From a bacterium (GTDB lineage Bacteria; Patescibacteriota; Minisyncoccia; Phycocordibacterales; JBBTRF01): a stretch of DNA of 64,000 nucleotides. The translations under genes and the position numbers were made by a program. The notes under the pieces are model-generated. The model did no database searches. It saw only the letters and a list, made by a program, of their open reading frames with translations, and was not told the origin of the DNA. This document shows positions 1 to 64,000 of this stretch, piece after piece; within the stretch, counting starts at the first letter, position 1; each line of letters begins with the position of its first letter. Location: contig JBAXTI010000002.1 of the NCBI GenBank assembly GCA_037130265.1, forward strand, positions 26,870 through 90,869, read 5' to 3'.

Positions 1-1
1 T

Positions 2-1684
2 GGACACCATCGTCTCTCGATCCTCGACATCGATCCGCGCTCGCATCAGCCGATGGCTTCGGCCGACGGAGCTTTGCGGATTGTTTTCAATGGCGAGATT
101 TACAATTTCAAGCAGGTGAAAGAACAGCTTTCCGGGAAATATCAATTCAAGACTACTTCAGATACGGAAGTGCTCCTGTGTGCCTATAAAGAATGGGGTG
201 TGAATATGACCGAGCAGATTCGCGGCATGTATGCTTTTGCGCTCTACGATACCGCACAGCAGAAGATCGTCCTCATGAGGGATCATGTGGGGATAAAGCC
301 GCTGTACTATTATGCGAAGGCCGGAGTGTTCGCCTTTGCTTCCGAAATGAAGGGTCTCACAGCACTTCTTTCAGCCAAAGGACTGTCTCTGAAGGTACTC
401 GCGGATTCCGTGGAGTTGTTCATTACCCTCGGGTATGTGCCGTCGCCGTACACTATCTACGAAGATGTCTTTCGAGTTGAGAGATCGTCCGTTGTAGAAT
501 ACGATCTCTCGGCAAGGGCAATTTCAAAAAAGGCGACATATCGCCAAAACGTTTCAGTAGTGAAAGGGGAAGAAGAATTTGCTCAATTACTAGAAACACA
601 AGTCCTCTCGCATCTTGTTTCTGACGTGCCGGTTGGGGTATTTTTTTCCGGCGGTACGGACTCCTCTCTCGTTGCCGCTATTTTGCAGAAGCATCGCATC
701 AGTTTGGAGACGTTTAGTATTGCCGTCGATCGAAAAGCTGAGGATCAGGCTTACTTCAAGCGTATTGGTGTGGCACTGCAACTGAAGACAAATGTGTTTT
801 CGTTTGGCGTCGACGAGTTTGATGCAGTGTACGAAGAGGTGATGTCGAAGATCGACGAGCCGACGCATGACAATTCTATTTTTCCGACCTATTTTGTCTC
901 GAAGAAGGCCGCCGAAAAAGTGAAGGTGGTGCTGTCTGGCGAAGGCGGTGATGAGTACTTTTTCGGTTATCACCGCGACACGGTATTGTCAAAGTTGTCT
1001 GCAAAGCAGGATTATAATATTACCTGGCTCGACCGCCTCTTTTTCCTGATGCCGAATGTGCGCTCGAAAAATGCACTCTTTGAGCGTTTTTTTATTCTTT
1101 TTGGCCAGCCGTTTAGTTTTTATCTGCTGCATATGTCGCCTTCGAAGGACCTCGCAAGTCTCGAGGGGTGGCGTCTCTGGAAGGGTTTGTTCAGGCAAAA
1201 TGCCACGACGCCACGTCTGCTCGATCAGGACTTTTATCTCGAAGGTGATCTGCTGAGAAAGACTGATTTTGCCACCTCGTATGTTTCGATAGAGGGTCGC
1301 GTACCACTCCTCGATGTAGATGTGGTGCGAAATAGTACACAATTTTCCGATCAGAGCCTTGTTGGAGGCGTTTCGAAAGCTTTTCTGAAAAAAATATTGA
1401 CACGATATTTGCCGAAGGAGCTGGTGTATCGCAACAAAAGCGGTTTCGGCATTGATCTCCGAGGCTTGTTCAAGAGCTCGCGCCTCTTGAAAAGAGAGTT
1501 GGTCGAGGCACAGCAATATCTGAGGGAACGCTTACTGTTGCGGCCGGAGCATGAGAACGCGGAGCGCTTGATGGCTCGTTATCCAAACCTGGCTTTCGCT
1601 CTCATCTCTTTATTCCGAGTGTTGAAGAATGTTGATTTCAGTGGTGGAGCCGATGACAGTCGTTCGTCTTCTGTATTTAAATAA
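2..1684 (+). CDS. asnB: asparagine synthase (glutamine-hydrolysing) family amidotransferase; 5' end lies outside the window
   Basis: The frame is open from position 2. The translation 'GHHRLSILDIDPRSHQPMASADGALRIVFNGEIYNF...SDTEVLL...' matches the AsnB glutaminase-domain core (RLSIIDLS..GHQPM...IVFNGEIYN). The downstream synthetase domain has the SGGTDSS PP-loop. The N-terminal Cys-containing start is missing at the window edge. Confidence 0.85.
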   Translation, partial: GHHRLSILDIDPRSHQPMASADGALRIVFNGEIYNFKQVKEQLSGKYQFKTTSDTEVLLCAYKEWGVNMTEQIRGMYAFALYDTAQQKIVLMRDHVGIKPLYYYAKAGVFAFASEMKGLTALLSAKGLSLKVLADSVELFITLGYVPSPYTIYEDVFRVERSSVVEYDLSARAISKKATYRQNVSVVKGEEEFAQLLETQVLSHLVSDVPVGVFFSGGTDSSLVAAILQKHRISLETFSIAVDRKAEDQAYFKRIGVALQLKTNVFSFGVDEFDAVYEEVMSKIDEPTHDNSIFPTYFVSKKAAEKVKVVLSGEGGDEYFFGYHRDTVLSKLSAKQDYNITWLDRLFFLMPNVRSKNALFERFFILFGQPFSFYLLHMSPSKDLASLEGWRLWKGLFRQNATTPRLLDQDFYLEGDLLRKTDFATSYVSIEGRVPLLDVDVVRNSTQFSDQSLVGGVSKAFLKKILTRYLPKELVYRNKSGFGIDLRGLFKSSRLLKRELVEAQQYLRERLLLRPEHENAERLMARYPNLAFALISLFRVLKNVDFSGGADDSRSSSVFK

Positions 1685-3875
1685 CATACGAATCAGCCTT
1701 CTTTTTGAAATGATGTCCTTGATTGTCGAAGTCCAAGTACAGTTCCTTTTTTTGAAAAGGGAATAGGCAGAGGAATAAAAAACGGGAGAACGGTTTCTTC
1801 GGATGTAATCTCAAAAAACGATTCAGTGTGAAAAATACAAGAAGTCTTTTTTCGAGAAAGAAGTTGTAGGGTGCAATAACCACTTGCTCCTTACGGTATT
1901 CTTCCATGTTCTCGCTCAATTGCCCCGCCCTCTTCCTAAAGGTGCTTACTTGTTTATTAAATGACCAAAGTGGTGCATGTTGGGAAAAAGCAAACCATAA
2001 AGCATAATCACCAGCAAGGCGATATTTTGAGATATCTGGACACGCCTTTTTCCAGAGTGATTTCTTCCAGAATACACTAGCCTGTTCCACAAAGTAAGCG
2101 CTTCGCCCGTAGGCTCCTTTCTGAAGCCAGTCACGTCGATATGTCAGACATGCCCCAGGAGAAATGACACTACCAACCTCATTGCTCGTTGAGTCGATTC
2201 CTTTAATCCACTCAACCTCTGGATCTGCAGAAAAAATGTTACAGACCGATGCAAAGGCGCCAGCAAGGTAGTTGTCGTCCGAATTAATGTAGGCGAATAT
2301 CTCGCCGGTTGCGCGGGCGAAGCCTTTTTCTATCGCATCGTACATCCCGCCATCTTTTTCGGAATACCACTTGAGCGTGACTTTTTTACAGCGTCCTGGA
2401 TACTCGCCTTTACACAACAGTTGCTCATAGGATTTCACAATGGCAATCGTTTCGTCGGTAGATCCACCATCTTGGATGATGTATTCAATTTCGAAATTGC
2501 CTTCTTGCGAAAGAACGCTATCCATTGTTTCTTTGATATATTTTTCGCCGTTGTAAACCGGGGTAATGATACTAAATTTTAATTCTTCCCCTGGTGTCAC
2601 TTTGCAAACGAACACTGCTTCGGTTCGGTAAAGATGCCTCTCTACTAGGGTGAAGCCAGCTCGAGTGAGTATCGATTCAACGGAAGATCGAACAGGGGAT
2701 CCTTTCGCGGAGTGTAGATGGAAAATAAGAGTGCTGTTGGTCACTGATCGTAACGTTAAAATGAGCTTCGTAGCGTCACGAAGTTCAGTAGGAGTGGTCG
2801 AACAGAACACAACATCTGCCGTTTTTTTATGCTGTTCAGATGATATGTCGATAACAGAAGTTGAAGTCGCTTCGAGTCTTCGTGCAAGGAGTGAATTTGA
2901 ATCATCAGACTTCCTTTTGTCAGTAAAGATCTCGGCAAACGATTTTCCTGGAACGTATCGTTGTATAAGAGCCTTTGCGTCTGGATGTTTCGGTCTCGTC
3001 ATGTTCCAGTTCATGGTCCAAAATATTTTGCGTACCATTTTGAAGATGAGACTTGAAAATGCTGGCGGGAGGCTACTGTACGTATACGAGGCTGCAAGTA
3101 GGTCCTTCATCGGTTCCCACTTGTCGCGTCTTTCGACAATGACCGTCCAGTTTTTTTTGAGAATAGGTAGAAGGCTTTCGTTGTTATCTCTCGCGTATCG
3201 ATGTACAAAAAGTTTCTGTCGCGGATTTTCATAGGGAAGACAGTCGATCAAAAACATAAACGAGGAATCTATGACGTGTATTTCTTCGGCATTCTCGATT
3301 ACGGTGCAATAGTCAAAAATGTTTTCCGTCAGGTTTTTATTTGGCTCGAACACTGCGCAATGTTTGCTTATCAACTCGCGCTTAATGAGATATTTTCTTT
3401 CCGGGTCTTCATGTAGAAAAGCGTAAGCCTCTTTGTGCGGGACTTTTTCAAAAAGGCCCCGCTCTCTTTCAAGATCCCTTTCAACAAAAAAGCTCTCCCA
3501 TTTTTTTAAGAGGGGGAGTCCGGCTATTTCGTAGAGCTGTTTTTCGAACTGGATACTATGTTTGCTCCAGATGAGATAGCTATGGCCAATGATCTTAATG
3601 ACATCAAATTCCATTTCTTCCTTTTGGGGATTGTCGAGAAAAACTGTATTCTCGTTGAGTTTCAAGGGTGTTTTGTCTATCTCGAAAACACGTAGATTTG
3701 TTAAGTCACGGTACATAAAGCGCACTGAAGGGTAGTTGTGTTTTTTGGCAAAAATGGTGACGTGTTCGTACTGCTTGCAATACTCCCTCACCATTCCATG
3801 GCATATGATCTGGTCACCCATTCCAAATGGGTAGTAGAGTAATACCTTGAGTGCTTTGTTGTTAGGGACATTCAT
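1677..3875 (-). CDS. multidomain glycosyltransferase: N-terminal GT9-like (heptosyltransferase-like) module, central unknown domain, C-terminal GT2 domain
   Basis: The N-terminal ~240 aa are paralogous to the adjacent 236-aa ORF and share the identical stretch EIHVIDSSFMFLIDCLPY. The GDxI motif near the N-terminus and the 'IDSSFMFL' motif resemble the GT9 'GNDSGPMHLAAA' region. The C-terminal ~300 aa read 'ITPVYNGEKYIKETMDSVLSQ...DGGSTDET...SDDNY', which is a GT2 signature, and are paralogous to the ORF at 20136-21077. The start could be the GTG at 3935; the ATG at 3875 aligns better with the paralog and avoids overlap with the upstream gene. Confidence 0.65.
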   Translation of the reverse strand: MNVPNNKALKVLLYYPFGMGDQIICHGMVREYCKQYEHVTIFAKKHNYPSVRFMYRDLTNLRVFEIDKTPLKLNENTVFLDNPQKEEMEFDVIKIIGHSYLIWSKHSIQFEKQLYEIAGLPLLKKWESFFVERDLERERGLFEKVPHKEAYAFLHEDPERKYLIKRELISKHCAVFEPNKNLTENIFDYCTVIENAEEIHVIDSSFMFLIDCLPYENPRQKLFVHRYARDNNESLLPILKKNWTVIVERRDKWEPMKDLLAASYTYSSLPPAFSSLIFKMVRKIFWTMNWNMTRPKHPDAKALIQRYVPGKSFAEIFTDKRKSDDSNSLLARRLEATSTSVIDISSEQHKKTADVVFCSTTPTELRDATKLILTLRSVTNSTLIFHLHSAKGSPVRSSVESILTRAGFTLVERHLYRTEAVFVCKVTPGEELKFSIITPVYNGEKYIKETMDSVLSQEGNFEIEYIIQDGGSTDETIAIVKSYEQLLCKGEYPGRCKKVTLKWYSEKDGGMYDAIEKGFARATGEIFAYINSDDNYLAGAFASVCNIFSADPEVEWIKGIDSTSNEVGSVISPGACLTYRRDWLQKGAYGRSAYFVEQASVFWKKSLWKKACPDISKYRLAGDYALWFAFSQHAPLWSFNKQVSTFRKRAGQLSENMEEYRKEQVVIAPYNFFLEKRLLVFFTLNRFLRLHPKKPFSRFLFLCLFPFQKKELYLDFDNQGHHFKKKADSYVI

Positions 3876-3886
3876 GGGGATCGTTT

Positions 3887-4597
3887 TTATTCGGTAATAA
3901 TAGTCCAACTCTTTTTCAGTATCGGGAGCTGCCACTCTGGGTTCTGTCGAGAATATCGATGTACAAAACGTTTCTGTTCAGGGTTCTTGTAAGGCAGGCA
4001 GTCAATAAGGAACATAAAAGAAGAGTCGATAACATGAATTTCCTTCGCTTTCTCTATGGTCCTACAATAGTCAAAAATATTGTCAGTGAGCTGTTTGTTG
4101 GGCGTAATAACGTAGTAATCTTTGCCGACATAGGTTCTTTTTATAACAAAGTTTCTACTTGGATCTTCGTGTAAGAATACGAAGTCCCCGATCGGTGCAA
4201 TCTGTCTAATGAGCGAATGTTCTCGATCAAGATCTCTTTTTACCAAAAAGCTCTCCCATTTTTTCTCCAACGGAACTTCGGCGATTGCATAGAATTGCTG
4301 TTCAATCTGAATTCCAGATGTTGCGTCCAGATTATCGAAACCAACAGTAAGAACTTTGTTGTATTTCAAATTCCCAAAACAGTTATTGAGAAAGATACGT
4401 ACTCGAGCCTGCGCATCGTCCCCCTTGATGACGGTAAGGTTTTGTAGGTCACGATACATGAAGGCTACCGAAGAATAGTTGTGGGCTTTTGCAAAGATAG
4501 TCACTCGATCATACCTTTTACAATACTCTCGGACGATGCCGTGGCACATGATGTGATCACCTAGCCCGAGGTGATGATAGATGAGAATACTAGACAT
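3887..4597 (-). CDS. GT9-like (heptosyltransferase-like) single-module protein, paralog of the N-terminal domain of the 1677-3875 gene
   Basis: The 236-aa ORF is by eye about half identical to the N-terminal domain of the neighbouring gene (LGLGDHIMCHGIVREYCKRY..., EIHVIDSSFMFLIDCLPYKNPEQKRFVHRY). It has an ATG start and the same orientation, indicating tandem duplication. Confidence 0.55.
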   Translation of the reverse strand: MSSILIYHHLGLGDHIMCHGIVREYCKRYDRVTIFAKAHNYSSVAFMYRDLQNLTVIKGDDAQARVRIFLNNCFGNLKYNKVLTVGFDNLDATSGIQIEQQFYAIAEVPLEKKWESFLVKRDLDREHSLIRQIAPIGDFVFLHEDPSRNFVIKRTYVGKDYYVITPNKQLTDNIFDYCRTIEKAKEIHVIDSSFMFLIDCLPYKNPEQKRFVHRYSRQNPEWQLPILKKSWTIITE

Positions 4598-4754
4598 AAT
4601 TCTTTTTTATTGTCTTAATTTATCTGCCATAGAAATGCACCATCTTCTGATGGGAGAAGTATAGCATTTCTTATATTTTATGCTAAAATGCCCGTATGAA
4701 CGAGGCTATTTGGGGGAATGGCGCTTGGCGTCGGAACTAAATTAACCGCATACT

Positions 4755-5495
4755 ATGAAGAAGATTCTCATTATAGGGGAAAGTTGTCGAGATATCTTTG
4801 TGTATTGCAAGGCGAATAGGTTGTGCCCCGATATTCCTGTTCCGGCACTCAGTATTGTGAGTCAAACAGAAAACCCGGGTATGGCAAAAAATGTCGAACG
4901 CAACATTCGGAGTATTTTTGAAAATTGCGACATTGTAACCAATGATGGTTGGGAGAAAGTGACAAAAACAAGATACATGCATCTCGATAGTAATCATATG
5001 TTCATTCGCGTCGACACCGACCACACTATTCCACGCATCGATGTTAAAAAAGTTCCTCTTGGATATGACATCGTCGGTATCTCTGATTACAACAAGGGCT
5101 TCCTCACTGACAAAGATATCCAATATCTTTGCGAACATCATCGTAATGTGTTTATTGATACAAAAAAAATACTGGGTGAGTGGGCAAACAAAGTGAAGTT
5201 CATCAAGATTAATAACTTCGAGTATGAACGCTCCAAGCACTCGATTCCGCCGAAACTCAAAAATAAGATTATCTATACAAAAGGAGAGGCGGGTGCGCAT
5301 TACAAGGGTAAGATGTACCCAGTAAGGCATAAAGTCGAAGTGAAGGATGTTTCCGGTGCGGGCGACAGTTTTTTCGCGGCACTTATCGTAAGGTATGCCG
5401 AGACGGAGGATATTGAAGAAGCTATCCATTTCGCGAATGAGTGCGCATCTAAGGTGGTGCAGCAAAAAGGGGTCTCGGTGATAAAAAGACCCTAG
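4755..5495 (+). CDS. PfkB-family sugar kinase (ribokinase/HldE-kinase-domain-like)
   Basis: The C-terminal 'DVSGAGDSFFAALIV' is the PfkB GAGD anion-hole motif. The N-terminus 'KILIIGESCRD' resembles the RfaE/HldE kinase-domain start. At 246 aa it is short for the family. Confidence 0.7.
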   Translation: MKKILIIGESCRDIFVYCKANRLCPDIPVPALSIVSQTENPGMAKNVERNIRSIFENCDIVTNDGWEKVTKTRYMHLDSNHMFIRVDTDHTIPRIDVKKVPLGYDIVGISDYNKGFLTDKDIQYLCEHHRNVFIDTKKILGEWANKVKFIKINNFEYERSKHSIPPKLKNKIIYTKGEAGAHYKGKMYPVRHKVEVKDVSGAGDSFFAALIVRYAETEDIEEAIHFANECASKVVQQKGVSVIKRP

Positions 5496-5608
5496 GTTCT
5501 TTCCTTAAATTTTGCTGCTGAATGAGGCTAGACACGGTGCTGTCCTTAGGATATTATTGCTCGGTAATTAGTGAATATAGCATATCTATTTTTTTACCTC
5601 GTTTTCTC

Positions 5609-6673
5609 ATGAAAGATCCGAAAAAGCCGATGAAAGCAGCTATTCTCGAGAAGATCGACGAACCTTTGGCGATTAGAGAGGTAGAGTTAACGGACCTTGT
5701 TTCTGGCCAGGTATTGGTTCGGGTGTTGGTGAGTGGTATTTGCGGAGCACAGCTTCAGGAGATTGCGGGCAATAAAGGCAATGCAAAATTCGTCCCTCAT
5801 CTCCTGGGTCACGAAGGCTGCGGCATTGTTGAGGCACACGCTCCCGATGTTACTACCGTGAAGGTTGGCGACAAGGTGGTCATGCATTGGATGAAAGGTG
5901 ATGGCATTGAGGCTGATTTTCCGGTCTATATTTTGAATGGTAAAAAAATCCGCAGTGGCAAGGTGACGACCTTTAGCGAATACTCAGTCGTCTCCGAGAA
6001 TCGCGTCACTGCCGTGCCACACGAGACGCCAAATGATCTCTGTGCGTTGCTTGGCTGCGGATTGTCGACGGCACTTGGAGTGATGGAGAATGAGGCACAG
6101 GTGAAGGTAGGTGAGAGTGTGATGATCGTGGGCGCCGGCGGCTTAGGACTCAATCTTTTGAACGCGGCGATAATCGCCGGCGCCAAGCCAATCATCCTCG
6201 TCGATGTACACGAAAGCAAACGCAAGATGGCGGAGGCTCTCGGCGCGCACCTTTTCATTAATTCAAAAGAAAAAGGTATCAAGGAAGAATTGATTGAAAA
6301 ACTGAATCTGAAAGATCTCGACGTCATTGTTGACACTTCTGGCAACAAGCACGCTGTGGAAGGAACCCTGCCATTGCTCGGCGGTAACGGCCGCTACATT
6401 TTTGTCGGCCAGCCGAAACCGGGTGAGACAATTGAGCTCAAGAACGCGCACCACATGTTTGACGGCAAGGGTAAGATGATTAAGGCCACTCAGGGCGGCA
6501 AATTCAATCCGACCAAGGACATCCCGCGTTATTTGCAAATGCATAAGACCGGCGCGCTTAAGATCCATCACATTATTAGCCACCGCATCGAGCTCGACAA
6601 GATTAACGAGGCGATTGACATGGTGCGCAACGGCCAGGCTGGCCGCATTATCATTGATATTTGCCCAGAATAA
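5609..6673 (+). CDS. zinc-dependent medium-chain alcohol/sugar dehydrogenase (MDR family)
   Basis: 'GICGAQLQEI', 'GHEGCGIVE' and 'GDKVV' are catalytic-Zn ligand region motifs. The Rossmann motif 'VMIVGAGGLGL' is present. The start is ambiguous among in-frame ATGs at 5522, 5609 and 5630 (MKAAIL). Confidence 0.8.
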   Translation: MKDPKKPMKAAILEKIDEPLAIREVELTDLVSGQVLVRVLVSGICGAQLQEIAGNKGNAKFVPHLLGHEGCGIVEAHAPDVTTVKVGDKVVMHWMKGDGIEADFPVYILNGKKIRSGKVTTFSEYSVVSENRVTAVPHETPNDLCALLGCGLSTALGVMENEAQVKVGESVMIVGAGGLGLNLLNAAIIAGAKPIILVDVHESKRKMAEALGAHLFINSKEKGIKEELIEKLNLKDLDVIVDTSGNKHAVEGTLPLLGGNGRYIFVGQPKPGETIELKNAHHMFDGKGKMIKATQGGKFNPTKDIPRYLQMHKTGALKIHHIISHRIELDKINEAIDMVRNGQAGRIIIDICPE

Positions 6674-6697
6674 AACGTTCTCCCGAGAACTCACCAC

Positions 6698-7690
6698 ATG
6701 ACTATCGTTGCTAAAACGAACAGTTCTAAAGCCTCTTCGCTTCTTGAGGCGTACAAAAAGATGCAGCTGATCCGCATCACAGAACAGGAGATCGCCAATT
6801 TTTATTTGGCAAACAAAGTGATGAGCTTCGTACACTTTTATGTCGGCCAAGAGGCGGTTGCGGTGGGTGTTTGTGCGGCGCTCGCAGCCGGCGACAAGGT
6901 CCTCGGCAACCATCGCTCGCACGGCCATTATTTAGCGAAGGGTGGCGACCTAAAGCGCATGGTCTGCGAGTTGCTTGGCAAATCGCACGGCTCTTCAAAA
7001 GGGAAGGGTGGCTCGATGCACATGATCGACAAGTCGGTGAATTTTGTCGGCTCGACCCCGATCCTCGGCAGCGTCGTGCCGCTCGCTTGCGGCGTCGCTT
7101 TCGAGCAGAAATATAATAAAAAGAATGATATTACTGTTTCGTTTGTCGGCGACGGCGCTTCCGAAGAGGGTGTGGTGTACGAGACAATCAACCTCGCGGC
7201 GTTGTTCAAGCTTCCGTACCTTATCGTCGTCGAGAACAATCTCTACTCGGTGAATTCAAAGATCAAAGACCGCCGGTCCGAAGGCTACAGCGTCGAAAAG
7301 ATCGTCACCGGTCTCGGTGCCCGTTACCTGAAAGCCGACGGTAACGACCTCGAAGACGTGCTCGCGATGGCGACCGAAGCAGTGAAGGTCATTCGCGCGG
7401 GTGGTGGACCAATAGTGCTCGAATGTATCACCTATCGTCACATGGCCCACAGTGCGCCGCTTTTTGACGACGCCCAAGGCTATCGCGAAGAAGATCCGAT
7501 TGAGAAGCGCTTGGAGCGCGACCCTATCAAGCGGTTGAAGCAGACCCTTTTAGCCGCCGACGTTTCGGAAGAGCAGTTCGCACAGATCGAAAAAGAGACT
7601 TTCGACACTATACTCGCCGCGATTGCTTTCGCGAAGGACGCACCATTTCCAGCGAAGGAGACTTTATATACTGACGTCTACGCGAAATAA
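6698..7690 (+). CDS. ThDP-dependent dehydrogenase E1 component alpha subunit (PDH/acetoin-DH E1-alpha-like)
   Basis: 'YVGQEAVAVG', 'HRSHGHYLAKGGD', 'GKGGSMHM', 'GDGASEEG' and 'YRHMAHS' fit the E1-alpha ThDP-binding fold. Confidence 0.8.
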   Translation: MTIVAKTNSSKASSLLEAYKKMQLIRITEQEIANFYLANKVMSFVHFYVGQEAVAVGVCAALAAGDKVLGNHRSHGHYLAKGGDLKRMVCELLGKSHGSSKGKGGSMHMIDKSVNFVGSTPILGSVVPLACGVAFEQKYNKKNDITVSFVGDGASEEGVVYETINLAALFKLPYLIVVENNLYSVNSKIKDRRSEGYSVEKIVTGLGARYLKADGNDLEDVLAMATEAVKVIRAGGGPIVLECITYRHMAHSAPLFDDAQGYREEDPIEKRLERDPIKRLKQTLLAADVSEEQFAQIEKETFDTILAAIAFAKDAPFPAKETLYTDVYAK

Positions 7691-7716
7691 AATCAGAATC
7701 ACGTTTCAATAAAAAC

Positions 7717-8790
7717 ATGCCCGAACGAATAATTAAATGTAACGAAGCGATTAAAGAAGCCACCGATCAAATGATGGCTGTTGACCCGAGTGTGTTCGTG
7801 ATCGGCCTCGGTGTTTCGTACAAGAATGGTGCGGACGGCACCACAGCAGGATTGAAAGCAAAATATCCGGAGCGAATCTTCGACGTCCCCGTCTCTGAAG
7901 CTGGCTTCACTGGCATGGCGGTGGGTGCGGCGATCAGTGGTTTGCGACCGATCGTTCATCATGGCCGTATCGAATTTGCCTTGCTCGCTTCTGATTTTAT
8001 TTTTACCCAAGCCGCAAAATGGAACTATATGTTTGGCGGCGACAATCCGGTGCCCGTGGTCTTCCGTATCGCCATCGGTCGTGCATGGGGCAATGGTCCG
8101 CAACACACACTCTCGACGTATTCGATGTTCGGCAATGTTCCAGGTTTGAAGGTGGTGATTCCGTCGACGCCGTACATGGCGAAAGGCTTGCTTGTCTCCG
8201 CTCTCCGCGACCGAAACCCTGTCGTATTCCTCGAGCCTCGCTATTCATATGCTATGAAGCAACACGTGCCCGAAGAGATCTACTCCGAACCGCTTGATAA
8301 GGCAAAGGTGTTTCGAACAGGGAAGAGTGTGACTGTTGTCGCGTACGGCGACGGATTTATTGGCGCGTTGCAGGCCTGTGAATTGCTCAATGCGGTAAAT
8401 GGCAATGGTACCGCCACCGCAGACCTTGCCGACATCGATCTGATCGACCTCGTGAGTATTAATCCCGTCGACCACGAGACTATCGCTCGCTCGGTGCAGA
8501 AGACCGGACACTTGTTGTGTATCGACACAACGATTGACTCGTTCAGCGTCGGTTCGGAAATAATCGCTAAGGTTGCGCAAAATACTGCGGTGCATTTGAA
8601 AAAGCCACCAGTTGCACTTGCCTGTCCGAATGTCGCGTGTCCAACCTCGACCGCACTCACCGAATCTTACTATCCGACCAAGGTGGATATCGCGAACGCC
8701 ATCCTCGCTCTGCAAGGGAAGCCGGCAATCACGCATCCGCTCACTTTTGATGATTTGCATACTCACGCGGCGTTTGTGATCCAGGGGTAA
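7717..8790 (+). CDS. ThDP-dependent dehydrogenase E1 component beta subunit (transketolase-like pyrimidine-binding plus C-terminal domain)
   Basis: 'DPSVFVIGLGVS', 'RIFDVPVSEAGFTGMAVGAAISGLRP', 'VVIPSTPYMAKGLL' and 'NPVVFLEP' fit E1-beta. The gene lies 27 nt downstream of the alpha gene, suggesting an operon. Confidence 0.8.
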   Translation: MPERIIKCNEAIKEATDQMMAVDPSVFVIGLGVSYKNGADGTTAGLKAKYPERIFDVPVSEAGFTGMAVGAAISGLRPIVHHGRIEFALLASDFIFTQAAKWNYMFGGDNPVPVVFRIAIGRAWGNGPQHTLSTYSMFGNVPGLKVVIPSTPYMAKGLLVSALRDRNPVVFLEPRYSYAMKQHVPEEIYSEPLDKAKVFRTGKSVTVVAYGDGFIGALQACELLNAVNGNGTATADLADIDLIDLVSINPVDHETIARSVQKTGHLLCIDTTIDSFSVGSEIIAKVAQNTAVHLKKPPVALACPNVACPTSTALTESYYPTKVDIANAILALQGKPAITHPLTFDDLHTHAAFVIQG

Positions 8791-8987
8791 AAAGGAGCTA
8801 GATCGTTCAGAAAAGCCCTAAAATTGGCCACAAAACTTCTATTGACAGTAGTATTGAAACATGCTACAACTCAACCTAGTCAGGAAATGCCCTGTTGGCA
8901 GGTCTTGAATTTTAAAAACGGCAAAAGCCGTAAAAAGCAACAAACCAGGCCCCAAAAAGGCCGCAAACCTCTTGAAAGGAGGCCGCA

Positions 8988-9788
8988 GTGCAACAGCACA
9001 CACTCAATGCCGTGACCCTTAACGTGGGCCGCGGATTTCCGGGTATCGAAAAGACGCTCGGGTTCTTCCATGGACAGGCCGCCGACGTCTTACTCTTGCA
9101 GGACCTTCGCGCCGATCACATCGGCGCGTTTCTCGTAATCTTCGGTCCTTCGGCGCATTTTGTGCCGATGTGTTACCACTTCTTCAGGGGTGGCATCGGC
9201 TGGGTGCCGGTCGGTGTCGGGATTTTCTCGAGACATCCACTGATCAACGTCTCGGCCTATGCCTACGTCGGTGCCGTGCAACCGGTCCAGAATCTGGATG
9301 GCTACGCACACGATGCTCAAGGTGCCTCCTTCGCGACGGACCTAGATCGTCTCCGCAAGACGGAATCTCGCCTCGCGGTCTTCGCCGACGTCGTCGTCCC
9401 GGGCTGTGTGCCCGTTCGTTTCGGTACCACTCACGGGGTTTGGACGCCCGGCGGTAAGGCCGACGATCATCAGCGCAAAGCCATGCGTATTCTCCGCAGT
9501 ATCATGGAGGAACGTATGATGGATGGTGCCGTAATGGCCGGCGACTTCAATGCCGCCGCTGGTGGCGAAATCCATCAGATGTTGACCGGATCCTCGGTTT
9601 ATAACTACCGGATGCCACACGGCATCACGAATACGGTGGATTGGGTGAAGCGTGGCAGATCCGGACCGCACTTGGTTGTGGACCAAATCTACGCTGCACA
9701 TCTCGACATTGCCGGTGTGGATGTGCATTCCGGAGTGAGCGATAACTTGGCGCTCACCTTCACGGTGCAGCTTCGGCCGGATCACTGA
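8988..9788 (+). CDS. endonuclease/exonuclease/phosphatase (EEP) family protein
   Basis: It has a GTG start preceded by AAAGGAGG 5 nt upstream. The motifs 'LNVGRG', 'VLLLQDL', 'AGDFNAA' and C-terminal 'SDNLALTF' (SDH-like) fit EEP. GC content is visibly higher here than in flanking genes, which explains the multiple overlapping spurious ORFs in other frames. Confidence 0.6.
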   Translation: MQQHTLNAVTLNVGRGFPGIEKTLGFFHGQAADVLLLQDLRADHIGAFLVIFGPSAHFVPMCYHFFRGGIGWVPVGVGIFSRHPLINVSAYAYVGAVQPVQNLDGYAHDAQGASFATDLDRLRKTESRLAVFADVVVPGCVPVRFGTTHGVWTPGGKADDHQRKAMRILRSIMEERMMDGAVMAGDFNAAAGGEIHQMLTGSSVYNYRMPHGITNTVDWVKRGRSGPHLVVDQIYAAHLDIAGVDVHSGVSDNLALTFTVQLRPDH

Positions 9789-9890
9789 TCGGCCTCATCC
9801 GCAACACTAATCCAAGCAGTTCTTTCGCGACTCCCCTGATCCCTTATCGGCCTTGCGGAGTTTTTTCTTTCCTTAGTTTCTCTGTCATTA

Positions 9891-10721
9891 CTACTTCCGC
9901 CACAGATACAGCGCGATTGGGAAGTAGTAGCTATTTTTGAATGTCTCTGCGATTTGAAAATTGAAATCACGATCAGCACCACGACCCATGAAAGACGGCC
10001 AGACTCTATTTTTAAGCTTTCTGAATTGCACTTTTTCTATGACCTCGCGCTTGAACATGGAGACACCAGCGGTGCCAGGGTAAGGTGATACGTTGCCGAA
10101 GAAGAGCTTGTTGAGCAGGCGCAGGCGTTTGTAGTGAAAGTGAGTCAATTCATTCAGGTGTGGAGAGATCTTGGCGACCAAACCTTTGGCTTTTTGTGAG
10201 AGCTTATAAATATCCGCTGGTCCAAGGATGTTACCGTCTATTTTGTATTCCGCTTTTGTGCCGACCAGATCTTCTTTGAAGCGTATGTAATCGGTAGTGA
10301 TATGTGTCGCGTTGTGTTTGATGAGAAGGTCGTGTTGAATCTCCAATCGGTTTAGTAGGGATGCATCATCGCCGTCTTGGAAGGTGATCAATTCGCCGCA
10401 CGCTTTGGCGAAGCCAAAATTGCGCGCGGCGTAACCGGCGTTGGTGTTTCGTTTCAGTATCGGATCGAGACGATCGACATCGTCGCTGGGTAAAGCATAG
10501 TAGTGGATCCGCGGATCTTCTTTTGATATTGCTTCCACAACCCGCCTCGTGTCGTCGATGCTATTGTCGTCCACCACGATCACCTCCATGTTCGTGTACG
10601 TCTGTCGAATGATTGATTCGATAGCTGTTTTGATCGTCGCACCATTGTTGTGCGCGGGAACAATGACCGAGATCAGTGGTCTTGCTGGAGTTGTCGCGGT
10701 ACTCGTCGAATCATTTTTCAT
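9891..10721 (-). CDS. family 2 glycosyltransferase
   Basis: 'ISVIVPAHNNGATIKTAIESIIRQTY..EVIVVDDNSIDDT' and 'FQDGDD' are the GT2 DXD region. Confidence 0.8.
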   Translation of the reverse strand: MKNDSTSTATTPARPLISVIVPAHNNGATIKTAIESIIRQTYTNMEVIVVDDNSIDDTRRVVEAISKEDPRIHYYALPSDDVDRLDPILKRNTNAGYAARNFGFAKACGELITFQDGDDASLLNRLEIQHDLLIKHNATHITTDYIRFKEDLVGTKAEYKIDGNILGPADIYKLSQKAKGLVAKISPHLNELTHFHYKRLRLLNKLFFGNVSPYPGTAGVSMFKREVIEKVQFRKLKNRVWPSFMGRGADRDFNFQIAETFKNSYYFPIALYLWRK

Positions 10722-12181
10722 GGGCGTAGTATATCATCAATGAATTGGCCGTAGGCGAAGGAAAAATGCTCTTTCGTGTGATGTTCTCGGACATAGTTCC
10801 AAGCAGCGCGCGCCATCTTTTCGAGCGTTTCCGGCGCTGTTTTTTCGATGGCACGCGCCTGGCGACAGATCGAATCTACTGTCGGCTTTTCTAGAATAAT
10901 CGCCGGTGCTTCTTCCAGTAAACCCGTCTGCTTGGTGACGATCGGAAACACGCCGGCGTGCATCGCCTGAATCACCGCCCCTGAAGTGCCTTCTGAGGCC
11001 GATGGGTAGATGAGGGTAGCACATGTATTTGCGATTGCGATGAATGTTGTATTTCCGACTACCATGTCCCCAGCCTTGTCTATCCTCGGTCGCGGATAGC
11101 AAGAGATGTTCGGTAATGTCAGTTCCTGAGCGTACGTCGATCGAAACTCTTTTTCGTATGTCGCAGGACCAACAATATGCAAGTGCAAATCCGGCATGGT
11201 CGCAAATGCTTCCACTACTAGATCGAGACCTTTGAGAATAGCGCCACCACCGCTGAAAAAGAGGAAGTGTTTTCGGGCTTCTGCGAAATTCTTGCTCGAG
11301 ATCTCAGAGATTTCAAATGTCTGTGTGACCGATATCGGAATATGTCGGATCGGCTTGTTGAATCGTGCGAACGTCGCGTGCACTGTTTTGTTGCCGAAGC
11401 CTTCGAGAAAATCGGCGTAAGCGGGGTTGTTTAGTCCAGCCTCGACTCTTTGTGCAGGTATAATAACGCCATGCCGCTGCTTCAGGTCGGCGAGTCGCGC
11501 GGCTTCAGCGGCATTCTGAAAGCCGCTCTCCGATGAAGTGATATGCATCACTTTTTTGCACGAAGCCTGAAGGGGTGAGGTGCCGTTGGCACTGGCGGTA
11601 CACCACCGCTCCAGATTTTGGCGGACATCGACGACGACGTTGTACGGCTTTCGAGGCATAAAAGAGGTATTCGACGCATCGATTACGTCGACTTCATACC
11701 CTCGCATCGAAAAGAGTCGCGCAATCTCGGAACATTCCCAATAGTTGGTGTGCGGGTCGGTGAACCTCTGCCAAGGAAGCAATGAAAAAGGGCCGGTGAG
11801 ATAGGATAAGAGCACTGTACCACGTCTCTGTGTCTTCGTGTGAATCGTTACCGTGCCATACAGTCGCCTGCGAACCTTGTTTCGATAAGTGATGAAGACT
11901 CGATAGTACCATTTTAGCCGTTCGAAGTGCACAGTGTCACTTTTTATCCATCGACGGATCTGCTGCCTGATTAGTGTTACTTGCGAACGAAAAATTTTCT
12001 CATAAAAAGCGTGGCCATATTCTTTGGAGAGCGTGACCCCGGTCGGCGTGCGCAGGCCATTGGCGACCACGAATGGTTGTTGAGGCCACCACGCCCATAT
12101 CTCCGCGAACACTTTTTTCGTATATTCCGGTCTACAGAAAATGATAAAAGCGACCGGTGAGGTGTTTTTATTCGGCGACAT
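10718..12181 (-). CDS. GT4-type (GT-B fold) glycosyltransferase with N-terminal extension
   Basis: The C-terminal 'YPSASEGTSGAVIQAMHAGVFPIV' is the GT4 EX7E-type motif. There is a 4-nt overlap with the downstream GT2 gene and a 14-nt overlap with the upstream asnB, suggesting an operon. Confidence 0.75.
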   Translation of the reverse strand: MSPNKNTSPVAFIIFCRPEYTKKVFAEIWAWWPQQPFVVANGLRTPTGVTLSKEYGHAFYEKIFRSQVTLIRQQIRRWIKSDTVHFERLKWYYRVFITYRNKVRRRLYGTVTIHTKTQRRGTVLLSYLTGPFSLLPWQRFTDPHTNYWECSEIARLFSMRGYEVDVIDASNTSFMPRKPYNVVVDVRQNLERWCTASANGTSPLQASCKKVMHITSSESGFQNAAEAARLADLKQRHGVIIPAQRVEAGLNNPAYADFLEGFGNKTVHATFARFNKPIRHIPISVTQTFEISEISSKNFAEARKHFLFFSGGGAILKGLDLVVEAFATMPDLHLHIVGPATYEKEFRSTYAQELTLPNISCYPRPRIDKAGDMVVGNTTFIAIANTCATLIYPSASEGTSGAVIQAMHAGVFPIVTKQTGLLEEAPAIILEKPTVDSICRQARAIEKTAPETLEKMARAAWNYVREHHTKEHFSFAYGQFIDDILRP

Positions 12182-13958
12182 GATATTTTTTGTGAGACTG
12201 CAACCAGATCTCTAGGCAGTAGAGCACCCAAATCTTGTAATTATATTCGTCACGGCCCTCATCGAAAAAGTGGTGGAGCATTTGATCTACGAACAGTTTA
12301 TTCAAGAAGGAAAATACCTCAGCCTGCGGATTGCCGAGCGTCTTTCGCACCTCTGCCTTGAAGCCGCCGGCGCGCAACCACTTTTTTACCGGCGCGCCAA
12401 AGCCCTGCTTGCGTCGATGTACGAACTCCTTCGGCATTACTTCGCCGAGGAGGTCTTTCAGAATGCGCTTATACATCACGTTGTTCGTCTTGTATTCTTC
12501 CGGCAGGTTATAGACATATTCAGCGAGTTTATGATCCAAAAAAGGCGAGCGGATCTCGAGCGAATTCATCATGCCCGCGCGGTCTGCCTTCACCAAAAGT
12601 AGGCCGGGCAGGTAGGTGGTGAGGTCGAACATATTTATTTTTTCAGCGGATGAAAGTTTCGAGTCTTTTACCTGCGAATTGAGGATGCTGATTTTGCTGG
12701 CGCACGAAGACGCAACCTTCCACAATTGCTTTCGCTCCGACGGGCTGAACACGCACACCATCTGTAAATAGCCTGACAAGGGATTCTGGAACATTTTTTC
12801 CACAAAGTTCTTTCGATACGACAAATTCTTGTGCCGAGTGTACCAGCCGTAGCCTAAAAAGAGTTCGTCTGCGCCGTCGCCGGACAGCGCCACTTTCACC
12901 TTGCTTGCCGCGAGACGTGATACTAGAAATTGCGGAAAATCCGAAGAATCAGCATGCGGCTCGTCGAAGTAGGCGATAGTCGAACGTAATTCATGGATCG
13001 CATCGTCTTTCGCTTGCAGCGGGTAGTGGTCCGTACCGATCTTCTTCGACGCCTCGAGTGCAAAGGGAAGTTCGTTGATGTAGTCCTGGTAGCCGACAGA
13101 AAAGGTTTTGATCGGCGCTTTCGAAAATGACTGCGCAATGTGGGTGACCAAGGTCGAGTCCACACCGCCCGACAGGAACGAGCCGATCTCGACGTCCGCA
13201 ATCATACGCTTTTTTACCGCTGCAGTGAGTAGGGTGCGCACCGTCTCGCGCGCCTCTTCATAAGTTGGGATTTTCTTTGTCCGTTTTTCCAGCTGCCAAT
13301 ATCGGGAAATTGAAAGTTTGCCTGAGTCCACAGTCGCCTGCGATGCTGGCGGCAAAGTATGCACATTCTTGTACACGGTCCTCCATGGTGGAATGTACAT
13401 GAGGGTTAAGTAGTCATCGAGCGCGCTTGGGTCGAGAACACCCTTGACCATGCCACTTTCGAAGATTGCCTTGATTTCCGAGGCAAAAATTAGCGCGCCG
13501 TGTTCATCGTGCGCATAATAGAGCGGTTTTTTGCCGAAGCGGTCGCGCGCCAAAAAGAGTCGCTGCTTCGCTTCGTCCCAGATCGCGAAAGCGAACATAC
13601 CTTCCAAATGGATCGGGCAGTCCTCGCCGTACTCCTGGTACGCCTTCAAAATGACCTCGGTGTCGGAGTTTGTCGAAAAAACGTGGCCTTTCGCAGTAAG
13701 TTCAGTGCGTAGTTCGCGATAGTTGTAGATCTCACCGTTGAAAGTGATCGTGAGCGGCGCTTTGTTGTCGCGCATTGGCTGATGTCCACCGGAGAGGTCA
13801 ATGATCGAGAGGCGAGTCTGGGCGAGGATGCATTGATCGAATTGCACAATCCCTTTGTCGTCCGGACCTCTCTTTGCCAAAGTGCCGAGCATCCGGGCGA
13901 GCGCCGCGTCGTCGTAGCTTTCAAGACTGATGCCGCTGATGCCGAGGATGCCGCACAT
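12168..13958 (-). CDS. asnB: asparagine synthase (glutamine-hydrolysing) family amidotransferase, full length
   Basis: The N-terminus 'MCGILGI' carries the Ntn Cys2. The motifs 'RLSIIDLSGGHQPM', 'ITFNGEIYNY' and PP-loop 'SGGVDSTLV' are present. This is the second AsnB paralog in the window. Confidence 0.9.
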   Translation of the reverse strand: MCGILGISGISLESYDDAALARMLGTLAKRGPDDKGIVQFDQCILAQTRLSIIDLSGGHQPMRDNKAPLTITFNGEIYNYRELRTELTAKGHVFSTNSDTEVILKAYQEYGEDCPIHLEGMFAFAIWDEAKQRLFLARDRFGKKPLYYAHDEHGALIFASEIKAIFESGMVKGVLDPSALDDYLTLMYIPPWRTVYKNVHTLPPASQATVDSGKLSISRYWQLEKRTKKIPTYEEARETVRTLLTAAVKKRMIADVEIGSFLSGGVDSTLVTHIAQSFSKAPIKTFSVGYQDYINELPFALEASKKIGTDHYPLQAKDDAIHELRSTIAYFDEPHADSSDFPQFLVSRLAASKVKVALSGDGADELFLGYGWYTRHKNLSYRKNFVEKMFQNPLSGYLQMVCVFSPSERKQLWKVASSCASKISILNSQVKDSKLSSAEKINMFDLTTYLPGLLLVKADRAGMMNSLEIRSPFLDHKLAEYVYNLPEEYKTNNVMYKRILKDLLGEVMPKEFVHRRKQGFGAPVKKWLRAGGFKAEVRKTLGNPQAEVFSFLNKLFVDQMLHHFFDEGRDEYNYKIWVLYCLEIWLQSHKKYHVAE

Positions 13959-13962
13959 AGGA

Positions 13963-15246
13963 TTATGGTTTTTGGGTAAATTGGAAATCGAACATTATTT
14001 TGGTCTGCGGAGGCGGAAGCTTCTTTGTGCGGTAGAATCCGTTGTTATCGAGGTTTATTACGGTCGCATCGAGGACTTTGTCAAAGACCTCGGAGTGCAT
14101 ACTGTCTGATGCCATGAAAAGGCTGAGCAAGTACTCGCCGCTCTGGAAATTGATATTTTTGACTTCCACCGAGATCTCTCCTTCGCCCGGTCGAAAATCC
14201 AGCCTCTGCTCGAGGACGTTGTTGGTGATGTTGGTGAGGTCTTCACCCTTGGTATTTTTGATATCGATGGATATCTTGGTGTCCTTGAACGTCTCATTCG
14301 TTTTATTGAAATAGGCGATGTCTAAAACGAGCGAGCCTTTTTCGTTCAAACCGCCACCTCGCAACTCGCATGAAGTGAAGCGCACCTTGCCGCTCCCTTT
14401 GCGGTCCTTGCGCGCACTGAGGTCCGCTTCGCCGAGTTCTTTTCGGGTGTGGAGGTAGAAGTCGATGACGTCCTTGGTGGAACCGACCATCTTCACCTTG
14501 CCGCCTTCTATGAGCACGCACTTGCTGCACAGTTTTTCAATCGCCGCCATGTTGTGGCTAACAAATAGAATGGTGCGACCCGTCTCCCTCACCACCTCTC
14601 CCATCTTGCCAAGACACTTCTTTTGGAAATCGGCATCACCGACGGCGAGCACTTCATCTACGAGTAAAATATCCGGCTCCATGTGTGCGGCAACAGAAAA
14701 GGCGAGGCGGACATACATGCCGCTGGAGTAATAGCGGACGGGCGTGTCGAGGAATTTTTCGACGCCAGAGAAGGCGACAATTTCGTCGAATTTTTTGGCG
14801 ATCTCATTCCGCGGCATGCCCAAGATCGCGCCATTCAAAAAGATATTTTCTCGTCCGGTCAATTCAGGATGAAAACCGGTACCCACCTCAAGCAGGGAAG
14901 CCACGCGGCCGCGCATGATGATCTCGCCTTCAGTCGGCGGAGTGATGCCTGTGAGGATTTTCAGTAAAGTGGATTTGCCCGCGCCGTTGGAGCCGATGAT
15001 GCCGATGATCTCGCCTCGCTGGACATGTAAATCGATATTTCTTAGTGCCCAAAACTCCTCTTTGGTATCCATACCGATCGCGGCTTTCGCTCTCAGCTTC
15101 ATGTAACGAAAAGGGTTTTTGAACATCGATGCGAGCACATCGCGTAACGCGACATAGCCGCCGCGATTGTGGCTGATTACATACTTCTTGCCGACGCCCT
15201 TAATTTCGATAATTGGTTGCATATTTTTTGGTGTGATTTCAATCAT
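13963..15246 (-). CDS. wzt: polysaccharide ABC exporter ATP-binding protein (Wzt/TagH-like) with C-terminal glycan-binding domain
   Basis: Walker A 'GSNGAGKST', the signature 'YSSGMYVRLAF' and Walker B 'ILLVDE' are present. An extra ~170-aa C-terminal beta-rich domain is typical of Wzt. The gene lies 9 nt downstream of the permease gene. Confidence 0.85.
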   Translation of the reverse strand: MIEITPKNMQPIIEIKGVGKKYVISHNRGGYVALRDVLASMFKNPFRYMKLRAKAAIGMDTKEEFWALRNIDLHVQRGEIIGIIGSNGAGKSTLLKILTGITPPTEGEIIMRGRVASLLEVGTGFHPELTGRENIFLNGAILGMPRNEIAKKFDEIVAFSGVEKFLDTPVRYYSSGMYVRLAFSVAAHMEPDILLVDEVLAVGDADFQKKCLGKMGEVVRETGRTILFVSHNMAAIEKLCSKCVLIEGGKVKMVGSTKDVIDFYLHTRKELGEADLSARKDRKGSGKVRFTSCELRGGGLNEKGSLVLDIAYFNKTNETFKDTKISIDIKNTKGEDLTNITNNVLEQRLDFRPGEGEISVEVKNINFQSGEYLLSLFMASDSMHSEVFDKVLDATVINLDNNGFYRTKKLPPPQTKIMFDFQFTQKP

Positions 15247-15255
15247 GGTATTTGC

Positions 15256-16092
15256 CTACAGGACATCAGCGAAATATTGTTCGACTTTTTTGAAATATAC
15301 CGTGCCGATCACTAGTAGGACGAGGCAAGCAGCAAAAGAGATCGACACGAGCTGCCAATTGATTGGCGCAGTTTCCAAAAGGGTGGCGCGCGCGGTCTGA
15401 ATGACCCCCATCATCGGATTGAGGGCGAGGAGCCAAGAGTATTTGCCAGCAATGCTCGCCGGATAGATCACCGGGGTCACGAAGAGCAGGGTTTGGATGA
15501 AGAATGGCAACACAAATCGCACATCGCGATATTTCACATTGAGCGCCGCGAGGAAAAGCCCGCCGCCGACCGCCGCCATAAAGGTGATCACTAGGAGGAG
15601 TGGGATGATTGCAATGCTGGCAAGGCCGGGAACATAGTCATAGTAGATCATCATGCCGGCGAGGATCACTGCGGCAATGGCGAAGTCTACGAGTTTGGTC
15701 GCCACTGATGAAAGCGGTAAAATTAATCGAGGAAAGTATACTTTAGTGATGATCGATTTATTGGAAATAAGAACGCTGCTGGTATCACTCAGTGCACCGG
15801 AGAAGAATTGCCAGAACAACAGGCCGACATACACGAAGATCGGGTAAGGCACGCCGTCGGAGGGAATGTTGGCAAGCTTACCGAAGAACAAGCTGAACAC
15901 CACCATGGTGATGAACGGCTGGAAGATCGCCCAGAGCGCGCCGATGCTGGTCTCTTTGTAGCGCACTTTCAGATCGCGCCAAGTGAAAAAGTAGAGCAGT
16001 TCTTTGTAGCGCCAGACCTCCTGTAAATCTTCGAAAGTTAGCACCTTTTTTGGGCGGATGAAGGTCTCGATTGTCTCAGTGTGTGTGTCCAT
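15256..16092 (-). CDS. wzm: ABC-2 type polysaccharide exporter permease (Wzm-like)
   Basis: It has six predicted TM segments. 'RDLKVRYKETSIGALWAIFQP' is the ABC-2/Wzm consensus. Confidence 0.85.
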   Translation of the reverse strand: MDTHTETIETFIRPKKVLTFEDLQEVWRYKELLYFFTWRDLKVRYKETSIGALWAIFQPFITMVVFSLFFGKLANIPSDGVPYPIFVYVGLLFWQFFSGALSDTSSVLISNKSIITKVYFPRLILPLSSVATKLVDFAIAAVILAGMMIYYDYVPGLASIAIIPLLLVITFMAAVGGGLFLAALNVKYRDVRFVLPFFIQTLLFVTPVIYPASIAGKYSWLLALNPMMGVIQTARATLLETAPINWQLVSISFAACLVLLVIGTVYFKKVEQYFADVL

Positions 16093-16122
16093 TGGTGTGT
16101 TGCGAAAAAGAATATTGAAATA

Positions 16123-16407
16123 TTACCACCTATTGAGCTTTTCCACGACCCCCTTTTTGGCGCTCAAGTAAGTGCGGGCGGCACCGCGTTCGAGTTCTGG
16201 AGAAACGAGGCGGAGTATCTCCTTGCCGAGAATACGGTATTGGCCGCCGACTTTGTTGGCACGCAACAAACCACGCTTCAGGAGGCGCTTGATTGTACTT
16301 TCGCTGATCCGCAAGATATCCTGTGTTTCGTTGGTCGTGTAGATACCAAGCGGCGCGACCCCAGTGACACCATTTTTAACGGAGACATTTTGTGACCCTT
16401 TGCTCAT
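16123..16407 (-). CDS. small helix-turn-helix DNA-binding protein (excisionase/MerR-superfamily HTH)
   Basis: 'DILRISESTIKRLLKRGLLRANKVGGQYRI' is an excisionase-family HTH. The ATG at 16407 is preferred over the ORF-track start. It is divergent from the GT2-GtrA gene. Confidence 0.5.
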   Translation of the reverse strand: MSKGSQNVSVKNGVTGVAPLGIYTTNETQDILRISESTIKRLLKRGLLRANKVGGQYRILGKEILRLVSPELERGAARTYLSAKKGVVEKLNRW

Positions 16408-16427
16408 ATATATTAATAATAACAAAA

Positions 16428-16457
16428 ATGTCAAAACATGTCAAAAGGTGTCAAGAT
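16428..16457. promoter_or_regulatory. three tandem 10-bp direct repeats (ATGTCAAAAC / ATGTCAAAAG / GTGTCAAGAT), candidate operator of the adjacent HTH protein
   Basis: Read directly. A fourth copy, ATGTCAAAA, overlaps the ATG of the GT2-GtrA gene at 16521. An inverted copy, GACATTTT, lies at 16384-16391 inside the 5' end of the HTH gene. Confidence 0.4.
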
Positions 16458-16520
16458 ACATTCAACCTCCAACTTCAATAATTGTCCCCTTCTTCCAAAT
16501 CTGCTATTCTAAAGCCTCAT

Positions 16521-17669
16521 ATGTCAAAATTGTCGATCATTATCCCTTGTTTCAACGAGGTGCGGACTATAGATGTCCTCATTGCTAGGGTGGAAGCGGC
16601 ACCCCTACCGAAAGGCTGGCAGAAGGAGCTGGTGATTGTTGATGATTACTCTACTGACGGGACTCGAGGTAAGCTTACGGCGTACGAAGGTAAACATACT
16701 GTCGTCTATCGAGAAAAGAATGGTGGCAAAGGCGCCGGTTTGAAGAGCGGCATGTTGAAGGTGTCGGGTGACTACGTCATCATTCAAGATGCCGATTTTG
16801 AATACGACCCCAACGAGTACCAGCTAATTTTGGGCGAGTTGGAGAAAAGCGGTCGAAAAAATGCAGTGGTTTTCGGCTCGCGCCTCATTGGGCAGAATAA
16901 ATTTTTTAACGCCGTCTATTTTTATGGCAATCGGACGATGACCGCGGCCTTCAATTTTCTGTTTGGTAGCCATATCACCGACATCACCACTTGCTACAAG
17001 CTCTTTCCTCGAGAAGCAGTACCTTTTCTCATGCGCTGGTCGGAGGATGGTTTTGTGTACGATGCAGTGTATCTGACCTACGAGCTTTTCCGTTTTGACA
17101 ATCACATCATTGAAGTGCCAATCACCTACACCGCGCGTACGCGAAAAGAGGGGAAGAAGGTCAATTGGAAGCACGGAGTGAAGGCATTCTACGCTATGGC
17201 TCATGTGAAGGTTGTCGAATCGATGATTGGCCGACCGATTGCCGATCTCTTTGCAAAATACGCCCAAATCGTGCGCTTTTTCATCTCCGGTGGCGCAGGG
17301 GTATTCACCAACCTGTTTTTACTCTACGTCCTCACGGAACTCGTGCATATTCACTATCTCGTATCAGCAACCGTCTCGTTCCTCGCAGCTGTTTGCGTGA
17401 ATTTTTTGATGCAAAAATTCTGGGCCTTCAAAGACGACCATGCCGACGCCGAGAAAGACGACCGCGAGCAGAAAGCCACATATATCCAGGCGATCCATTT
17501 TTTTGTAGTGCAGCTGGTGAATCTCATTGCGAATACTGGCCTGCTATATGTTGCTGTGACTCATCTCGGTTTACAGTACCTCTGGTCCGAAGCCATCATT
17601 TCCGCGTTACTTGCCTCCGTGACCTATTTTGTAAGTAAAAAATACATCTTTTCCAGCCAGAAAAATTAA
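16521..17669 (+). CDS. polyprenyl-phosphate glycosyltransferase (GT2, DPM1/ArnC/GtrB-like) fused to a C-terminal GtrA-like membrane domain
   Basis: 'LSIIIPCFNE', 'VIVDDYSTDGT' and 'IIQDADFEYDP' are GT2 signatures. The C-terminal ~130 aa have four hydrophobic helices typical of GtrA. The ORF-track start at 16482 is a TTG; the ATG at 16521 is preferred. Confidence 0.8.
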   Translation: MSKLSIIIPCFNEVRTIDVLIARVEAAPLPKGWQKELVIVDDYSTDGTRGKLTAYEGKHTVVYREKNGGKGAGLKSGMLKVSGDYVIIQDADFEYDPNEYQLILGELEKSGRKNAVVFGSRLIGQNKFFNAVYFYGNRTMTAAFNFLFGSHITDITTCYKLFPREAVPFLMRWSEDGFVYDAVYLTYELFRFDNHIIEVPITYTARTRKEGKKVNWKHGVKAFYAMAHVKVVESMIGRPIADLFAKYAQIVRFFISGGAGVFTNLFLLYVLTELVHIHYLVSATVSFLAAVCVNFLMQKFWAFKDDHADAEKDDREQKATYIQAIHFFVVQLVNLIANTGLLYVAVTHLGLQYLWSEAIISALLASVTYFVSKKYIFSSQKN

Positions 17670-19405
17670 CGCACCTTTCGAATCGTGTACAAGCTACCGA
17701 GGTGTTCGGCTTGTAAGAATTCTCTCAGAGGATGTGGCTCTTGGGGTGTCCAGCGGTAGCGGCCTTCTGAATGGAAACAGGTTTGTTTCTCGAGTTCAGT
17801 TGCGTTACAAGGTCTTTCGTCATCTTGCGTGATGAGCCAGATTGTTTTTGTTCCGAGATTCGTCTCCGGTGAAGTAAGCTTTTTCATTATAGTACCGAGC
17901 TCTTCTTGGTTGTATGCGAGGTAGGTGAGCGGCTTAAAGGCGACCTGCTCCTTCACAACGCCTGGATGCTGCATCAAAAAATCGAAACGGCCCATGCTTT
18001 GACGTTTTGGATCAAGTATGAGCATGGATCGGTCGTTCACTGGCAAGGTCATACGCAGCGCTGACCAATGTTCGACGAAGGCAATGCTTGGATCGTTGTA
18101 TTTTTTCATCAGCGTTTCGAGGAGTAGTTTTTCAGTCGACGGTTTCCAGTACAAAGAGATGGATTGAGTACCGATCACGAGGAAGAGGGTCGAGGCTAGC
18201 ACGATACCGCTCCAGCGTATGCACACACCCTGTTCGGAGATCCGTGCATCGAGTAATTCTGCCAATACCGCGATTGAAAAGGCACAGGCGGTGGTGAAAA
18301 TGACACTATACCGTGGTGCTGATCCAAAACCGATGGCTATATGGAAGATCAGATATACAAAAATCGGATGAGTGCATGCAATGAGTAGATACAGTCGGTC
18401 CTTTTTTTGGTTGGTTGCGCTATCGTCGAATTTTTTCATCAAGAAATAAATACCGATTAGCGCCAGGACAATATAGAGGAAGACTAGCGGCTGGCTCTGG
18501 ACTGCGGTGATCGCCGGCTTGTAGATGCGCGAGAGCCAGTCAATATGAACATCATCGCTTTTGTAGGAAATATTCGAAAATGAGCCACTCATCCAATTCA
18601 TGAAGATCGCGCGATAGATGAAGGAGATCTGCGTTATGCCGGCCACGATCACCCAGTACCAGTATTTTTTTACGTGCCGCCAGAGGTCGGCGAAGGTGAA
18701 GTGTTTCAGTGCGAGCGCGTAGATGCCGATGAGACCGATCGAAGCGGCGCCGACATAATTTTGGCAGAATGCGAGCACACCCATCCAGAAGAGCAATGCT
18801 ACGTATCGGTCCTTCTTCATAAATGGCTGGCCGAGGTGGCTCTGGTGTGTCTGATAATACTGTTGGGCGATAAATAGCGCGCTCGCCACCGCCATCAGCA
18901 TGAGGTGCGTTACCCAGACCTTTGCGGTGTGGAGCATCTGTAGCAGTAATACGTCAGAAAGTAGGAGTATGGCAAACAACGAGAGGGTGAGACCGAGTGT
19001 TTGCGGAATTTGCTTCTTTCGAAAGAAGAAGATACTGCCTGCCAGTGCGAAAAGAGCGGTTGCGCCGTTGATGAGGCGTAAAAAATGCAGTAATTCGCCA
19101 GTGTGAAGGGCGATATACACTTTGGTTGTCAGGATAGAGAAGCCCGACTTCAATACGATAGCAGTGATTATTGGGAGGATGGCCAAGGTGTCGATGTAAG
19201 TTTGCACGCCACCATAATAGTTGCCCGAATAGGAGAATTCCCAGCCCGGGAGGGTGCCTTTTTGGATCGCCGAGAGCGAGCTTGTGAGAAAGTAACTCTC
19301 ATCGACGATGATGTCGGGGTTATTGCCGTAGGGATTTGGTGAGAGGGTTGTTACGACAATAAACATTGCCACCAGTGCGACAAGGGTATGTTGTATATTC
19401 TTCAT
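17666..19405 (-). CDS. GT-C fold polytopic membrane glycosyltransferase (PMT/ArnT, GT39/GT83-like)
   Basis: It has more than 10 predicted TM helices in the first ~430 aa, then a soluble C-terminal domain. It is convergent with, and overlaps by 4 nt, the lipid-sugar synthase gene, which is the classic donor-synthase/GT-C pairing. The ATG at 19405 (MKNIQHT...) is preferred over 19570. Confidence 0.6.
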   Translation of the reverse strand: MKNIQHTLVALVAMFIVVTTLSPNPYGNNPDIIVDESYFLTSSLSAIQKGTLPGWEFSYSGNYYGGVQTYIDTLAILPIITAIVLKSGFSILTTKVYIALHTGELLHFLRLINGATALFALAGSIFFFRKKQIPQTLGLTLSLFAILLLSDVLLLQMLHTAKVWVTHLMLMAVASALFIAQQYYQTHQSHLGQPFMKKDRYVALLFWMGVLAFCQNYVGAASIGLIGIYALALKHFTFADLWRHVKKYWYWVIVAGITQISFIYRAIFMNWMSGSFSNISYKSDDVHIDWLSRIYKPAITAVQSQPLVFLYIVLALIGIYFLMKKFDDSATNQKKDRLYLLIACTHPIFVYLIFHIAIGFGSAPRYSVIFTTACAFSIAVLAELLDARISEQGVCIRWSGIVLASTLFLVIGTQSISLYWKPSTEKLLLETLMKKYNDPSIAFVEHWSALRMTLPVNDRSMLILDPKRQSMGRFDFLMQHPGVVKEQVAFKPLTYLAYNQEELGTIMKKLTSPETNLGTKTIWLITQDDERPCNATELEKQTCFHSEGRYRWTPQEPHPLREFLQAEHLGSLYTIRKVR

Positions 19406-19466
19406 TTCAGAATTGTAGCATGGCTGATATATGCACGGTGCCGCTCCAGTGTTGTATAATGCTTCA

Positions 19467-20102
19467 ATGCATACTGTGGCATGGAAAATCTGGCGCGGGC
19501 AGTCTCTGGCGAGGATCTTGATGAACCGAGCGTTGTCAGCATACACGATCACCGGAAGGGTGGTGGACATTGGCGGTGGACGTTCGCCGGATTATTTTGA
19601 GTATCTGAAAAAAGAAAAATTCACATCGATCGAGCTGGTAGACTTTTCTTTCTCAAGGATCGATTTCGAAAAGGATGCTCTACCATTTGCTGATGCGAGC
19701 GTCGATACAGTGCTCTGCATGAATACCCTTGAGCACGTCTACAATTATCGCTTTCTTACCGCCCAGATGTACCGCGTCCTTAAAAAAGACGGCAAGCTGA
19801 TCGGATTCGTGCCCTTTCTCATAAACTATCATCCCGACCCCCACGATTTTTTCAGGTATACCAAGGAATCCCTGACCAAGATATTTATTGAAGCTGGTTT
19901 TGCCGATATCTCGATTCGCTCTGTCGGTGGTGGGTCTTTTTTGGTGAACTACAATATGATCATGTTATCGCTGCCGAAGGTATTGCGCGTACTGATGTTC
20001 CCTTGTTATCTCATTCTCGACAGGCTTTTTTTGAAATTTAGGCCAAAGGCGGCTGAGCGCTATCCGCTCGGCTACGTCTTTGTCGCCACCACGCCAAAAT
20101 AG
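19467..20102 (+). CDS. class I SAM-dependent methyltransferase
   Basis: 'VVDIGGGRS' is motif I. 'VDTVLCMNTLEHV' and 'LKKDGKLI' are present. TATAAT at 19455-19460 lies 6 nt before ATG 19467, so the transcript may be leaderless. Confidence 0.7.
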   Translation: MHTVAWKIWRGQSLARILMNRALSAYTITGRVVDIGGGRSPDYFEYLKKEKFTSIELVDFSFSRIDFEKDALPFADASVDTVLCMNTLEHVYNYRFLTAQMYRVLKKDGKLIGFVPFLINYHPDPHDFFRYTKESLTKIFIEAGFADISIRSVGGGSFLVNYNMIMLSLPKVLRVLMFPCYLILDRLFLKFRPKAAERYPLGYVFVATTPK

Positions 20103-20135
20103 TCCTGAGCCATCAATATTCGTTATTTTTCGTGT

Positions 20136-21077
20136 ATGCTTAATGCTATGTCCTCACAATTCTACCCAAGAATTTCCATCGTTACCGTATGTTTTAATCG
20201 TGCGCAGTATATCGCCGAAACCATCGAGTCGGTGCTTTCTCAGGGTTATCCCAATTTGGAATACATCGTTATCGATGATAATTCGACCGACGGGAGCTGG
20301 GAAGTCATTCAGAAATACAAAGACAAACTCGCATACATTGAGCAAATTCCTGGAAAGCGGGATACGCCAGTGGAGTCCCTCAACTATGGCCTTTCAAAAA
20401 CAACCGGCGAGATCATGGCCACGATAAATGATAAGAATATTTACATGCCAAAAAGCCTTTTTGCTGTGGCCGGAGTATTTTCGGCTTTCCCTCAAGTAGA
20501 ATGGCTTACGGGTGTGGGTCTCATTATAGACAAGGGCGGTATTATTACTAATATTATCCCGATACGGAAGGGTTTTTATGAGCATCTTATCAATCTGCCT
20601 TGGAACATCCAGCACGAGTCCACTTTTTGGAGGCGTTCACTCTGGAAACGTACCGGTTCTCAGTACGACCCAAAGTATTCCTGGGTCTTCGACATGGGAT
20701 TATGGCGAAAATTCTTTTTTGAGGCACCACTATATCATCTCAATACGGTGGTGGGAGCCTATCGAAAGTTGCCTTCGGCTCGTACAACACTGAACAAGGA
20801 AGAATTCTATCATTACTGTGCTCTTGCACGCCAAGACATGCGCACGCAAGCAAAAAAAACAGATCTCGCATATGCAGAATTGTATCGAGCACTTAGATAT
20901 TTCAAGCCAATCTTGCGAAACATTCCCGACGCTGTATACGCAAGAATTCCTTTTTTAAAAAAAATGTCACACGATTCGATTGCCTTTCAAAACGTTACAA
21001 TTGATGACTTCGGTCCGGGCCACTTAAGGTTCCGTCGGTACAAAAGAAACCCATTCCGCACCATGTTTCCATGGTAA
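20136..21077 (+). CDS. family 2 glycosyltransferase, paralog of the C-terminal domain of the 1677-3875 gene
   Basis: 'ISIVTVCFNRAQYIAETIESVLSQ..EYIVIDDNSTDGS'. The conserved 'VEWLTG...FWRRSLWKR' block is shared with the 752-aa protein. Confidence 0.8.
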   Translation: MLNAMSSQFYPRISIVTVCFNRAQYIAETIESVLSQGYPNLEYIVIDDNSTDGSWEVIQKYKDKLAYIEQIPGKRDTPVESLNYGLSKTTGEIMATINDKNIYMPKSLFAVAGVFSAFPQVEWLTGVGLIIDKGGIITNIIPIRKGFYEHLINLPWNIQHESTFWRRSLWKRTGSQYDPKYSWVFDMGLWRKFFFEAPLYHLNTVVGAYRKLPSARTTLNKEEFYHYCALARQDMRTQAKKTDLAYAELYRALRYFKPILRNIPDAVYARIPFLKKMSHDSIAFQNVTIDDFGPGHLRFRRYKRNPFRTMFPW

Positions 21078-21089
21078 TTGCCTAGTATA

Positions 21090-22073
21090 TTAATAGAGCA
21101 TGATGGTCAGGTATTTGTTGGGGAAGTATGTTTTTTTGTTGAGATAGTAGTTCCAGTCCATTACCTCATTTTTTGCAATAACGTGTGGAATATCACCGTA
21201 GTAAGCCGCAAAATGGCTTAATGTACTGTCTGAGCCAATTACCGCATTGCACGAAGCCAGTGTAAAAAGGTCGGTGACAACATCATTCTTGCTCACGGTT
21301 ACATTGAGTTCGTAAAACAGCGAAAGGTCAACGGGTCCGTCCGAGGCGACGACGAATCCGACCTCCTGAGCACTCTTTCCGTAGTTCCGTAAATATTCTC
21401 TGAGGATTTCGACAAATCTCACCTGATCAACGAAATATTTTCCGTTCTTGAAGGTCTTGTAGTCGCTCTGACGGATGTGAACGCCTACGACGTGCGCGTA
21501 TTTTGAACGCAAAGGTTCAAGTAGGCTATCGACTTTTTTAGAAATACTCATCGTTGGGGCAATTATCCCCACTATTTTATGGTGATGCTTCCGTATACCG
21601 TCAGGATTACGAAATACACCACCATTTATCGCAGAAAAAAAAAGTATATCCTTATTCGAACCCTCCATTTTTTCAAGCAGATCGATTTTTTTAGAAGTTG
21701 CAACTGTCGGTGGTAGGTAATAGGGGTCAGTTGAACTTTCGTTCGAGTACACGATTGAATTTTTTCGAAAAAAAGTGATTGGCCTAACTACCACAGTTTT
21801 GTATCCGGTTCGCCAAAGACGGACGAACAATGATCCTTTTCTAAAATTTCTCAATCCAATTCGACGAAATGGCACGGAGAAAAAACGAAGTGTCCAGTTT
21901 TTAGAACAGAAGCCGTGAAAAGATGAAGTATGCTCAAAGAAAGAGTAATTTATACAAGGGTAATTTCGTTCAATGGCGTATGCTAAAATACTAATGTAAT
22001 TCCAGAGCTGGTTGGCTAACTCCCCGCCGTCGTGTTGGAGAATAATGACTCTCTTCAAATTCTTTTGCCTCAT
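21090..22073 (-). CDS. GT11-like alpha-1,2-fucosyltransferase family protein
   Basis: 'VGVHIRQSDY' matches HxRRGDY. 'GSDSTLSHFAAYYG' matches the GT11 C-terminal SxFxxxAAWL motif. The N-terminus 'VIILQHDGGELANQLWNY' resembles the GT11 'GGLGNQMFQY' start. The ATG at 22073 is preferred over the upstream ORF-track start at 22181. Confidence 0.65.
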   Translation of the reverse strand: MRQKNLKRVIILQHDGGELANQLWNYISILAYAIERNYPCINYSFFEHTSSFHGFCSKNWTLRFFSVPFRRIGLRNFRKGSLFVRLWRTGYKTVVVRPITFFRKNSIVYSNESSTDPYYLPPTVATSKKIDLLEKMEGSNKDILFFSAINGGVFRNPDGIRKHHHKIVGIIAPTMSISKKVDSLLEPLRSKYAHVVGVHIRQSDYKTFKNGKYFVDQVRFVEILREYLRNYGKSAQEVGFVVASDGPVDLSLFYELNVTVSKNDVVTDLFTLASCNAVIGSDSTLSHFAAYYGDIPHVIAKNEVMDWNYYLNKKTYFPNKYLTIMLY

Positions 22074-22205
22074 TTCGCTCTTCCCAACTAGCCACTTCAA
22101 AGGATTTTTAGACATATCCAAAAAGTATAAGGTGTATGGTCGGGTTTGTAAAATATTAAGCTCGGACTGAAAAGGTGGCACCTTCGGCTTCGGTGCGGTA
22201 TAGTT

Positions 22206-24488
22206 ATGCGCATGAATACTGAATATATTGCAAAATGGGTGGCGCGCATTGGCGTGTTCCTGCTCTTGGTGGTTCCGTTTGTTGTGGCCGACGGCAGTCT
22301 TTTTCCCAACTCATTCTTCCCGTTTATTACCGGCAAGGCATTCGTCTTCCGTATCCTTACGGAGATTATTTTGGCAGCGTGGCTCGTCCTCGCCTTTGTA
22401 GATGAACATTATCGCCCTCGCTCATCCTGGATCGCTCGGGCGGTTGGCATCTTCCTCCTTGTAATGTTTATTGCCGACCTCGGCAGTGCCAATCCATTTA
22501 AGAGTTTTTGGTCTAACTTCGAGCGCATGGAGGGTTTTGTTACCTTAGCGCACCTCGGCGCTCTTTTTCTTGCGGCCGGCTCGCTTTTGAAGACTGAAGC
22601 ACTGTGGAATCGTTTTTGGCAGAGCTCTTTGGTGGCGAGCGTGCTGATGGCGGCATACGGTTTCTTCCAGCTCGCTGGTTGGGCGGCGATCCATCAGGGG
22701 AGTACACGTCTTGATGCGGCACTTGGCAACTCTGCGTACCTCGCGGTGTACATGATCTTCCACGTCTTTATTGCGATTTTCCTCTTGCTTCGATACGTAA
22801 AAAAGTATGCAGGCACTACGCAGTGGTCGGCATGGTTGCCTTCTTTGTACGGCGTCGTAGCCCTGATTGATTTTATTGTTTTGTACTATACGGCAACACG
22901 AGGAGCTTTAATCGGTGTTGTCGCCGGCGTTCTTGTGATCGCTCTTGGATTGACCTTGGGGACTTTCTTTTCCTCGACATTGTCCGACAAAGAGCAGGTG
23001 TTGTTGCGAAAAATCGGTGGAAGCATTTTGATTGTTGTCCTACTCGGTATTGGCGCACTCTTTCTTGGTAAGAACAGCGACTTTGTGAAAAAGAGCGAGG
23101 TACTTTCTCGATTTAGTAATCTCGCTACTTTCAAAGTTGCGTCAATTGCTGAAGGCGAAGGGAAGTCCCGTTTCAATATCTGGTCAATGGCATTAGATGG
23201 GGTAAAAGAGCGACCGATCCTTGGTTGGGGACAGGAAAGTTTCAATTATCTCTTCTACAAGTACTACTCACCAGAGATGTACGACCAGGAGCCGTGGTTT
23301 GATCGCGCACACAACGTGTTTCTCGACTGGCTTGTGGCCGGTGGTTTTCTTGGCCTGCTTTCATACCTGTCGATTTTCGCAGCACTCATTGTATTGGTCT
23401 GGAAAAAACACATGCCATTCAGTTTGCCAGAGCGTCTCACTCTCATGGCATTGGTGGTTGCGTATTTTGTCCACAATATCTTCGTGTTCGATCAGCTCGT
23501 GAGTTATCTCTACTTCTTCCTTGTTCTCGCGTACATTCATGCGCTGTATCATCACACCCGCGAAGGGCAGGGTACGACCAAGATGGGTGAGTGGTGGAAG
23601 TCTCATCAAAAAACCCTTCAGGAAGGCGGTACCCCTATCGTTCTTGTGCTGTTTGTCGTGGTCGTGTGGTCGGTAAATTGGAGTGGTTTCGTGCAGGCGA
23701 CTGGCTTGATCGATGCTTTGACCCCACAGAAAGAAGGCTTGGCGAAAAATATCGGGATCTTCAAGGATCTGCTCGATCGACGCACTATGGGATTGTACGA
23801 GACACGCGAGCGTTTGGCGGAAGTGGCGGTGCAGATGAGTCGGGCCAATGTTGACCAGACACAAAAGACGGAGATCTTCAACCTTGCGTATGCTGAACTG
23901 AAAAAGCAGACCGAAGAGATTCCAACTGATGTTCGATATCTGTATTTCATCTCGTCGTTCCTGTCTTCGTATCAGCGATATTCCGAGGCGTTGCCGTATG
24001 CGATGAAGGCGGTGGAGTTGTCGCCAAAGAAGCAAATGCTCCTCATGAATCTCGGCAGCATTTATTTGAACATTGGCCAGGTGAAGGAAGCGTCGGCAGC
24101 ATACAAGACTGCATTTGATCTTGAGCCGAAGTATGAAGAGGCGCGATTGTCGTATGCGTTGTCTGCGGTATATGCGGGCGATGAAGTGCTGCAAAAACAG
24201 CTTCTCCAGTCGGTGTACGGAACAACCTTGATGAGCGATCAGCGATTCTTGCAGGCATATATCAATACAAAACAGCCGCAGAAAGCGATTCATGCTTTGA
24301 GTGCCTTGGTGGCGTCTACGGTTCCGGACGATATTCAACTTCGTCTGAAGTTGGCGTCGCTGTATCTGCAGATTGGAGACAAGGCGGGGGCGATAGCTCA
24401 GGTGAAAAAGGCTGGTGAGCTCCATCCGGAATTTGCTCAGGAGGTGCCAGGGTATCTGAAGGAGATTGCGAACTACAAAGGGAATTGA
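22206..24488 (+). CDS. O-antigen ligase / Wzy_C-family polytopic membrane protein with C-terminal TPR repeats (WaaL/PglL-like)
   Basis: About 12 TM helices are predicted. 'RAHNVFLDWLVAGGFLGLLSYL' matches the Wzy_C catalytic-loop region. The C-terminal ~250 aa contain TPR-like repeats (AYKTAFDLEPKYEEARLSYA...). Confidence 0.75.
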   Translation: MRMNTEYIAKWVARIGVFLLLVVPFVVADGSLFPNSFFPFITGKAFVFRILTEIILAAWLVLAFVDEHYRPRSSWIARAVGIFLLVMFIADLGSANPFKSFWSNFERMEGFVTLAHLGALFLAAGSLLKTEALWNRFWQSSLVASVLMAAYGFFQLAGWAAIHQGSTRLDAALGNSAYLAVYMIFHVFIAIFLLLRYVKKYAGTTQWSAWLPSLYGVVALIDFIVLYYTATRGALIGVVAGVLVIALGLTLGTFFSSTLSDKEQVLLRKIGGSILIVVLLGIGALFLGKNSDFVKKSEVLSRFSNLATFKVASIAEGEGKSRFNIWSMALDGVKERPILGWGQESFNYLFYKYYSPEMYDQEPWFDRAHNVFLDWLVAGGFLGLLSYLSIFAALIVLVWKKHMPFSLPERLTLMALVVAYFVHNIFVFDQLVSYLYFFLVLAYIHALYHHTREGQGTTKMGEWWKSHQKTLQEGGTPIVLVLFVVVVWSVNWSGFVQATGLIDALTPQKEGLAKNIGIFKDLLDRRTMGLYETRERLAEVAVQMSRANVDQTQKTEIFNLAYAELKKQTEEIPTDVRYLYFISSFLSSYQRYSEALPYAMKAVELSPKKQMLLMNLGSIYLNIGQVKEASAAYKTAFDLEPKYEEARLSYALSAVYAGDEVLQKQLLQSVYGTTLMSDQRFLQAYINTKQPQKAIHALSALVASTVPDDIQLRLKLASLYLQIGDKAGAIAQVKKAGELHPEFAQEVPGYLKEIANYKGN

Positions 24489-24546
24489 TAGAATAGGTAG
24501 GTGAGTGACTGACAACCTGTTGGACACCCAAAAAATGTATACGTGA

Positions 24547-24576
24547 GCCCCCGCCTTGGCGGGGTTTCGCGTTTTT
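24547..24576 (+). terminator. rho-independent terminator candidate after the ligase gene
   Basis: A GC-rich hairpin GCCCCCGCC-TTG-GCGGGG is followed by TTTCGCGTTTTT. Confidence 0.5.
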
Positions 24577-24774
24577 GGCCGGCGCGGTATGATAGTGGGA
24601 CGAGCGATACGGAGAGCTCGCCAAGGGACCTTTTGAGGTCCGTTGTGTCCGGCGATGGTGAGCGGCTGCACTCACATAATACATTACATTGGAGCCGACT
24701 CCGCTCACCATCACTCGACGCAATGCCGACCATCGACACCGCCTTTTGTTTTCCAACGCAATATATTTCCTGAC

Positions 24775-25830
24775 ATGATTGTTATCAAAAAAAATGTGCC
24801 ACTGGCCAGCCTGACAACATTCCGCGTCGGCGGGGAAGCCGCGTTTTTTTGCGAGGTGCGCACGACGGCGGAATTGGCGGAGGCGGCTGCTTTGTTTGCA
24901 AAAAATCGAGAACAATATCGAACATTTTATATTCTCGGCGAAGGTTCGAATACGCTGGTGTCTGATGGGGGGTATTCTGGCTTGGCGGTGCGCGTGTTGA
25001 TCAAGGGGGTGAAGTGGAAAGAAATCGTCGATGCCGCTGCGTGCGACAAAGTGGAGGTGGTGTCTGGTGCAGGCGAGCATTGGGATGATCTTGTCGGACT
25101 CGCGGTGGGCAAGGGGTACTATGGATTGGAAAATCTTTCCGGTATTCCTGGTACGGTCGGTGCGTCGCCTGTGCAGAATATCGGTGCATATGGTGCCGAG
25201 GTGAAAGACACCATTTCTTTTGTTGAAGCATTTCATTTTGAAACCGGCGAGACTCGCATGTTTACTCCAGAGGAGTGTTGTTTTGGATATCGAAGTAGTT
25301 TTTTCAAAAGTGTAGAAGGAAAAAAATGGGTGATCACGAAGGTTGGTTTTTTGCTCGACAAAAAAGGTAGGGTCAATATTGGCTACAAGGATCTGAAAGC
25401 GCGTTTTGCGGAGCGATATTCGAGTCAGGTGTCTCTTACTGAGGTGCGTGAAGCGGTGTTGGAGATTCGAAAGAATAAATTGCCGGATATTTCGCTACTT
25501 GGGACGGCCGGATCGTTTTTCAAGAACCCGATCATCCGTGCGGAATTGTACAAGGAGCTGCTGGAGGAATATCCAAGTATGCCAGGGTTCGCGGAGAGCG
25601 ATGGGCGAGTGAAAGTGCCGTTGGCGTGGGTGCTCGACAATGTGTGCGGGTTGAAAGGGTGGAAAGGTGACAACGGTCAAGTCGGTCTGTACGAGAAGCA
25701 GCCGCTCGCGCTGGTGAATTTTGGCGGCGCGACGGCTCAGGAAGTGTCCGACGCAGCTGAAATGGTCGCGGCGAAGGTGAAAGATATGACAGGGATTGAG
25801 GTGGAATGGGAAGTGCAAAAGCTCGGCTAG
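24775..25830 (+). CDS. murB: UDP-N-acetylenolpyruvoylglucosamine reductase
   Basis: 'LTTFRVGGEAAFF', 'ILGEGSNTLV' and 'GLENLSGIPGTVGASPVQNIGAYG' fit the FAD-binding MurB. The ATG at 24775 (MIVIKKNVPL) is preferred over the ORF-track extension. Confidence 0.85.
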   Translation: MIVIKKNVPLASLTTFRVGGEAAFFCEVRTTAELAEAAALFAKNREQYRTFYILGEGSNTLVSDGGYSGLAVRVLIKGVKWKEIVDAAACDKVEVVSGAGEHWDDLVGLAVGKGYYGLENLSGIPGTVGASPVQNIGAYGAEVKDTISFVEAFHFETGETRMFTPEECCFGYRSSFFKSVEGKKWVITKVGFLLDKKGRVNIGYKDLKARFAERYSSQVSLTEVREAVLEIRKNKLPDISLLGTAGSFFKNPIIRAELYKELLEEYPSMPGFAESDGRVKVPLAWVLDNVCGLKGWKGDNGQVGLYEKQPLALVNFGGATAQEVSDAAEMVAAKVKDMTGIEVEWEVQKLG

Positions 25831-25852
25831 GTATGCTACTATTGTCCGACCA

Positions 25853-28453
25853 ATGAAACCGACTGTTTTAGAGCGATTTGGCAAGCTATTTGGTGATGAC
25901 AACGAGAAAGCCTTGAAAAAGGTGCGTCTTTTGGTGCCCAAAATCAACGCCCTTGAGCCGGAAATAGAGAAGTTGACCAATGAGCAGCTCAAGGCAAAAA
26001 CAGCTGAATTTAAAGCACGTGTGGTGGCAGCGGGAGAAACTAGCGAGGCTCGAAAGGCTGCTCTAGATGCGTTGATTCCAGAAGCCTTCGCTGTTGTTCG
26101 TGAGGCGTCCCGTCGTACCCTCGGCCAGCGACATTTTGATGTTCAGCTAGTGGGCGGTGCGATTATCCACGGCGGGGGTATTGCGGAAATGCGTACCGGC
26201 GAGGGCAAGACCTTGGTGGCGACCTTGCCGGCATATTTGAATGCCCTCGCCGGTAAGGGCGTGCACGTGGTGACCGTAAACGACTACCTTTCTCGGCGAG
26301 ATGCGGTGTGGATGGGCAAGATTTATTCATTCCTTGGTCTATCGGTGAGTGTGCTCAATCACGAAACGTCTTATTTGTATGATCCAGCGCATGTCGCGCC
26401 GACCCAAACTGAAGCCGAAGTGCTCGAGAAGAAGGAAAGTGAACAAGGATTTTTCAAGGTGGTGCATGAATTCATGCGACCATGTAGCCGACGCGACGCG
26501 TATCTCGCTGATATTACTTATGGTACCAATCACGAATTCGGTTTCGATTATCTGCGCGACAATATTGAGTATGAATCAAAAATGCTCCGTCAGCGGGCGC
26601 CGTTCTGTGCCATCGTCGACGAGATCGATTCTATTTTGATCGACGAAGCGCGTACACCGCTTATTATCTCCGCGCCATCACGCGACTCTGGAGAAATGTA
26701 TGCGCAGTTTGCAAAGATTGCCACCACTCTCGAGCAAGAGACCGATTATACTGTCGACGAAAAATTCCGCTCGATTTCTTTGACCGATGCAGGTATTACT
26801 AAAGCCGAGAAGGCTCTCGGTGTCGACAATATTTATACTGAAAAAGGCATCGCCTATGTACATCATCTCGAGACGGCAGTACGAGCGAAGGCGCTGTATC
26901 ATCGCGAGAAGGAGTATGTGGTGAAAGATGGTGAGGTAATGATTGTGGATGAATTCACTGGTCGTCTTCAGCCTGGCCGCCGATGGTCCGAAGGATTGCA
27001 TCAGGCTGTCGAAGCAAAAGAAGGCGTGAAAGTACAGCAGGAATCTCGCACCTATGCTTCGATCACGTATCAAAATCTCTTCCGATTGTACCCAAAACTT
27101 TCCGGTATGACCGGTACTGCACTTACCTCAAAAGAGGAGTTTTTCAAAGTGTATGGATTGGAGACTGTTTCAATCCCAACCCATCGCGAGATCACGCGAA
27201 AGGATCACAACGACCAGATCTTCCAGACTGAGGCGGGGAAGTTTCAGGCGATTGCGCGCAAGGTGAAGGAGCTCAACACCAAAGGACAGCCGGTGCTCAT
27301 TGGTACGGTATCGATCGAGAAAAATCAGCTCTTGTCGGCCTTTTTGAAGCAGGAAGGTGTGAAGCATGAGTTGTTGAATGCGAAGCCCGAATACGCGGAG
27401 CGAGAGGGCGAGATCGTGGCACAGGCGGGCAAGCGCGGTGCGGTGACCATTTCGACCAACATGGCCGGCCGAGGCGTGGATATTAAATTGGGCGGTGCTA
27501 CCGCAACACCCGCTGAATACGAAGAAGTGAAGGCGCTCGGTGGTTTGTTTGTGCTCGGTACTGAGCGCCATGAAGCGCGTCGCATCGACAACCAGCTTCG
27601 AGGTCGCGCCGGCCGACAAGGTGACCCAGGAGACACGCAGTTCTTCGTCTCACTTGAGGACAATTTGATGCGTATTTTTGCTTCGGACACCGTGAAGAAG
27701 ATGATGGGCCGTTTGAATATTCCGGAAGATCAGGCGATCGAAAATATCATCATCACCAAATCGCTTGAAAGTGCACAGACGAAGATCGAAGGTTTTCATT
27801 TTGACGCCCGAAAGCAGGTGCTCGAATATGATGATGTGTTGAATCTTCAGCGATTGAGTATTTACGAGAAGCGCCGAAAAGTTTTGCTCGGTTCGCAATC
27901 TGATGTAGATGCCGCGCTCGAACAGTACGTCGCCGATTCTGGATCTGTCGAATTGGCTGAGGCGATCCGCAAAGTGATAGCAGAAAAGCGTGAGAAGCTC
28001 GGCGAGGCGGAATTTTATGCCACGATCCGCCGCTTGTTGCTCCAATCGGCCGACCTTTTCTGGGTGGAGCATCTCGAGGCGATGGATTATATCCGATCAA
28101 GTGTACGTTTACGTGCGTATGGTCAGCGTGATCCGCTCGTGGAATACAAGAAGGAGGGTTTGTTGTTGTTCAAGCAGATGGGGCTCAGTGTTCGCGAGCA
28201 GGTGTTGAAGCTGTTGCCAAACATTGGCGCTGGTGCCTTTGTGGCCGACGAAAAAGCGATGCGTGAAACACAGAAAAAGATGCATTTGGTCAGTGGCGAT
28301 GAGTCTGCGCCGGCCAATGCTGCGGCCTCGGCGGCAAATGCTGGAAGGACTGCGGGCGGTGGCGCTGCCGACGGCACCTTCGCCAAAGTCGGCCGAAACG
28401 ACGATTGTCCTTGTGGTAGCGGGAAGAAGTACAAGAAGTGTCATGGGCAGTAA
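25853..28453 (+). CDS. secA: preprotein translocase ATPase SecA
   Basis: 'MRTGEGKTLVATLPAYLNAL', 'TNMAGRGVDIKLGG' and the C-terminal zinc finger 'CPCGSGKKYKKCHGQ' are present. The ATG at 25853 is preferred over the TTG at 25796, which would overlap murB. Confidence 0.95.
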   Translation: MKPTVLERFGKLFGDDNEKALKKVRLLVPKINALEPEIEKLTNEQLKAKTAEFKARVVAAGETSEARKAALDALIPEAFAVVREASRRTLGQRHFDVQLVGGAIIHGGGIAEMRTGEGKTLVATLPAYLNALAGKGVHVVTVNDYLSRRDAVWMGKIYSFLGLSVSVLNHETSYLYDPAHVAPTQTEAEVLEKKESEQGFFKVVHEFMRPCSRRDAYLADITYGTNHEFGFDYLRDNIEYESKMLRQRAPFCAIVDEIDSILIDEARTPLIISAPSRDSGEMYAQFAKIATTLEQETDYTVDEKFRSISLTDAGITKAEKALGVDNIYTEKGIAYVHHLETAVRAKALYHREKEYVVKDGEVMIVDEFTGRLQPGRRWSEGLHQAVEAKEGVKVQQESRTYASITYQNLFRLYPKLSGMTGTALTSKEEFFKVYGLETVSIPTHREITRKDHNDQIFQTEAGKFQAIARKVKELNTKGQPVLIGTVSIEKNQLLSAFLKQEGVKHELLNAKPEYAEREGEIVAQAGKRGAVTISTNMAGRGVDIKLGGATATPAEYEEVKALGGLFVLGTERHEARRIDNQLRGRAGRQGDPGDTQFFVSLEDNLMRIFASDTVKKMMGRLNIPEDQAIENIIITKSLESAQTKIEGFHFDARKQVLEYDDVLNLQRLSIYEKRRKVLLGSQSDVDAALEQYVADSGSVELAEAIRKVIAEKREKLGEAEFYATIRRLLLQSADLFWVEHLEAMDYIRSSVRLRAYGQRDPLVEYKKEGLLLFKQMGLSVREQVLKLLPNIGAGAFVADEKAMRETQKKMHLVSGDESAPANAAASAANAGRTAGGGAADGTFAKVGRNDDCPCGSGKKYKKCHGQ

Positions 28454-28459
28454 AAAGTA

Positions 28460-29545
28460 ATGTCCGAACAAACTCACGACTGGAAATTCTATCTCACCTC
28501 GGCGGAGGCCTGGGAGGGGATGTTGTCTGTGTGCGAGCAGGCAAAGTCCTCGATCGATTTTGAAGAGTTTATTTTTGAGAATGATGCTGTGGGGGCGCGC
28601 TTTGCGGAGGTGCTTTCACGCAAAGCGCGCGAGGGCGTTCGTGTCCGCCTACTCATCGATATGGTCGGTAGTCTTTTCTTGCTTGGTGCACTGATTATCA
28701 ATCAGATGCGCGACGCGGGTGTCGAGGTGGTCTTTTTTAGTCCGGTTCGCCCTTGGAAATTTTTGCGTTTCAAAGTGTGGCTCCTGCGTGACCATCGCAA
28801 GCTCATGATAGTGGATCGTCACGTCGGCTTTGTTGGTGGGGTTTGTGTCGGCGAGCGCTATGCGGATTGGCGCGACACTTTTGTGCGCATCGAGGGGGCT
28901 ATCGTTGTACATATTCAGGAGGCTTTTGATCATATGTGGTGGACAGCGAAGAAAGATTCCGAAAAAGTGTTTCGTTTTCCGGAACATCGTACAACCGAAG
29001 ATGGTTTTCGTCTGCTCACGAATGCTCCGCATGCTCGCCAGCGCTTCATCAATTCGACCTTTGTGGACGTGATGCGCAACGCGAAACGCTCACTGTATCT
29101 CACTACGCCGTATTTTGTACCTGATCGAAAGTTCTTCCGTGTGCTCCGTCTCGCGGCTCGCCGTGGCGTGGATGTGCGGCTGTTGCTCCCCGAACGCTCG
29201 GATCACCCGTACGTGGATCTGGCATCGAACGCTCACTTCCGCAAAGCGCTGAAGTCTGGCGTGCGCATCTATCGGTATCCGAAGGTGATGATCCATTCCA
29301 AGACGATGATTGTGGATGACGAATGGTGTTCGGTGGGTAGTGCAAACCTCGATAACCTTAGCTCGTTTTCGAATTATGAGCTCAATCTCACCTCCGTGGA
29401 ACGTCGTTTTGTTGAAGAATTGCGGAATCAGTTTTTGGGCGATATCGCCGGCGCCAAAGAGGTGAAAGCCGAGGAATGGAAGAACCGCCCGGCCATCTTG
29501 AAGTTGCTCGAAACCCTCTGTTTGCCATTTGGTAGGTTCTTTTGA
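28460..29545 (+). CDS. phospholipase D / cardiolipin synthase family protein (two HKD motifs, no N-terminal TM)
   Basis: 'HRKLMIVD' and 'HSKTMIVDDEWCSVGSANLD' are the HKD motifs. It starts 6 nt after the secA stop. Confidence 0.8.
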   Translation: MSEQTHDWKFYLTSAEAWEGMLSVCEQAKSSIDFEEFIFENDAVGARFAEVLSRKAREGVRVRLLIDMVGSLFLLGALIINQMRDAGVEVVFFSPVRPWKFLRFKVWLLRDHRKLMIVDRHVGFVGGVCVGERYADWRDTFVRIEGAIVVHIQEAFDHMWWTAKKDSEKVFRFPEHRTTEDGFRLLTNAPHARQRFINSTFVDVMRNAKRSLYLTTPYFVPDRKFFRVLRLAARRGVDVRLLLPERSDHPYVDLASNAHFRKALKSGVRIYRYPKVMIHSKTMIVDDEWCSVGSANLDNLSSFSNYELNLTSVERRFVEELRNQFLGDIAGAKEVKAEEWKNRPAILKLLETLCLPFGRFF

Positions 29546-29591
29546 TATGATTCTCCTCGCACTCTCGATTTTGAGATGTCGCGCTGTTTAG

Positions 29592-30986
<1,395 letters not shown>

Positions 30987-31078
30987 TTAGGACATGCACG
31001 AGTCTTTTTTGGTCTTGCGTCTTTCTAATGGTTCGTCTATAATAATACTACTCTAGCCGTAAATCCGGCTCCGAGATT

Positions 31079-31108
31079 CCTCCCAGCGATGGGAGGTTTC
31101 GTTTTTTT
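31079..31108 (+). terminator. rho-independent terminator candidate after eno
   Basis: The hairpin CCTCCCAGCGATGGGAGG is followed by TTTCGTTTTTTT. Confidence 0.55.
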
Positions 31109-31505
31109 AGAAACTGCTCTTAATACTTTCCAATAATTTTTCAAAAGGATTTAGGTCCATCCTCCACATTTTTCGCAAAAGTCTCTGAGCACTTATTGTT
31201 CGTAATTGTGAAAAGATGATCCCTCGATACACTCCTTCATGAAGATGTTTGTAGATGTAACGATCGTCCTTTTCTTTTCCTGTCAGCGGAGCGATCAGAA
31301 GCTTGTCCTTATTATATTTTTTCAAGACGATGACAGGTCTCTCGAATTTTTCATGCTTTCCATCCTCCTCTCTTCCAACGTTAACGCCCAAGCTCGCCCA
31401 CCACACCTCGCGTACATTGAAAGGGGTAGAAAATTGAGCATGGTTAAGCTCTTTCTTCACGATATTCCACCTGTCGAAATCTTTCAGGTATTCCTGCGGG
31501 TTCAT
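31107..31505 (-). CDS. PemK/MazF-family endoribonuclease toxin-like protein with ~30-aa N-terminal extension; no adjacent antitoxin ORF
   Basis: 'VREVWWASLGVNVGREEDGK..ERPVIVL..LLIAPLTGK...SQLRTISAQRL' aligns motif-by-motif with MazF/EndoA (GDVYFADLSPVVGSEQGG..RPVLVIQ...IVAAIT...EQIRTIDKQRL). Confidence 0.65.
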   Translation of the reverse strand: MNPQEYLKDFDRWNIVKKELNHAQFSTPFNVREVWWASLGVNVGREEDGKHEKFERPVIVLKKYNKDKLLIAPLTGKEKDDRYIYKHLHEGVYRGIIFSQLRTISAQRLLRKMWRMDLNPFEKLLESIKSSF

Positions 31506-31527
31506 CTATCTAGCCTAACAAAACAGC

Positions 31528-31563
31528 GATAAAGAAACTGCTAAAAAAGGCTAAAGAAATACC
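31528..31563 (-). promoter_or_regulatory. two TTTCTTTA-type direct repeats about 22 bp apart upstream of the PemK-like gene
   Basis: The minus strand reads GGTATTTCTTTAGCC...CAGTTTCTTTATCGC. The same motif family recurs upstream of the second PemK-like paralog at 63813-63869. Confidence 0.35.
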
Positions 31564-31584
31564 TAATTTTTGTTAAAGGAATCA

Positions 31585-31623
31585 TTAAAATAAAAAACGC
31601 ACGGAGAACTAAATCTCCGCGCG
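31585..31623 (-). terminator. rho-independent terminator candidate for the MFS gene
   Basis: On the minus strand the hairpin CGCGCGGAGA-TTTAGT-TCTCCGTGCG is followed by TTTTTTATTTT. Confidence 0.5.
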
Positions 31624-31653
31624 TTTGCGTTTTCTCTCGATGTTACTCGAACG

Positions 31654-32874
31654 CTACTCCCGCAGCTTCCGATACCTTCGGCACAGCCACCAGGCGCCGA
31701 GCGCGAGCGAGGCGCCTGACCAAGCCCATGTCACAGGAATTCCGGCATATTTTGCCGAAAGTCCGGAGAGTCCTAGGCCGATTGCCCCGCCAATATGGTG
31801 TGCCATCTTTGCACAAGACTCTGTCGTTGCACGGATTTCCGAGTCGGTGATCATGCGATGTATTGTCGTCTGAGAGACAGGTCCAAACACGCCTCGAGGT
31901 ATCTGGCTCAGGGTGAACAAGATCAACGAGAAGGGGAAGGGGCAGACCGCACTTGCTATGACCAATATGCCTGTCCACACCATTGACCTCTTCAATGTCG
32001 AGATAGGCTCTGTTTTTGTGCCACCGAAACGCAGGGCGACCTCACCCCCGACAGCACCACAGACCATCCACAGGCTCAAGAGACCCGCAAGCCAAAACAC
32101 AGACACGTGTTCTTTGAAGAGTGGCTGCCAGAGCATGTTGGTGCCCATACAAGCGAACGATTGTATGGCTGAGAGGAGTGCGAGTGTTCTAATCGTCGGG
32201 TCTTTCCGCGCGAAGGTGACACTGGCGCAAACTTTTCGTTTTAGTTCAACCCAGTGCGCGCGTATCGCGTGCGACTTGCGGACGAAGTAGTTTTCCTGCA
32301 TCAGGTATTTTGCAAGTATGGCGTGCCCGAGCATGAGGATGCCACTGACAATCCAACAGCCGGGCGGATAGAGCGAATATATCCATGCGCCGGTGAGGCT
32401 GCCGAAGATCCCGAACACGACCCCCACGCTATTTTCTCGTGTGAACAGGCGTGCTTTGTATGCCTCAAGTTCATCGCCACTCATGCCGGCATGTTTCAAG
32501 CTGTCTACTAGCCAAGCGCCGAAGGCACCCGACACGCAGGTGCTGCCGATCGCCAAGATCGCTTCGGCTGTGGCGAATCCAATGAAGGAGTCGGACAATC
32601 CGTAGATGATGAGACCAAGTGACCACAGGAGACTCGCCAACACATACAATGATTTTCGTCCGAACGTGTCAGCGTAAGCGCCGGTCGGTATTTCTGCCAG
32701 AAAAAGTGTGCAGAAGAACGCGATGTTAACGCCGTTGGCGAGGGCGTAGTCGTGCAGGTGGTTCATCAGGAAGTCCATATAGACTGCTCCGTGAAATGAA
32801 CTACCGCAAAACGTGCCAACGCCTTCGAGCCCGAGGTAGAGTAGGCCGATCTGTCGAGGTGAATGCTGTTTCAT
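31654..32874 (-). CDS. MFS transporter
   Basis: Twelve TM helices are predicted. 'GAYADTFGRK' matches the MFS motif A region between TM2 and TM3. Confidence 0.8.
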   Translation of the reverse strand: MKQHSPRQIGLLYLGLEGVGTFCGSSFHGAVYMDFLMNHLHDYALANGVNIAFFCTLFLAEIPTGAYADTFGRKSLYVLASLLWSLGLIIYGLSDSFIGFATAEAILAIGSTCVSGAFGAWLVDSLKHAGMSGDELEAYKARLFTRENSVGVVFGIFGSLTGAWIYSLYPPGCWIVSGILMLGHAILAKYLMQENYFVRKSHAIRAHWVELKRKVCASVTFARKDPTIRTLALLSAIQSFACMGTNMLWQPLFKEHVSVFWLAGLLSLWMVCGAVGGEVALRFGGTKTEPISTLKRSMVWTGILVIASAVCPFPFSLILFTLSQIPRGVFGPVSQTTIHRMITDSEIRATTESCAKMAHHIGGAIGLGLSGLSAKYAGIPVTWAWSGASLALGAWWLCRRYRKLRE

Positions 32875-32945
32875 AACGATGTGACCGCTGTATTTTGTTG
32901 TGAAGAACTACACGGCCGCAAGATCATTCTTGCTAGTTGAACCGT

Positions 32946-32990
32946 ACTGAACGCGGAACGAAAAATCCCGACTTCGTTCAGTCGGGATTT
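32946..32990. promoter_or_regulatory. perfect 11-bp inverted repeat (AAATCCCGACT-tcgttc-AGTCGGGATTT) with an overlapping alternative 8-bp inverted repeat, in the divergent MFS/gpmI intergenic region
   Basis: Read directly. ACTGAACG (32946-32953) pairs with CGTTCAGT (32975-32982) as a mutually exclusive alternative structure. Confidence 0.3.
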
Positions 32991-33227
32991 GTCTAAATGG
33001 TATTGGTCTCAGAATTACTGATTACAATAGGGATTTACACACATTGCGACTGAATAAAATGGGCTGTCGGTGTCCTTTCGGGACGCGACAAAGGCGCCAT
33101 AGAGGGTGGCGTTTGATCCAATATTCATATGTTCGCATGGGTAATGCATGGGGCGAATTATAGCACTTATCAATACTAAAGTCAACACTAGAAATGCGAA
33201 GCGAATACGAGGTAGAATAGATGTTCT

Positions 33228-34844
33228 ATGATACAAAAAAAGACCCAAGTCACCCTCATTATCCTCGACGGTTGGGGCTATCGAGAAGACTCGAAAGATA
33301 ATGCAATCGCATCGGCAAAGACGCCGAACTTCACGCGACTGTGGAATGCCTCGCCACATGCGTTGCTCCAGGCGAGCGGTGAATATGTCGGTTTGCCAGA
33401 TGGGCAGATGGGCAATAGTGAGATCGGCCACGCCACGATTGGTGCGGGAAAAGTGATCGACACCGAGCTTGTGCGTATCGGCAAGGCAATCCGTACTGGC
33501 GAGTTCGACAAGAATCCTGCTTTCATCGCGCTCTTCGATCATGTCAAAAAGAATCACTCGACACTGCACGTGCAGGGGCTGCTTTCCGATGGCGGAGTAC
33601 ATAGCCATCAGGAGCACCTTTACGCATTTTTGAAGGCCGCGAAGAAAAATGGTGTCACTCGTGTTGCTATTCACGCTTTCACCGACGGTCGAGACACGCC
33701 ACCTCAGAGTGCGGCGAAGTATTTGAAGAATCTCGAAAAGGTTCTCGCCGAAGTCGGCGTTGGTTTTATCGCGACAGTGTCTGGCCGATTCTACGCGATG
33801 GATCGCGACAACAATTGGGACCGTCTCGCCAAGGCAGAGCAGGCGATGTTTGAATGCAAGGGCAATGTCTGCACGATCAAGCCGTCGGCACATGTGGAGG
33901 CGCTCTACAAGCAGGGCAAGCTCGACGAACATCTTGAGCCGATCGTGTGCATGGGTCTCAGTGCCGATGGGTCCGAGGGTTCAGGGCCAGGTGCAAACGG
34001 CTGTGCTATCGAGGAAAACGACGCGGTCCTCTTCTTCAACTTCCGCGCTGACCGTGCACGCATGCTCTCACAGAAAATGCTCGAGAAGCAAGCGAAGAAC
34101 AATGTCTGCTTCGCTACTTTTACCGAATATTCGACTGAGTTCAAATGTCTCGTGGCGTTTCCGCCAGCGACCATCGAGACTACACTTGCCGGCGAAATTT
34201 CCAAAGCAGGTCTGACCCAGGCCCACATCGCGGAGACTGAAAAATTCCCACATGCTACCTACTTCCTCAACGGCGGACGCGAGGAGCCGTACGCAGGCGA
34301 GCGACATATTATGCTCGCGAGCCGTAAAGATGTGCCAACCCACGACCTCGCACCAAAGATGCGCGCAGAAGCTATTGCTGACAAGGCGATTGAGGAAATC
34401 AGTGCAGGTACGGACTTTATTTTCATCAACTTCGCCAATCCCGACATGGTGGGACACACGGCCAATGTTCCAGCGATCATCGAAGCGATCGAAGAGACCG
34501 ACAAACAGCTCGGCCGAGTGATGGATGCAATTGTTGCGCGTGCTGCCAAGGCGGGTACCAGAAACCTGGCGTTTATTACCGCCGATCACGGCAATGCGGA
34601 GATCAACATTGACCCAATCACCGGCACCAAGCACACTTCGCATACGTTGAGCCCGGTCCCTGCGATTTTGGCTGGCGCAGTGGGGCAGGGCGCGGTTGGA
34701 CAGGCGAGTACGACAAATGACTCGAAAAACGCCGCATCTTTGCCAAAAATCCACGATGGTGGCCTCTCCGATATTGCACCGACTATTCTAGCACTCATGA
34801 ATCTTCCACAGCCTGCGACAATGACAGGAAAAAGTCTGCTATAA
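33228..34844 (+). CDS. gpmI: 2,3-bisphosphoglycerate-independent phosphoglycerate mutase
   Basis: 'LIILDGWGY', 'GNSEIGHATIGAGKV', 'SDGGVHSH' and 'ITADHGNAE' are present. It has a BPG-independent PGM N-terminal domain. Confidence 0.9.
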   Translation: MIQKKTQVTLIILDGWGYREDSKDNAIASAKTPNFTRLWNASPHALLQASGEYVGLPDGQMGNSEIGHATIGAGKVIDTELVRIGKAIRTGEFDKNPAFIALFDHVKKNHSTLHVQGLLSDGGVHSHQEHLYAFLKAAKKNGVTRVAIHAFTDGRDTPPQSAAKYLKNLEKVLAEVGVGFIATVSGRFYAMDRDNNWDRLAKAEQAMFECKGNVCTIKPSAHVEALYKQGKLDEHLEPIVCMGLSADGSEGSGPGANGCAIEENDAVLFFNFRADRARMLSQKMLEKQAKNNVCFATFTEYSTEFKCLVAFPPATIETTLAGEISKAGLTQAHIAETEKFPHATYFLNGGREEPYAGERHIMLASRKDVPTHDLAPKMRAEAIADKAIEEISAGTDFIFINFANPDMVGHTANVPAIIEAIEETDKQLGRVMDAIVARAAKAGTRNLAFITADHGNAEINIDPITGTKHTSHTLSPVPAILAGAVGQGAVGQASTTNDSKNAASLPKIHDGGLSDIAPTILALMNLPQPATMTGKSLL

Positions 34845-34851
34845 TCTGAGC

Positions 34852-35907
34852 ATGTCGATTGCTCCTCCGAATCGTCTCCAACTGAATTTTTTTTACGTTC
34901 TCCTCGCGGTAATTTCTTTGACGTGTGTGCTTATTTTTCTTCCGTACGTCAGCGCGTTGTTTTTGGCGCTGGTGTTGTCGGTGATTTTTTACCCGCTCTA
35001 CCAGAGGCTTCGAAAGATGACATTCGGGTTCGATAGTGTCGCATCGGCGGCGACTGTAGTTTGTATCAGTATTCTTATTTTGGTGCCGTTGAGCATCTTG
35101 CTGTACTTCCTTTTTCAAGAAGTGAAGTCGGTATACAGCTACTTCACCGATGGTGGCGGCAGTGTCGTGTGGGCGGATTATCTCGGCCGAATGCAGGGGT
35201 TGCTCGGCCGTGTGTTGCCTGATAATTTGGTACCAGAAACAACGATTGGTGATTTGGAAAATTATCTCAACCAATTTTATCAGTGGATCGGTGCGCACTT
35301 CCAAGTCATTTTCACCAATGTACTGAGTATCTCCGGCAACCTATTCATTTTCGTTTTAGGATTGTATTTCTTCTTTCGAGATGGTGATAAGTTTCGAAAG
35401 ATGGTGCTCAAATTGTCGCCACTCAATGACCGCTACGACGAAACAATTTTGAGACGAATGGCCGTGTCCGTGAACTCCGTCGTGAAAGGTTCGCTTTTTG
35501 TGGCTGTGTTGCAGGGCGTATTGATGGGTATTGGTTTTTGGGTATTCGGCGTACCGAACCCTGTCCTCTGGGGCATGGTCTCGGTGCTTGTATCGCTGGT
35601 TCCTGGCGTCGGTATTGCAATCACTTTTGTGCCGGCCGCTCTGTATCTCGCACTCTCGCACGGACTCGGTTCAGCGGCCGGCATCTTTATCTGGAGTATG
35701 TGTGTTGTTGGGGTAACAGACAATATTGTCCGCCCACTCATTATCGAGCGTGGTGTGGCGATTCATCCATTCTTGATTCTCCTTTCCGTATTCGGCGGTC
35801 TCGGTCTCTTCGGCATTATCGGCTTCTTGGTAGGTCCAATCATCCTCAGCCTTCTTTTCGTGCTTATGGAAATGTACTCAGACATTGTCACTCCTCGGGC
35901 GGAATAA
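34852..35907 (+). CDS. AI-2E family transporter (PerM/YhhT-like, UPF0118)
   Basis: About 8 TM helices are predicted. 'NIVRPLII' and 'HPFLILLSVFGGLGLFG' are conserved C-terminal motifs. Confidence 0.7.
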   Translation: MSIAPPNRLQLNFFYVLLAVISLTCVLIFLPYVSALFLALVLSVIFYPLYQRLRKMTFGFDSVASAATVVCISILILVPLSILLYFLFQEVKSVYSYFTDGGGSVVWADYLGRMQGLLGRVLPDNLVPETTIGDLENYLNQFYQWIGAHFQVIFTNVLSISGNLFIFVLGLYFFFRDGDKFRKMVLKLSPLNDRYDETILRRMAVSVNSVVKGSLFVAVLQGVLMGIGFWVFGVPNPVLWGMVSVLVSLVPGVGIAITFVPAALYLALSHGLGSAAGIFIWSMCVVGVTDNIVRPLIIERGVAIHPFLILLSVFGGLGLFGIIGFLVGPIILSLLFVLMEMYSDIVTPRAE

Positions 35908-35948
35908 AGATATCCCCAAGTGGCAGGTCGGTATGCTATATTGAGTGG

Positions 35949-36857
35949 ATGAAATGGTTTCAAACAACGTGCATTGTTGCGCATAGTGGCAGTTTCCATC
36001 CCGACGACCTGTTGTCGGTGGCCACACTCCGGGCGCTACTCAAGGCTCGAGGTGTACGCTGTGTGAAGGTGGTGCGTACGCGTGAGCAGTCGGAAATCGC
36101 GAAGGCAGATTTTGTTGTTGATGTCGGTGGAGAATACGATCCTTCACGAAATCGATTTGATCATCACCAGGCCGCAGGTGCCGGTGTGCGGGCAAATGGT
36201 ATTCCGTACGCTTCTTTTGGTTTGGTGTGGAAGGCATATGGTGCAGAGTTGTGCGGTTCGGAGAAAGTGGCAGCCGCGATCGATGGTGAATTGGTGCAGG
36301 TAGTGGACGCGATTGATAACGGTGTGGAAATTTGTTCGTCGGTCATCGGCGATGTGCACCCGTATTCTTTTGGGCACGCACTTTCCGCCTTTTTGCCAAG
36401 CTGGAAAGAGCTCGCCGATACCAAGGTGACAGCAGACACTGCTTTTGCTGAAGCGCTAGTATTCGCTGAGACGGTGCTGACTCGAGAGATCATTCGCACA
36501 AAAGATGCCGAAGAGGGTCGGGTGAATGTGGAGAGGGCGTATCGAGAGGCGGTAGATAAGAGAGTTGTTGTGCTCGATCAGTCCTACGTGTGGGGTGACG
36601 TGCTTCGTGGGTACTCAGAGCCGCTCTACGTAATCTATCCGCAGGGTGGAGAAAAGTGGCATGTAAAGGCAGTGCGCAATGATCCGAATTCATTTAAGAA
36701 TCGCAAGGATTTTCCAGTGTCGTGGGCGGGGAAGCGTGATGCAGAATTCGCCCAATTGACCGGCGTTTCTGATGCGCTCTTTTGCCACAAGAACCTATTT
36801 CTGGCAGTGGCCAGTTCGCTCGAAGGAGCCAAAAAGCTCGCGAAATTGGCCATTTAG
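35949..36857 (+). CDS. MYG1-family (UPF0160) metal-dependent hydrolase
   Basis: 'VAHSGSFHPDDLLSVATLRALL' matches the MYG1 'GTHNGTFHCDEALACALLR' N-terminal motif. The ORF-track N-terminal extension from 35538 overlaps the previous gene in another frame and is rejected. Confidence 0.6.
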   Translation: MKWFQTTCIVAHSGSFHPDDLLSVATLRALLKARGVRCVKVVRTREQSEIAKADFVVDVGGEYDPSRNRFDHHQAAGAGVRANGIPYASFGLVWKAYGAELCGSEKVAAAIDGELVQVVDAIDNGVEICSSVIGDVHPYSFGHALSAFLPSWKELADTKVTADTAFAEALVFAETVLTREIIRTKDAEEGRVNVERAYREAVDKRVVVLDQSYVWGDVLRGYSEPLYVIYPQGGEKWHVKAVRNDPNSFKNRKDFPVSWAGKRDAEFAQLTGVSDALFCHKNLFLAVASSLEGAKKLAKLAI

Positions 36858-36884
36858 GCGTTTTTAACGTATAGTGTTGGAACT

Positions 36885-37922
36885 ATGGCCTTTATAGACG
36901 ACATTGTTATTCATTTGAAGGCCGGCAACGGCGGTCACGGCGTGGTCCGTTGGCGTGCAGAAAAGGGCAAGCCAAAGGCGGGTGCCGCAGGCGGAAACGG
37001 TGGCCACGGGGGCTCGGTTTTTCTGCATGCGATCCGTGATATCGGTGTGTTGGTACGCTATGCCACCGAGAAGAAATTTAGCTCGGAAGATGGCCTTTCT
37101 GGCATGAAGAAGAGTATGGATGGTCGCGGCGGCAAGGATTTACATCTCGATATCCCGCTCGGCTCGATTGTCACCAACATGACGACTGGCGATGTCTATC
37201 AATTTTTGAAAGATGGCGAAGACATCTGTGTGCTTGATGGTGGTCGCGGTGGTCTCGGTAATGAATATTTCAAATCATCGACCAACGTCACCCCACTTCA
37301 GCAGACCGATGGTAAAAAGGGGCAGGAGGCGGATTTTCATATCGAATTGCAGCTTATCGTAGACGCGGGTTTTGCGGGCTTTCCCAATGCCGGCAAATCC
37401 AGCCTTTTGAACGCGCTCACGAATGCTCGCGCGAAGGTGGCGAGCTATCAATTTACCACACTCGAACCAAACCTCGGCGACTTTTACGGTTTCATTCTCG
37501 CGGATATTCCAGGACTCATCGAAGGTGCGTCGGCTGGCAAAGGTCTCGGTCATAAATTTTTGCGACACATCGCCCGCACCAAACTCGTATTTCATTGCAT
37601 TTCTCTCGAGAATGAAGACATCATGCAGGCGTACAAGACGATTCGTGGTGAGCTCGAGGCATACAGTCCTGAATTGGCTGAGAAAAAAGAGCTCATTATT
37701 CTCACAAAGACCGACGTGCTCACTCCCGAGCAGGTAGAGACTGCTGTGAAGAAGATGAAGAAGCTCAAGAAAGATGTGCTCACTGTTACCATTGCAGATG
37801 ATGCTTCAGTAAAGGCGTTTGCCGATAAGCTCGTTGCGATTTTGCGAGCAGAAGAGAAGGCTTTTGCGGTGGCGGCGGAAAAAGCGGCTCTCGAAAATGA
37901 AGGCGAGTTCAAGAAAGACTAA
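36885..37922 (+). CDS. obg: GTPase Obg/CgtA
   Basis: The Obg fold N-terminus 'FIDDIVIHLKAGNGGHGVV...GGNGGHGG' is present. G1 is 'GFPNAGKSSLL' and G3 is 'DIPGLIEGA'. Confidence 0.9.
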   Translation: MAFIDDIVIHLKAGNGGHGVVRWRAEKGKPKAGAAGGNGGHGGSVFLHAIRDIGVLVRYATEKKFSSEDGLSGMKKSMDGRGGKDLHLDIPLGSIVTNMTTGDVYQFLKDGEDICVLDGGRGGLGNEYFKSSTNVTPLQQTDGKKGQEADFHIELQLIVDAGFAGFPNAGKSSLLNALTNARAKVASYQFTTLEPNLGDFYGFILADIPGLIEGASAGKGLGHKFLRHIARTKLVFHCISLENEDIMQAYKTIRGELEAYSPELAEKKELIILTKTDVLTPEQVETAVKKMKKLKKDVLTVTIADDASVKAFADKLVAILRAEEKAFAVAAEKAALENEGEFKKD

Positions 37923-37992
37923 AGAAAAGATCAAGGAGAGATAGAGAAATGTGAGAGGGGCAAAATTATCAGAGATATGAGAGAATAGCGGT

Positions 37993-39474
37993 ATGACGAA
38001 GTATATCCCTACAATCGGATTGGAGATTCATGCGGAGCTCGCGACGCGGACGAAAATGTTCTGCGCCTGCACGAACAATACCGACGAGAAATCGCCCAAC
38101 ACTAATGTCTGTCCAGTCTGCATGGGACACCCAGGCACCCTACCGGTGATCAATAAGCAGGCAGTGAAGCTCGTGCTCAAAATGGGGGCGGCTGCCGGTG
38201 GCAAGCTCGCAGATTTCACAGAATTTGATCGAAAGAATTATTTTTATCCGGATATCCCGAAGGGGTACCAAATCAGCCAATACAAATATCCGCTCGTGCA
38301 AGGTGGGGAGATTGGTGGTGTTGCGCTCACACGCATTCATCTCGAGGAAGATACTGCAAAATCAACACACGACGCTGGTCTGGATAGTCTGGTGGATTTC
38401 AATCGCGCAGGGTTGCCGCTCATGGAATTGGTGACTGAGCCAGTGATTCACGACGCGCAGACCGCTTCTCGTTTTGCGAAAGAATTGCAGCTCCTCCTCC
38501 AGAGCCTCGGCGCGGGCGAAGCTAACATGGAAAAGGGTGAGATGCGTGTAGAAGCAAACATTTCGATCGCTCCCGAAGGTGCGACGACGTTCGGTACGAA
38601 GGTGGAGGTGAAAAATCTCAATTCGTTCCGTGCGGTGGAGCGAGCGATTGCATACGAAATCGCCCGACATACGAAGATTCTCGATGCTGCCGAACATGCG
38701 AAAGGCGCGGGCAGTGCAGTTCCGACAGAAAAGATCGTTCAGGAAACTCGTGGCTGGGACGAAAAAACGCAGTCGACTTTTTCTCAGCGTGCCAAGGAAG
38801 ATTCGCATGACTATCGATACTTTCCTGACCCTGATCTGCCGAAGCTCTATATCAGCGAGATCCCAGAATTTTCTCTCGCAACTCTGACGGCCGAATTGCC
38901 AGAGCTTCCGTGGCAGAAACGTGAGCGATACCAGAAGACATATGGACTTACACCAAAAGAAGCCGAAGTGCTGGTCGGTAGTCCAGAAATCGGCTCGTAC
39001 TTTGAGTCAATTTTGAAGGGGTTACCTACCGCCGATTCAAAAAGCGTGAAGCTTGCGGCGAATTACCTCCTCTCAGATTACGTAGGATTACTCAAGTCGG
39101 TCGCCGTAGGGGGCGAGATTTCTGCTGAAATGCTTGCAAAGATTCCGGCAGTAGCTTTTTCAGAATTGATCCAAATGATCGCTGGCGGGAAGCTTTCGTC
39201 TCGGGCTGCAAAAGATATTATTGCGATCATGTACAAAGAGGGTGGTACGCCGCAAAAAATCGCCGATTCTCTAGGACTCATCCAGAAAAGTGATGAGGGT
39301 GAGCTCAAGAAAATCATGGCGGATATTATTGCGCAGAATGCAAAAGTGGTGGCGGATTATCGTGCTGGCAAGGCGGCAGCGCTGCAGTCGTTCATCGGAC
39401 AAGGTATGAAGGCAACAAAAGGCGGCGCGAACCCGGAAATTCTCAAAAAAATCGCTCTCGAGCTACTCGCATAA
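37993..39474 (+). CDS. gatB: Asp-tRNA(Asn)/Glu-tRNA(Gln) amidotransferase subunit B
   Basis: 'IGLEIHAEL', 'MFCAC', 'NTNVCPVCMGHPGTLP' and 'FDRKNYFYPDIPKGYQISQ' are present. Confidence 0.9.
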   Translation: MTKYIPTIGLEIHAELATRTKMFCACTNNTDEKSPNTNVCPVCMGHPGTLPVINKQAVKLVLKMGAAAGGKLADFTEFDRKNYFYPDIPKGYQISQYKYPLVQGGEIGGVALTRIHLEEDTAKSTHDAGLDSLVDFNRAGLPLMELVTEPVIHDAQTASRFAKELQLLLQSLGAGEANMEKGEMRVEANISIAPEGATTFGTKVEVKNLNSFRAVERAIAYEIARHTKILDAAEHAKGAGSAVPTEKIVQETRGWDEKTQSTFSQRAKEDSHDYRYFPDPDLPKLYISEIPEFSLATLTAELPELPWQKRERYQKTYGLTPKEAEVLVGSPEIGSYFESILKGLPTADSKSVKLAANYLLSDYVGLLKSVAVGGEISAEMLAKIPAVAFSELIQMIAGGKLSSRAAKDIIAIMYKEGGTPQKIADSLGLIQKSDEGELKKIMADIIAQNAKVVADYRAGKAAALQSFIGQGMKATKGGANPEILKKIALELLA

Positions 39475-39582
39475 GTAATTCCTTCGAGTTGTCCACACTT
39501 TTGGTGAAAAAAAGCTGGGGGTAAGGAATGATTTTTGTAGTATACTATGTGTATTCGGTCCTTCCGTAATATATACATAATA

Positions 39583-40032
39583 ATGATGAGCAAAATTGGA
39601 AATGTTGCGGCGGTCGGTCTCCTGGTAGCTGCGGGGTACTCTCTTTCGCTGGGAAGTGAAGGGCGGGCACAATTGGCGGCCGCTTCGATGGTCGTCGTTG
39701 ATTCTGGTTCATCAATATTGGCCAGCGCTCGAGATTTTACCGGAGAGTTTTCTGAAGCCGTCCAGCACCTTTCTTTTGCGAATGTGTATGCGATAGTTGG
39801 CGAGCTCTCTGGAATAGCTTCTCCAGATAAGCAAACGTCTGAGGGGTTGGTTGTTGCCGAAAAAACAGATGGGCTCGCGGATGCAAATCAGGAGGAGAAG
39901 ATACGGAGTTCTTTTTCTGACAAAGTGATCATTCATCAGGATGCTTCAAAAAAATCCGGGACGATTACGCCGGTGTTCAGAGGCGAAGAGGGTGATAAGT
40001 ATATGTACGTGATGGTTCCAGTAAAGAAATAA
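39583..40032 (+). CDS. hypothetical small membrane-anchored/secreted protein
   Basis: It has an N-terminal hydrophobic helix (MMSKIGNVAAVGLLVAAGYSL) and no recognisable motif. It is the first gene of a co-directional surface-protein array. Confidence 0.4.
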   Translation: MMSKIGNVAAVGLLVAAGYSLSLGSEGRAQLAAASMVVVDSGSSILASARDFTGEFSEAVQHLSFANVYAIVGELSGIASPDKQTSEGLVVAEKTDGLADANQEEKIRSSFSDKVIIHQDASKKSGTITPVFRGEEGDKYMYVMVPVKK

Positions 40033-40046
40033 ACTAAATAAACAAA

Positions 40047-40721
40047 ATGAACATTCAGGTGAAAAACAACATTGGCCAATCAGTCGCCCTTTCCTTGGTG
40101 GTCAGTCTCGTCATGTTTGCTTTTTTCCCGATTTTTGAGCCGGGATTCGCGGTCGCGGCTACGGCTGCGGATAACGTCGTTGTTACATTAAACGTCAGTG
40201 CCGGTATTTCGATCACTTCACCAACTGACGCCACGATGAGTAATACGATCGGCGTGTCGGTAAACAAAGCGATTGCCACCACCACGTGGAACGTGAAGAC
40301 TAATAACGTCGCCGGCTACACACTTGCCTTGAAATCTGCGACTTCTTCTACCCCGGCAATGAAGCAGGATACTGACAACACAAAAGTGATTGCGGACAAT
40401 ACCACAGGTGCCGTCACTCCAGCCTTGTGGGGTACGATGGGGGCGAGTACCGCTGAGTTTGGTTACAGTGGATACGGCACCGATGTGTCGTCGGGGACGT
40501 ACGGATCGGATACTAGCTGTGGTGCGACAAGCACTCCCTCGACGGCACTCAAGTACACTTCTTTGAGAGTCACCGACCGGACGCTTTCTTCTCGTTCGTC
40601 GACCACCACCCAGGCAGGGGTCGATACCGTCGTGTGCTACGCCGTGGAGCAGGGTAGTAACTTCTACATCGCCTCTGGAACCTACACAGCCACCCTTACG
40701 GCCACTGCTACAACTCAGTAA
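40047..40721 (+). CDS. secreted WxL-domain-like surface protein (paralog A)
   Basis: It has a Sec signal peptide with AxA site. 'TWNVKTNNVAGYTLALKSA' resembles the proximal WxL block (aGWxLtVsas) with W replaced by Y. The C-terminus 'SGTYTATLTATATTQ' resembles the distal 'GTYxgtLTWTLxD' block with W replaced by A. It is paralogous to the ORF at 41746-42501. Confidence 0.5.
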   Translation: MNIQVKNNIGQSVALSLVVSLVMFAFFPIFEPGFAVAATAADNVVVTLNVSAGISITSPTDATMSNTIGVSVNKAIATTTWNVKTNNVAGYTLALKSATSSTPAMKQDTDNTKVIADNTTGAVTPALWGTMGASTAEFGYSGYGTDVSSGTYGSDTSCGATSTPSTALKYTSLRVTDRTLSSRSSTTTQAGVDTVVCYAVEQGSNFYIASGTYTATLTATATTQ

Positions 40722-40745
40722 TAACTAGGTGTATAATACGAGTAT

Positions 40746-41735
40746 ATGAAACCCATATTTTCGCCATCTTTCCTCATACTCATCAGTGCATTTTCCATCG
40801 GCTCAATTGCGTTGCCATTTTCTTTTGCGGCAGCAGCGAATTCGGATTTTCAAATCAGTCCGGTGAATGTGGAGTCAGTAGGGGACTTTGTTCTTGAGCC
40901 AGGAAAGATTGATCTATATCTTGAGCCGGGAGAGACTGTCACGCGGACGATTTTTGTGACGAATCGTAATCCACGAAAAGTGGCATTTAAGATTGAGACA
41001 GAAGATATCGAAGGAAACAATGATCCAATAAACCCAGTCACCCTCCTTGGTAGTAAGGTGGGACCATATCCGTTCAAGGACGCTCTCCGTACGCCTAGTG
41101 ATCGATTTACTCTGGATTTTGGAGAGAAGGTTGCTATCCCGATCCAAATCAAGATCCCGCAAAATGCCTCGCCGGGTGGACACTACGCCGCGGTGATTAT
41201 TTCTAACGAACCGGACAAGGCAGAGAAAAATGTCGGCGGTGCTCGAGTAATCTCACGTCTCGGTGCTCTGTTTTTTGTGAGAGTAAAGGGTGAAATAAAA
41301 GAAGAGGGTCAGCTGAAAGAGATCCGCATTGCTGGTCCGTCGCATTGGTTTTACGAAAAAGGGCCATTCACTTTTGAAACGCTATTTGAAAATACCGGTA
41401 CGGTGCATCTCGTGCCGTATGGACAGATTCGATTGAAAAACATTTTCGGTGAAACAGTTGGTAGTGTCCCCGTAGACGGATACTTCTCTCTCCCTGGTTC
41501 TCTGAGGTACCGACAGGTGGCGTGGTCGTCTGGTTTTCTACTCGGCAGATATACAGCTACTGCAGAAATGTATCGAGGGTACAAAAACTCGAACGACATC
41601 AGCGATACAAGAACTGTTTCTTTTTGGGTGATACCAAAAATGCTGTTGCTTGAAATATTTGTAGTGATATTGCTGATTGTTCTTGCGATTCGCTACGTTT
41701 CGACTCACTTCGAATTCCGAAAGCGCGAAGTATAA
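40746..41735 (+). CDS. DUF916/DUF3324-like cell-surface protein with signal peptide and C-terminal TM anchor plus basic tail
   Basis: It has a signal peptide, a ~270-aa beta-rich ectodomain, a C-terminal helix 'LLLEIFVVILLIVLAI' and the tail 'RYVSTHFEFRKREV'. The architecture and the position between two WxL-like genes match CscA-type proteins. This is a sequence-level inference only. Confidence 0.5.
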   Translation: MKPIFSPSFLILISAFSIGSIALPFSFAAAANSDFQISPVNVESVGDFVLEPGKIDLYLEPGETVTRTIFVTNRNPRKVAFKIETEDIEGNNDPINPVTLLGSKVGPYPFKDALRTPSDRFTLDFGEKVAIPIQIKIPQNASPGGHYAAVIISNEPDKAEKNVGGARVISRLGALFFVRVKGEIKEEGQLKEIRIAGPSHWFYEKGPFTFETLFENTGTVHLVPYGQIRLKNIFGETVGSVPVDGYFSLPGSLRYRQVAWSSGFLLGRYTATAEMYRGYKNSNDISDTRTVSFWVIPKMLLLEIFVVILLIVLAIRYVSTHFEFRKREV

Positions 41736-41745
41736 TAAGGCTTTT

Positions 41746-42501
41746 ATGAGAACTCTGCTCCTTTCGATTCTGAGCCTTTGCGTCATCTCAGTCGCGTTTC
41801 CGCTCACTGTTTTTTCTGCAGTGATGAGTAGTGGAAGCTATCAGATCCAGCTCGACTCAGTGAATGTCGGAGGTCTCGATTCCGCAAGTGCAAGTTATGC
41901 GAGTCAAGATACGTTGGGTGAAACGGGGAGTGGTGGCTCTGCAAGTGCCTCCTACAATCTGAATGCTGGGTATCAGCAGATGGAACCTTCCAGCATCTCA
42001 ATCACTAGTCCGTCGGGTGCTACGATGGGGGCCGTGAGTGGATTTTCCGGTGGGACAAGTAATGGTTCCACTACATGGACAGTCATCACGGATAATTCTG
42101 CCGGATATTCGCTTTCAGTGAGGGCGTCGAGTGCTCCGGCGATGCTGGGTCAATTGAACGGCAGTTTTATTGCGAATTATGTGCCAGCCACTTCTGATCC
42201 AGATTATACTTTCGGTGTTGGTTCCGCGAGTTCGGTTTTCGCGTATACACCAGAAGGGAATCATGTGGTGCAGCGATACAAAGATAATGGCGCCGCGTGC
42301 AATGTGGGGAGCGGAACGACGGCGGATGCTTGTTGGGATGGCTTCTCGACATCAAACGTGCAAGTGTCGGGTAGTGCCAGTGCAAACATGCCGTCAGGCA
42401 CAGATACGACACTAAAATATCGTGTCGGTATCGGCGCTTCAAAATTCCAAGACTCCGGTACCTATGAGGCGACTATCATCGTGACAGCAACGACGTTATA
42501 A
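41746..42501 (+). CDS. secreted WxL-domain-like surface protein (paralog B)
   Basis: A signal peptide is present. It carries 'TWTVITDNSAGYSLSVRASS' and C-terminal 'SGTYEATIIVTATTL'. TATAAT at 41731-41736 lies 9 nt upstream of the ATG. Confidence 0.5.
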   Translation: MRTLLLSILSLCVISVAFPLTVFSAVMSSGSYQIQLDSVNVGGLDSASASYASQDTLGETGSGGSASASYNLNAGYQQMEPSSISITSPSGATMGAVSGFSGGTSNGSTTWTVITDNSAGYSLSVRASSAPAMLGQLNGSFIANYVPATSDPDYTFGVGSASSVFAYTPEGNHVVQRYKDNGAACNVGSGTTADACWDGFSTSNVQVSGSASANMPSGTDTTLKYRVGIGASKFQDSGTYEATIIVTATTL

Positions 42502-42508
42502 TACCAGC

Positions 42509-43951
42509 ATGCTCAGATTTGCTATTTGTGCCGCGTTCATATTTGCAACGCCACTCTCGCTTTTTGCGGCGACAGATTCTGATTCGGTGCAGATCCTTCT
42601 CAGTGTCAATAACATTGCTTCGACAAGCGCGACCACTACTCCACCGACAGATGGCGGGGGGCATTCGAACGCCGCTACTACAGGGAATGGTTCTCCTGTC
42701 GGACCAATTTCTCCGACTGGAAATACAAAGATTACCGTACCGATTTTTGATGGGAATGTGGTGGTTGTACCAGTGCAAAAAGAGCCCGGCACTCTGATAT
42801 TTCGATGGAAAACAACAGTCCCTGTGACGGGAACGCTAGAGTGGGGAGAAACTATTTTATATGAGATTGGGAGTAGGAACATTGCCAAAAATGTGGCTCA
42901 AAATAAGGCTAATTTTGAATACACATATCAGCAGACAGTAAAAACATTTCAACCTGGAGAGCGATATTTTTATCGTGTCAAGGTTACCGATGAAGACGGT
43001 AGGGTGTCCGGATATCAGGGGGTGTATGATGTGCCACTGTCACCGGCGATCGGTCCTCTAGAAAACGTGTCTGGTTTCTCGATTAAAAAAACAAAATATG
43101 ATTCTGAAAAACGCGAAGGTCGGGTGTTGCTGAAGTGGCAGAATCCAGATTCAGATACTTTTTCTGAAGTACGAGTGGTTCGCTCACCGTTTCATTTTCC
43201 GAAAGATGTACTCGATGGAAAGGTGGTGTACGAAGGAGGCGATGAAGCGGTGCTGGATGTGATACCTGCGCCCGCAGAGGATCAATATTACTATGCAGTA
43301 TTTGCAAAAACAAAAGACGGAAGATATTCTTCAGGCTCGATAGCAACATCTCGTCAGGTATTTGGGGGTACCGATACGTTCGAAAAAACAAGTCGCGTAA
43401 AGGACGGACTTGCACATTTTTCGCATCTCACTGCAAATAATTTTATGTTCATACGGCACGATGGGACGGATAGGGTGCCACTCTCAGCATTGTCTTTGGC
43501 ACCAGCGCAGGTGGAGGCGGGCGAAGTGGTCACCCTCTCCGCAGACTACGAATTGTTTCCCGAAGTGTTGAAGACGATATTGGTACATATTACGCCATCA
43601 AAATTCTCGTCAGCGATACTTCCTGATGCTGCTGGGCCGGCCAAAAATACCGAAAGTTTTTTGCTCAGTGTCAATGCCGACAGTAGTTCGTATGAAGCCA
43701 CGTTTTTCGTGCCAAGTGAAGGAGGTAGGTATGACATCGAGGTGCAAATTCTTGACTATCACAACGATATGTTGCAAAAAATCGTCACTCAAAACGCTTT
43801 TGAGGTAGAGGAATCTAAAACGAAGTTTGATGTTGCATTAAAAAACGCCAAGAGTCAATTTTTTGTAGATAAAAAACCCTTACTGTTAGCCATATTTTTA
43901 CTATTCATCCTCCTGACTCTTGCGCTTCGCAAAATAGTGAGTTTTTCTTAG
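42509..43951 (+). CDS. secreted fibronectin-III/Ig-like repeat protein with C-terminal transmembrane anchor
   Basis: It has a signal peptide and a Thr/Pro/Gly-rich linker. FN3-like segments include WKTTVPVTGTLEWGE...YFYRVKVTDEDG. The C-terminal helix is 'LLLAIFLLFILLTLAL' followed by RK. Confidence 0.5.
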   Translation: MLRFAICAAFIFATPLSLFAATDSDSVQILLSVNNIASTSATTTPPTDGGGHSNAATTGNGSPVGPISPTGNTKITVPIFDGNVVVVPVQKEPGTLIFRWKTTVPVTGTLEWGETILYEIGSRNIAKNVAQNKANFEYTYQQTVKTFQPGERYFYRVKVTDEDGRVSGYQGVYDVPLSPAIGPLENVSGFSIKKTKYDSEKREGRVLLKWQNPDSDTFSEVRVVRSPFHFPKDVLDGKVVYEGGDEAVLDVIPAPAEDQYYYAVFAKTKDGRYSSGSIATSRQVFGGTDTFEKTSRVKDGLAHFSHLTANNFMFIRHDGTDRVPLSALSLAPAQVEAGEVVTLSADYELFPEVLKTILVHITPSKFSSAILPDAAGPAKNTESFLLSVNADSSSYEATFFVPSEGGRYDIEVQILDYHNDMLQKIVTQNAFEVEESKTKFDVALKNAKSQFFVDKKPLLLAIFLLFILLTLALRKIVSFS

Positions 43952-44002
43952 AAAAAAGTCGATATAATCCACAGTCTGAATTGTCAAAATACTGCTAAAA
44001 TA

Positions 44003-44011
44003 AAGGCTAAT
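44003..44011 (+). promoter_or_regulatory. extended -10 element TGCTAAAAT upstream of the giant ORF
   Basis: Read directly. It lies 22 nt upstream of ATG 44034. The same TGnTA(T/A)AAT form recurs before the LamG and gap genes. Confidence 0.3.
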
Positions 44012-44033
44012 CGGACGGAAACGACGATTAGAA

Positions 44034-47000
44034 ATGAAGCGTGTTTTTCACACAATTTCTTCGAGCGTAAAAAAAGCCTTTCTGGTCTTTTTCCTACTCA
44101 ACTTTGTTTTCTCTCCAGTCTTCAACGATATCCTTCTCAGCTCGAATCTCGGCGCTCCTTTGGCGGCGAGTGTTGCAGAGGCAGCTTTCAATCAGCAGAT
44201 CAACTACCAGGGCAAGCTCACCGACACATCCAACGTGGCTGTGTCAAATGGTTCGTACAACATCGAATTCAAGTTGTACACCTCGCTCACCGGCGGCACT
44301 GCGATCTGGACCGAGACTTGGTGTAAGGGAACTTCGTGTTCCGGTACTGGCACTGACAGCCGTGTCACTGTTTCAAACGGCTTGTTCAGTACGATGCTCG
44401 GCAGCACGACGGCTTTGACTGGTGTAGATTTCAATCAGCCATTGTATCTCGGTGTAAATATCGGTGGATCGGCAAGTACCCCAACTTGGGATGGTGAAAT
44501 GACCCCGCGAAAAATTCTCGGTGCAGTCCCGGCTGCATTCGAAGCGAAGCGACTCAACGGTTTGAACGACACACAGTTCTTGCGAACCGATACCACCAAT
44601 GCAACCTCGACCGCATCGACGTTCATCACTCTCACGCAGTCTGGTGCTGGAAATATTTTGAATCTCGTCGGACAAGGTTCCGCGAGTGTCTTCACCGCAC
44701 TCTCAAGCGGCAACGTCGGCATCGGCACCACCTCCCCTGGCCAGAAGCTTTCAGTCGCCGGAGATATTTTGGGAAACAACATTATCGGTAGTTATTTTAC
44801 GGCGACAACTTCAACTGCCACTTCGACTTTTAAAGGCTTGAGCGCAACTGCTATTGCTGCCAACAAATACATTACCTCCGACGGTACATTCCAATTCACC
44901 TCACCATACGCGGGGACACTCAATGTCACTACTCAACAGATTGGTCAAAACGCAATACTCAGCGCGACATCGCAGACGGGTAAGATTTTCAGCTTCGTCT
45001 CCAACGATACTTTGGCAACCATTAGTACTCAACCCGGTGTGCCGCTCGTGTTGAATACTGCGGGCAGTGAGAGGATTCGAATCGGTACCGCTGGTCTTGT
45101 CGGTATCGGAACTACAACCCCATGGAGGACCCTTTCCGTCAACGGCTCATCAGACCTCGGCACCAACGCTCTTGCTGGATACTTCACCGCCACCTCATCA
45201 ACCGCCTCCGTCTTCCCATACGCCTCCACCACCGCACTCACGGTATCTGGTACCAATGGTCTCCAGCTCGCATCAGCATTGAACGGTCCTCTTCAGGCAA
45301 ATGGGGGACTTGTCTCTGCCACCACCTCAGTCGGCGTTTTGTACGGTGGCACCGGCCTCACCTCTGCGCCTTCATACGGTCAGCTTCTCATGGGCAATGC
45401 CTCAAATGGATACACTTTGTCTGCCACCTCTTCTCTCGGCCTTCTCGGTTCATCGACGGTCTCGTCACTCACCTCAAGCTATGTGCCAAAGTGGGGAGGT
45501 TCAGCGTTTTCAAATAGCAATCTGTATGATGATGGGACAAATATCGGTATTGGAACCACGACCGGACTGTCGAAACTTACCGTAAACGGCATCGCACGGT
45601 TTAACAGCAATCAGGATCCAGGCGATTATTTCTACACCAATGGGATTTCAAGTGATGGTCGTATTGAATTCCGTTCTGCTGATAATGGCAACGGCGGAAA
45701 TCAGCGAATATTTATGTCTTCTGGGTACAGTACTGGTTGTGTCGGATTTGGAAATAGTGCCGATAGCGCTTCCAATAACTCTTTGAGTTGTGGAGGTAGT
45801 ACGGGCAACTCCATCGTCGCGACTCCAGGTGCACTTTCGATGGTTTCGGTGAATATTGGAGGTATTCCTGGTGTTGGAACAACTAAGGGTTTAAACATCG
45901 CTACTCCATATAGTGCAAGTGGCATCTCAACTAGCTCAAATAGTATGGTCGACATTAGTACTTTTTCAGTCATTGCAAACGCCGCAACAGGTCAACGTCC
46001 GGGTATTCATTTTACAGCGCTTCAGTACGCTTTTGGTGTCGGTGATACGTACGCAGGTGCCGGTGATGGTTACAGTACTCGGGCAATGACGATCGCAAGT
46101 AGTACTGAGATTGGTATCGGTACCAGTACTCCATACGCAAAGCTCTCACTTCTCGGCACTTCTGCGACAATGTCGACCTTTGCGCTTGTGCCAAAGGCTT
46201 CTCAGACCGCGAATATTTTGGATATTTACAACACCGCCTCGACTCCTGTCCTTACCTCGGTGATTACTGCCGCAGGCAAGTGGGGTATCGGCACTACTTC
46301 TCCAGGACAGATGTTGTCTGTCGGCGGAGATATCTTGGGTAATGTCCACATCGGTACATACTTCACTGCAACCTCCACTGCCGTGGCTTCTACCTTCCCA
46401 TACGCCTCAACCACTGCACTCTCAGTCTCTGGAGCTTCATACTTCACTGGCCTTTCAACCTTCGCCAACCTCCTCGCAACCGGCTCCTCAACTCTCCAAA
46501 ACCTCACTTTCATCAACGCCACTGGTACCAACGCGACGACAACGAACTTCTTCGCGACCACCGCTTCATCGACAAATCTCTTTGCTTCAAATCTTGCGGT
46601 GGGAGGAAACGTGCTGACAACAAGTGGGGGAAATGTCGGCATCGGGACGGCGAGTCCAAATGCTAAATTACACGTATCTGCTCCTTTAGATGATTTAGCT
46701 CCTCCCGCTCTCGGCACAATTAGTGCAAACACATCGGCATATTTCACAAATCAAAATCCACTCTACGGTTTGATGGTTGGAAGTTTGACAGGTGGCCCTA
46801 CTTATTTGCAAGTACAAAGAACAGATAGTGCCACAGCGTATAGTTTATTGTTGAATCCAAACGCAGGCAACGTCGGCATCGGCACCACTTCTCCAGCCAC
46901 CACTTTGTCTGTTGCCGGCTCTGGATACTTCACTACTGGTATTGGTGCGGGTGTACTCAATACCACCACAGGTACTATCAAGGCAAGCGTGAGCTATGAC

Positions 47001-50000
47001 ACGTCAGATTCTACTGGTCTGTACAAGATAAATGGCTCAACGATGTTGTCTGCTTCGACCACTAACGCCAACTATTTCTTCGGTACGAGCCCGGCAACGC
47101 TTCAAACAACCTTCTCAGGCACAAACAACTTTGGCCTCGGCTTGAACGACCTCAACGCCAATACCACAGGCTCTGGAAACGTCGCGATGGGTCGAGACGC
47201 GATGTTGGCAAATACTACGGGCGCCACAAACGTGGCGATCGGTTATTTGGCGTTCCGCAATGCAACCACTTCAGGTTCTGATAACGTGGCGATCGGTAAC
47301 TTGGCGCTTGCGGGGACGGCGAGCGTTGCAAACACGGGCAGTAACAACGTTGCCATTGGTCCATCAGCTCTGTTTGCTAACACATCGGGTGCTAGTAATG
47401 TCGCTATTGGTCCGAGTGCGCTCGCCTCAAACACCACCGGACAATTCAATATCGGTATTGGAAATCAGGCCATGACATCAAACGCGGCAGGACAGAACAA
47501 CACGGTCCTCGGTGTCAGCTCGATGAAGTATACGAAAACGGGTAACTACAACGTTGCCATCGGTACTTCGGCGAACCAGTACAACATGTCAGCTACCTCT
47601 ACGACTATCGTTGGAGAAGAGGCTGCGCAGGGTGTGAATAATGTTTCTTACTTCCAAAATGTAACTGCTTTGGGGTACCGTTCGTTGTATGCCATTACAA
47701 CAGCAGATGACACCACGGCTGTCGGTTATGGTTCTGGTGGGTCAGTAACGAGTGGAGTACAAAACACCTTTGTGGGTTCAAACTCAGGTGGAGGTGTTAC
47801 GACGGGTTCAGGCAACACACTCATTGGATACAACACAACCGCGACCGGAGCTACAATCTCAAATGCTATCGCTATCGGTTCGGGAGCGTCGGTAGGTTGT
47901 TCGAACTGTGCGGTGTTGGGCGGTACGAGTGGATCCGCAGTGATTGTCGGTGTGGGCACTTCTACTCCATATGCAAAGTTGAGTATTCAAAACGGTGTTG
48001 CCGCTACTACTACTATGGCACTTGTTCCTGCTGCTTTACAAACTGCCAACATCCTCGACATCTACAACACCGCCTCGACTCCTGTCCTTACCTCGGTGAT
48101 TACTTCCGCAGGCAAGTGGGGTATCGGCACCACTTCTCCAGGACAGATGTTGTCTGTCGGCGGCGACATCTTGGGTAACGTCCATATCGGTACATACTTC
48201 ACCGCGACCTCAACTACCGTCGCCTCAACCTTCCCATACGCTTCTACTACAGCACTCTCAGTCTCTGGAGCTTCATACTTCACCGGCCTTGCCACCCTTG
48301 GTAACGCTTCTACCACCCAGATCGGCTCGACCGGTTCTGCTTACTTCGTGACAAGTGGAACGGGAAGTGTGGGTATCGGCACCACCTCTCCCGCTACCAC
48401 ACTCTCTGTCGTTGGTAGCATTTACAATACAGGCGGTATCGGAGTAGGAAAGCTAAATACTACAGCCAACACCATTGACCTCGGTGTGGGTGCCACAGGT
48501 GCTACGTCAGGACTATACAAAATCAACGGTACCACTGTCGTCTCCGCTTCCTCGACCCTCAGTAACTTCTTCTTTGGAACGCTTCCTCCAACACTCAGTA
48601 CAACCATGACAGGTTCTAACAACAACGGTATCGGTGCTGGTGCATTAAACTCTCTCACCACAGGTCTTGAGAACAATGCTATCGGAGTAAACGCTGCTGC
48701 AAACCTCACAACTGGACAGTACAACATCGCTATTGGGCGAGATGCGATGCTCGCTAATACCGTCGGTAATAGAAACATTGCTATTGGCTATTTGGCAGAC
48801 CGAAACGCTACATCTTCATCTGTAGATAACATTATGATTGGTCAGAGTGCGGGTGCAGGTGTTGCGGCGAGTGGTCGAATCAGCACCTCTATTGGAAACA
48901 TCGGTATTGGTAACAGTTCCCTAAAACTTGTAACGTCTGGTACATATAATACGGCGGTTGGGTATGGCACTGCTTCAAACCTAGCAGATGGTTCACAGAA
49001 TATGTTCTTCGGAGCCTTTTCGGGAGCAGCCATGACTTCGGGAGGAGGAAACGCTGCGATTGGGTACAATGCAATGGGACTCACAACGTCGGGTTCAAAC
49101 AACCTAGCAGTCGGCACGAATTCTCTAATGGGAAACATCACAGGTATACGAAACGTATGTGTCGGTACGGGCTGTTCACAGTATAACCAATCAGCAACTT
49201 CCACTGTTGCCATTGGATATGCGGCGGCACAGGGTTCAAGTAACTACAGCGCACAAGGTATCGTAGCAATAGGAGATGCGGCACTCAGCTCGGTAACAAC
49301 AGCTTCGGACTACAATACCGCTATCGGGTATCAAGCTGGATACAGCAACGCAAACGGTACAGGAAATACATACATTGGCGCAAGTGCTGGTGTCAACAAT
49401 ACGTCAGGTTCAAATAACATCATGATTGGGCGAGCTACAGACTTTGCTGGCAACATTTCCTACTACATGAACATTGGAAACTTCCTATACGCTACCTCAA
49501 CAACGGCAGGAAGTGCCTTCGGGTCGTTCGGCATCGCTACCACAACACCTTCTGCTCGGTTCTCAATTAAGGGACTAGGTACTGGTACTGGTCGTTTACT
49601 CGCTTTCTCCGACTCAAGCAACGTGGAGCGACTGACGATGTTTGATAACGGTAATGTCGGCATCGGCACCACTTCTCCATGGCGAACACTTTCGGTGAAC
49701 GGCTCATCTGACCTCGGTACCAACGCTCTCGCTGGATACTTCACCGCAACCTCGACCACCGCTTCCACCCTCCCATACGCTTCCACCACCGCACTCTCCG
49801 TCTCCGGAGCTTCATACTTCACCGGCCTTTCAACCTTTGCCAACCTCCTCGCAACCGGCTCCACCACCCTCCAAAACTTCACCTTCGTAAATGCAACTGG
49901 TACCAGTGCTACCACCACCAACTTCTTTGCAACCACGGCGTCTTCAACTAACCTCTTTGCAAGTACCGCCAATCTCAACGCAGCAACCATCGGTACTACT

Positions 50001-53000
50001 CTCGGAGTCACCGGTGCTACTACTCTCTCCTCAACTCTCAATGTCACCGGCCTCACCACCCTTGGCAACGCTTCTACTACCCAGATCGGCTCAACCGGTT
50101 CTGCGTACTTTGCGACGAGTGGGGGGAATGTGGGCATCGGGACGACATCGCCTGGTTCGAAACTTGATGTAAACGGAGATATCAATGCGAACACTTATTA
50201 TCGTTATAAAGGCGGGATATTTGTCAACGCATCATCAACTAAACAGAATATGTTCGTCGGTATGGGTGCTGGAAATCTCACCACAACTGGAATTGGTAAT
50301 ACTGCGATTGGATATAATTCTGGCGCTGCACTAACAACTCAAAATGCCAGCATTAATCCTTTTCCAGTTCAAGCTGACACATTCATTGGAACGAACGCTG
50401 GCGCAGCGAATACTTCAGGAGATTCTAACGTTTTTGTAGGTTACAATGCTGGCGCAGTAAATACTTGTGGTCGCTCGACAGTTGCAATCGGTGCCTATGC
50501 TGGGGCGAGCTATGTGAGTGAGCCTGGATGTCCAGATATTGAAAATGGACTAAACGTCTTTATCGGTTCAGCTGCTGGACAATATATTACTGCTGGTTTG
50601 CATAACGTCTTTATTGGTGAAGATACTGGGCTACTCATGCAAAGTGGCTCGAACAACACCTTCCTTGGTTCGCATGCGGGCACAGGAATACTTACTGGCA
50701 ATGAAAGCACATACATCGGCGGTAGTGCTGGAGATTTCGCTTCAACTACTGGTGATGGAAACATCGGTATCGGAGTAAGATCTGCTCTATATCTTGATGG
50801 TTCCGCACAGTATAACGTTTTTCTTGGGAATGGCGCTGGCGCAGGTACTGAGGCTAATCCTAACGTAGCTTCGTTTAACACAGCTGTTGGTACTGGGGCA
50901 GGTTATCTGTTGACTACAGCCACTGGCGCAACTTTCTTGGGCTATCAAGCTGGATTGCAGGTCACCACTGGATACAGTAACACTCTTGTCGGTTATCAAG
51001 CCGGGTGGAATCTAGTGAGCGGTGTAAATAACACCTTCTTGGGTTATCAGGCTGGTTATAATACAACTGGTTCAGCAAATATTTTCCTTGGTGATCAGGC
51101 GGGAGCTTCTAATACTACTGGCTCAAACCAGTTTGTGGCCGGTGGAGATCATGCAAACTATCTCATTAGCGATGTATATTTCGGTCGAGGTATAAACAGC
51201 GCGACTCCTAGCACGTACACTATCCACGGAACTGGTGGCCTCGGTACAAATATTACTGGTGGTGATATCAATATTGCTGGTGGAGCAGGAACAGGATCTG
51301 GAGTGGGTGGAAATATCATTTTCCAGACTTCGAATACTGGGAGCTCAGGAACTACTTTGAATACGCTCTCCGAAAAAATAAGAATTACTAATTCTGGGAA
51401 AATAGGCATCGGTACTACAACCCCATGGAGGACGCTCTCCGTGAACGGATCATCCGATCTCGGTACCAACGCTCTCGCTGGATACTTCACCGCAACCTCG
51501 ACCACCGCTTCCACCCTCCCATACGCTTCCACCACCGCACTCTCCGTCTCCGGAGCTTCATACTTCACCGGCCTTTCAACCTTTGCCAACCTCCTCGCCA
51601 CCGGATCTTCCACCCTCCAGAACTTCACCTTCGTGAATGCTACTGGTACCTCAGCTACCACCACCAACTTCTTTGCTACTACTGCATCTTCTACTAACCT
51701 CTTCGCAAGTACCGCTACATTCAACGCCGCTTCAATTGGTACCACTCTTTCAGTCACTGGCCTTACCACTCTCGGCAACGCTTCTACTACTCAGATTGGT
51801 TCAACTGGTTCTGCATACTTTGCGACGAGTGGGGGGAATGTGGGCATCGGGACGACGACGCCAGATGGAAATTTAACTGTATATAATCCGTCAGGAGCAA
51901 GCACAGTAGATATTATGGGAAGTAGTGCTGGGTCATTGCTTAGGATTTCCCAGGGAAGCACTTTGGCTCAAGGAACAATTGATTTGGGAGTACACTCACC
52001 ACAGGCTGGTTTATTCCGTAGTGGCGGCACAAGTGGATTTGTTGCGTACGATACTGGGACTGGTGACACTATATTGAATAATGTTTTCGGTGGATCTAGT
52101 TTGTTGAGATTAAATTACGGTGGGACTACGGCTTTGGCAATAAATAGTAGTGGCAACGTCGGCATCGGCACCACCTCTCCTGGCCAGAAGCTTTCAGTGG
52201 CGGGAGATATCTTGGGTAATGTCCACATCGGTACATACTTCACTGCAACCTCCACTGCCGTGGCTTCTACCTTCCCATACGCCTCAACCACTGCACTCTC
52301 AGTCTCTGGAGCTTCATACTTCACCGGCCTTTCAACCTTTGCCAACCTCCTCGCAACCGGCTCCACCACCCTCCAAAACTTCACCTTCGTAAATGCAACA
52401 GGAACTAATGCAACGACAACGAATTTCTTTGCAACTACGGCGAGTTCAACTAATCTTTTTGCTTCAACTGCCACCCTCAACACTGCTTCAATTGCAAATA
52501 CTCTCAATGTCACCGGCCTCACCACCCTTGGCAACGCTTCTACTACCCAGATCGGCTCAACCGGTTCTGCGTACTTTGCGACGAGTGGGGGGAATGTGGG
52601 CATCGGGACGACGAGCCCGACGACGGCTTTGTTGGCAATCCAAAATAGTTCTGGACATTCATTCGATATATTTAGCACCGCAAATGGTTCTGCTGGGACA
52701 GCGATGACGATCAATGTAAATACTAGTTCAGCAAAAGCTCTGCAGATCAATTCAAATACGACAGACACCCCAATTACTGTGACTCACGTAGATCCTGGAA
52801 ACGTCCGAAATGCGGATATTTTCGGTATCAATATAAGTGAGACCCTAAACTCGATTGGCAATATCGGTGCCAATGATTACAAGTACGGTGGCGGAAACTT
52901 TGAGGTAACACAAAATGCTTCACCAGCTACTGCAAAAGATGTGTTCGGTGTTCGAGGAGTTTCAACAGCAAACAATGTTAATTTTACTGCGTACGGCGGA

Positions 53001-56000
53001 TATTTTAGTGGTAACTCAACGAACGGTACAGCTTACGGTGTCTATTCAGCTGCCGGAAAGAACTATTTTAACGGCAACCTCGGCATCGGCACCACCACTC
53101 CAGGCCAGAAGCTTTCGGTAGCGGGGGATATTTTGGGTAACAATATTATCGGCTCATACTTCACGGCGACTTCGACAACCGCTTCCTCGACTCTCAATTC
53201 CGCCCTTGGCATCGGCACGACAACCCCAAGTGCACGTTTGGCGATCACTGGATACGGCACCGCTGACACTGGCCGAGCTTTTGCGATCGCCAATAGTTCA
53301 AATGCTGAAAAGCTTTACGTGACAGACAGTGGCAAGACACGATTCAGTAATTTTGTGGCAATTAACTCTGATCCAAGCACAAACAACGGCACCGGCGCGA
53401 CTCTGTACGTAAAGCAGACTACGGGCTCGACAGGGTTCCCGTTCCAGGTTGTGAACACTTCAGATACAAACCTGTTCAGTGTAGATACATCTGGAAATAC
53501 AAACACAGCTGGCTCCGTCACCGCTTCTGCAAATGGATTCATTACTTCGTCCAGTGGAGGCGCTGCCTTCTTGCGCTTGACGCATACCTCCGGACGCTCA
53601 TTTGAAGTTCGCAGTAATAGTTCTTCGTATTTCTCTATCTACGACGCGACAGCTTCTGCTGATCGGTTGGTTGTGGCTGGCATTGGCACTGTTGGTATCG
53701 GCACCACCACCCCCTACGCTCAACTTTCTATTGTCAGCGGTGCCGCAGCCACCACCACTCTTGCCCTCAAGCCAGCCGCATCTCAAACCGCCAATATCCT
53801 GGATATCTACAGCAATGACGCAACTCCTGTCTTGAAATCGGTCATCACAGCGGCGGGCAAGTTCGGCCTCGGCACCACCTCCCCTTGGCGCACCCTCTCC
53901 GTGAACGGCTCATCAGACCTCGGTACCAACGCTCTTGCAGGGTACTTCACAGCTACTTCATCAACTGCCTCAGTCTTCACATATGCATCGACGACCGCAA
54001 TCTCTGCATCGGGTTCGGCATACTTTGCTACGAGTGGGGGAAATGTGGGTATCGGCACCACCTCTCCTTGGCGAACTCTCTCGGTCAACGGCTCATCCGA
54101 CCTCGGTACCAACGCTCTCGCTGGTTCCTTTACCGCAACTTCTACGACTGCCACTTCCACCTTTGCTGGCTTTATTGACGTCAATGGTACCGGCTCCAAT
54201 GCCACTTCCACCTTTGCTTCAAATCTTTGGGTGAAGGGTGCGATGAAGATCGGTACAAACTCGATCTATCTGAATGGTGCAGCGACTTCCACCTTCGGTG
54301 CAGGTATCAATCTCACCACTGGCTGCTTCTCGGTGAACGGTACTTGTGTTGGTGGTTCGAGTGCGGCAGTGGCAATTGGTAGTGCTATTACTGGCGGTAC
54401 CGCTGGCTCAGCGCTTTTCGTGGACGTTTCTGGAAATATTGCTCAGGACAATACGAATTTCTTCTGGGACAACTCGAGCAAATATTTAGGAATCCAAACT
54501 GCCACCCCAGGGTATCCTCTTGATGTAAATGGCACCGCTCATGCGACGACCTTGAACGCGGGCACCATTACCGACGGTGCAGGCTTTACTGTTACCGGAG
54601 GCACTATTGGTGGGGGTGTATGGAACGGCACAGCAATCGGTACAACGTACGGTGGCACTGGTATTAACTCTTCAGGCTCAACTGGTGTGGCTCAGATATC
54701 TTCAGGAACCTGGAGCGTCGGAGCTATCGATATTAGTTCCTCAAGCAATGTCACGGGCACATTGTCAGTGGCAAATGGCGGTACTGGCGCGACCTCATAC
54801 ACCGCTGGGTCAATTACTTTCTCAGATGGTACGAATCTTACGCAGGATAATGCAAACCTGTTCTGGAACAACTCGAGCAAATATTTAGGAATCCAAACTG
54901 CCACCCCAGGGTATCCTCTTGATGTAAATGGCACCGCTCATGCGACGACCTTGAACGCGGGCACCATTACCGACGGTGCAGGCTTTACTGTTACCGGAGG
55001 CACTATTGGTGGGGGTGTATGGAACGGCACAGCAATCGGTACAACGTACGGTGGCACTGGTATTAACTCTTCAGGCTCAACTGGTGTGGCTCAGATATCT
55101 TCAGGAACCTGGAGCGTCGGAGCTATCGATATTAGTTCCTCAAGCAATGTCACGGGCACATTGTCAGTGGCAAATGGCGGTACTGGCGCGACCTCATACA
55201 CCGCTGGGTCAATTACTTTCTCAGATGGTACGAATCTTACGCAGGATAATGCAAACCTGTTCTGGAATAATTCCACAAAGGCTTTGGGAATTGGCGATAC
55301 TGCTCCTGGTGCGAAGCTTTCGGTAGTGGGTAATGCATCGATTGGTTATGCGACTGGTCAGACCGCGCCGACAAACGGATTGTTAGTGGCTGGTAGTGTC
55401 GGCATCGCCACCACTTCTCCAAGCCTCGCAACGTTTACTGTTGAGGGAGGTTCAGGTGCCACAACAGCTTTCTTCACAGGGAGCGTCAATAGCTATCAGG
55501 AGGTGCTTAATCAAAATCGAAGCAATGGTACGAGTGCTTCGACTGACTTTGTTGCAGTAAACAATATCGGTAATGCAAGTTCTTACTACGTGAATTTGGG
55601 TATTAATAGTTCTGGTAATGCCGACCCTTCTTACACCCTCTTCTCCGCAAATGACGCCTACCTATACTCGAGTGATTCAGCCTTAAACCTCGGTACTGCA
55701 AGCACTACCAACACGAACGCAGTCATCAAATTCTTCACTGCTGGCACGGTCGCTGGCAAGGAGCGTGCCCGGTTCAGTTCGACGGGTAACTTCGGCATCG
55801 GCACGACCTCCCCTGGCCAGCTCCTTTCAGTCGCAGGTGATATTTTGGGCAACAATATTATTGGCAGCTACTTTACGGCGACGAGTACGACAGCGACATC
55901 GACCCTCGCTGGGGGATTTACCATGGGTTCAAGTGGTCTTAATGCGTATGCAAACGGCAAGGTTGGCATCGGCACAACCACCCCACAGTGGCTGCTCAAC

Positions 56001-58466
56001 TTGCAGTCATCGACCGCTCCACAGCTTGCTTTGTCGGCTGGTGCAGGTATAGCACAGTGGGCATTTAGAAATGCCGGTGGCGACCTCTACTTTTCTACCA
56101 CCACCACCGCCGGTACAGCGACCACGAGCACCGCCGCTTTCTCGGTCTCTGGTTCCGGCTTCGGTACCACCACTCTTCGCGGGTTGACCATCTCTGGCCA
56201 GGCAACCTCAACTTCGAATGTCGGCTTCAATCTCACAGCGGGTTGCTTCGCGGTGAACGGCACTTGTGTTGGAAGCAATAATGGTACTTCTCAGTGGACC
56301 ACTACGGGTTCAGATATTTACTACACCACCGGCAAAGTGGGTGTAGGCACCACAACTCCATGGGCTAACTTCTCAGTGGGTACTCATAACCTGGCGATCA
56401 CCACACCGTCTTTCGTGATTGCTTCTTCGTCGGCGGCCCTCGCGACGTCAACTCAGTTTATTGTCACAAATGGCAAGGTCGGAATAGGTACTTCGACTCC
56501 AAACTGGATGCTCCAGGTGGCGAACACCCGTCCGTCCTTTGCGCTTTCTGACACCAATGCCGGTGCCAACTTGAAACACTGGACACTTTCGTCGCAGGGC
56601 GGTAATTTCTACTTTGCAACATCTTCCGATGCGTTGGCAACATCGACCACCCCGGCAGGCATGTTTAATAGCAGTGGTTGGTTTGGTATCGGTACCACCT
56701 CACCATGGGCACCGCTGTCGGTTGCCGGTATTAGTGCGGCTACTTCTTTCTACGCCACCGCGACTACTTCGACTTCTACTATGGCCGGCAGCTTGAATGT
56801 GGGTAACGGTGCGCTCTTCTACGATTATGCCGGTGCGTACACTAGTATCGACAACTTGCAGATCGGTGCGATGGCTTTCGATACCAACGCCGGTGCTGTG
56901 AGCTGGGCAGATATGCCAATCACTTCAGCGGCTGCCGCAAGTACTACGGAAAGCTACACCGCACAGTTGGGAGGTAATGCCGTGCTCACTATCTACGGTG
57001 AAGCTGATGGCGCCGGCGGCGTGAACACCCTCCGTGTTGGTATCGGTACCACCTCTCCGGCTGGTGCTGCGGCTGGTCCGCTCACCATGGCTTCGGGGGC
57101 GTATGTTACTACCGGTGGTACTTGGACCAACGCTTCGAGCCGAGCTGGGAAGGAGAATTTTACAGCACTCGATTCACTTGATGTGTTGCAGAAGATCAAC
57201 GCCCTTGATGTGACCCGATGGAATTACAAGAGTGAGTCAGCAGGTACTACTCATATTGGTCCAGTGGCAGAGGACTTCTACGCTGCGTTTGGTACTGGTA
57301 GTGGTCCAGGTTCTATCTCGACCATCGACCCTTCCGGTGTCGCGCTTATTGGTATACAGGCGCTGTCTCGAGGCTTTGATATCTCTCATGCAGGTACAAC
57401 CACCCCTTCTATTCAGTCACTCTTTGTGGGCACCACCACTCCGGCTCTTTCGATCGACGCTGCTGGCAATATCGGTATCGGTACTTCCTCTCCGGCATAC
57501 AAGCTTCATGTGTTAGGTGATATCGCGGCAACTTCTTTTGTAAATATCAGTACACGTGAGGCCAAGAAGGATATTAGCTATCTCTCAGCAGCGGAAAACG
57601 AAAGCGCACTGAACAAAATAAAGGGCCTCAATGTTGCGACGTATCGATACAATATTGAGTCGGAAAGTAACCCGCTTCGACTGGGTCTCATCGCTGAGGA
57701 GGCACCTGCCGAGATCCTCGCGGCTTCAGGAAAGGGTGTGGATATTTACAAGCTTTCAACCTTTATCCTCGCCGGAGTGAAGGCACAGCAGGTGAAAATC
57801 GAGTCCCTCGAATCTCGAGTCGCGCACCTCGAGGCGGTGCAGGGCGGTGGTTCAACATCGAATGGTGCCGCCGGCATTGCCGAATATCTCAGCTCGATGG
57901 GCGCCCAGCTCTCCGCTTCGGTGTCACGATTCCGCAATGTCCTCGCTGAGTCCCTCACCGTCGGTACTGCCGAGAAGCCATCGGGCATCACTCTCTATGA
58001 CGAAGTCACCAAGCAGCCATACTGCTTGAAGATTTCTGGTGGTGCACCGGTGAGTGTGCCTGGCGAATGTGCTGCAGTATCTGCAGGCGGTACTTCAGGT
58101 ACCACTAATACCACGACAGGCGGGACCACTCCTGGTGGTTCAGGGACTACGACTACTCCAGTGGTAGGTGATACCGTTGCACCGGTCATTACAATCAATG
58201 GCAACAACCCGGCAAATATCGACAAGGGGGCTTCGTATAATGACCTCGGCGTAACCGTGACCGATAATATCGATAATAACCTCGGTATTACCACCACAGG
58301 CGATCAGATAGACACCACCGTTGCAGGCACTTATACTGTTCATTACAGTGCGACAGACGCAGCAGGGAATACCACAAATGCAACTCGCACGGTGATTGTG
58401 TCAGAAGTCTCTGTACCGAGTGCGGCTCCTGATGTCTCTGTGTCTACGAGCACAACTACTCCATAA
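44034..58466 (+). CDS. giant (4810 aa) repeat-rich secreted/anchored surface fibre protein with two tandem peptidase-S74-like intramolecular chaperone segments and a C-terminal DUF5011-like Ig domain
   Basis: It is a single uninterrupted ORF with an N-terminal hydrophobic segment. About 4300 aa of Gly/Thr/Ser/Ala/Asn-rich degenerate repeats follow, built on 'GNVGIGTTSPGxKLSVAGDILGN' and 'WRTLSVNGSSDLGTNALAGYFTATS' modules. A 'LSVANGGTGATS' motif is present. Residues ~4366-4445 (NASSRAGKENF...IGIQAL) and ~4505-4600 (NISTREAKKDI...ESRVAHLE) each carry the S-x-R-x-x-K Ser-Lys dyad pattern and downstream blocks typical of tail-spike chaperone domains. The C-terminus 'VITINGNNPANIDKGASYNDLGVTVTDNID..GTYTVHYSATDAAGNTTNATRTVIV' is DUF5011-like. 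Confidence 0.85.
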   Translation: MKRVFHTISSSVKKAFLVFFLLNFVFSPVFNDILLSSNLGAPLAASVAEAAFNQQINYQGKLTDTSNVAVSNGSYNIEFKLYTSLTGGTAIWTETWCKGTSCSGTGTDSRVTVSNGLFSTMLGSTTALTGVDFNQPLYLGVNIGGSASTPTWDGEMTPRKILGAVPAAFEAKRLNGLNDTQFLRTDTTNATSTASTFITLTQSGAGNILNLVGQGSASVFTALSSGNVGIGTTSPGQKLSVAGDILGNNIIGSYFTATTSTATSTFKGLSATAIAANKYITSDGTFQFTSPYAGTLNVTTQQIGQNAILSATSQTGKIFSFVSNDTLATISTQPGVPLVLNTAGSERIRIGTAGLVGIGTTTPWRTLSVNGSSDLGTNALAGYFTATSSTASVFPYASTTALTVSGTNGLQLASALNGPLQANGGLVSATTSVGVLYGGTGLTSAPSYGQLLMGNASNGYTLSATSSLGLLGSSTVSSLTSSYVPKWGGSAFSNSNLYDDGTNIGIGTTTGLSKLTVNGIARFNSNQDPGDYFYTNGISSDGRIEFRSADNGNGGNQRIFMSSGYSTGCVGFGNSADSASNNSLSCGGSTGNSIVATPGALSMVSVNIGGIPGVGTTKGLNIATPYSASGISTSSNSMVDISTFSVIANAATGQRPGIHFTALQYAFGVGDTYAGAGDGYSTRAMTIASSTEIGIGTSTPYAKLSLLGTSATMSTFALVPKASQTANILDIYNTASTPVLTSVITAAGKWGIGTTSPGQMLSVGGDILGNVHIGTYFTATSTAVASTFPYASTTALSVSGASYFTGLSTFANLLATGSSTLQNLTFINATGTNATTTNFFATTASSTNLFASNLAVGGNVLTTSGGNVGIGTASPNAKLHVSAPLDDLAPPALGTISANTSAYFTNQNPLYGLMVGSLTGGPTYLQVQRTDSATAYSLLLNPNAGNVGIGTTSPATTLSVAGSGYFTTGIGAGVLNTTTGTIKASVSYDTSDSTGLYKINGSTMLSASTTNANYFFGTSPATLQTTFSGTNNFGLGLNDLNANTTGSGNVAMGRDAMLANTTGATNVAIGYLAFRNATTSGSDNVAIGNLALAGTASVANTGSNNVAIGPSALFANTSGASNVAIGPSALASNTTGQFNIGIGNQAMTSNAAGQNNTVLGVSSMKYTKTGNYNVAIGTSANQYNMSATSTTIVGEEAAQGVNNVSYFQNVTALGYRSLYAITTADDTTAVGYGSGGSVTSGVQNTFVGSNSGGGVTTGSGNTLIGYNTTATGATISNAIAIGSGASVGCSNCAVLGGTSGSAVIVGVGTSTPYAKLSIQNGVAATTTMALVPAALQTANILDIYNTASTPVLTSVITSAGKWGIGTTSPGQMLSVGGDILGNVHIGTYFTATSTTVASTFPYASTTALSVSGASYFTGLATLGNASTTQIGSTGSAYFVTSGTGSVGIGTTSPATTLSVVGSIYNTGGIGVGKLNTTANTIDLGVGATGATSGLYKINGTTVVSASSTLSNFFFGTLPPTLSTTMTGSNNNGIGAGALNSLTTGLENNAIGVNAAANLTTGQYNIAIGRDAMLANTVGNRNIAIGYLADRNATSSSVDNIMIGQSAGAGVAASGRISTSIGNIGIGNSSLKLVTSGTYNTAVGYGTASNLADGSQNMFFGAFSGAAMTSGGGNAAIGYNAMGLTTSGSNNLAVGTNSLMGNITGIRNVCVGTGCSQYNQSATSTVAIGYAAAQGSSNYSAQGIVAIGDAALSSVTTASDYNTAIGYQAGYSNANGTGNTYIGASAGVNNTSGSNNIMIGRATDFAGNISYYMNIGNFLYATSTTAGSAFGSFGIATTTPSARFSIKGLGTGTGRLLAFSDSSNVERLTMFDNGNVGIGTTSPWRTLSVNGSSDLGTNALAGYFTATSTTASTLPYASTTALSVSGASYFTGLSTFANLLATGSTTLQNFTFVNATGTSATTTNFFATTASSTNLFASTANLNAATIGTTLGVTGATTLSSTLNVTGLTTLGNASTTQIGSTGSAYFATSGGNVGIGTTSPGSKLDVNGDINANTYYRYKGGIFVNASSTKQNMFVGMGAGNLTTTGIGNTAIGYNSGAALTTQNASINPFPVQADTFIGTNAGAANTSGDSNVFVGYNAGAVNTCGRSTVAIGAYAGASYVSEPGCPDIENGLNVFIGSAAGQYITAGLHNVFIGEDTGLLMQSGSNNTFLGSHAGTGILTGNESTYIGGSAGDFASTTGDGNIGIGVRSALYLDGSAQYNVFLGNGAGAGTEANPNVASFNTAVGTGAGYLLTTATGATFLGYQAGLQVTTGYSNTLVGYQAGWNLVSGVNNTFLGYQAGYNTTGSANIFLGDQAGASNTTGSNQFVAGGDHANYLISDVYFGRGINSATPSTYTIHGTGGLGTNITGGDINIAGGAGTGSGVGGNIIFQTSNTGSSGTTLNTLSEKIRITNSGKIGIGTTTPWRTLSVNGSSDLGTNALAGYFTATSTTASTLPYASTTALSVSGASYFTGLSTFANLLATGSSTLQNFTFVNATGTSATTTNFFATTASSTNLFASTATFNAASIGTTLSVTGLTTLGNASTTQIGSTGSAYFATSGGNVGIGTTTPDGNLTVYNPSGASTVDIMGSSAGSLLRISQGSTLAQGTIDLGVHSPQAGLFRSGGTSGFVAYDTGTGDTILNNVFGGSSLLRLNYGGTTALAINSSGNVGIGTTSPGQKLSVAGDILGNVHIGTYFTATSTAVASTFPYASTTALSVSGASYFTGLSTFANLLATGSTTLQNFTFVNATGTNATTTNFFATTASSTNLFASTATLNTASIANTLNVTGLTTLGNASTTQIGSTGSAYFATSGGNVGIGTTSPTTALLAIQNSSGHSFDIFSTANGSAGTAMTINVNTSSAKALQINSNTTDTPITVTHVDPGNVRNADIFGINISETLNSIGNIGANDYKYGGGNFEVTQNASPATAKDVFGVRGVSTANNVNFTAYGGYFSGNSTNGTAYGVYSAAGKNYFNGNLGIGTTTPGQKLSVAGDILGNNIIGSYFTATSTTASSTLNSALGIGTTTPSARLAITGYGTADTGRAFAIANSSNAEKLYVTDSGKTRFSNFVAINSDPSTNNGTGATLYVKQTTGSTGFPFQVVNTSDTNLFSVDTSGNTNTAGSVTASANGFITSSSGGAAFLRLTHTSGRSFEVRSNSSSYFSIYDATASADRLVVAGIGTVGIGTTTPYAQLSIVSGAAATTTLALKPAASQTANILDIYSNDATPVLKSVITAAGKFGLGTTSPWRTLSVNGSSDLGTNALAGYFTATSSTASVFTYASTTAISASGSAYFATSGGNVGIGTTSPWRTLSVNGSSDLGTNALAGSFTATSTTATSTFAGFIDVNGTGSNATSTFASNLWVKGAMKIGTNSIYLNGAATSTFGAGINLTTGCFSVNGTCVGGSSAAVAIGSAITGGTAGSALFVDVSGNIAQDNTNFFWDNSSKYLGIQTATPGYPLDVNGTAHATTLNAGTITDGAGFTVTGGTIGGGVWNGTAIGTTYGGTGINSSGSTGVAQISSGTWSVGAIDISSSSNVTGTLSVANGGTGATSYTAGSITFSDGTNLTQDNANLFWNNSSKYLGIQTATPGYPLDVNGTAHATTLNAGTITDGAGFTVTGGTIGGGVWNGTAIGTTYGGTGINSSGSTGVAQISSGTWSVGAIDISSSSNVTGTLSVANGGTGATSYTAGSITFSDGTNLTQDNANLFWNNSTKALGIGDTAPGAKLSVVGNASIGYATGQTAPTNGLLVAGSVGIATTSPSLATFTVEGGSGATTAFFTGSVNSYQEVLNQNRSNGTSASTDFVAVNNIGNASSYYVNLGINSSGNADPSYTLFSANDAYLYSSDSALNLGTASTTNTNAVIKFFTAGTVAGKERARFSSTGNFGIGTTSPGQLLSVAGDILGNNIIGSYFTATSTTATSTLAGGFTMGSSGLNAYANGKVGIGTTTPQWLLNLQSSTAPQLALSAGAGIAQWAFRNAGGDLYFSTTTTAGTATTSTAAFSVSGSGFGTTTLRGLTISGQATSTSNVGFNLTAGCFAVNGTCVGSNNGTSQWTTTGSDIYYTTGKVGVGTTTPWANFSVGTHNLAITTPSFVIASSSAALATSTQFIVTNGKVGIGTSTPNWMLQVANTRPSFALSDTNAGANLKHWTLSSQGGNFYFATSSDALATSTTPAGMFNSSGWFGIGTTSPWAPLSVAGISAATSFYATATTSTSTMAGSLNVGNGALFYDYAGAYTSIDNLQIGAMAFDTNAGAVSWADMPITSAAAASTTESYTAQLGGNAVLTIYGEADGAGGVNTLRVGIGTTSPAGAAAGPLTMASGAYVTTGGTWTNASSRAGKENFTALDSLDVLQKINALDVTRWNYKSESAGTTHIGPVAEDFYAAFGTGSGPGSISTIDPSGVALIGIQALSRGFDISHAGTTTPSIQSLFVGTTTPALSIDAAGNIGIGTSSPAYKLHVLGDIAATSFVNISTREAKKDISYLSAAENESALNKIKGLNVATYRYNIESESNPLRLGLIAEEAPAEILAASGKGVDIYKLSTFILAGVKAQQVKIESLESRVAHLEAVQGGGSTSNGAAGIAEYLSSMGAQLSASVSRFRNVLAESLTVGTAEKPSGITLYDEVTKQPYCLKISGGAPVSVPGECAAVSAGGTSGTTNTTTGGTTPGGSGTTTTPVVGDTVAPVITINGNNPANIDKGASYNDLGVTVTDNIDNNLGITTTGDQIDTTVAGTYTVHYSATDAAGNTTNATRTVIVSEVSVPSAAPDVSVSTSTTTP
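54468..55267 (+). repeat. perfect tandem duplication of a ~399-bp (133-codon) unit inside the giant ORF
   Basis: The two ORF-track entries 54577-54888 and 54976-55326 have identical translations offset by exactly 399 nt. Direct comparison shows sequence identity from about 54468 to about 55267. Confidence 0.8.
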
Positions 58467-58471
58467 TCCAC

Positions 58472-60565
58472 ATGCACACTTACTTCTCTAAAATTTGTTT
58501 CGGCGTCAGTCTCACGGTTCTTTTATTGTGCAGTGTGGTTCCTGTGTATGGAGCTGCAAAAATCAATACACCAGTGACTGGTCAAATGAATACAGGGCTT
58601 GTTGGGTACTGGACATTCGATGCTCCTGATACGAGTTTTGTATCGAATACTGTTACTGACAAGTCGGGAAGTGGTAATACCGGAACAATGATCAGTATGG
58701 CTACAAGCACCTCACGAGTCCTCGGCAAGCTTGGACAGGCACTCTCTTTTGATGGGGTGGCGAAATATATCTCATTGCCAAATCTCGATAGGCAGGCCCC
58801 TTTGTCCATCGCTTTTTGGACAAAAAGAGGGAGAACCGGGCAGGCGAGTGACAACATTATTGGGGGGAGTTGCGGATCGTGGGGGATTGGATTCAATGCA
58901 AATAATACACTTTTTTTGACAAACACGTGCGTGAATGTCGCAAACTCAACGGGTACTATTGCGGATACTACAAAATGGCATCATGTAGTCGTCACCTACG
59001 ATGGTTCGAATGCTCGTTTTTATTTCGACGGAGCTCTGGATTCTTCTCCGGTGTATGCAAGCGGTACGTTCAATAGTAGTGCGGTGGCGTATACGATTGG
59101 CAGAGTAAATGTTACTGCCTATTACAAGGGTTCGCTCGATGATGTGCGTGTGTACAGTAAAGTTTTGAGTCAGAGAGAGGTGACCACTTTGTATACACTT
59201 GGCCAAGAAACCATCCAGAAGTCACAGAATAATAAGGTGACTAGCGGCCTGACGCATCTGTGGACATTTGATGGTGCTGATCTCAATACAATTACAAAAA
59301 CCGTGTATGATCGAGCTGGGACCACCAACGGTACTATTGTGGCTTTGGCGACAAGTACTCAGTTGGTAAACGGCGCTCTTGGTCAGGCTTTTAATTTTAA
59401 TGGAACTAGTCAGTATGCTTCTTTAGCCGATATTAATACAGCCCTTAATCCACCGGCAAGTATTGCTCTATGGATAAAGCGCGGACAAACCAGCGCTGCC
59501 GCTGATGAGGGTATAATCGGGTACTCCGGTTCTGGATGCACCGGTCAAAATGTGTGGGGGGTCGGTATTGCTTCTGGAGCGAATGCGAATAAACCATTTC
59601 TTACTGAGGTTGGTATTGGCGCGCAGTATCCAACAGGCACTATTACCGATCGTAATTGGCATCATTTGGTACTAACGCTAGATGGTACGAATATTCGTTT
59701 CTATATTGATGGAGTTTTGGACTCCACGGTGGCAAATGCTACTACCTTTACCTGCGTTGCTTCTTCTGCGTTTGCCATTGGAACAGTTAATACTAGTGGT
59801 TGGTACAAGGGAGCGGTCGATGACATCCGTATGTATAATAGAGTTTTGTCTGCGAATGAGGTTAAAAGTCTCTATTCGATTGGTAAATCTACCATCCAGA
59901 AATCACAGAATACAAAGGTAAATACGGGGCTTGTTGGACTATGGTCTTTTGATGGGGCAGACATGACTTCAACTGTAGCCACCGACCGAAGTGGCAATGG
60001 TTATAATGGCACACTCACGAACATGACCCTCAAGAATGTAGTCACCCCAGGAAAGATTGGCCAGGCTCTCCAGTTTCAAGGTGGTTCGGCGTATATACTC
60101 ACCGCTAACGATATTATGAGTAATCCGACCGGTCTAACGATCGCATTTTGGATGAAGTCGGCCACTATCCCTGCATCAACCCAACGCGTGTTCTCCGTTG
60201 AAGGAGCTTACGTGATCACTCTGACCACGGCCGGCAAACTGCAGGGCATTGTGGATGGTGCAGAAGCCGAGTACGCGCAGACTTCTGTTATCAGCGATAA
60301 CAAGTGGCACCACGTCGCGTTTACGCATAATGGCGCAATTGCGGGTGGAAGGATCTATGTCGATGGGGTGGCGAGTAGTACGTTTACGGGTTCCTCGTAT
60401 AGTGGATTCTATAATATTAACTCTCTGACACGCCCTGTCGCCATCGGTGGAAATGTTTCCCCGAACCCCATCTCGCCATTTATTGGCTCGCTCGACGATG
60501 TTCGGCTGTATAATAGAGTCATCACCAATGCAGAGATCACTCGTCTCTATAGCATAGGAAAATAA
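58472..60565 (+). CDS. secreted protein with three tandem LamG-like (concanavalin A-like lectin/glucanase, Laminin_G_3-type) domains
   Basis: A signal peptide is present. Three repeats each begin 'GL(V/T)G(Y/L)W(T/S)FDGAD' and end 'DDVR(V/M)Y(S/N)(K/R)VLS..E(V/I)..LY'. It lies 5 nt after the giant ORF stop. Confidence 0.8.
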   Translation: MHTYFSKICFGVSLTVLLLCSVVPVYGAAKINTPVTGQMNTGLVGYWTFDAPDTSFVSNTVTDKSGSGNTGTMISMATSTSRVLGKLGQALSFDGVAKYISLPNLDRQAPLSIAFWTKRGRTGQASDNIIGGSCGSWGIGFNANNTLFLTNTCVNVANSTGTIADTTKWHHVVVTYDGSNARFYFDGALDSSPVYASGTFNSSAVAYTIGRVNVTAYYKGSLDDVRVYSKVLSQREVTTLYTLGQETIQKSQNNKVTSGLTHLWTFDGADLNTITKTVYDRAGTTNGTIVALATSTQLVNGALGQAFNFNGTSQYASLADINTALNPPASIALWIKRGQTSAAADEGIIGYSGSGCTGQNVWGVGIASGANANKPFLTEVGIGAQYPTGTITDRNWHHLVLTLDGTNIRFYIDGVLDSTVANATTFTCVASSAFAIGTVNTSGWYKGAVDDIRMYNRVLSANEVKSLYSIGKSTIQKSQNTKVNTGLVGLWSFDGADMTSTVATDRSGNGYNGTLTNMTLKNVVTPGKIGQALQFQGGSAYILTANDIMSNPTGLTIAFWMKSATIPASTQRVFSVEGAYVITLTTAGKLQGIVDGAEAEYAQTSVISDNKWHHVAFTHNGAIAGGRIYVDGVASSTFTGSSYSGFYNINSLTRPVAIGGNVSPNPISPFIGSLDDVRLYNRVITNAEITRLYSIGK

Positions 60566-60589
60566 ATTACGCACGTTTGAAGAAAACAC

Positions 60590-60598
60590 TGCTATAAT
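60590..60598 (+). promoter_or_regulatory. extended -10 element TGCTATAAT upstream of the second LamG gene
   Basis: Read directly. It lies 13 nt before ATG 60612. An identical 12-mer, CTGCTATAATTA, sits at 62690-62701. Confidence 0.35.
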
Positions 60599-60611
60599 TA
60601 ATTCCACTCTA

Positions 60612-62687
60612 ATGATCAGAGAGACTTACAAAAATTCCTCACCTCTGGCAGTTTTATTCCTGCTCGGGACCATTTTCTTGCCGATTTTTGCCCACGCATC
60701 AGCGAAGGTGAATGTCTTGGCTCGACCGAAAAACACCTCAGGCCTCATAGGGTATTGGTCTCTGAATGGTGCGGATATGAACGCTACAACTGCATTCGAT
60801 CGTAGTGGAAATGGATACGACGGGACTTTTCAAGCCATGGGCCTCAGGAATGTTATATCGGGAAAAGTCGGACAAGCTCTTTCTTTCGATGGTTCAACTG
60901 CGTATATTTCACTTCCGAACCTTGATCGTCAAGCACCTCTTACGTGGTCATTTTGGGTAAAGCGAGCAAGATTGGGCCAGGCGAACGAGGATTTTTTTGG
61001 CGGTGACAGTAGTGGTGCGTGGGGTTTTGGATTCAATGCTGACAATACGATGTTTCTTACAAACGTCGGAATTAACAGCGTGAGTTCGACTGGTGCCATT
61101 GCAGATACAGACTGGCACCATATTGTGGTGACGTATGATGGATCAGACGTCAGTTTTTATTTTGATGGAGTTTTGGACTCGGCGCTGAGCTATTCCAGCG
61201 GCACGTATAATAGTAGCGGTGCCGCATATGCAATCGGCAGGGTGAATGTCAGTGCATATTTTGAGGGTAGGCTTGATGAAGTGCGCATGTATGATCGTGT
61301 ATTGGCTGCCCCCGAGGTGAGGACTTTGTATCAGGACTCGGCAGCGAAAATTTTAGGTCCATCGTCTGGGAACTCTAATGTGTCTAGTGGTCTTATTGGT
61401 TTTTGGTCTTTCAATAAGGAGGATGTGGTAAATGGAGCGCTTGTCGATCGAAGTATTTCGGGAAATACAGCATATCTTCAAAATATTGCTACTTCAACGG
61501 TTTACAGCGCTGGTCGTATTGGGCGAGGCCTTACTTTTGATGGTTCTGATGACTATGCGGTGACAGGCGCTACGACCTGGGGTATTACGAACACTCTTTC
61601 GATGTCTGCGTGGATTAAGACAACGGCTAATGCTGTTTCGATCGCTGAGCTTGGGCGCGTCACTGTCTTGGACGAGGCTTTGCTGTACATTCATAATAAC
61701 AGTGCGGCAATCTTCTTTTCTCAAGGGGCTGGTGTATATACTGGAGTATATGGTTCTAGGCAGGTCAATGACGGTCAGTGGCATCACGTGGTCGCTGTTT
61801 CGACTGGGCCAAGTATTGCCTGTGCAAATGTAAGGATATATGTGGACGGTGTTCGTGATACTGAGAATTGTATTACTGAAAATGTGTCGAGTCTAAGTGA
61901 CGCATCGCCACGCAGATTCTTTATTGGTTGGCGAGCTTGGGGTGGTGGTACCTCTGAGATATACAATGGTAGTGTCGATGACGTGCGTCTGTATGGTCGT
62001 GCGATAAGTGCTAGTGAAGCTCTGCAGCTGTACCGCATGGGAATTACTACAAAAGCCAATGTTTCGCAGAATACTAAGGGTCGTAACGGTCTCGTGGGTC
62101 TATGGTCTTTTGACGGGGCCGATATGGTGGCCGGGACAACAGCGTATGATAGGAGTGGTAATGGGTATGATGGCATATTGAGTGGTCTGTCTGCTCCGAA
62201 GATTGGCGTGGGAAAAATTGGTCAAGCGCTTCGGCTGCATGGGACGAGCGGTTATGTAAGTGTCTCCAATCTCGATATGAACACCTTAAGTACTTTTGGT
62301 TGGATTAACACGACTGTAGTGGGCAATCAGGTTATCGTGGCGACTCTGGCAAATGGTGGGTGGTCATTCTTCCTAGGGGCAGGTAATAACCTCACATTTC
62401 TCAAGAGAGGTATCGGTGGGGTGACTTCAAGTGCTACTATCGGGACTAATGGCTGGCATTATGTCGGGGTTACCTATGATGGTGCGACGGCAAAATTTTA
62501 CATCGACGGTGTTTTGGATAGTTCAAATGCCTATAGTCAGACATTCAACAATGGCTCCGTTGGGTACGGTTTGGGTGGTATTGAGATCGGTGGATACACC
62601 GTCACTGGCCGACTTGATGATGTTCGCGTCTATAATAGGGTCCTCACGGCGAGCGAAATTAGAACGATGTATAACCAAGCTAAATAA
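60612..62687 (+). CDS. secreted triple LamG-like domain protein, paralog of 58472-60565
   Basis: It has the same signal peptide plus three-repeat organisation (GLIGYWSLNGADM..., DDVRLYGRAISASE..., DDVRVYNRVLTASEIRTMY). Confidence 0.8.
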   Translation: MIRETYKNSSPLAVLFLLGTIFLPIFAHASAKVNVLARPKNTSGLIGYWSLNGADMNATTAFDRSGNGYDGTFQAMGLRNVISGKVGQALSFDGSTAYISLPNLDRQAPLTWSFWVKRARLGQANEDFFGGDSSGAWGFGFNADNTMFLTNVGINSVSSTGAIADTDWHHIVVTYDGSDVSFYFDGVLDSALSYSSGTYNSSGAAYAIGRVNVSAYFEGRLDEVRMYDRVLAAPEVRTLYQDSAAKILGPSSGNSNVSSGLIGFWSFNKEDVVNGALVDRSISGNTAYLQNIATSTVYSAGRIGRGLTFDGSDDYAVTGATTWGITNTLSMSAWIKTTANAVSIAELGRVTVLDEALLYIHNNSAAIFFSQGAGVYTGVYGSRQVNDGQWHHVVAVSTGPSIACANVRIYVDGVRDTENCITENVSSLSDASPRRFFIGWRAWGGGTSEIYNGSVDDVRLYGRAISASEALQLYRMGITTKANVSQNTKGRNGLVGLWSFDGADMVAGTTAYDRSGNGYDGILSGLSAPKIGVGKIGQALRLHGTSGYVSVSNLDMNTLSTFGWINTTVVGNQVIVATLANGGWSFFLGAGNNLTFLKRGIGGVTSSATIGTNGWHYVGVTYDGATAKFYIDGVLDSSNAYSQTFNNGSVGYGLGGIEIGGYTVTGRLDDVRVYNRVLTASEIRTMYNQAK

Positions 62688-62700
62688 TTCTGCTATAATT

Positions 62701-63774
62701 ATGACCATGAAAAAAACACGAGTAGCGATTAATGGTTTCGGGCGAATCGGACGAGCTTTTTTGAAGGTTGCACGCGAGCGAGCGTTGAGTGGCGAGACGG
62801 GTGCAGATGATCTCGAGGTTGTGGCGATCAATGACCTTGGTGATATCAAGAGTTTTGCATACTTGCTCAAATATGACACTGCGTATGGTCCGAGTGGAAT
62901 CGATGTGAAAGTGAAGGCCGACAATTCCGCACTTATTATAGACGGCAAGGAGGTGGCGTTTGTGAGCGAGAAAGACGCGACAAAATTGCCTTGGATGAAG
63001 CTCGGTGTTGATGTGGTAGTGGAATCGACTGGCCTGTTCACGAGCTACGACAAGGCTCAGGTGCATATCACTGCAGGAGCGAAGCGTGTGGTAATTTCCG
63101 CGCCGGCGAAGGACGAAGCCGGAGTCGCCGGCGCACCTGCTGTGAAGGGCGAAACTGTTTTAATGGCCATGAACGAAGAGATGCTCGCCACTTGCCAGAT
63201 CACTTCAAATGCATCTTGTACTACCAATGCGGGCTCTCCTTTGTTGGCAATCTTGGACGAAGCTTTGGGTGTAGAAAAAGCGTTACTCAACACTGTGCAT
63301 GGTTACACTGCCAGCCAGTCTTTGGTAGATGGACCAAATAAGAAAGATTTCCGTGAGGGTCGTGCAGCTGCTCAAAACATCGTCCCATCTTCGACTGGTG
63401 CGGCAATCGCCGTCACCAAAATCATCACTCATTTGCAAGGGCTTTTTGACGGCGTGTCGATGCGCGTTCCTGTGGTGACTGGCTCTATTGTTGACGTCAC
63501 TTTTATATCGAAGAAAAATACTACCACTGAGGAAGTGAATACCATTTTGAAGAACGCCGCTCGCGCGCCACGCTGGAAGGGTATTTTTACCGTCACCGAG
63601 GAGCCTTTGGTCTCGAGCGATATCATTGGCAATCCGCATGCCTCTATCGCCGACCTCGCCTTCACTCGTGTCGTCGGTGGCAATTTGGTCAAAGTGATGG
63701 CTTGGTACGACAACGAAATGGGGTACACCTACACCCTCGTGGATCATGTGGCGAAGGTGGGGAAGTTGGTCTAA
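62701..63774 (+). CDS. gap: glyceraldehyde-3-phosphate dehydrogenase
   Basis: 'RVAINGFGRIGRAFLK' is the NAD-binding region. 'SNASCTTN' is the catalytic Cys motif. 'WYDNEMGY' is at the C-terminus. TGCTATAAT abuts the ATG at 62701, so the true start may be the next in-frame ATG at 62707 (MKKTRV) as a leaderless transcript. Confidence 0.9.
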   Translation: MTMKKTRVAINGFGRIGRAFLKVARERALSGETGADDLEVVAINDLGDIKSFAYLLKYDTAYGPSGIDVKVKADNSALIIDGKEVAFVSEKDATKLPWMKLGVDVVVESTGLFTSYDKAQVHITAGAKRVVISAPAKDEAGVAGAPAVKGETVLMAMNEEMLATCQITSNASCTTNAGSPLLAILDEALGVEKALLNTVHGYTASQSLVDGPNKKDFREGRAAAQNIVPSSTGAAIAVTKIITHLQGLFDGVSMRVPVVTGSIVDVTFISKKNTTTEEVNTILKNAARAPRWKGIFTVTEEPLVSSDIIGNPHASIADLAFTRVVGGNLVKVMAWYDNEMGYTYTLVDHVAKVGKLV

Positions 63775-63812
63775 TACTGCCCTAATTTTCTTTTTAGCTA
63801 GAACTCATCAAA

Positions 63813-63869
63813 ACTTGAGCATTTCTTAGTCGTTTCTTTAACATTTCTTAGCGATTTCTTGATCGGACG
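63813..63869 (+). promoter_or_regulatory. array of four or five (A/G)TTTCTT(A/T)(G/A) direct repeats at ~11-bp periodicity upstream of the second PemK-like gene
   Basis: ATTTCTTAG (63813), GTTTCTTTA (63824), ATTTCTTAG (63835), ATTTCTTGA (63846) and GTTTCCTAT (63861) are followed by TATAAT at 63875-63880. The motif is the same as upstream of the first paralog. Confidence 0.35.
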
Positions 63870-63886
63870 TTTCCTATAATAGAGGG

Positions 63887-64000
63887 ATGTCTCAAAAAGA
63901 TTTTGATGGGTGGAGCGAAGTTAAAAAACGCACAAATGCTGAGTCGCCACGACTCTACACGGTACGTGAGATTTGGTGGTGCCGACTTGGAGTAAATATT
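63887..64000 (+). CDS. PemK/MazF-like toxin paralog, 3' end lies outside the window
   Basis: The translation 'MSQKDFDGWSEVKKRTNAESPRLYTVREIWWCRLGVNI' parallels 'KDFDRWNIVKKELNHAQFSTPFNVREVWWASLGVNV' of the 31107-31505 gene, including the unusual N-terminal extension. Confidence 0.5.
   Translation, partial: MSQKDFDGWSEVKKRTNAESPRLYTVREIWWCRLGVNI

Follow-up and report, generated by a model that had tools for sequence, protein, structure and literature searches.

The window analyzed here, a stretch of 64,000 nucleotides to which all positions refer, contains a giant gene whose product is probably a Sec-exported, phage-tail-fiber-like surface fiber of a Paceibacteria-type CPR bacterium, with an architecture like that of the mosaic adhesive trimer (MAT) fibers of Bdellovibrio bacteriovorus and a mode of action along the steps proposed below. 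The new point is the context: the fiber gene is tightly linked to genes for pilin-like and membrane-anchor proteins.

44034-58466, plus strand: fiber gene, an uninterrupted open reading frame of 4,810 aa with an ATG start and zero internal stops.

A sequence-only reading had described a single 14.4-kb frame with a Gly/Thr/Ser-rich product, and both points hold; the frame is intact, and the protein contains 15.3% Thr, 14.0% Gly, 12.1% Ser, 11.7% Ala, and 8.0% Asn. GC skew is negative within the gene, for which the Thr/Ala/Ser codon content is a plausible cause, and it was not counted as evidence of transfer. A false giant frame made by collapsed or chimeric repeats is scarcely credible; most relatives in public metagenome-assembled genomes (MAGs) are "partial" and sit at the end of a contig, and one 399-nt repeat is 99% identical, but a stop-free frame of 14.4 kb cannot arise by chance, and the remaining internal DNA repeats are only 60 to 89% identical, with the exception of one 113-nt copy at 100%. 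Independent assemblies contain relatives of 4,986, 4,801, 4,746, and 3,563 aa, two of which (4,986 and 3,563 aa) share the gene neighborhood of the fiber, and because relatives of similar size occur in this way, the size of the fiber is not an assembly artifact. The identical protein was also called on a 165-kb metagenome contig with ~21x coverage. The gene is real, and its sequence is uncertain only in how many copies the 399-nt repeat has, a consequence of short-read assembly. A Pfam match to HCBP_related was marginal (21.8 versus 21.4 bits, with no single stretch passing) and was disregarded, and tRNA and Rfam scans of the 64-kb window were empty.

The chain starts with an export signal and a compact domain, followed by a very long shaft.

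44034-44183, plus strand: residues 1 to 50, signal peptide or hydrophobic helix, read from the sequence and from AF2 helices at residues 10 to 25 and 27 to 35.
44184-44567, plus strand: residues 51 to 178, conserved β-sandwich N-domain, from the AF2 model and the alignment of relatives.
44568-57134, plus strand: residues 179 to 4367, mosaic shaft made up of repeated modules, with a V-G-I-G-T-T-S-P-x-x-K-L "capping loop" at the end of each.
47121-47933, plus strand: residues ~1030 to 1300, first block of ~17-residue N-x-A-I-G...N-T-T-G repeats, tail-spike-like by phrog_4636 and periodicity.
48591-49523, plus strand: residues ~1520 to 1830, second block of ~17-residue repeats, from self-comparison and 17-residue motif spacing.
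50211-51203, plus strand: residues ~2060 to 2390, third block of ~17-residue repeats, from self-comparison and motif spacing.
54462-55267, plus strand: residues 3477 to 3745, a 133-aa module in tandem duplicate (399 nt x 2.0, 99% identical).

The N-domain is modeled by AF2 with pLDDT values of 92 to 98 across most of residues 61 to 160 (one 10-residue block is at 81). It is the most conserved part of the fiber, with a mean column identity of 61% among 19 relatives and 87% identity to orthologues, compared with 26 to 83% in non-collinear shaft segments. No specific structural match to its fold was found in the PDB or among viral structures, BFVD giving only generic fn3-like matches, and its profile found no relative in IMG/VR viral contigs. 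We propose that it is the cell-proximal docking domain. The shaft is reshuffled even among close relatives, while the N-domain and the upstream gene cluster stay fixed.

The capping-loop motif G[IVLF]G[TDI][TSA][TSAN]P occurs 28 times in the fiber, compared with a mean of 0.02 in 200 shuffled sequences; 27 copies are located within the shaft and the 28th between two C-terminal Peptidase_S74 domains. Thus the GIGTTSP-type repeat named in the sequence-only reading stands, whereas the second proposed module, "LSVANGGTGATS", is confined to the two copies of the 399-nt tandem duplication, with one occurrence in each. The loop-motif modules match crystal-structure sequences of the B. bacteriovorus proteins Bd2133 (E value of 2e-6) and Bd3182 (8e-7), and residues 4145 to 4240 align with the trimeric β-helix of Bd2133 (PDB 8OND). 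Phage-tail-fiber-like character, also claimed earlier, is borne out by phrog_4636, a "tail spike protein" family (E value of 5.6e-43, seven stretches, best at residues 938 to 1202), and by the tail fiber family phrog_9942 (8.5e-10); these PHROG names are annotations rather than demonstrated functions. The ~17-residue repeat block matched no PDB sequence and so has no solved relative by sequence.

The C-terminal region carries two tandem Peptidase_S74 domains and a further extension.

57135-57443, plus strand: residues 4368 to 4470, first Peptidase_S74 intramolecular chaperone domain (Pfam PF13884), with the dyad S4368...K4373 (SSRAGK).
57444-57548, plus strand: residues 4471 to 4505, short fiber segment with the 28th capping loop, aligning to Bd3182 (PDB 8OJN; E value of 8e-7).
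57549-57848, plus strand: residues 4506 to 4605, second Peptidase_S74 domain (Pfam), with the dyad S4506...K4511 (STREAK).
57939-58079, plus strand: residues ~4636 to 4682, small conserved two-Cys domain (ITLYDEVTKQPYCLK...PGEC), shared with C-terminal homologues such as P0117.
58188-58400, plus strand: residues 4719 to 4789, Bact_surface_Ig-like domain (DUF5011, PF16403), 70% identical to that of the orthologue P0369.

Peptidase_S74 and DUF5011, the two families proposed earlier for profile searches, both lie above their cut-offs: PF13884 scores 59.0 bits (cut-off of 22) over two stretches, residues 4368 to 4419 and about 4506 to 4600, and PF16403 scores 59.5 bits (cut-off of 27; E value of 3.3e-16) over its full profile length. 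Both S74 domains of the fiber keep the Ser-x4-Lys arrangement, as do 129 of the 137 S74 domains found in its relatives, where the family consensus is VNISTRxAKKDI; the second motif residue is mostly T or S, not the canonical D (S-S/T-x-x-x-K instead of S-D-x-x-x-K). The second S74 domain ends in a predicted coiled-coil-like helix. The two-Cys domain has no Pfam family, and beyond the Ig-like domain, Pfam recognized no receptor-binding tip. Phage-like cleavage by S74 would release both the Cys and the Ig-like domain, which is awkward for an adhesive-tip role.

MATs are defined by a signal peptide, an N-domain of ~130 aa, the capping loop V-G-G/N-pi-x-x-P-x-x-x-L, and an S74 domain with SDxxxK, and their N-domain was reported to have no specific PDB homologue (Caulton 2024, PMC10769870). 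The B. bacteriovorus MATs (Bd3182 and Bd2133; PDB 8OJN and 8OND) share with the present fiber the signal peptide, the capping-loop shaft, and the C-terminal S74 domain. A β-rich domain of ~130 aa directly follows the signal peptide in both, a likeness of size, position, and type only; direct sequence similarity is found in the shaft modules, for which a trimeric β-helix has been solved in the MATs only. Both kinds of protein come from bacteria that live on other bacteria. The fiber differs in being about four to five times longer (4,810 versus about 1,000 aa), in its S-S/T-xxx-K variant of SDxxxK, in having a pair of S74 domains in tandem followed by a conserved extension with the Cys domain and the DUF5011 Ig-like domain, and in belonging to a conserved operon alongside genes of chaperone- and pilin-like type, an arrangement not reported for MATs. 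CPR bacteria, in contrast to the MAT-bearing Bdellovibrio, are thought to lack an outer membrane. CPR members are absent from the tables of the MAT paper (Caulton 2024, PMC10769870).

Phage proteins are the other close comparison. An S74 domain is a typical feature of endosialidase-type spikes. An S74 domain with a Ser-Lys dyad is shared by the fiber, the K1F endosialidase (PDB 3GW6), and the T5 L-shaped fiber pb1 (PDB 4UW8); phage fibers and spikes place a repetitive β-helical trimer before it, and the present protein is repetitive there too, with PHROG tail-spike and tail-fiber matches. However, this fiber is cellular, predicted to be Sec-exported, and far longer, and it continues about 200 aa past S74. 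That the gene belongs to an integrated prophage or a phage-derived particle (a tailocin or eCIS) is highly improbable, despite the PHROG matches and the S74 domain: its product has an N-terminal signal peptide, it is flanked by housekeeping genes (GatB, Obg, GAPDH, RpiB, Rpe, and transketolase), no genes for a capsid, tail, baseplate, or integrase were found among these flanks, its chromosomal position is syntenic across species, and neither the N-domain nor close relatives of the C terminus were found in IMG/VR viral contigs (the C-terminal 488 aa were used in a single-protein scan, which reaches close relatives only). A tailspike-like enzyme whose β-helix blocks depolymerize host capsule or cell-wall glycans would agree with the top PHROG match, a tail spike family over seven stretches, and with the S74 type, but Pfam and NCBIfam profile searches of the fiber found no catalytic domain and no glycosidase family, PHROG names are annotations, and the repeat blocks lack a solved enzymatic relative; we consider an enzymatic role quite unlikely.

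The fiber belongs to a large family. The N-domain family comprises 13,420 representative clusters at an E value of ≤1e-10, several of its best-matching members having 3,000 to 7,450 aa, and 384 fiber loci were found in species representatives. Relatives with a taxon name are Patescibacteria/CPR or a generic "bacterium," with the exceptions of one "Nitrososphaera sp." and one Burkholderiales-labeled MAG protein. The fiber is a large member of a big CPR family in which giant size is common, so it does not stand alone in length, and it is not a novel type of protein. The earlier statement that such proteins are almost never annotated beyond "hypothetical" cannot be kept, as "tail fiber domain-containing protein" is the name that relatives carry at NCBI. 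Since members of this family mostly appear as fragments in MAGs, complete copies in context, such as the present one, are useful references. The giant surface proteins of Omnitrophota (preprint of West-Roberts et al. 2023, 10.1101/2023.11.21.568195) are likewise secreted and of several thousand residues, a likeness by description only; they belong to putatively host-dependent nanobacteria and are often broken in assemblies.

The fiber gene is apparently the final large member of a conserved operon, whose linkage was surveyed in 66 species-representative loci.

39583-40032, plus strand: u149, a called gene for a small secreted or membrane protein that opens the conserved cluster, with homologues in 41 of the 66 loci.
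40047-40721, plus strand: u224, pilin-like protein with a signal peptide, a paralogue of u251 (28% identical), in 44 of the 66 loci.
40746-41735, plus strand: u329, two-domain protein anchored in the membrane, its fold being that of a chaperone-usher chaperone or WxL-interacting protein.
41746-42501, plus strand: u251, secreted pilin-like protein distantly related to PamT, the tip protein of the CPR pilus, in 61 of the 66 loci.
42509-43951, plus strand: u480, protein with a signal peptide, FnIII-like domain(s), and a C-terminal transmembrane (TM) anchor, directly before the fiber, in 60 of the 66 loci.

In 48 of the 66 loci, u329, u251, and u480 all lie directly upstream of the fiber, even where the outer flanks differ. 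The u149 protein of this window is a short version (the median length of its homologues is 338 aa). u329 consists of a signal peptide, two β-sandwiches, and a C-terminal TM helix and matches a trait of the Pam pilus system, the chaperone-usher-like chaperone with a C-terminal TM anchor; WxLIP_PGBD Pfam matches in the cluster are below the cut-off. u251 matches the NCBIfam model of PamT (NF058579) with an E value of 9e-10 and 38 bits, far under the cut-off of 240, and was rejected as a PamT equivalog in favor of a distant relative only; in its family, 25 of 48 members match the model at an E value of ≤1e-3 (best, 1.3e-14). u480 has weak matches to the fn3-like families Pur_ac_phosph_N and PhoD_N, and its C-terminal hydrophobic stretch was read from the sequence; it is a candidate for the membrane anchor or base of the fiber. 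u224 belongs to no Pfam or NCBIfam family, and u149, u224, u329, and u480 had no NCBIfam match even at an E value of ≤10, in a library that may not contain PamA or PamB models. No PamA, PamB, or PamE-type major pilin was recognized in the cluster, and Pfam detected no WxL domain in u224 or u251 (E value of ≤0.01) or in the fiber (≤0.1).

The gap between u480 and the fiber was thought earlier to hold the fiber's own extended -10 promoter, a view that overlooked the operon.

43952-44033, plus strand: intergenic gap of 82 nt with TATAAT at 43963-43968 and TGCTAAAAT at 43993-44001, both consensus matches only.

A promoter scan called no site in this gap and, overall, found fewer promoter-like sites than in shuffled sequences, and a terminator scan found none between u480 and the fiber. 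The proximity of lectin-like genes downstream is confirmed, LamG1 starting 5 nt past the fiber stop.

58472-60565, plus strand: LamG1, secreted protein with three Laminin_G_3 (ConA-like lectin) domains (PF13385; E value of 8.7e-73, three stretches).
60612-62687, plus strand: LamG2, secreted protein with three Laminin_G_3 domains (PF13385; E value of 9.8e-68).

The LamG genes are kept downstream of the fiber in the four closest genomes (loci L002, L003, and L091 among them), and the association is lineage-specific, not general across the surveyed loci. Matches of the LamG proteins to the NCBIfam model TafC (107 and 75 bits, cut-off of 410) were rejected as a sign of fimbrial function and most likely reflect the shared LamG-type domain. 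Glycosylation of the fiber by "neighboring" machinery was dropped: those genes end at about 24.5 kb, ~19.5 kb upstream, with MurB, SecA, enolase, Obg, and GatB in between, and nothing links the two.

A "tail fibre-like protein" consistently adjoins pam pilus operons in CPR bacteria, according to a preprint that leaves this protein itself unanalyzed and finds that sequence searches miss many Pam homologues (Troman 2026, 10.64898/2026.03.03.709456). The Pam operon of "Ca. Mycosynbacter amalyticus" and the fiber cluster have in common CPR-specific secreted Ig-like subunits, an FnIII-type membrane anchor, chaperone-usher-like chaperones with a C-terminal TM helix, and a tail-fiber-like gene nearby; the fiber cluster comes from Paceibacteria-type genomes, whereas Pam comes from Saccharimonadia or Microgenomatia. 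The WxL clusters of Firmicutes encode a small WxL protein, a large WxL adhesin, and WxLIP, which is built as DUF916-DUF3324-TM (Hassan et al. 2023, PMC10599100; PDB 9I1Y). Unlike in these, no WxL domain was detected in u224, u251, or the fiber, and the large adhesin of the present locus is a phage-like fiber predicted to be trimeric. It is possible, and we suggest it tentatively, that the upstream cluster is a dedicated assembly and docking machinery, forming a hybrid organelle of Paceibacteria in which a short donor-strand-type base holds a phage-like trimeric fiber of ~0.3 µm via its N-domain; the linkage could instead reflect co-regulation of separate surface structures without physical coupling.

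For the fiber itself, we propose the following course. The unfolded chain would be exported by means of the N-terminal signal peptide, after which the S74 chaperone domains would trimerize, as their solved homologues do, and seed the folding of the preceding chain into a trimeric β-helix whose turns are capped by the V-G-I-G-T-T-S-P-x-x-K-L loops. S74 probably then cleaves itself at S4368 and/or S4506. The N-domain would hold the fiber at the cell surface, its likeliest partner being the products of the linked upstream cluster, namely the chaperone-usher/WxLIP-fold protein, one or two PamT-like proteins, and the FnIII protein. The fast-evolving, shuffled shaft and the tip, perhaps together with the LamG lectins, would attach to the surface of a host cell or of a partner cell. 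Scaled from Bd3182 (about 550 Å per about 760 residues), the fiber would extrapolate to a length of ~0.3 µm, about one CPR cell diameter.

Attachment to a host or partner is plausible by analogy and from the pattern of conservation, since a fixed N-domain with a shuffled shaft is likened to phage receptor-binding fibers and Bdellovibrio MATs. A general envelope or matrix fiber, serving as a coat, spacer, or biofilm fiber with no specific partner recognition, would suit the presence of the family in very many CPR genomes, the low-complexity Thr/Ser/Gly-rich composition, and the lack of a recognizable receptor-binding tip apart from the Ig-like domain; however, the fast divergence of the shaft and distal parts next to an N-domain that stays at 87% identity and the attached LamG genes of this lineage speak against it, and we regard it as unlikely.

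Apart from a few Saccharibacteria in culture, little is known of the way in which ultra-small CPR bacteria locate their hosts and stay attached to them. The attachment fiber proposed here combines a fixed N-domain and operon with a shuffled shaft, the pattern expected of a host-range determinant. The surface partner of the MAT N-domain is still unknown (Caulton et al. 2024, PMC10769870), and the hybrid organelle, if it exists, would name that missing partner. It would also be a candidate, amenable to genetics, for the structure by which much of the CPR recognizes hosts, specificity arising from the shuffling of modules within the fiber. The linkage to the upstream cluster offers a testable hypothesis for how a fiber is mounted without an outer membrane and may also bear on the mounting of Bdellovibrio MATs.

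The fibre is encoded by one ORF of 4,810 codons (window 44034-58466, forward strand) with an ATG start and no internal stop, as the sequence-only reading had claimed, and its richness in Gly, Thr, and Ser is likewise borne out (15% Thr, 14% Gly, 12% Ser, 12% Ala, and 8% Asn). Gene calls on the ENA metagenome contig from which the window comes (165 kb, ~21x coverage) give the identical protein.

Features of the fibre and its gene (residue numbers are those of the protein)
Residues 1-50: signal-peptide-like N-terminus, basic then hydrophobic, with AF2 helices at 10-35
Residues 51-178: N-domain, a beta-sandwich, AF2 pLDDT 92-98 over most of 61-160
Residues 179-4367: shaft, a mosaic of repeated modules (self-comparison)
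Residues about 1030-1300, 1520-1830, and 2060-2390: three blocks of ~17-residue N-x-A-I-G...N-T-T-G repeats
Window 54462-55267, forward strand: tandem duplication in the fibre gene, 399 nt x 2.0 copies, 99% identical, a 133-aa module

Two repeat modules had been proposed for the fibre. The core of GNVGIGTTSPxxKLxVxG stands, as the loop motif G-[IVLF]-G-[TDI]-[TSA]-[TSAN]-P occurs 28 times, where 200 shuffled versions of the protein have a mean of 0.02; LSVANGGTGATS is found in two places only, one in each copy of the 399-nt duplication. The remaining internal DNA repeats are 60-89% identical, except for one 113-nt copy at 100%. How many copies of the 399-nt repeat there are is therefore the one point in doubt; short-read assembly is no reliable guide to this number, which may vary in the population. 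With an uninterrupted ORF and repeats so diverged, it is very unlikely that the giant ORF is an assembly artefact. GC skew is negative across the gene (window 44000-58000) and positive in the rest of the window; a codon effect arising from the Thr/Ala/Ser-rich composition is a plausible reason, and the skew is not taken to indicate transfer.

Conservation in the family peaks in the N-domain (mean column identity of 61% over 19 relatives). The ~17-residue repeat blocks explain a match to phrog_4636, "tail spike protein" (E 5.6e-43, 7 stretches); a depolymerase-type tailspike is improbable, as Pfam, NCBIfam, and a PDB search of the repeat block detected no catalytic family in the fibre. Both Pfam families named in the sequence-only reading are found above their cut-offs, Peptidase_S74 in two stretches (59 bits versus 22) and Bact_surface_Ig-like/DUF5011 as a full-length match at residues 4719-4789 (59.5 bits versus 27), and together with the PHROG match they uphold the phage-fibre-like nature of the protein. 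A Ser-x4-Lys dyad opens each S74 copy (SSRAGK at 4368, STREAK at 4506), and tandem S74 domains also occur in 20 of 117 C-terminal relatives. The pair is retained in 129 of 137 S74 domains of relatives (family consensus VNISTRxAKKDI), which makes the S74 catalytic apparatus look to be under selection. The second S74 domain is followed by a helical stretch, a small two-Cys domain, a Thr/Gly linker, and the Ig-like domain, all common to relatives.

A PDB sequence search matched only Bdellovibrio bacteriovorus Bd2133 (8OND) and Bd3182 (8OJN), aligned via loop-motif modules (E 2e-6 and 8e-7; fibre segment 4100-4620). Both are "mosaic adhesive trimer" (MAT) fibres (Caulton et al. 2024, PMC10769870), a group displayed on the predator surface. 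MATs have a signal peptide, then an invariant, beta-rich N-domain of ~130 aa lacking both a PDB homologue and a known partner on the surface; a shaft that is a meandering trimeric beta-helix with the capping-loop consensus V-G-G/N-pi-x-x-P-x-x-x-L; and an autoproteolytic S74 domain (SDxxxK) or an alternative tip at the end (PMC10769870). They are typically ~1,000 aa long (PMC10769870), whereas the fibre has 4,810 residues, and CPR (Patescibacteria) proteins are absent from the text and tables of that study. Membership of the fibre in the MAT family is likely, not established; it is a well-assembled, S74-bearing, MAT-like tail-fibre protein of a kind already known, which NCBI names "tail fiber domain-containing protein."

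The closest species representative, GCA_964602975.1, has the same gene order, with five upstream genes (139, 226, 326, 251, and 477 aa), a 4,986-aa fibre, a LamG gene, and GAPDH; at the same position, a relative from groundwater encodes a fibre of 3,563 aa. The first 200 fibre residues are 87% identical to both, and the upstream-cluster proteins are 49-78% identical to those of the closest representative (L008). Past residue ~300 the fibres are non-collinear, sharing module types that differ in order and number (26-83% identity); in the S74 region, identity to the orthologue falls to just ~30%. A fixed base combined with a reshuffled shaft and tip is what phage receptor-binding fibres and "mosaic" MATs show. 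A prophage or tailocin origin is very unlikely, given housekeeping flanks, the signal peptide, a syntenic chromosomal position, and an N-domain that was not found in IMG/VR.

Database searches returned 648 relatives for the C-terminal 550 aa and 431 for the N-terminal 330 aa, mostly "partial." Those with taxon names are Patescibacteria/Paceibacteria-type lineages (Taylor-, Yonath-, Kaiser-, Nomura-, Vogel-, Niyogibacteria, and others) or a generic "bacterium," with one exception, "Nitrososphaera sp."; by these labels, the CPR origin holds. An N-domain profile found 384 loci in GTDB species-representative genomes and, among 1.84 billion representatives, 34,480 proteins at E<=1e-3 (13,420 at E<=1e-10 and 722 at E<=1e-30), the largest count suggesting a wider distribution. 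Among the 150 best matches are proteins of 7,453, 5,744, 5,078, 4,986, 4,801, and 4,746 aa and twenty more of 3,000-4,000 aa. In the species-representative loci, complete fibre genes encode about 500 to 3,341 aa, 10, of at least 3,500 aa, reach beyond the 10-kb flank, and a contig end truncates ~49; the family is usually broken in assemblies. By these sizes and counts, the 4,810-aa fibre is therefore large, not exceptional, in a very large family. The 7,453-aa member (P0375, MCM2339341.1) is labelled "Burkholderiales bacterium"; either it is a mis-binned CPR contig or the N-domain family reaches beyond CPR.

Immediately upstream of the fibre lie five co-directional, tightly spaced genes (39583-43951), a conserved context that the sequence-only reading missed. 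Pfam assigns none of the five a family above cut-off. The u251 product matches the NCBIfam model of the CPR pilus tip protein PamT (E 9e-10, 38 bits versus a cut-off of 240), as do 25 of 48 members of its family (best 1.3e-14), and u224 is its paralogue; membrane-anchored u329 has a chaperone-like fold, and u480 has weak fn3-type matches and a hydrophobic C-terminal anchor. The first gene, u149 (window 39583-40032), is a short version, its homologues in relatives having a median of 338 aa. In the 82-nt gap between u480 and the fibre there is no terminator-like site, and a scan calls no promoter; the gap contains just -10-like strings, and the promoter read there as the fibre's own is not upheld.

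Among 66 species-representative loci in which the sequence ahead of the fibre start extends for at least 4.5 kb, homologues of u251 occur in 61, of u480 in 60, and of u329 in about 46-48; all three stand together, on the same strand and directly before the fibre, in 48. The linkage is strong, and cluster and fibre stay together despite differing outer flanks (an M23 peptidase in a Taylorbacteria MAG versus GatB in the window). On one Logan contig (L090:4328-6581), a minus-strand ORF, not a fibre start, follows the u480 homologue and the contig ends there, which may represent either a mis-join or a variant lacking the fibre. The closest species representative has an extra 499-aa S74 and Ig-like "mini-fibre" gene (L091:2953-4452) just upstream of the pilus-like cluster, which the window lacks. 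Elsewhere in the window (31107-32874, reverse strand), a PemK/MazF-like toxin gene adjoins an MFS transporter; the conserved pam neighbourhood of M. amalyticus has an MFS transporter and a MazE-like antitoxin (10.64898/2026.03.03.709456), a likeness that may be coincidence.

Downstream, a LamG gene starts 5 nt past the fibre stop, as had been read; it and its neighbour carry three Laminin_G_3 domains each. LamG genes directly follow the fibre in the four closest genomes (the window, L091, L002, and L003) and are rare at more distant fibre loci; the association is therefore lineage-specific. A mechanical ORF list has a 447-aa GTG-start ORF (window 62431-63774) overlapping the end of the second LamG gene; the GAPDH gene as called starts near 62701 and encodes 357 aa. 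The neighbouring glycosylation machinery had been proposed to act on the fibre. Its genes (Wzm/Wzt, glycosyltransferases, and a Wzy_C-TPR protein) end near 24.5 kb, MurB, SecA, PLD, enolase, iPGM, Obg, and GatB stand between, and no tie was found. This large cluster (window 1-24500) includes a Wzm/Wzt-type ABC transporter with a Wzt_C domain, several GT1/GT2 glycosyltransferases, two asparagine-synthase-like genes, and one methyltransferase; its 760-aa Wzy_C (O-antigen-ligase-like) protein with TPR repeats (22206-24488) may be a ligase for protein O-glycosylation or for a polymer.

By analogy with S74 fibres and MATs, the chain would be exported unfolded, its C-terminal S74 domains would trimerise and template a trimeric beta-helix from the C- to the N-terminus, and they would then cleave at Ser. 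Cleavage would release the conserved Cys and Ig-like domains, a difficulty for this mechanism; either these domains form a separate piece, released or non-covalently retained, or at most one of the two sites is cut. Extrapolation from ~550 Å for Bd3182 suggests a length of ~0.3 μm. Linkage and conservation would place the N-domain proximal to the cell, mounted on or assembled by the upstream-cluster products, with the variable distal part, perhaps together with the LamG lectins, binding a partner cell. This attachment role, plausible by analogy and from the conservation pattern, is unproven; a non-specific envelope or matrix fibre is a less likely alternative.

The upstream cluster follows the same logic as the Pam pilus operon (2026 preprint, 10.64898/2026.03.03.709456) and likewise the WxL/WxLIP clusters of Firmicutes. 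The near-universal operon linkage of this fibre family with a chaperone/pilin/anchor cluster in Paceibacteria-type genomes is the most interesting result of the analysis, one at which the recent preprint hints without analysing it.

Follow-up and report, generated by a model that had tools for sequence, protein, structure and literature searches.

An exact 399-nt tandem repeat, probably a recent module duplication, in a giant tail-fiber-like gene of a Patescibacterium

The window (the whole 64-kb stretch of DNA that was analyzed) contains, on its forward strand, a giant gene at positions 44034 to 58466 (NCBI MEI6346149.1). Its open reading frame (ORF) is uninterrupted, with no internal stop codon, and encodes a tail-fiber-like protein of 4810 amino acids (aa). 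Upstream lie gatB, obg, an AI-2E transporter gene, eno, and secA; downstream are Laminin_G_3 genes, gap, rpiB, and rpe, and this gene order is common to related genomes. A possible pam-like pilus cluster also adjoins the giant gene. There were no tRNA genes and no Rfam families in the window, and no phage genes near the giant gene. A prophage tail-fiber origin was excluded by the housekeeping neighbors and the conserved synteny; because of these, and because phage genes are absent nearby, we take the gene to belong to the Patescibacteria chromosome and its product to be a cellular fiber rather than part of a prophage.

The translation begins with a hydrophobic segment, and surface display of the protein is putative. 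A conserved N-terminal domain follows (aa 45 to 190; positions 44166 to 44603, forward strand), recognized by sequence identity among relatives, which was 87 to 89% in syntenic orthologues, 60 to 65% in other Patescibacteria, and 34.5% at a locus (L060) of a Bdellovibrionales metagenome-assembled genome (MAG) (E = 2e-15). Toward the other end, the Pfam family Peptidase_S74 (PF13884), an intramolecular chaperone-protease, matched in two stretches (59 bits against a cutoff of 22; E = 5.6e-16). The first S74 domain (57135 to 57290, forward strand) carries the motif SSRAGK at aa 4368; the second S74-like segment (57549 to 57713, forward strand) carries STREAK at aa 4506, and the capping-loop motif before it aligns to Bd3182 (8OJN). 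The protein ends with a Bact_surface_Ig-like domain (PF16403; 58188 to 58400, forward strand; E = 3.3e-16). There were also PHROG tail-fiber matches, two C-terminal (phrog_1980, E = 2e-18, and phrog_18983, E = 3.5e-14) and one N-terminal (phrog_9942, E = 7e-8). The protein contains 30 capping-loop motifs of the form GIGTTxPxxxL, counted as matches to [VFWLIK]G[ILV][GQARN][TDS]x(1,2)Px3[LF].

This architecture resembles that of the S74 subgroup of mosaic adhesive trimer (MAT) fibers from Bdellovibrio bacteriovorus (Caulton et al. 2024, PMC10769870; PDB 8OJN/8ONB/8ONC and 8OND). Shared with those fibers are a long shaft in which capping-loop motifs recur and can be aligned with Bd3182 and Bd2133 residue by residue; a C-terminal S74 chaperone-protease with a Ser...Lys motif; and mosaic evolution, with conserved ends and an exchanged center. 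The N-terminal plan, a hydrophobic leader and then a conserved domain of about 130 to 150 aa, is a probable further likeness; outside the Patescibacteria, the N-terminal domain was matched at the Bdellovibrionales MAG locus. The PDB matches were Bd2133 (8OND) and Bd3182 (8OJN), with the capping-loop motifs aligned to GRVGVGTTAPTSALHV and GNLGLGTAAPTSALHV of 8OJN and 8OND. In the crystal structures of Bd3182 and Bd2133, capping loops belong to β-helix subdomains (PMC10769870). The spacing to the Pro is one residue longer here than in the published consensus (V-G-G/N-pi-x-x-P-x-x-x-L) as read in that paper.

There are also differences from the MAT fibers. At 4810 aa, the giant protein is ∼4 to 5 times as long as the Bdellovibrio MATs named in PMC10769870 (∼920 to 1150 aa); it has two S74-like segments and an extra Ig-like C terminus; and it is encoded in a genome of the candidate phyla radiation (CPR), beside the possible pam-like cluster. 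In both SSRAGK and STREAK, the Ser and Lys of the S-D-x-x-x-K motif are kept, but the second residue is Ser or Thr instead of Asp. Trimerization and autocleavage are only predicted for the giant protein. Phage tail fibers and tailspikes with a C-terminal S74 chaperone (K1F endosialidase, T5 pb1) share the S74 domain and the PHROG tail-fiber matches, but the giant gene lies among housekeeping genes whose order is kept in relatives. Overall, this Patescibacteria gene can be placed firmly in the MAT/S74 tail-fiber-like class, which bears on how CPR bacteria attach to their hosts.

Within the giant gene, positions 54469 to 54868 are identical to positions 54868 to 55267, giving a 400-nt exact match at an offset of 399. 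Direct reading, exact comparison, and Tandem Repeats Finder were concordant on a 399-nt repeat, the last reporting 2.0 copies with a period of 399 at 54462 to 55267 (99% matches, no indels, score 1605). The other exact repeats in the gene are far shorter (140, 122, 113, and 92 nt for those next in length), and a 400-nt match cannot have arisen by chance. When the 399-nt unit was compared to the 64-kb window by blastn, the two copies and no others were found. As the initial annotation had described, the repeat is in frame [(54468 − 44034) mod 3 = 0], its period equals 133 codons, and the units lie head-to-tail within one ORF. The same annotation held that the units were without a single mismatch, which is true if they are phased from 54469 but not in the phase that it used; starting from 54468, the first base differs (g at 54468 versus a at 54867, giving Asp3479 versus Asn3612). 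In the mismatch-free phase, copy 1 occupies 54469 to 54867 (aa ∼3479 to 3611) and copy 2 occupies 54868 to 55266 (aa ∼3612 to 3744), both on the forward strand, with 55267 as the 400th matching base. A further claim, that each unit contains a particular quoted module, was partly correct: the 82-residue peptide is complete once, spanning the junction between the units, and its second instance ends ...LFWNNSTKALGIG.

Zero differences at 399 sites set an upper bound of 0.75% (95%) on the divergence of the two copies, whereas the remaining paralogous modules of the gene are dispersed and 60 to 89% identical. Identity is 100% throughout the unit and falls to background at either end, with 26 to 44% identity per 133-nt block in the flanks at offset 399. 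The flanks are diverged, as had been noted from the start, but the left flank nonetheless contains a 23/33-nt homologue of the end of the unit.

The duplicated unit covers exactly the distance from one GIGTTxPxxxL motif to the next (aa 3485, 3618, and 3751). The unit itself matched no named family in Pfam, NCBIfam, or PHROGs, and an AlphaFold2 monomer model of aa 3380 to 3850, based on a 35-sequence alignment, was too poor for a fold search (mean pLDDT, 56; pTM, 0.30). Reading the unit as a putative β-helix module rests on the motifs aligned to the MAT crystal structures. On that reading, the duplication would add one β-helical module per chain to the fiber shaft, ∼5 to 10 nm when scaled from published MAT dimensions. 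The earlier proposal that a change in copy number would alter fiber length in 133-aa steps agrees with a unit that is one capping-loop interval of a MAT-like, S74-terminated fiber.

The ends of the units suggest how the repeat was formed. The left boundary (54444 to 54476, CAGGACAATACGAATTTCTTCTGGGACAACTCG) encodes QDNTNFFWDNS, and the right boundary (55242 to 55274, CAGGATAATGCAAACCTGTTCTGGAATAATTCC) encodes QDNANLFWNNS; the two are identical at 23 of 33 nt, their longest exact run being TTCTGG. The junction between copy 1 and copy 2 (54843 to 54875, CAGGATAATGCAAACCTGTTCTGGAACAACTCG) is of the right-boundary type as far as TTCTGGA and of the left-boundary type from CAACTCG, and the right boundary departs from it at 55268. 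All three are on the forward strand. The junction TTCTGGAACAAC is a hybrid of the left boundary TTCTGGGACAAC and the right boundary TTCTGGAATAAT, and it also reads …AACCTGTTCTGGAACAACTCGAGC… or …CTGTTCTGGAACAACTCGAGC…. Right-boundary sequence lies 5′ and left-boundary sequence lies 3′ (TTCTGGA-A-CAAC), with the switch within TTCTGG(A/G)A. Both boundaries encode QDNxNxFW(D/N)N, and the protein has the QDN..FW motif nowhere but at aa 3471, 3604, and 3737.

The short stretch in the left flank that is homologous to the unit end accounts for the mode of origin of the duplication. Before the event, QDNxNxFW(D/N)N was encoded twice in the gene at a distance of 399 nt, immediately upstream of the unit and where the unit ends. 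A single event, either replication slippage or unequal exchange at this very short and imperfect homology, would then have produced the repeat; RecA-type recombination between long repeats was probably not the route. Judged from the sequences at the boundaries, the hybrid junction is the signature of one such unequal exchange or slippage. We conclude that the repeat probably reflects a genuine and, in evolutionary terms, recent tandem duplication, in frame, by which a giant, putatively trimeric tail-fiber-like surface protein of a Patescibacteria (CPR) bacterium acquired a second copy of one structural module. The initial annotation had suggested either a very recent duplication or ongoing unequal crossing-over, and the clean hybrid junction, the 100% identity, and the sharp ends support it. 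The two perfect 399-nt repeats may now be a substrate for more expansion and contraction, of the kind seen in relatives, where identical copies number up to 12.

Among 145 relatives, adjacent units were at least 95% identical in 9 and 100% identical in 5. Arrays in individual relatives comprise 12.0 copies of a 474-nt unit at 99% (P0036), 2.1 copies of a 300-nt unit with 7 mismatches (L159), and 2.0 copies of a 435-nt unit with 2 mismatches (L032). It is a habit of this family to bear perfect arrays of homologous modules, up to 12 copies. An exact array of 12 285-nt units in L028 was set aside as family evidence because the protein there is of a different kind. The genus-level orthologues, found via synteny with the gatB and gap neighbors, are 3563 and 3615 aa long, versus 4810 aa, and are without the duplicated unit. 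The unit has no relative in the central parts of these proteins (32% at best), which ruled out the orthologues as representatives of the preduplication state. They differ from the giant protein by a replaced center, not by the number of units, and across relatives the pattern is a mosaic in which the ends of the protein are conserved and the center is exchanged.

The main alternative is that the duplication is real but that two is not the true, or not the only, number of copies; there may be at least three, or a mixture of one-, two-, and n-copy alleles, for which the assembler gave the minimal path through the loop. We consider this a realistic possibility, if a distinctly less probable one. 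The source contig is from a short-read metagenome, has a SPAdes-style name, and has a coverage of ∼21×, and because of this the copy number of 2 is a minimum and not a measurement. A perfect 399-nt repeat is longer than the usual k-mer sizes, and with two copies the path through the junction edge would be as short as it can be. As many as 12 identical copies occur in relatives (to judge by its name, the 12-copy contig may be from a long-read assembler), and in several relatives, L032 and L169 among them, a contig end falls within such a repeat or within the giant gene. None of the data contradict this alternative. For short loops, SPAdes gauges multiplicity using coverage together with read pairs; on that basis, the value of 2 would be measured rather than arbitrary. 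The early warning that assemblers can miscount such repeats was justified, and the 4810-aa gene length of the MAG may be under- or overstated at this point.

We looked for alleles with other copy numbers. A one-copy construct was searched against a set of 5.8 billion proteins, GTDB genomes, and JGI metagenomes; the best match was 39% identical, and no allele was found. The search of the protein set returned neither the parent protein nor any match longer than 600 aa, and it was probably blind to long proteins. An exhaustive HMMER search with the unit gave 45% identity for the closest relative and brought up no nearly identical protein that differed in copy number. None of these searches yielded a conspecific genome, and consequently there was no single-copy ancestor or copy-number variant for comparison.

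Two perfect units would also result from an old duplication whose copies have been homogenized again and again by gene conversion or unequal crossing-over (concerted evolution), possibly under selection for identical modules. There are conversion-like mosaics elsewhere in the gene, where the 140-, 122-, 113-, and 92-nt exact tracts link dispersed paralogous modules and are flanked by divergence at third codon positions. But a converted old duplicate usually shows partial tracts and diverged edges, as these dispersed modules do, whereas here no mismatch interrupts the unit, and the identity stops exactly at the hybrid junction and the boundaries. The genus-level orthologues, moreover, lack such a unit, and we think concerted evolution very unlikely.

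Independent assembly of reads bears on whether the second copy is real. One contig of the Logan k = 31 assembly, SRR12676966_68202, matches positions 55238 to 64000 of the window at 100% identity and begins at 55238, exactly k − 1 = 30 nt before the divergence point at 55268. The first 30-mer of this contig is present at two places in the window (54839 and 55238), and its first 31-mer at one. Another Logan contig (L003) ends likewise at 46256, at a different internal repeat. Because the k = 31 assembly of SRR12676966 breaks 30 nt before the copy ends diverge, the junction branch is present in the reads and is not an invention of the SPAdes-style assembly. The Logan run is possibly the same read set as that of the ENA assembly, which makes the method independent but not the data. 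The dominant genotype of the sample would have two copies. That the genome has one copy, with the second copy and the junction created by misassembly or chimeric reads, is suggested by a short-read metagenome assembly of a gene rich in internal repeats, but it is highly improbable, since the break needs two continuations of the 30-mer in the reads, a contig from a single copy would be expected to run on through the unit, and the junction is an in-frame hybrid inside a conserved motif, unlike random chimeras.

A recent module duplication is an ordinary event for this type of gene, within the well-known class of variable-length repetitive surface fibers. Repetitive adhesin and fiber genes normally grow by tandem duplication of modules, a principle already present in the literature on Periscope proteins and MAT fibers. 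We found nothing specific in the literature on giant genes in Patescibacteria and on identical tandem repeats. The locus provides a clean, datable case, its junction a hybrid and its copies at zero divergence, of module gain in giant CPR fiber genes, probably through slippage at a conserved motif.

Periscope proteins and other variable-length surface proteins include SasG/Aap, Rib/alpha C, the SHIRT domains of Sgo_0707, Esp, and CdrA (Whelan et al. 2021, PMC8201768), and counting the repeats in such genes needs long reads (PMC8201768). Like them, the giant protein has a stalk of repeated modules, here putatively surface exposed; repeats that are identical at the DNA level, favoring intragenic recombination; and a stalk length that copy number would set. 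In contrast to them, it has only two identical copies among ∼28 diverged modules, and its host is an uncultured Patescibacterium. Periscope proteins vary in copy number from strain to strain, whereas no such variation was observed here, where no conspecific genome was found, and they are monomeric rods with a cell wall anchor, whereas the giant protein would be a trimeric S74-processed fiber. A more speculative and rather doubtful reading is that Periscope-like length variation acts on a trimeric, S74-processed MAT-type fiber of an episymbiotic CPR bacterium. Copies of the perfect 399-nt module would be gained and lost at high frequency, tuning the reach of the fiber tip from a ∼0.3-μm cell to its host, possibly with the adjacent pam-like pilus genes; the high frequency is suggested because relatives have 12-copy arrays.

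Positions 54469-54868 and 54868-55267 form a 400-nt exact match, by direct reading and by exact comparison at an offset of 399, and Tandem Repeats Finder gave the same repeat (54462-55267, period 399, 2.0 copies, 99% matches, 0 indels). A chance origin of this match is excluded. The two copies of the 399-nt unit, at 54469..54867 (+) and 54868..55266 (+), are the only ones found by blastn in the 64-kb window, and they lie in frame within a single uninterrupted ORF of 4810 aa (44034-58466, +). Identity at offset 399 in the flanking 133-nt blocks was at background, 26 to 44%. Thus, the exact, in-frame tandem repeat with diverged flanks described in the initial annotation was confirmed. The 133-codon units are free of mismatches, as had been claimed, if they are phased from 54469; in the phase originally used, one base differs (g at 54468 versus a at 54867), which gives Asp3479 versus Asn3612. 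The long peptide that had been assigned to both units occurs at full length only once, spanning the junction of the copies.

If the repeat were an assembly artefact and the unit were present once, a second assembly should run straight through it. The window derives from ENA ERZ4222710 (NODE_28_length_165453_cov_21.08, a SPAdes-style name), and we compared it with a separate assembly of run SRR12676966, that of Logan (k=31), in which two contigs match the window at 100%. One, L003, spans 30903-46256 and stops where its final 30-mer recurs (46227 and 48063). The other, L172, spans 55238-64000 and starts 30 nt (k-1) before 55268, the position at which the ends of copies 2 and 1 diverge. The 30-mer that opens L172 is present at 54839 and 55238, and the opening 31-mer at 55238 only. 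Were there a single copy, this 30-mer would occur once and L172 should have continued through the unit. Because L172 breaks there, the end of the unit has two continuations in the reads, the right flank and the start of the unit again. This argues against a single-copy artefact and supports a copy number of at least 2, from an assembly separate from the SPAdes-style one with a read set that is possibly shared. Counting repeats of this kind requires long reads, as has been stressed for Periscope proteins (PMC8201768).

The boundaries of the unit bear on its origin. In the boundary alignment, the left flank ends in CAGGACAATACGAATTTCTTCTGGGACAACTCG, encoding QDNTNFFWDNS, and the unit ends in CAGGATAATGCAAACCTGTTCTGGAA, encoding QDNANLFWNNS, followed on the right by TAATTCC. 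These segments are identical at 23/33 positions, the longest common run being TTCTGG. The junction between the copies, TTCTGGA-A-CAACTCG, matches the right boundary in its 5' part and the left boundary in its 3' part, i.e., it is a hybrid of both. Because the QDN..FW motif is confined to aa 3471, 3604, and 3737 of the giant protein, the gene before the duplication carried two of these motifs at a spacing of 399 nt, and one slippage or unequal exchange inside TTCTGG(A/G)A would have produced the duplicate. There were no differences between the copies in 399 sites (95% upper bound on divergence, 0.75%); the remaining paralogous modules of the gene are 60 to 89% identical. The absence of differences and the hybrid junction agree with the recent duplication first proposed. 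The repeat is a real, recent, in-frame gain of one fibre module, probably through exchange between short homologous stretches within a conserved motif.

The giant protein, deposited as MEI6346149.1, begins with a hydrophobic segment and a conserved domain (aa 45-190); identity over this domain is 87 to 89% for orthologues, 60 to 65% for other Patescibacteria, and 34.5% for a Bdellovibrionales metagenome-assembled genome (MAG). A GIGTTxPxxxL motif occurs 30 times in the protein, Ser-x4-Lys is present in each of two Peptidase_S74 segments (57135-57290, +, SSRAGK at aa 4368; 57549-57713, +, STREAK at aa 4506), and the C-terminal domain is Bact_surface_Ig-like. PHROG tail-fibre families match both ends. 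Among solved structures, sequence similarity was confined to the mosaic adhesive trimer (MAT) fibres Bd2133 (8OND) and Bd3182 (8OJN/8ONB/8ONC) of Bdellovibrio bacteriovorus, and the GIGTTxP...L motifs align onto GRVGVGTTAPTSALHV-type segments of both. According to Caulton et al. (PMC10769870), MAT fibres are trimeric and beta-helical, with a conserved N-terminal domain of ∼130 aa behind a signal peptide and recurring capping loops (consensus V-G-G/N-pi-x-x-P-x-x-x-L); an autoproteolytic S74 chaperone is present in 13/21 of those of B. bacteriovorus. By these resemblances, the giant protein would work like an S74-type fibre of the MAT class, of which it is a putative member; its structural family is that of MAT/S74 tail-fibre-like fibres. 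An extra capping-loop module lies between its two S74-like segments, and the Ig-like domain follows them. Predicted cleavage at the first segment would free the second. This double arrangement is absent from the available description of Bdellovibrio MAT fibres (PMC10769870).

The motif positions 3485, 3618, and 3751 are spaced by 133 residues each, and thus the duplicated piece corresponds precisely to a single module, from one motif to the next. If Bd3182 and Bd2133 are a guide, the unit would be one beta-helix sub-domain. Scaling from the published dimensions (∼550 Å for full-length Bd3182 and 142 to 150 Å for the 370-residue Bd2133 tip; PMC10769870), an extra module would lengthen the shaft by roughly 5 to 10 nm. 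An AlphaFold monomer model of the unit region was too poor for use (mean pLDDT, 56).

An exhaustive search with the unit returned 530 protein clusters (E ≤ 1e-3), the closest being P0036 (45% identity), which has 12.0 copies of a 474-nt unit at 99% identity (ENA ERZ25039461 contig_110275). A 1589-aa homologue with matching N- and C-terminal architecture (contig L159) has 2.1 copies of 300 nt with 7 mismatches, and a Bdellovibrionales MAG contig (L032) has, at its start, 2.0 copies of 435 nt with 2 mismatches. Adjacent units were ≥95% identical in 9/145 relatives and perfectly identical in 5. Within the giant gene, dispersed paralogous modules have exact tracts in common at 49713/51459 (140 nt), 46326/52203 (122 nt), 50034/52500 (113 nt), and 49806/52308 (92 nt), all flanked by third-codon-position divergence, a gene-conversion-like mosaic. 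All are longer than common short-read k-mer sizes, so the assembled order of the modules is open to doubt. Syntenic orthologues in genus-level relatives are of 3615 aa (rebuilt from L164 16074-21476 and L166 1-7324, GCA_974945995.1) and 3563 aa (L162, a Hainich groundwater contig). Alignment of the rebuilt orthologue with the window protein was confined to 254 aa at the N terminus (88%) and ∼600 aa at the C terminus (50%); the orthologue has 16 motifs versus 30, and QDN..FW is absent from it. Its centre has been replaced, as in a hypervariable mosaic fibre. Together, the relatives' arrays, the exact tracts, and the replaced centre indicate that module duplication, conversion, and replacement are the normal mode for these genes.

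Two homologues of the unit-bearing fibre open with a segment that resembles MerR/HTH, according to precomputed Pfam matches (MerR/HTH_17) for P0036 (L161 3001-10614) and by eye for L004 8522-13747. In both, this segment precedes a hydrophobic stretch, after which the fibre modules come, an odd joining of a DNA-binding-type domain to a giant extracellular-type fibre. ATP synthase genes adjoin P0036. A different, Ig/PKD-like repeat protein in a Bacteroidales MAG (L028 15267-18693) repeats a 285-nt unit exactly, in 12.0 copies, and neighbouring ORFs are apparently frameshift-broken. Two contigs of relatives, L169 (1-2250) and L032 (1-859), start within a giant fibre gene or near-perfect tandem repeat; giant fibre genes routinely break short-read assemblies.

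In Periscope proteins, DNA-identical repeats give surface stalks of variable length (PMC8201768). Unlike those proteins, the giant gene has just two identical copies and strain variation was not observed for it; and whereas Periscope proteins are monomeric rods, the giant fibre is probably trimeric and S74-processed. A more novel but less likely reading would be Periscope-like length variation in a CPR attachment fibre. Module duplication is already a well-known type of event and the fibre class was recently described; the duplication is a further example.

A prophage origin was rejected because of the housekeeping neighbours and the synteny in genus-level relatives, which place the giant gene on the chromosome. 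Upstream are secA, a phospholipase D-like gene, eno, and genes for an MFS transporter, iPGM, an AI-2E transporter, obg, and gatB; downstream are two Laminin_G_3 genes, gap, rpiB, and rpe. For GatB and GAPDH, the top-ranking named relatives belong to Patescibacteria/Paceibacterota (Taylorbacteria, Parcubacteria), and the gene order is kept in genus-level relatives, whose GatB is 87 to 90% identical. The Laminin_G_3 genes (58472-60565 and 60612-62687), directly 3' of the fibre gene, are tandem paralogues with three Laminin_G_3 (concanavalin-like lectin) stretches each; relatives have one or two at the same place. Their products may serve the fibre as lectin partners.

Directly 5' of the giant gene, five unannotated ORFs for small proteins (39547-43951, +) are conserved in order in related genomes. 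One, of 274 aa (41677-42501, +), weakly matched the CPR_pilus_PamT model of NCBIfam, with 37.6 bits (E 1.5e-9) and so well short of the cut-off of 240. A 2026 preprint (10.64898/2026.03.03.709456) reports consistent co-location of CPR pam operons with a "tail fibre-like protein", and 39547-43951 with the giant gene may be a pam-like pilus cluster plus its fibre.

Follow-up and report, generated by a model that had tools for sequence, protein, structure and literature searches.

Two internal, tandem S74 chaperone-protease domains near the C-terminus of a giant secreted fibre protein from a Patescibacteria-type bacterium

The C-terminal chaperones of phage proteins such as K1F endosialidase (3gw6), T5 pb1 (4uw8) and GA-1 gp12 (3gud; PF13884 / MEROPS S74) are present as single copies at the very C-terminus and are thrown off once cleaved. 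What role could two such domains play when they stand in series within a cellular protein and are followed by further conserved domains? The question is raised by a giant ORF of 4810 aa (44034..58466, a single ORF) in the window, a 64,000-nucleotide stretch of contig JBAXTI010000002.1 in which all features described here lie on the plus strand. Its product (P0121) is identical in sequence to NCBI MEI6346149.1, and an earlier note, made from the letters alone, had read two tandem S74-type segments in it.

The peptides in question are present in the frame of this ORF, and a Pfam scan of the 688-aa C-terminal fragment returned PF13884 (Peptidase_S74) in two stretches (E 6.5e-18). Scanned alone, copy 1 (aa 4368-4448, 57135..57377) reaches 38.3 bits (E 1.7e-9), and for copy 2 (aa 4506-4604, 57549..57845) the score is 34.8 bits (E 2.1e-8), so that the gathering cut-off of 22 bits is passed twice, a result far beyond chance. 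S4368 (57135-57137) and S4506 (57549-57551) both align to profile position 1, and the S-x-R-x-x-K spacing described previously is found in both copies, as SSRAGK (nt 57135-57152, ending in K4373 at 57150-57152) and STREAK (nt 57549-57566, ending in K4511 at 57564-57566). The start formerly given for the first segment, 57134, is one base 5′ of the S4368 codon. The two copies share 31% identity and, by this comparison, are divergent paralogues from two subfamilies, each with its own stalk unit, rather than the product of a simple tandem duplication.

Profile alignments with the intramolecular chaperone (ICA) domain of MyRF place S4368/K4373 and S4506/K4511 on S587/K592, and W4396/Y4398 of copy 1 and Y4537/Y4539 of copy 2 on the aromatic pair Y615/Y617. 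MyRF is cut between P586 and S587, and neither the S587A nor the K592A mutant is cleaved (PMC8326128); the crystal construct 7dc3 carries Ala at S587. The Ser, the Lys and the aromatic pair are invariant among the 28 sequences of the copy 1 alignment (A1) and the 32 of the copy 2 alignment (A2), and the S74 domains of relatives retain the Ser in 190/190 cases and the Lys in 189/190. The earlier note had called for a PF13884 alignment focused on the catalytic Ser and Lys and had counted other residues at these positions in both copies as evidence against its reading; no such residue was found in either copy, since the PF13884 and MyRF alignments agree in placing Ser and Lys there and both are invariant in relatives. 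On these grounds both copies look catalytically competent. A point against copy 1 is the Gly at position 5 of SSRAGK, where most of the family has Leu, and this is softened by the variability of the position.

The predicted structures agree with the identification as ICA domains. AF2 models of copy 1 (pLDDT 78.5) and copy 2 (pLDDT 72.1) are monomers of moderate confidence, the ICA domain being an obligate intertwined trimer. Fold searches with both models nevertheless list solved ICA domains first, with Foldseek E-values that are weak (best 0.013); the top matches of copy 1 are 7dc3, 3gud and 3gw6, and the closest structural match of both copies is the MyRF ICA. In the models the terminal helix of copy 1 is short and fused to the following stalk unit, while that of copy 2 is long (~34 aa) and is predicted to form a coiled coil.

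Immediately 5′ of copy 1 lies a stalk unit with a GIGTTSP loop (aa 4334-4367, 57033..57134), which is kept upstream of copy-1-type domains and can be aligned, in register, to the unit that precedes copy 2. The latter, a short beta-helix unit between the copies (aa 4449-4505, 57378..57548) with the capping loop IGIGTSSPAYKL, aligns to the Bd3182 fibre of Bdellovibrio (8ojn, E 2.3e-6). As the earlier note had it, both S74 copies are internal: ~210 aa remain beyond the helix of copy 2, comprising a helical linker and a small, conserved two-Cys beta domain (together aa 4605-4682, 57846..58079; GITLYDEVTKQPYCLKISGG...GEC) and an Ig-like domain (PF16403, Bact_surface_Ig-like / DUF5011; aa 4719-4789, 58188..58400; Pfam E 3.3e-16). 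No Pfam family matched the two-Cys region. Its AF2 strands have a pLDDT of ~86-90, alignment A3 shows no variation at D183, C191 and G197 and almost none at C206, and in relatives the domain comes after both S74 subfamilies.

This layout is not confined to one gene. Among 198 S74-bearing relatives, 85% have more than 150 aa beyond the last S74 (median 225 aa), so an internal S74 is the rule in this clade and not an exception; MyRF is a known internal case. In an independent sample of 80 genome loci from Patescibacteria, 7 (~9%) had robust S74 tandems, and besides this gene no fewer than 12 protein clusters show the arrangement. The pairing of a copy-1-type with a copy-2-type domain recurs in P0001, P0005, P0129, P0132 and P0195; P0001 is about 55-62% identical to the 4810-aa protein, and Laminin_G_3 genes follow both loci. 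Tandems whose first copy is of the classic SDxRLK type were found in seven more clusters and at 7 of the 80 genome loci. P0141, P0208 and P0133 carry three S74 domains each, all near the N-terminus and followed by hundreds to thousands of residues, and P0133 also contains Peptidase_M10 and Dockerin domains. The S74 tandem thus recurs in related bacteria.

The reading that we favour, at a probability of roughly 0.55, is that the two cassettes of stalk unit and S74/ICA domain form a relay for trimer folding, with both domains catalytically competent and cutting at both Ser residues. After Sec export the C-terminus of the fibre protein would be the last part out. The long helix of copy 2 would then form a trimeric coiled coil that puts the three chains in register, much as trimerisation of MyRF, which its cleavage requires, is driven by a C-terminal coiled coil (PMC8326128). 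The copy 2 trimer would template the 57-aa stalk unit that separates it from copy 1, this unit would register copy 1, whose terminal helix is short, and copy 1 would nucleate folding of the ~4300-aa upstream fibre. By analogy with MyRF the cuts would fall N-terminal to the catalytic Ser, at A4367|S4368 and I4505|S4506, and the double cut would yield a mature fibre with A4367 as its predicted new C-terminus plus two fragments, aa 4368-4505 and the Ig-bearing aa 4506-4810. Phage-type ICA domains also require an Arg in the upstream stalk (endoNF R897; PMC8326128). We infer the cutting at both sites, the order of trimerisation and the fate of the fragments from these comparisons.

Rather less probable, though the strongest of the alternatives, is that one S74 domain cuts and the other serves as a non-cleaving trimerisation clamp. 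Either copy 2 would cut and copy 1 remain in the mature tip, or copy 1 would cut and copy 2 only hold the released, Ig-bearing trimer together. Cutting everywhere would dismantle the three proteins with triple S74 domains, the conservation of the Ig and two-Cys domains after copy 2 suggests that they are not merely discarded, and at three genome loci (L042, L063 and L070) the upstream S74 has diverged past Pfam detection. Against a silent copy stands the invariance of the cleavage-essential Ser and Lys in both subfamilies, in all examined tandems and in the triple proteins, together with that of the aromatic pair that lines the cleavage site in each copy. Ser-to-Ala mutants of MyRF and of Bd3182 are still soluble, crystallisable or purifiable (PMC8326128, PMC10769870), while MyRF S587A and K592A stay uncleaved and Bd3182 S782A gives an unprocessed species (PMC10769870); the Ser is therefore needed for cutting alone and is under selection in both copies.

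The tandem could also be a functionless by-product of tip-cassette shuffling, in which a mobile stalk, copy 2, two-Cys and Ig cassette landed behind an existing S74 and not in its place, a possibility that we consider improbable. The copies do come from different subfamilies, a mosaic make-up has been described for MAT (mosaic adhesive trimer) fibres (PMC10769870), and the start of the copy 2 cassette, TTTPSI...GIGT...AATSFVNIST, is found at other loci too, constant after plain fibre or after various kinds of S74. However, the junction of copy-1-type and copy-2-type domains is kept, with all catalytic residues intact, among proteins of 45-62% identity, tandems have arisen with first copies of two kinds or more, and the ~9% frequency argues for maintenance rather than a transient accident. 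Shuffling would moreover account for how the tandem arose but not for what it does, and could hold alongside the two-cassette relay.

By far the least credible reading takes the region for a tail-fibre gene of a phage or prophage and not for a cellular adhesin gene: copy 2 shares ~40% identity with the ICA domains in tail fibres of Bacillus phages and NCBI labels the relatives 'tail fiber domain-containing protein', but the 14.4-kb gene encodes an N-terminal signal peptide, has the housekeeping neighbours SecA, enolase, iPGM, Obg, GatB and GAPDH, lies in a region of unremarkable composition with no phage genes or tRNAs found nearby, and has relatives that encode proteins of 2000-7900 aa in Patescibacteria genomes. 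No other part of the protein is as hydrophobic as the signal peptide or hydrophobic anchor (aa 1-50, 44034..44183; core ~aa 15-31), which has a possible A-x-A cleavage site near aa 48-50. The protein contains 24 capping-loop motifs against 0.005 in shuffles and matches the Bdellovibrio MAT structures 8ojn and 8ond. It is thus a secreted, MAT-like trimeric fibre on the surface of a bacterium of Patescibacteria (CPR) type, a placement taken from the taxonomy of homologues, and is not prophage-encoded.

Among the closest known systems is the S74 subgroup of Bdellovibrio bacteriovorus MAT fibres (Bd3182; PDB 8ojn/8onb/8onc; PMC10769870), which are likewise bacterial and have a signal peptide, a long trimeric beta-helix with repeated VGIGT..P...L capping loops and a distal S74 chaperone-protease with S-x-x-x-x-K. 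MAT proteins are ~1000 aa long with one terminal S74, whereas in the present protein, from another phylum, S74 cassettes of two subfamilies stand in series, with the extra two-Cys and Ig domains beyond them. Phage chaperones share with both copies the family, the fold, the Ser-Lys dyad and a triple beta-helix stalk in front. In MyRF, too, the ICA is internal with domains after it, so cleavage separates two functional parts. Unlike our protein, MyRF is a eukaryotic ER-membrane transcription factor with a single ICA and a C-terminal part that is a membrane anchor; neither a transmembrane segment nor a sortase signal was found at the C-terminus of the 4810-aa protein.

The earlier note had proposed a maturation scheme new to bacterial adhesins. 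Because S74 self-cleavage has already been demonstrated in the adhesin Bd3182, the novelty is narrower and lies in the tandem, internal layout, of which we found no description in the literature searched. A cut at copy 1 would discard copy 2 and the Ig domain, an uneasy fit with their strong conservation; their loss could be reconciled with it if the released fragment has a function of its own or stays bound.

Both S74 segments lie within a single ORF on the forward strand (44034..58466, +) that encodes a giant protein of 4810 aa. Translation in the frame of this ORF gives SSRAGK at nt 57135-57152 and STREAK at nt 57549-57566, and the peptides quoted for the two segments in the earlier note match the ORF exactly. 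The peptides are real, but the start given with them is one base out of frame: the frame it implies is ruled out by a stop-rich translation, the peptides lie in the next one, and the correct frame runs from 57135. Pfam found PF13884 (Peptidase_S74) twice in the giant protein. When we scanned each copy separately against the cut-off of 22 bits, copy 1 scored 38.3 bits (E 1.7e-9) and copy 2 scored 34.8 bits (E 2.1e-8), with profile position 1 falling on S4368 and S4506, respectively. Each copy thus has a significant profile match to the Peptidase_S74 / ICA (intramolecular-chaperone auto-processing) family (PF13884, PROSITE PS51688). Two separate matches above the cut-off, both with the Ser on profile position 1, confirm the observation of two tandem S74 segments, and their resemblance to the family is, as judged from sequence, beyond chance.

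The fold of the domains was examined with predicted models. Modelled as a monomer with AlphaFold2, copy 1 (pLDDT 78.5) has the order helix-strand-strand-helix-long helix, and its best PDB matches in Foldseek were the ICA of myelin regulatory factor (MyRF; probability 0.99), the GA-1 gp12 chaperone and the K1F endosialidase chaperone. The beta-alpha-beta-beta-alpha order with a long C-terminal helix that characterises the ICA fold is present in the predicted models, and the modest structure-match scores are explained by an intertwined trimer having been modelled as a monomer. Searched with phmmer against the PDB, the C-terminal 688 aa matched only the stalks of mosaic adhesive trimer (MAT) fibres and Ig domains, and no ICA structure. 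Among PDB sequences, MyRF and T5 pb1 were reached only with profiles built from the collected relatives of copy 1 (A1, 28 members) and copy 2 (A2, 32 members), not with a single sequence.

The C-terminal region, encoded on the + strand throughout, is organised as two cassettes of stalk unit plus S74. Upstream of each copy lies a GIGT..P capping-loop unit that aligns to the stalks of the Bdellovibrio MAT fibre Bd3182 and of MyRF, and in a profile-profile alignment both cassettes run in register (probability 98.2%). The short helix at the end of copy 1 (aa 4368-4448) continues directly into the 57-aa stalk unit between the copies (aa 4449-4505), which aligns to the Bd3182 fibre structure; copy 2 (aa 4506-4604) ends in a helix of ~34 residues. 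Comparison with relatives places the two copies in separate S74 subfamilies and, since they share only 31% identity, a recent tandem duplication is ruled out. Copy 2 is followed by short helices and a small beta domain with two conserved Cys (the two-Cys domain; aa ~4605-4682, window 57846-58079; GITLYD..T..PYC.KI..G......G.C), for which Pfam and fold searches gave no family and no convincing structural match, respectively. In many proteins of Patescibacteria the same two-Cys domain follows an S74 domain, which may be of either subfamily. Beyond it come a Gly/Thr-rich linker, the DUF5011 Ig domain that had been expected downstream of both copies (Bact_surface_Ig-like, PF16403, aa 4719-4789, Pfam) and a short Ser/Thr/Pro tail that ends the protein.

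The giant protein as a whole resembles MAT fibres. Its best PDB sequence matches are the MAT fibres Bd3182 (E 2.3e-6) and Bd2133 (1.3e-5), and it contains 24 copies of the MAT-type capping-loop motif V-G-x-G/N-x-x-x-P-x-x-x-L, compared to 0.005 in shuffled sequences; as in MAT fibres, beta-helix units with a capping loop are repeated. In MAT fibres a signal peptide leads into a conserved, beta-rich N-terminal domain of ~130 aa; of these two elements, the comparison covered the signal, and the giant protein starts with a hydrophobic one. Whereas MAT fibres end in a single terminal S74 or an alternative adhesive tip, the giant protein carries two S74 domains, the two-Cys domain and the Ig domain, so that its layout is a variant and not the MAT architecture as described. 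We regard both copies as real and well supported as ICA domains of a giant, MAT-like fibre whose processing is predicted. An identical protein, MEI6346149.1, is annotated at NCBI as 'MAG: immunoglobulin-like domain-containing protein [bacterium]'. The great majority of relatives come from Patescibacteria (Paceibacterota, Parcubacteria, Taylorbacteria, Niyogibacteria and others), from which we infer that the window belongs to the CPR. Pfam also reports a borderline two-stretch match to HCBP_related, a haemolysin-type calcium-binding related domain, at aa 3576-3605 (~window 54759-54848; 21.8 bits versus a cut-off of 21.4).

We then compared the catalytic positions across relatives. No variation occurs in A1 at S4368, K4373, W4396 and Y4398, or in A2 at S4506, T4507, K4511, Y4537 and Y4539. 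Aligned to PDB sequences, the A1 and A2 profiles place S4368/K4373 and S4506/K4511 on MyRF S587/K592 (S587 is Ala in the 7dc3 crystal construct), and the aromatic pairs of both copies on MyRF Y615/Y617. Profile alignment and invariance together bear out the Ser-Lys dyad that had been proposed for both copies, at homologous S-x-x-x-x-K positions. Among the 190 S74 domains of 247 relatives the Ser is conserved in all and the Lys in 189, the sole exception being an indel shift. MyRF is cut between P586 and S587, is not cleaved when S587A or K592A is introduced, and has Y615 and Y617 bordering a 'cutting hole'; cleavage needs the trimer, and trimerisation is driven by the C-terminal coiled coil (PMC8326128). 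Since Ser-to-Ala mutants of MyRF and Bd3182 are still soluble, crystallisable or purifiable (PMC8326128, PMC10769870), we infer that conservation of the Ser and Lys in both subfamilies is best read as selection for proteolysis.

Internal S74 placement is the norm among the relatives: in 198 S74-bearing proteins the median number of residues after the last S74 is 225, with more than 150 aa in 85%, and this part usually consists of the two-Cys domain and, after it, either an Ig domain or a Ser/Thr/Pro-rich tail. The tandem of copy-1-type and copy-2-type domains recurs in the homologues P0001, P0005, P0129, P0132 and P0195, the first being 55-62% identical and likewise encoded at a locus followed by Laminin_G_3 genes. 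Seven further clusters have tandems with a classic SDxRLK first copy, and in 4/5 of those tested Pfam shows two stretches. Apparent two-domain matches of our own HMMs that were split by an insertion were excluded from the tandem counts; this removed P0023, P0036, P0073, P0113, P0187 and P0219, which have single split copy-2-type domains, as well as P0090, where two strong copy-2-type matches form one split domain and a third match is weak (16 bits).

To estimate frequency, we scanned one genome per species and kept 80 loci. The query contained only copy 2 and the domain that follows it; lacking copy 1, it left the scan unbiased for the presence of an upstream copy. A robust in-frame upstream second S74 was found at 7 of the 80 loci (~9%), and a divergent S74-like upstream segment at three further loci (L042, L063 and L070). 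The latter segments carry APSFSWLK or ASFSYLK, which keep the S-x-x-x-x-K spacing and are undetected by Pfam; they may be degenerating or specialised first copies. Two short contigs with a Patescibacteria-type copy-2 cassette (L014, L058) sit in Gammaproteobacteria- and Pseudomonadales-labelled MAGs, probably through mis-binning rather than true distribution. In a phage collection, tblastn matched only single ICA domains resembling copy 2 and no tandem. Three proteins (P0141, P0133 and P0208) have three S74 domains each, ~450-480 aa apart within the N-terminal ~1100 aa, with all Ser and Lys intact and 670-3800 residues following; in P0133 these include Peptidase_M10 and Dockerin. Since P0141 (WP_166831721.1, annotated Calx-beta) is from the planctomycete Thalassoroseus pseudoceratinae, serial internal S74 extends beyond Patescibacteria.

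Phage spikes and fibres are known to be cut by their own S74 domains. Such self-cleavage has been demonstrated, too, for the MyRF ICA (PMC8326128) and for a bacterial adhesin, Bd3182, where S782A blocks processing (PMC10769870). Because Bd3182 self-cleaves, the suggestion of a maturation scheme not described for bacterial adhesins was too strong. On tandem, internal or serial S74, and on S74 in Patescibacteria/CPR, the open-access literature yielded nothing relevant, an absence that is weak evidence. In its architecture the arrangement is a new version of a known system, with the tandem not unique to this gene and processing predicted.

We favour a folding relay that runs from the C-terminus towards the N-terminus and is followed by two self-cuts, a scheme to which, taken as a whole, we assign a probability of about 0.55. 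The coiled coil of copy 2 would put the three chains in register and the short stalk unit between the copies would fold next, bringing copy 1, with its short helix, into trimeric register. Copy 1 would then nucleate folding of the long fibre and, last, each active site would cut N-terminal to its Ser. The main rival, in which only one copy cuts and the other is retained as a clamp, strikes us as possible at well under even odds: the conserved Ig domain downstream and the existence of triple-S74 proteins speak for it, but it fits poorly with Ser and Lys being invariant everywhere. That the tandem is an accidental result of cassette shuffling is improbable; shuffling accounts for its origin but not for its persistence. 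A phage origin of the giant gene is rejected, since it sits among genes with housekeeping roles (SecA, enolase, iPGM, Obg, GatB and GAPDH), no tRNAs or phage genes lie around it and composition is even, as expected of a cellular gene and not a prophage.

Directly downstream of the giant gene, two genes (58472-60565 and 60612-62687, +) encode proteins of ~690 aa, each with three Laminin_G_3 (concanavalin-like lectin) domains. Laminin_G_3 proteins are likewise found downstream of the fibre gene at L081, the locus of the closest relative, which suggests a conserved neighbourhood of fibre and lectin genes. Directly upstream (39547-43951, +) are five consecutive ORFs (161, 224, 329, 274 and 480 aa) without a Pfam match at E<=0.001. 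As listed, the GAPDH ORF (62431-63774, +) opens at a GTG inside the preceding Laminin_G_3 gene, so that the two overlap by ~250 nt, and its Gp_dh_N domain is not reached until aa 97; translation probably begins downstream of this GTG.

The lifestyle of Patescibacteria is one of attachment to other cells, and among the foremost candidates for binding the host are their giant surface proteins; at stake is how a chain of ~5000 residues folds and matures once outside a minimal cell. The fibre tips carry phage-type chaperone-protease cassettes, often serial and almost always with extra conserved domains, so that the MAT and phage S74 paradigm reaches a new phylum. The relay with two self-cuts makes the maturation model concrete, with two predicted Ser-dependent cuts in one fibre tip, and mature tips predicted from genes may be off by several hundred residues. 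In the wider pattern there is a hint that ICA domains may be general self-cleaving joints of bacterial giant proteins. A bolder and more speculative proposal, which we hold only tentatively, is that the cassettes are programmable joints that relay folding from the C-terminus and then dice the chain into separate trimeric products. If so, the chain here would end up as an anchored fibre of ~4367 aa, a short piece of stalk and a released trimer bearing the Ig domain, while triple-S74 proteins would yield fragments with a metalloprotease and dockerin or with Calx-beta arrays. Bacteria would then have an extracellular polyprotein strategy comparable to the release of MyRF.

Follow-up and report, generated by a model that had tools for sequence, protein, structure and literature searches.

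Two secreted LamG paralogs at the end of a chromosomal surface locus in Parcubacteria

Two adjacent genes for LamG-domain proteins lie directly behind a giant surface 'fibre' gene in a 64-kb stretch of DNA (hereafter the window) taken from a contig of 165 kb, which raises the question of what they do there. The original prediction likened this arrangement to a phage-type receptor-binding module. The locus belongs to the chromosome of an uncultured, ultra-small CPR/Patescibacteria member of the Parcubacteria and is flanked by housekeeping genes (GatB, Obg, SecA, enolase, GAPDH), and the phage-type assignment was not sustained, the locus being neither phage nor prophage. LamG_A and LamG_B, each about 70 kDa, are probably non-catalytic proteins exported through Sec, with three PF13385 beta-sandwich modules on flexible linkers, encoded by the last genes of a chromosomal surface locus and acting as rapidly diversifying binders for host attachment.

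Domain architecture and export of the LamG pair

LamG_A and LamG_B were collinear paralogs that aligned end to end with 38% identity (E 1e-132). As the original prediction had read from the open reading frames, each combined a signal peptide with three LamG domains, and the Pfam profile PF13385 (Laminin_G_3) matched three stretches in LamG_A (E 8.7e-73) and three in LamG_B (E 9.8e-68), while no other Pfam domain scored above cut-off in either protein (Table 1). The six domains were also marked in the DNA by direct repeats of 5 to 6 copies, spaced by about 650-700 nt. Both LamG signatures that had been claimed were recovered: under strict regular expressions, the N-terminal GL[VI]G.W..[DN] and the C-terminal DD[VI]R.Y.R.[LI]S..E...LY were each found in five of six domains, with a degenerate form in the remaining one.

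Table 1. Coordinates of the features of the LamG locus in the window
Feature	Position	Strand	Description
224-aa secreted small protein	40047..40721	+	First cassette gene; N-terminal hydrophobic segment; possibly pilin-like
329-aa protein	40746..41735	+	Two Ig-like domains between a signal peptide and a C-terminal TM helix; resembles WxLIP or a chaperone-usher chaperone (PamC/D-like)
251-aa secreted protein	41746..42501	+	Weak match to CPR pilus protein PamT
480-aa protein	42509..43951	+	Signal peptide, C-terminal TM segment; last cassette gene; possibly an anchor
Giant 4810-aa surface 'fibre' ORF	44034..58466	+	Two Peptidase_S74 chaperone matches and C-terminal bacterial Ig-like domain (Pfam)
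LamG_A	58472..60565	+	697-aa ORF, secreted, three Laminin_G_3 domains
LamG_A signal peptide	58472..58555	+	About aa 1-28, MHTYFSKICFGVSLTVLLLCSVVPVYGA; sole hydrophobic segment; predicted cleavage site
LamG_A domain 1	58586..59209	+	aa 39-246; motifs; 'PNLD..KRGR' subtype
LamG_A domain 2	59240..59887	+	aa 257-472; Pfam, motifs, AF2 model
LamG_A domain 3	59918..60562	+	aa 483-697; top Pfam stretch 537-689; motifs, AF2 model
Extended -10-like element TGCTATAAT	60590..60598	+	13 nt before LamG_B ATG at 60612; putative promoter
LamG_B	60612..62687	+	691-aa ORF, secreted paralog, three Laminin_G_3 domains
LamG_B signal peptide	60612..60698	+	About aa 1-29, AHA at end; single N-terminal hydrophobic segment; predicted cleavage site
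LamG_B domain 1	60732..61349	+	aa 41-246; Pfam, motifs
LamG_B domain 2	61380..62045	+	aa 257-478; most divergent domain of the pair
LamG_B domain 3	62079..62684	+	aa 490-691; Pfam, motifs
GAPDH gene	62701..63774	+	Gp_dh_N and Gp_dh_C (Pfam); downstream bound of locus; preceded by TGCTATAAT copy at 62691-62699

Between the paralogs, first domains were 57% identical, while second and third domains reached 26-36%. LamG_A domain 2 was closer to LamG_A domain 1 (43% identity) than to its counterpart in LamG_B (26%). LamG_B domain 2 shared 26-30% identity with all other domains of the pair, and its type was also found in homologs P0003, P0018 and P0008. Variability clustered in two segments per domain, flanked by conserved core strands; the conserved residues correspond to the generic PF13385 scaffold and are therefore uninformative on specificity.

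The AF2 model of LamG_A (mean pLDDT 75.7) displayed three beta-sandwiches with a helix at the end of each, a helix at residues 2-20 followed by a disordered stretch, and disordered linkers at 244-252 and 473-482. Leading Foldseek matches of this model were all non-enzymatic (neurexin LNS, laminin LG, the lectin domain of trans-sialidase and a neurotoxin receptor-binding region). Sequence matches in the PDB comprised an S-layer-domain protein (4qvs, the best one) and the C-terminal, non-catalytic region of the arabinanase AbnA.

A single hydrophobic segment (Kyte-Doolittle about 2.1-2.3) was present at the N-terminus of each protein, and a hydrophobic N-terminus was shared by all 25 aligned homologs. 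Neither a second TM segment nor a lipobox or LPxTG motif was found in LamG_A or LamG_B, nor any pilin-like, adaptor, donor-strand, collagen-like or anchoring segment, and the mature N-terminus resembled the inter-domain linkers when aligned with homologs. As a recognisable anchor is absent, both proteins may be lost from the cell by diffusion instead of working at its surface.

Gene order, expression signals and the upstream cassette

The giant ORF ends with a TAA stop at 58464-58466, followed by five bases (tccac) and the LamG_A ATG, which agrees with the 5-nt spacing initially reported. Comparably short junctions between giant and LamG genes were found at related loci, with gaps of 3 (L008), 4 (L011), 6 (L063), 6 (L171) and -4 nt (L049). 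Among close-family loci with enough upstream sequence, 9 of 19 had a giant same-strand ORF directly upstream, compared with 2 of 22 distant loci, so that the proposed link to the S74-chaperone 'fibre' gene proved to be conserved. About half of the close homologs were nevertheless solo genes lacking a giant gene in the vicinity, and at least one relative (L170) possessed the cassette described below and a giant gene with no LamG gene; LamG genes are therefore not obligatory in the apparatus. On the other side, the GAPDH boundary was likewise observed at L003, L005, L009, L013 and L171.

Co-transcription of the LamG genes with the giant gene is plausible from the gene arrangement, no terminator-like site being predicted at the giant/LamG_A or the LamG_A/LamG_B junction. 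Upstream of LamG_A, a weak -10-like CATAAT was present and no Shine-Dalgarno sequence was visible, which leaves its mode of expression uncertain. The upstream element that had been attributed to LamG_B was located, and the window contained four copies of the corresponding 9-mer TGCTATAAT, where 0.26 would be expected; three of these lay 2-14 nt upstream of gene starts. In the proposed mechanism, LamG_A would be transcribed together with the giant gene, probably with translational coupling, and LamG_B both by read-through and from a TGnTATAAT promoter of its own.

Upstream of the giant gene, a conserved four-gene cassette resembled the Pam pilus and WxL clusters. This cassette, overlooked by the original prediction, is the more relevant context for the LamG genes. 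Its first product, the 224-aa protein, gave no sequence-level match in Pfam, NCBIfam or the PDB, and a 78% identical ortholog occupied the same position in L087. The 329-aa protein had 416 Patescibacteria homologs, none of which (0/416) carried a Pfam domain; its AF2 model (pLDDT 87.3, helix at 298-321) matched WxLIP structures first (9i1y/9i25), then CsuC, CfaA, FimC, Caf1M and RbmA in Foldseek. The 251-aa protein, 73% identical to its ortholog in L087, matched the PamT profile NF058579 (E 9.1e-10) with 38 bits for a cut-off of 240, and orthologs of the 480-aa protein (456-477 aa) occupied the corresponding place in L087, L168, L169 and L170.

Divergence of the family and competing roles

The family numbered about 1000 homologs, each with 3, 4 or 5 LamG domains and nearly all from Patescibacteria (labelled Parcubacteria, Paceibacterota, Moraniibacteriota and similar), with full-length identities of 30-48%. 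Among relatives, LamG proteins shared 31-65% identity, the highest value being that of LamG_B and its L003 ortholog (65%), compared with 83-89% for GAPDH and 73-78% for the cassette proteins. The number of LamG genes between the giant gene and GAPDH also varied (1, 2 or 4 in close relatives). Both the gene number and the fast sequence divergence are compatible with the earlier suggestion that these proteins diversify binding specificity; the divergence could also reflect relaxed constraint instead of diversifying selection. In the reading favoured here, both proteins would be exported, have their signal peptides cleaved off and work as extracellular multivalent binders (lectins or adhesins) of glycans or proteins on host or partner cells or matrix, and the two hypervariable segments on each conserved scaffold, together with rapid gene gain and loss, would allow binding specificity to diversify.

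Alternatively, the LamG proteins may dock on the giant S74 fibre, or on a Pam/WxL-like filament, and set host specificity as tips or decorations that can be exchanged, a role that appears unlikely. The recurrence across Paceibacteria of giant-then-LamG order, with LamG starts 3-6 nt past or overlapping the giant stop in the window and at the five loci cited above, is consistent with such docking, and the stronger conservation of domain 1 between the paralogs would suit a constant docking module followed by variable binding modules. Tandem LamG_3 proteins are moreover common among phage virion proteins and viral contigs (phrog_8510), and in TafC a LamG module sits at the tip of a fimbria. However, the 'PNLD..KRGR' subtype of domain 1 was found at other domain positions in relatives and could not be recognised in remoter members of the family, the proteins contain no segment of a docking kind (pilin-like, donor-strand, collagen-like or adaptor) with a mature N-terminus that is linker-like, and both the many solo homologs and the L170 locus argue against docking.

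A structural or matrix role, as an envelope, S-layer-like or biofilm-matrix component or as a binder of self glycans rather than a host-recognition adhesin, is improbable. It would fit the S-layer-domain protein 4qvs as best PDB sequence match, the large glycan-biosynthesis and export cluster in the window, which could supply a self ligand, and the neighbouring RbmA-like/WxLIP-like folds, which are linked to matrix or wall attachment (PMC10599100). Envelope proteins are, however, usually conserved and single-copy, whereas the LamG genes diverge far more than GAPDH and vary in copy number among close relatives, and neither SLH nor another wall-binding domain was detected by Pfam.

That the locus is what remains of a prophage, or of a tail module of phage origin, with fibre and LamG receptor-binding genes recently domesticated, is very improbable. 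The C-terminus of the giant protein matched tail-fibre PHROGs through its S74 chaperone domain, LamG_A and LamG_B matched phrog_8510 ('virion structural protein'), and CPR phages with LamG proteins have been reported (PMC11310336). Yet no other phage genes were found across the 64-kb window, GC content was similar to that of the surroundings, the locus was syntenic in several genomes between the housekeeping genes of the GatB and GAPDH sides, and viral relatives of the LamG proteins (23-30% identity) were weaker than cellular ones.

An enzymatic function of LamG_A and LamG_B as ConA-fold glycoside hydrolases (GH16-like glucanases, sialidases or others) is effectively refuted: glucanases do belong to the ConA-like clan and Pfam returned matches below gathering cut-off to the Sialidase N-terminal and trans-sialidase C-terminal domains, but these are lectin-like domains and not the catalytic propeller, the top Foldseek matches were binding modules, and the ExDxxE motif and GH16-type domain that would have contradicted the predicted non-catalytic nature were looked for and absent, as were the E[ILV]D[ILV].E motif and any GH family match.

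Comparison with known surface systems

The Laminin_G_3 domain type of the window is shared with phage virion and receptor-binding proteins (phrog_8510, phrog_3545), often in tandem, and the S74 intramolecular chaperone of the giant protein with phage tail fibres; the window locus differs from these in being cellular and chromosomal, without other phage genes. Eukaryotic LNS/LG proteins (neurexin, laminin alpha LG1-5), the top structural matches of LamG_A, also bear tandem LamG beta-sandwiches, used there for protein and glycan binding, but share just 10-13% sequence identity, and LamG_A and LamG_B have no intervening EGF modules.

Among prokaryotic surface systems, the cassette may be compared with the CPR-specific Pam pilus operon, which encodes PamA/B/E/T pilins, TM-anchored PamC/D chaperones and PamR (bioRxiv 10.64898/2026.03.03.709456). 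Both have Sec signals on all components and a membrane-anchored, chaperone-like protein with two Ig domains, as predicted for the 329-aa protein, and the 251-aa protein weakly resembles PamT with a score far under cut-off; the other Pam proteins had no NCBIfam match at the locus. Pam homologs have been described chiefly from Saccharimonadia and Microgenomatia, while the window organism belongs to the Parcubacteria, and the ATP synthase neighbourhood described for Pam operons was absent from the window. In the Pam paper, pam operons are accompanied by a co-localised tail-fibre-like protein, and LamG proteins are not mentioned (bioRxiv 10.64898/2026.03.03.709456).

The WxL/csc clusters of Firmicutes, composed of small WxL, large WxL/CscC and WxLIP (DUF916 and DUF3324) proteins (PMC10599100, PMC1534035), follow a similar logic, in which a TM protein of Ig fold accompanies small secreted proteins and a large protein that binds the host, and WxLIP is the best structural match of the 329-aa protein, C-terminal TM helix included. 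No W-x-L motif was visible in the small cassette proteins, however, and neither DUF916, DUF3324 nor WxL was matched by Pfam in the window. Some large WxL (CscC) proteins carry ConA-like lectin domains (PMC1534035), whereas the lectin-fold modules of the window are separate proteins.

TafC, the LamG-bearing tip subunit of haloarchaeal Tat-fimbriae (NF052521; PMC11821415), places the same Pfam LamG type on the outside of a filament of Ig-fold subunits, and the LamG part of the window proteins aligned to positions 138-361 of its profile, with 107 and 75 bits, far under the cut-off of 410. Its single LamG is combined with a pilin-like donor-strand domain at the N-terminus and a Tat signal, whereas the window proteins carry three LamG behind a Sec-type signal and lack a pilin domain. 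[quoted passage not shown]

The closest likeness is with the 'LamG domain-containing protein' family of Patescibacteria, whose architecture is identical (a signal peptide and 3-5 LamG_3 domains alone), which includes syntenic orthologs of LamG_A and LamG_B and shows no essential difference from them. The attachment factors listed for CPR and DPANN in the literature already include LamG proteins (PMC11310336), and LamG_A and LamG_B are ordinary members of this large, fast-evolving family thought to aid sticking to hosts. The present analysis adds that the genes of this family often follow giant S74 genes and turn over rapidly.

Domain content, export signals and fold of the two LamG proteins

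The two open reading frames behind the giant fibre gene, LamG_A and LamG_B, were located where the original prediction had placed them (see table). Pfam returned three PF13385 (Laminin_G_3) stretches per protein, with E-values of 8.7e-73 and 9.8e-68 and scores of 243.9 and 227.5 bits for LamG_A and LamG_B, respectively, against a gathering cut-off of 27.6 bits. The domain signatures described earlier were found in most domains and were degenerate in the remainder. The proposed paralogy was borne out by a collinear alignment (38% identity, E 1e-132), identity being 57% between the first domains (D1), 26% between the second (D2) and 36% between the third (D3). Six-fold DNA repeats were spaced by about 650-700 nt in the gene pair and only 60-77% identical, so that the duplications are old; DNA repeats of 21-63 nt were 60-86% identical, which ruled out recent gene conversion between the paralogs.

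Each protein displayed one N-terminal hydrophobic segment with an A-x-A-like end (VYGA in LamG_A, AHA in LamG_B), leaving mature proteins of ~70 kDa, and the same kind of N-terminus was found in all 25 aligned homologs. Neither sequence contained a further transmembrane (TM) segment, a lipobox or an LPxTG motif, and lipoprotein, sortase or TM anchoring was therefore rejected. The NCBI model of LamG_A (database protein P0001, 659 aa) begins at Met39 and so loses the signal peptide (window 58472-58585); the long start is the correct one, as supported by the N-termini of the paralog and of 24 homologs.

The AlphaFold2 model of LamG_A (mean pLDDT 75.7) showed three beta-sandwiches, each with a closing C-terminal helix, and disordered linkers at residues 244-252 and 473-482, in agreement with the jelly-roll fold of the ConA-like lectin/glucanase clan to which PF13385 belongs. 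Foldseek matched this model to LNS/LG and lectin-like domains of the PDB with a probability of 1.00, including neurexin LNS arrays, laminin LG, the lectin-like domain of trypanosomal trans-sialidase and the receptor-binding region of clostridial neurotoxin; all matches listed were non-enzymatic binding modules. By sequence, the nearest solved structures were an S-layer-domain protein (4qvs) and the C-terminal non-catalytic region of the arabinanase AbnA. The original prediction had held the domains to be non-catalytic and had named GH16-type catalysis (ExDxxE) beforehand as the test of this view. No ExDxxE motif and no Pfam glycoside-hydrolase match were found in the two proteins, which together with the leading fold matches to binding modules ruled out a GH16 or other catalytic identity.

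At least about 1000 database proteins matched at E<=1e-3, a count for which scoring was confined to the 8000 candidates with the most shared words. Identity was 28-49% in the best 120 homologs. Homologs spanned 94-100% of the query, and their lengths grouped near 700, 950 and 1150 aa, corresponding to three, four or five LamG domains. Entries that were named at source were called 'LamG domain-containing protein' or 'hypothetical protein', with a single stray exception; taxon labels were Parcubacteria, Paceibacterota, Moraniibacteriota, Taylorbacteria and similar, some of those attached to metagenome-assembled genomes (MAGs; 'Saccharibacteria', 'Bdellovibrionales') being pipeline-assigned and possibly unreliable. 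Judged from their sequences, LamG_A and LamG_B fit a multi-LamG secreted family of Patescibacteria, with a predicted signal peptide followed by tandem LamG_3 domains alone.

Conservation within this family was limited to the PF13385 scaffold (motifs GLVGYWxFD, DxSGxGNxGT, GKxGQALxFDG, WHHV, YxDG and IDDVRIYNRALSxxEVxxLY), and each domain contained two hypervariable, indel-rich segments (LamG_A ~121-165 and ~191-215, and their equivalents). A D1 subtype marked by 'PNLD..KRGR' was found at D1, D2 or D3 in the closest clade, and its recurrence as D2 or D3 in some relatives indicates that the modules were shuffled. A single conserved anchor domain per protein was rejected, because the position of this subtype varies and it is unrecognisable in distant members.

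Chromosomal setting and turnover behind the giant gene

The LamG locus, in a window lying within a 165-kb metagenomic contig, belongs to a CPR/Patescibacteria chromosome and not to a prophage. Window genes included asparagine synthases, glycosyltransferases, a Wzm/Wzt exporter, MurB, SecA, enolase, iPGM, Obg, GatB and GAPDH; every other gene with matches was cellular, and no phage genes were found in the annotated window. Rfam and tRNA scans of the window returned nothing, and the proteins of the four-gene cassette upstream of the giant gene had no match in a PHROG search. Viral contigs and PHROGs also commonly contained tandem LamG_3 proteins (phrog_8510, 'virion structural protein'), but at 23-30% identity only. 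The phage or prophage location beside tail genes that would mark a phage tail-fibre accessory was not found in the window, and a prophage origin was ruled out by the whole-window annotation, the viral-contig scan and the GC content, which in the LamG genes matched that of their surroundings.

The window also held a large glycan-biosynthesis and export cluster, with two asparagine-synthase paralogs, several GT2 and GT1 glycosyltransferases, the Wzm/Wzt ABC exporter, a GtrA-fused GT2 and a Wzy_C/O-antigen-ligase-like protein with TPR repeats, from which a self surface glycan could derive.

Coordinates of features in the window and in loci of relatives (L numbers)
Feature	Location	Positions	Strand
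LamG_A (697 aa)	window	58472-60565	+
LamG_B (691 aa)	window	60612-62687	+
Giant ORF (4810 aa)	window	44034-58466	+
TGCTATAAT ahead of LamG_B	window	60590-60598	
TATAAT-like boxes, several TGnTATAAT	window	34837, 39538, 40729, 41727, 42493, 58460, 60590, 62691	+
Glycan cluster	window	53-24488	
Cassette, four exported-protein genes	window	40047-43951	+
Cassette	L087	5050-8954	
Cassette	L168	9313-14243	
Cassette	L169	9275-13200	
Cassette	L170	9324-13111	
Slot LamG genes (4)	L013	7130-16640	
Slot LamG gene (1)	L005	6619-8733	
Slot LamG gene (1)	L171	10001-12145	
Toxin-type insertion	L001	15695-15814	
Toxin-type insertion	L002	8650-9036	
Toxin-type insertions	L171	13336-13884, 15428-15991	
Giant-type ORF and LamG gene	L033	1563-13120	
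329-aa homolog and LamG proteins	L038	6372-19352	
Extra S74 + Ig-like protein	L087	2978-4477	

The order giant S74 gene, LamG gene(s), GAPDH, rpiB, rpe and tkt was conserved in the closest relatives (L003, L005, L171). Small toxin-type genes (PemK, Fic) occupied differing sites between GAPDH, rpiB and tkt in otherwise syntenic relatives, and these insertions differed even between two assemblies with identical LamG proteins.

Linkage was scanned by phmmer in one genome per species, with ORFs called here; a LamG gene was counted as linked when a same-strand ORF of at least 1000 aa ended no more than 3 kb upstream, and close-family loci had to have at least 3 kb of upstream sequence. An upstream giant ORF was present in 9 of 19 close-family loci, as against 2 of 22 distant ones, and eight of these nine ORFs were detectably homologous to the giant protein of the window. 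LamG genes stood solo in the other close-family loci (10/19), and the link is thus not obligatory. As predicted, the LamG_A ATG lies five bases past the stop of the giant ORF (TAA at 58464-58466); the corresponding distances were 3, 4, 6, 6 and -4 nt in L008, L011, L063, L171 and L049. Neither junction in the window had a predicted terminator-like site. Such short gaps argue for co-transcription, probably with translational coupling.

The element noted earlier ahead of LamG_B was recovered as the 9-mer TGCTATAAT, 13 nt before the ATG. Four copies occurred in the window (0.26 expected), three of them 2-14 nt upstream of gene starts, including that of GAPDH, the next gene. TATAAT-like boxes stood only 2-14 nt ahead of many start codons, with no Shine-Dalgarno sequence visible; together, these features suggest that mRNAs of this genome are leaderless or carry very short leaders.

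Among fairly close relatives, the slot that separates the giant gene from GAPDH is a hotspot for the gain and loss of genes, harboring one (L005, L171), two (window, L003) or four (L013) LamG genes. Identical copies were shared by two metagenomes of this species, ERZ4222710 and SRR12676966. Divergence was steep otherwise: between the window and L003, identity was 89% for GAPDH, 65% for LamG_B and 41% for LamG_A; with the L087/L171 genome, it was 73-78% for the cassette proteins and 32-34% for the LamG protein. Complete giant genes of 4810, 4986 and 2573 aa were accompanied by two, one and one LamG genes, respectively, with no obvious trend in these few complete cases, most giant genes of relatives being cut by contig or flank ends. 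No fusion of giant-type repeats with LamG domains (Rosetta stone) was found among the ORFs of loci L001-L086.

In L033, a 2379-aa ORF homologous to the repeats of the giant protein was followed 29 nt on by a 1462-aa LamG protein; this MAG is labelled Pseudomonadota, not CPR, so that either the contig was mis-binned or this gene pairing also occurs beyond Patescibacteria. In the giant protein itself, residues ~4368-4789 comprised two Peptidase_S74 matches, then a coiled-coil-like stretch and a bacterial Ig-like domain. The resulting ~400 aa beyond the expected S74 autocleavage site are unusual for S74 fibres. An extra 499-aa S74 and Ig-like protein, resembling a free-standing giant C-terminus, was encoded upstream of the cassette in L087.

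The upstream cassette

The cassette encodes proteins of 224, 329, 251 and 480 aa in the window. Its general make-up was a ~220-aa secreted protein, a ~327-aa WxLIP/chaperone-like protein with a C-terminal TM helix, a weakly PamT-like protein of ~250 aa (609 aa in L168) and a protein of ~460-480 aa whose C-terminus contains a TM segment. The same four-gene order was found ahead of variable giant genes across Patescibacteria, in L087/L171 (4986 aa), L168 (2993+ aa), L169 (4106+ aa) and L170 (1688 aa). The giant gene of L169 had LVIVD repeats in place of S74, and that of L170 was followed by TatC/TatA, not by a LamG gene. Because the cassette order recurs and L170 lacks a LamG gene, the conserved module consists of the cassette and a variable giant protein, with the LamG genes as a lineage-restricted variable appendix.

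The 329-aa protein had 416 homologs in Patescibacteria (45-80% identity) and no Pfam domain. Its model (pLDDT 87) showed two Ig-like domains and a C-terminal TM helix (298-321). The best Foldseek matches were WxLIP of Enterococcus faecium (9i1y and 9i25, the latter bound to a long WxL protein), at E 1e-11 but with TM-scores of merely 0.36-0.47 and 15-16% identity, followed by the chaperone-usher chaperones CsuC, CfaA, FimC and Caf1M, and by RbmA. Pfam detected no DUF916, DUF3324 or WxL match among the cassette proteins, and the dual Trp-x-Leu motif of WxL clusters was absent from the 224-aa and 251-aa sequences of the window.

The Pam pilus of CPR combines TM-anchored PapD-like chaperones, an RbmA-like TM anchor and donor-strand pilins; a 'tail fibre-like protein' is consistently co-localised with pam operons, and LamG proteins are unmentioned in that preprint (bioRxiv 10.64898/2026.03.03.709456). 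The predicted structure of the 329-aa protein agrees with a PamC/D-type, membrane-anchored PapD/FimC-like chaperone with a C-terminal TM helix. The 251-aa protein matched the PamT NCBIfam model over the N-terminal half only (38.3 bits, E 9.1e-10), short of the equivalog cut-off of 240 bits, which suggests distant homology at best. The 224-aa and 251-aa proteins had no NCBIfam match to PamA/PamB-type pilins and no usable PDB sequence match. Overall, the cassette looks like a Parcubacteria version of the Pam pilus or of a WxL-type surface system.

Two large proteins with LamG domains (1435 and 1862 aa) were encoded in L038 (Candidatus Shapirobacteria) directly behind a gene for a 329-aa protein homolog (26% identity, E 1e-29), an arrangement that ties LamG modules to this type of cassette in Microgenomatia too.

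Possible functions and known systems

LamG_A and LamG_B are probably Sec-exported, non-catalytic, multivalent binding proteins of a host-attachment or cell-surface locus, which diversify rapidly. LamG_A would be expressed together with the giant fibre gene, LamG_B would have an additional extended -10 promoter of its own, and diversification would proceed via variable loops, the shuffling of domains, and the gain and loss of genes. Specificity determinants would be expected to diverge fast and to change in copy number, as the LamG genes do.

The stronger idea of the original prediction, that the LamG proteins physically tip or decorate the fibre, is unlikely: they contain no docking or pilin domain, their mature N-terminus resembles an ordinary inter-domain linker, and solo homologs are frequent. 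More speculative, and quite improbable as a whole, is a reading of the triple-LamG proteins as exchangeable specificity subunits of a CPR-specific attachment apparatus. The giant protein may then be an S74-matured trimeric fibre, assembled or anchored by the Pam/WxLIP-like cassette, on which a co-translated LamG protein may dock via its conserved 'PNLD..KRGR' module, with its two hypervariable modules displayed towards the host surface. If so, LamG gain, loss and domain shuffling in the slot would retarget episymbionts to new hosts, a cellular counterpart of the switching of phage receptor-binding cassettes.

To our knowledge, host recognition and attachment in Patescibacteria are largely unknown beyond a few cultured Saccharibacteria. 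The locus offers concrete candidates here, joining a conserved assembly cassette to a giant fibre and a few soluble, expressible 70-kDa LamG proteins. Should the latter bind host envelopes, they could serve as baits for identifying the hosts of uncultured Parcubacteria. The outcome is a set of testable host-specificity candidates, but no surprising biology yet.

An adhesive role is reasonable, as lectin-fold modules have precedents in analogous loci. TafC is located at the tip of haloarchaeal Tat-fimbriae (PMC11821415), ConA-like domains are present in large WxL/CscC proteins (PMC1534035), and LamG proteins have already been listed among CPR and DPANN attachment factors (PMC11310336). Membership of the TafC family (NCBIfam NF052521) was rejected for LamG_A and LamG_B, which scored 106.7 and 74.8 bits, far under the cut-off of 410 bits, and matched just the LamG part of the profile (positions 138-365). 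TafC has an N-terminal pilin-like donor-strand domain and a twin-arginine signal (PMC11821415), whereas LamG_A and LamG_B have no RR motif in the n-region and their first LamG domain starts ~12 residues past the predicted cleavage site. On present evidence, they are further members of a large family that is annotated but uncharacterised, and for which a general adhesive role has already been proposed. Modestly new in comparison are the rapid turnover of the slot before GAPDH and the frequent, tightly coupled placement of LamG genes after giant S74 genes, where a Pam/WxLIP-like locus ends in Parcubacteria.
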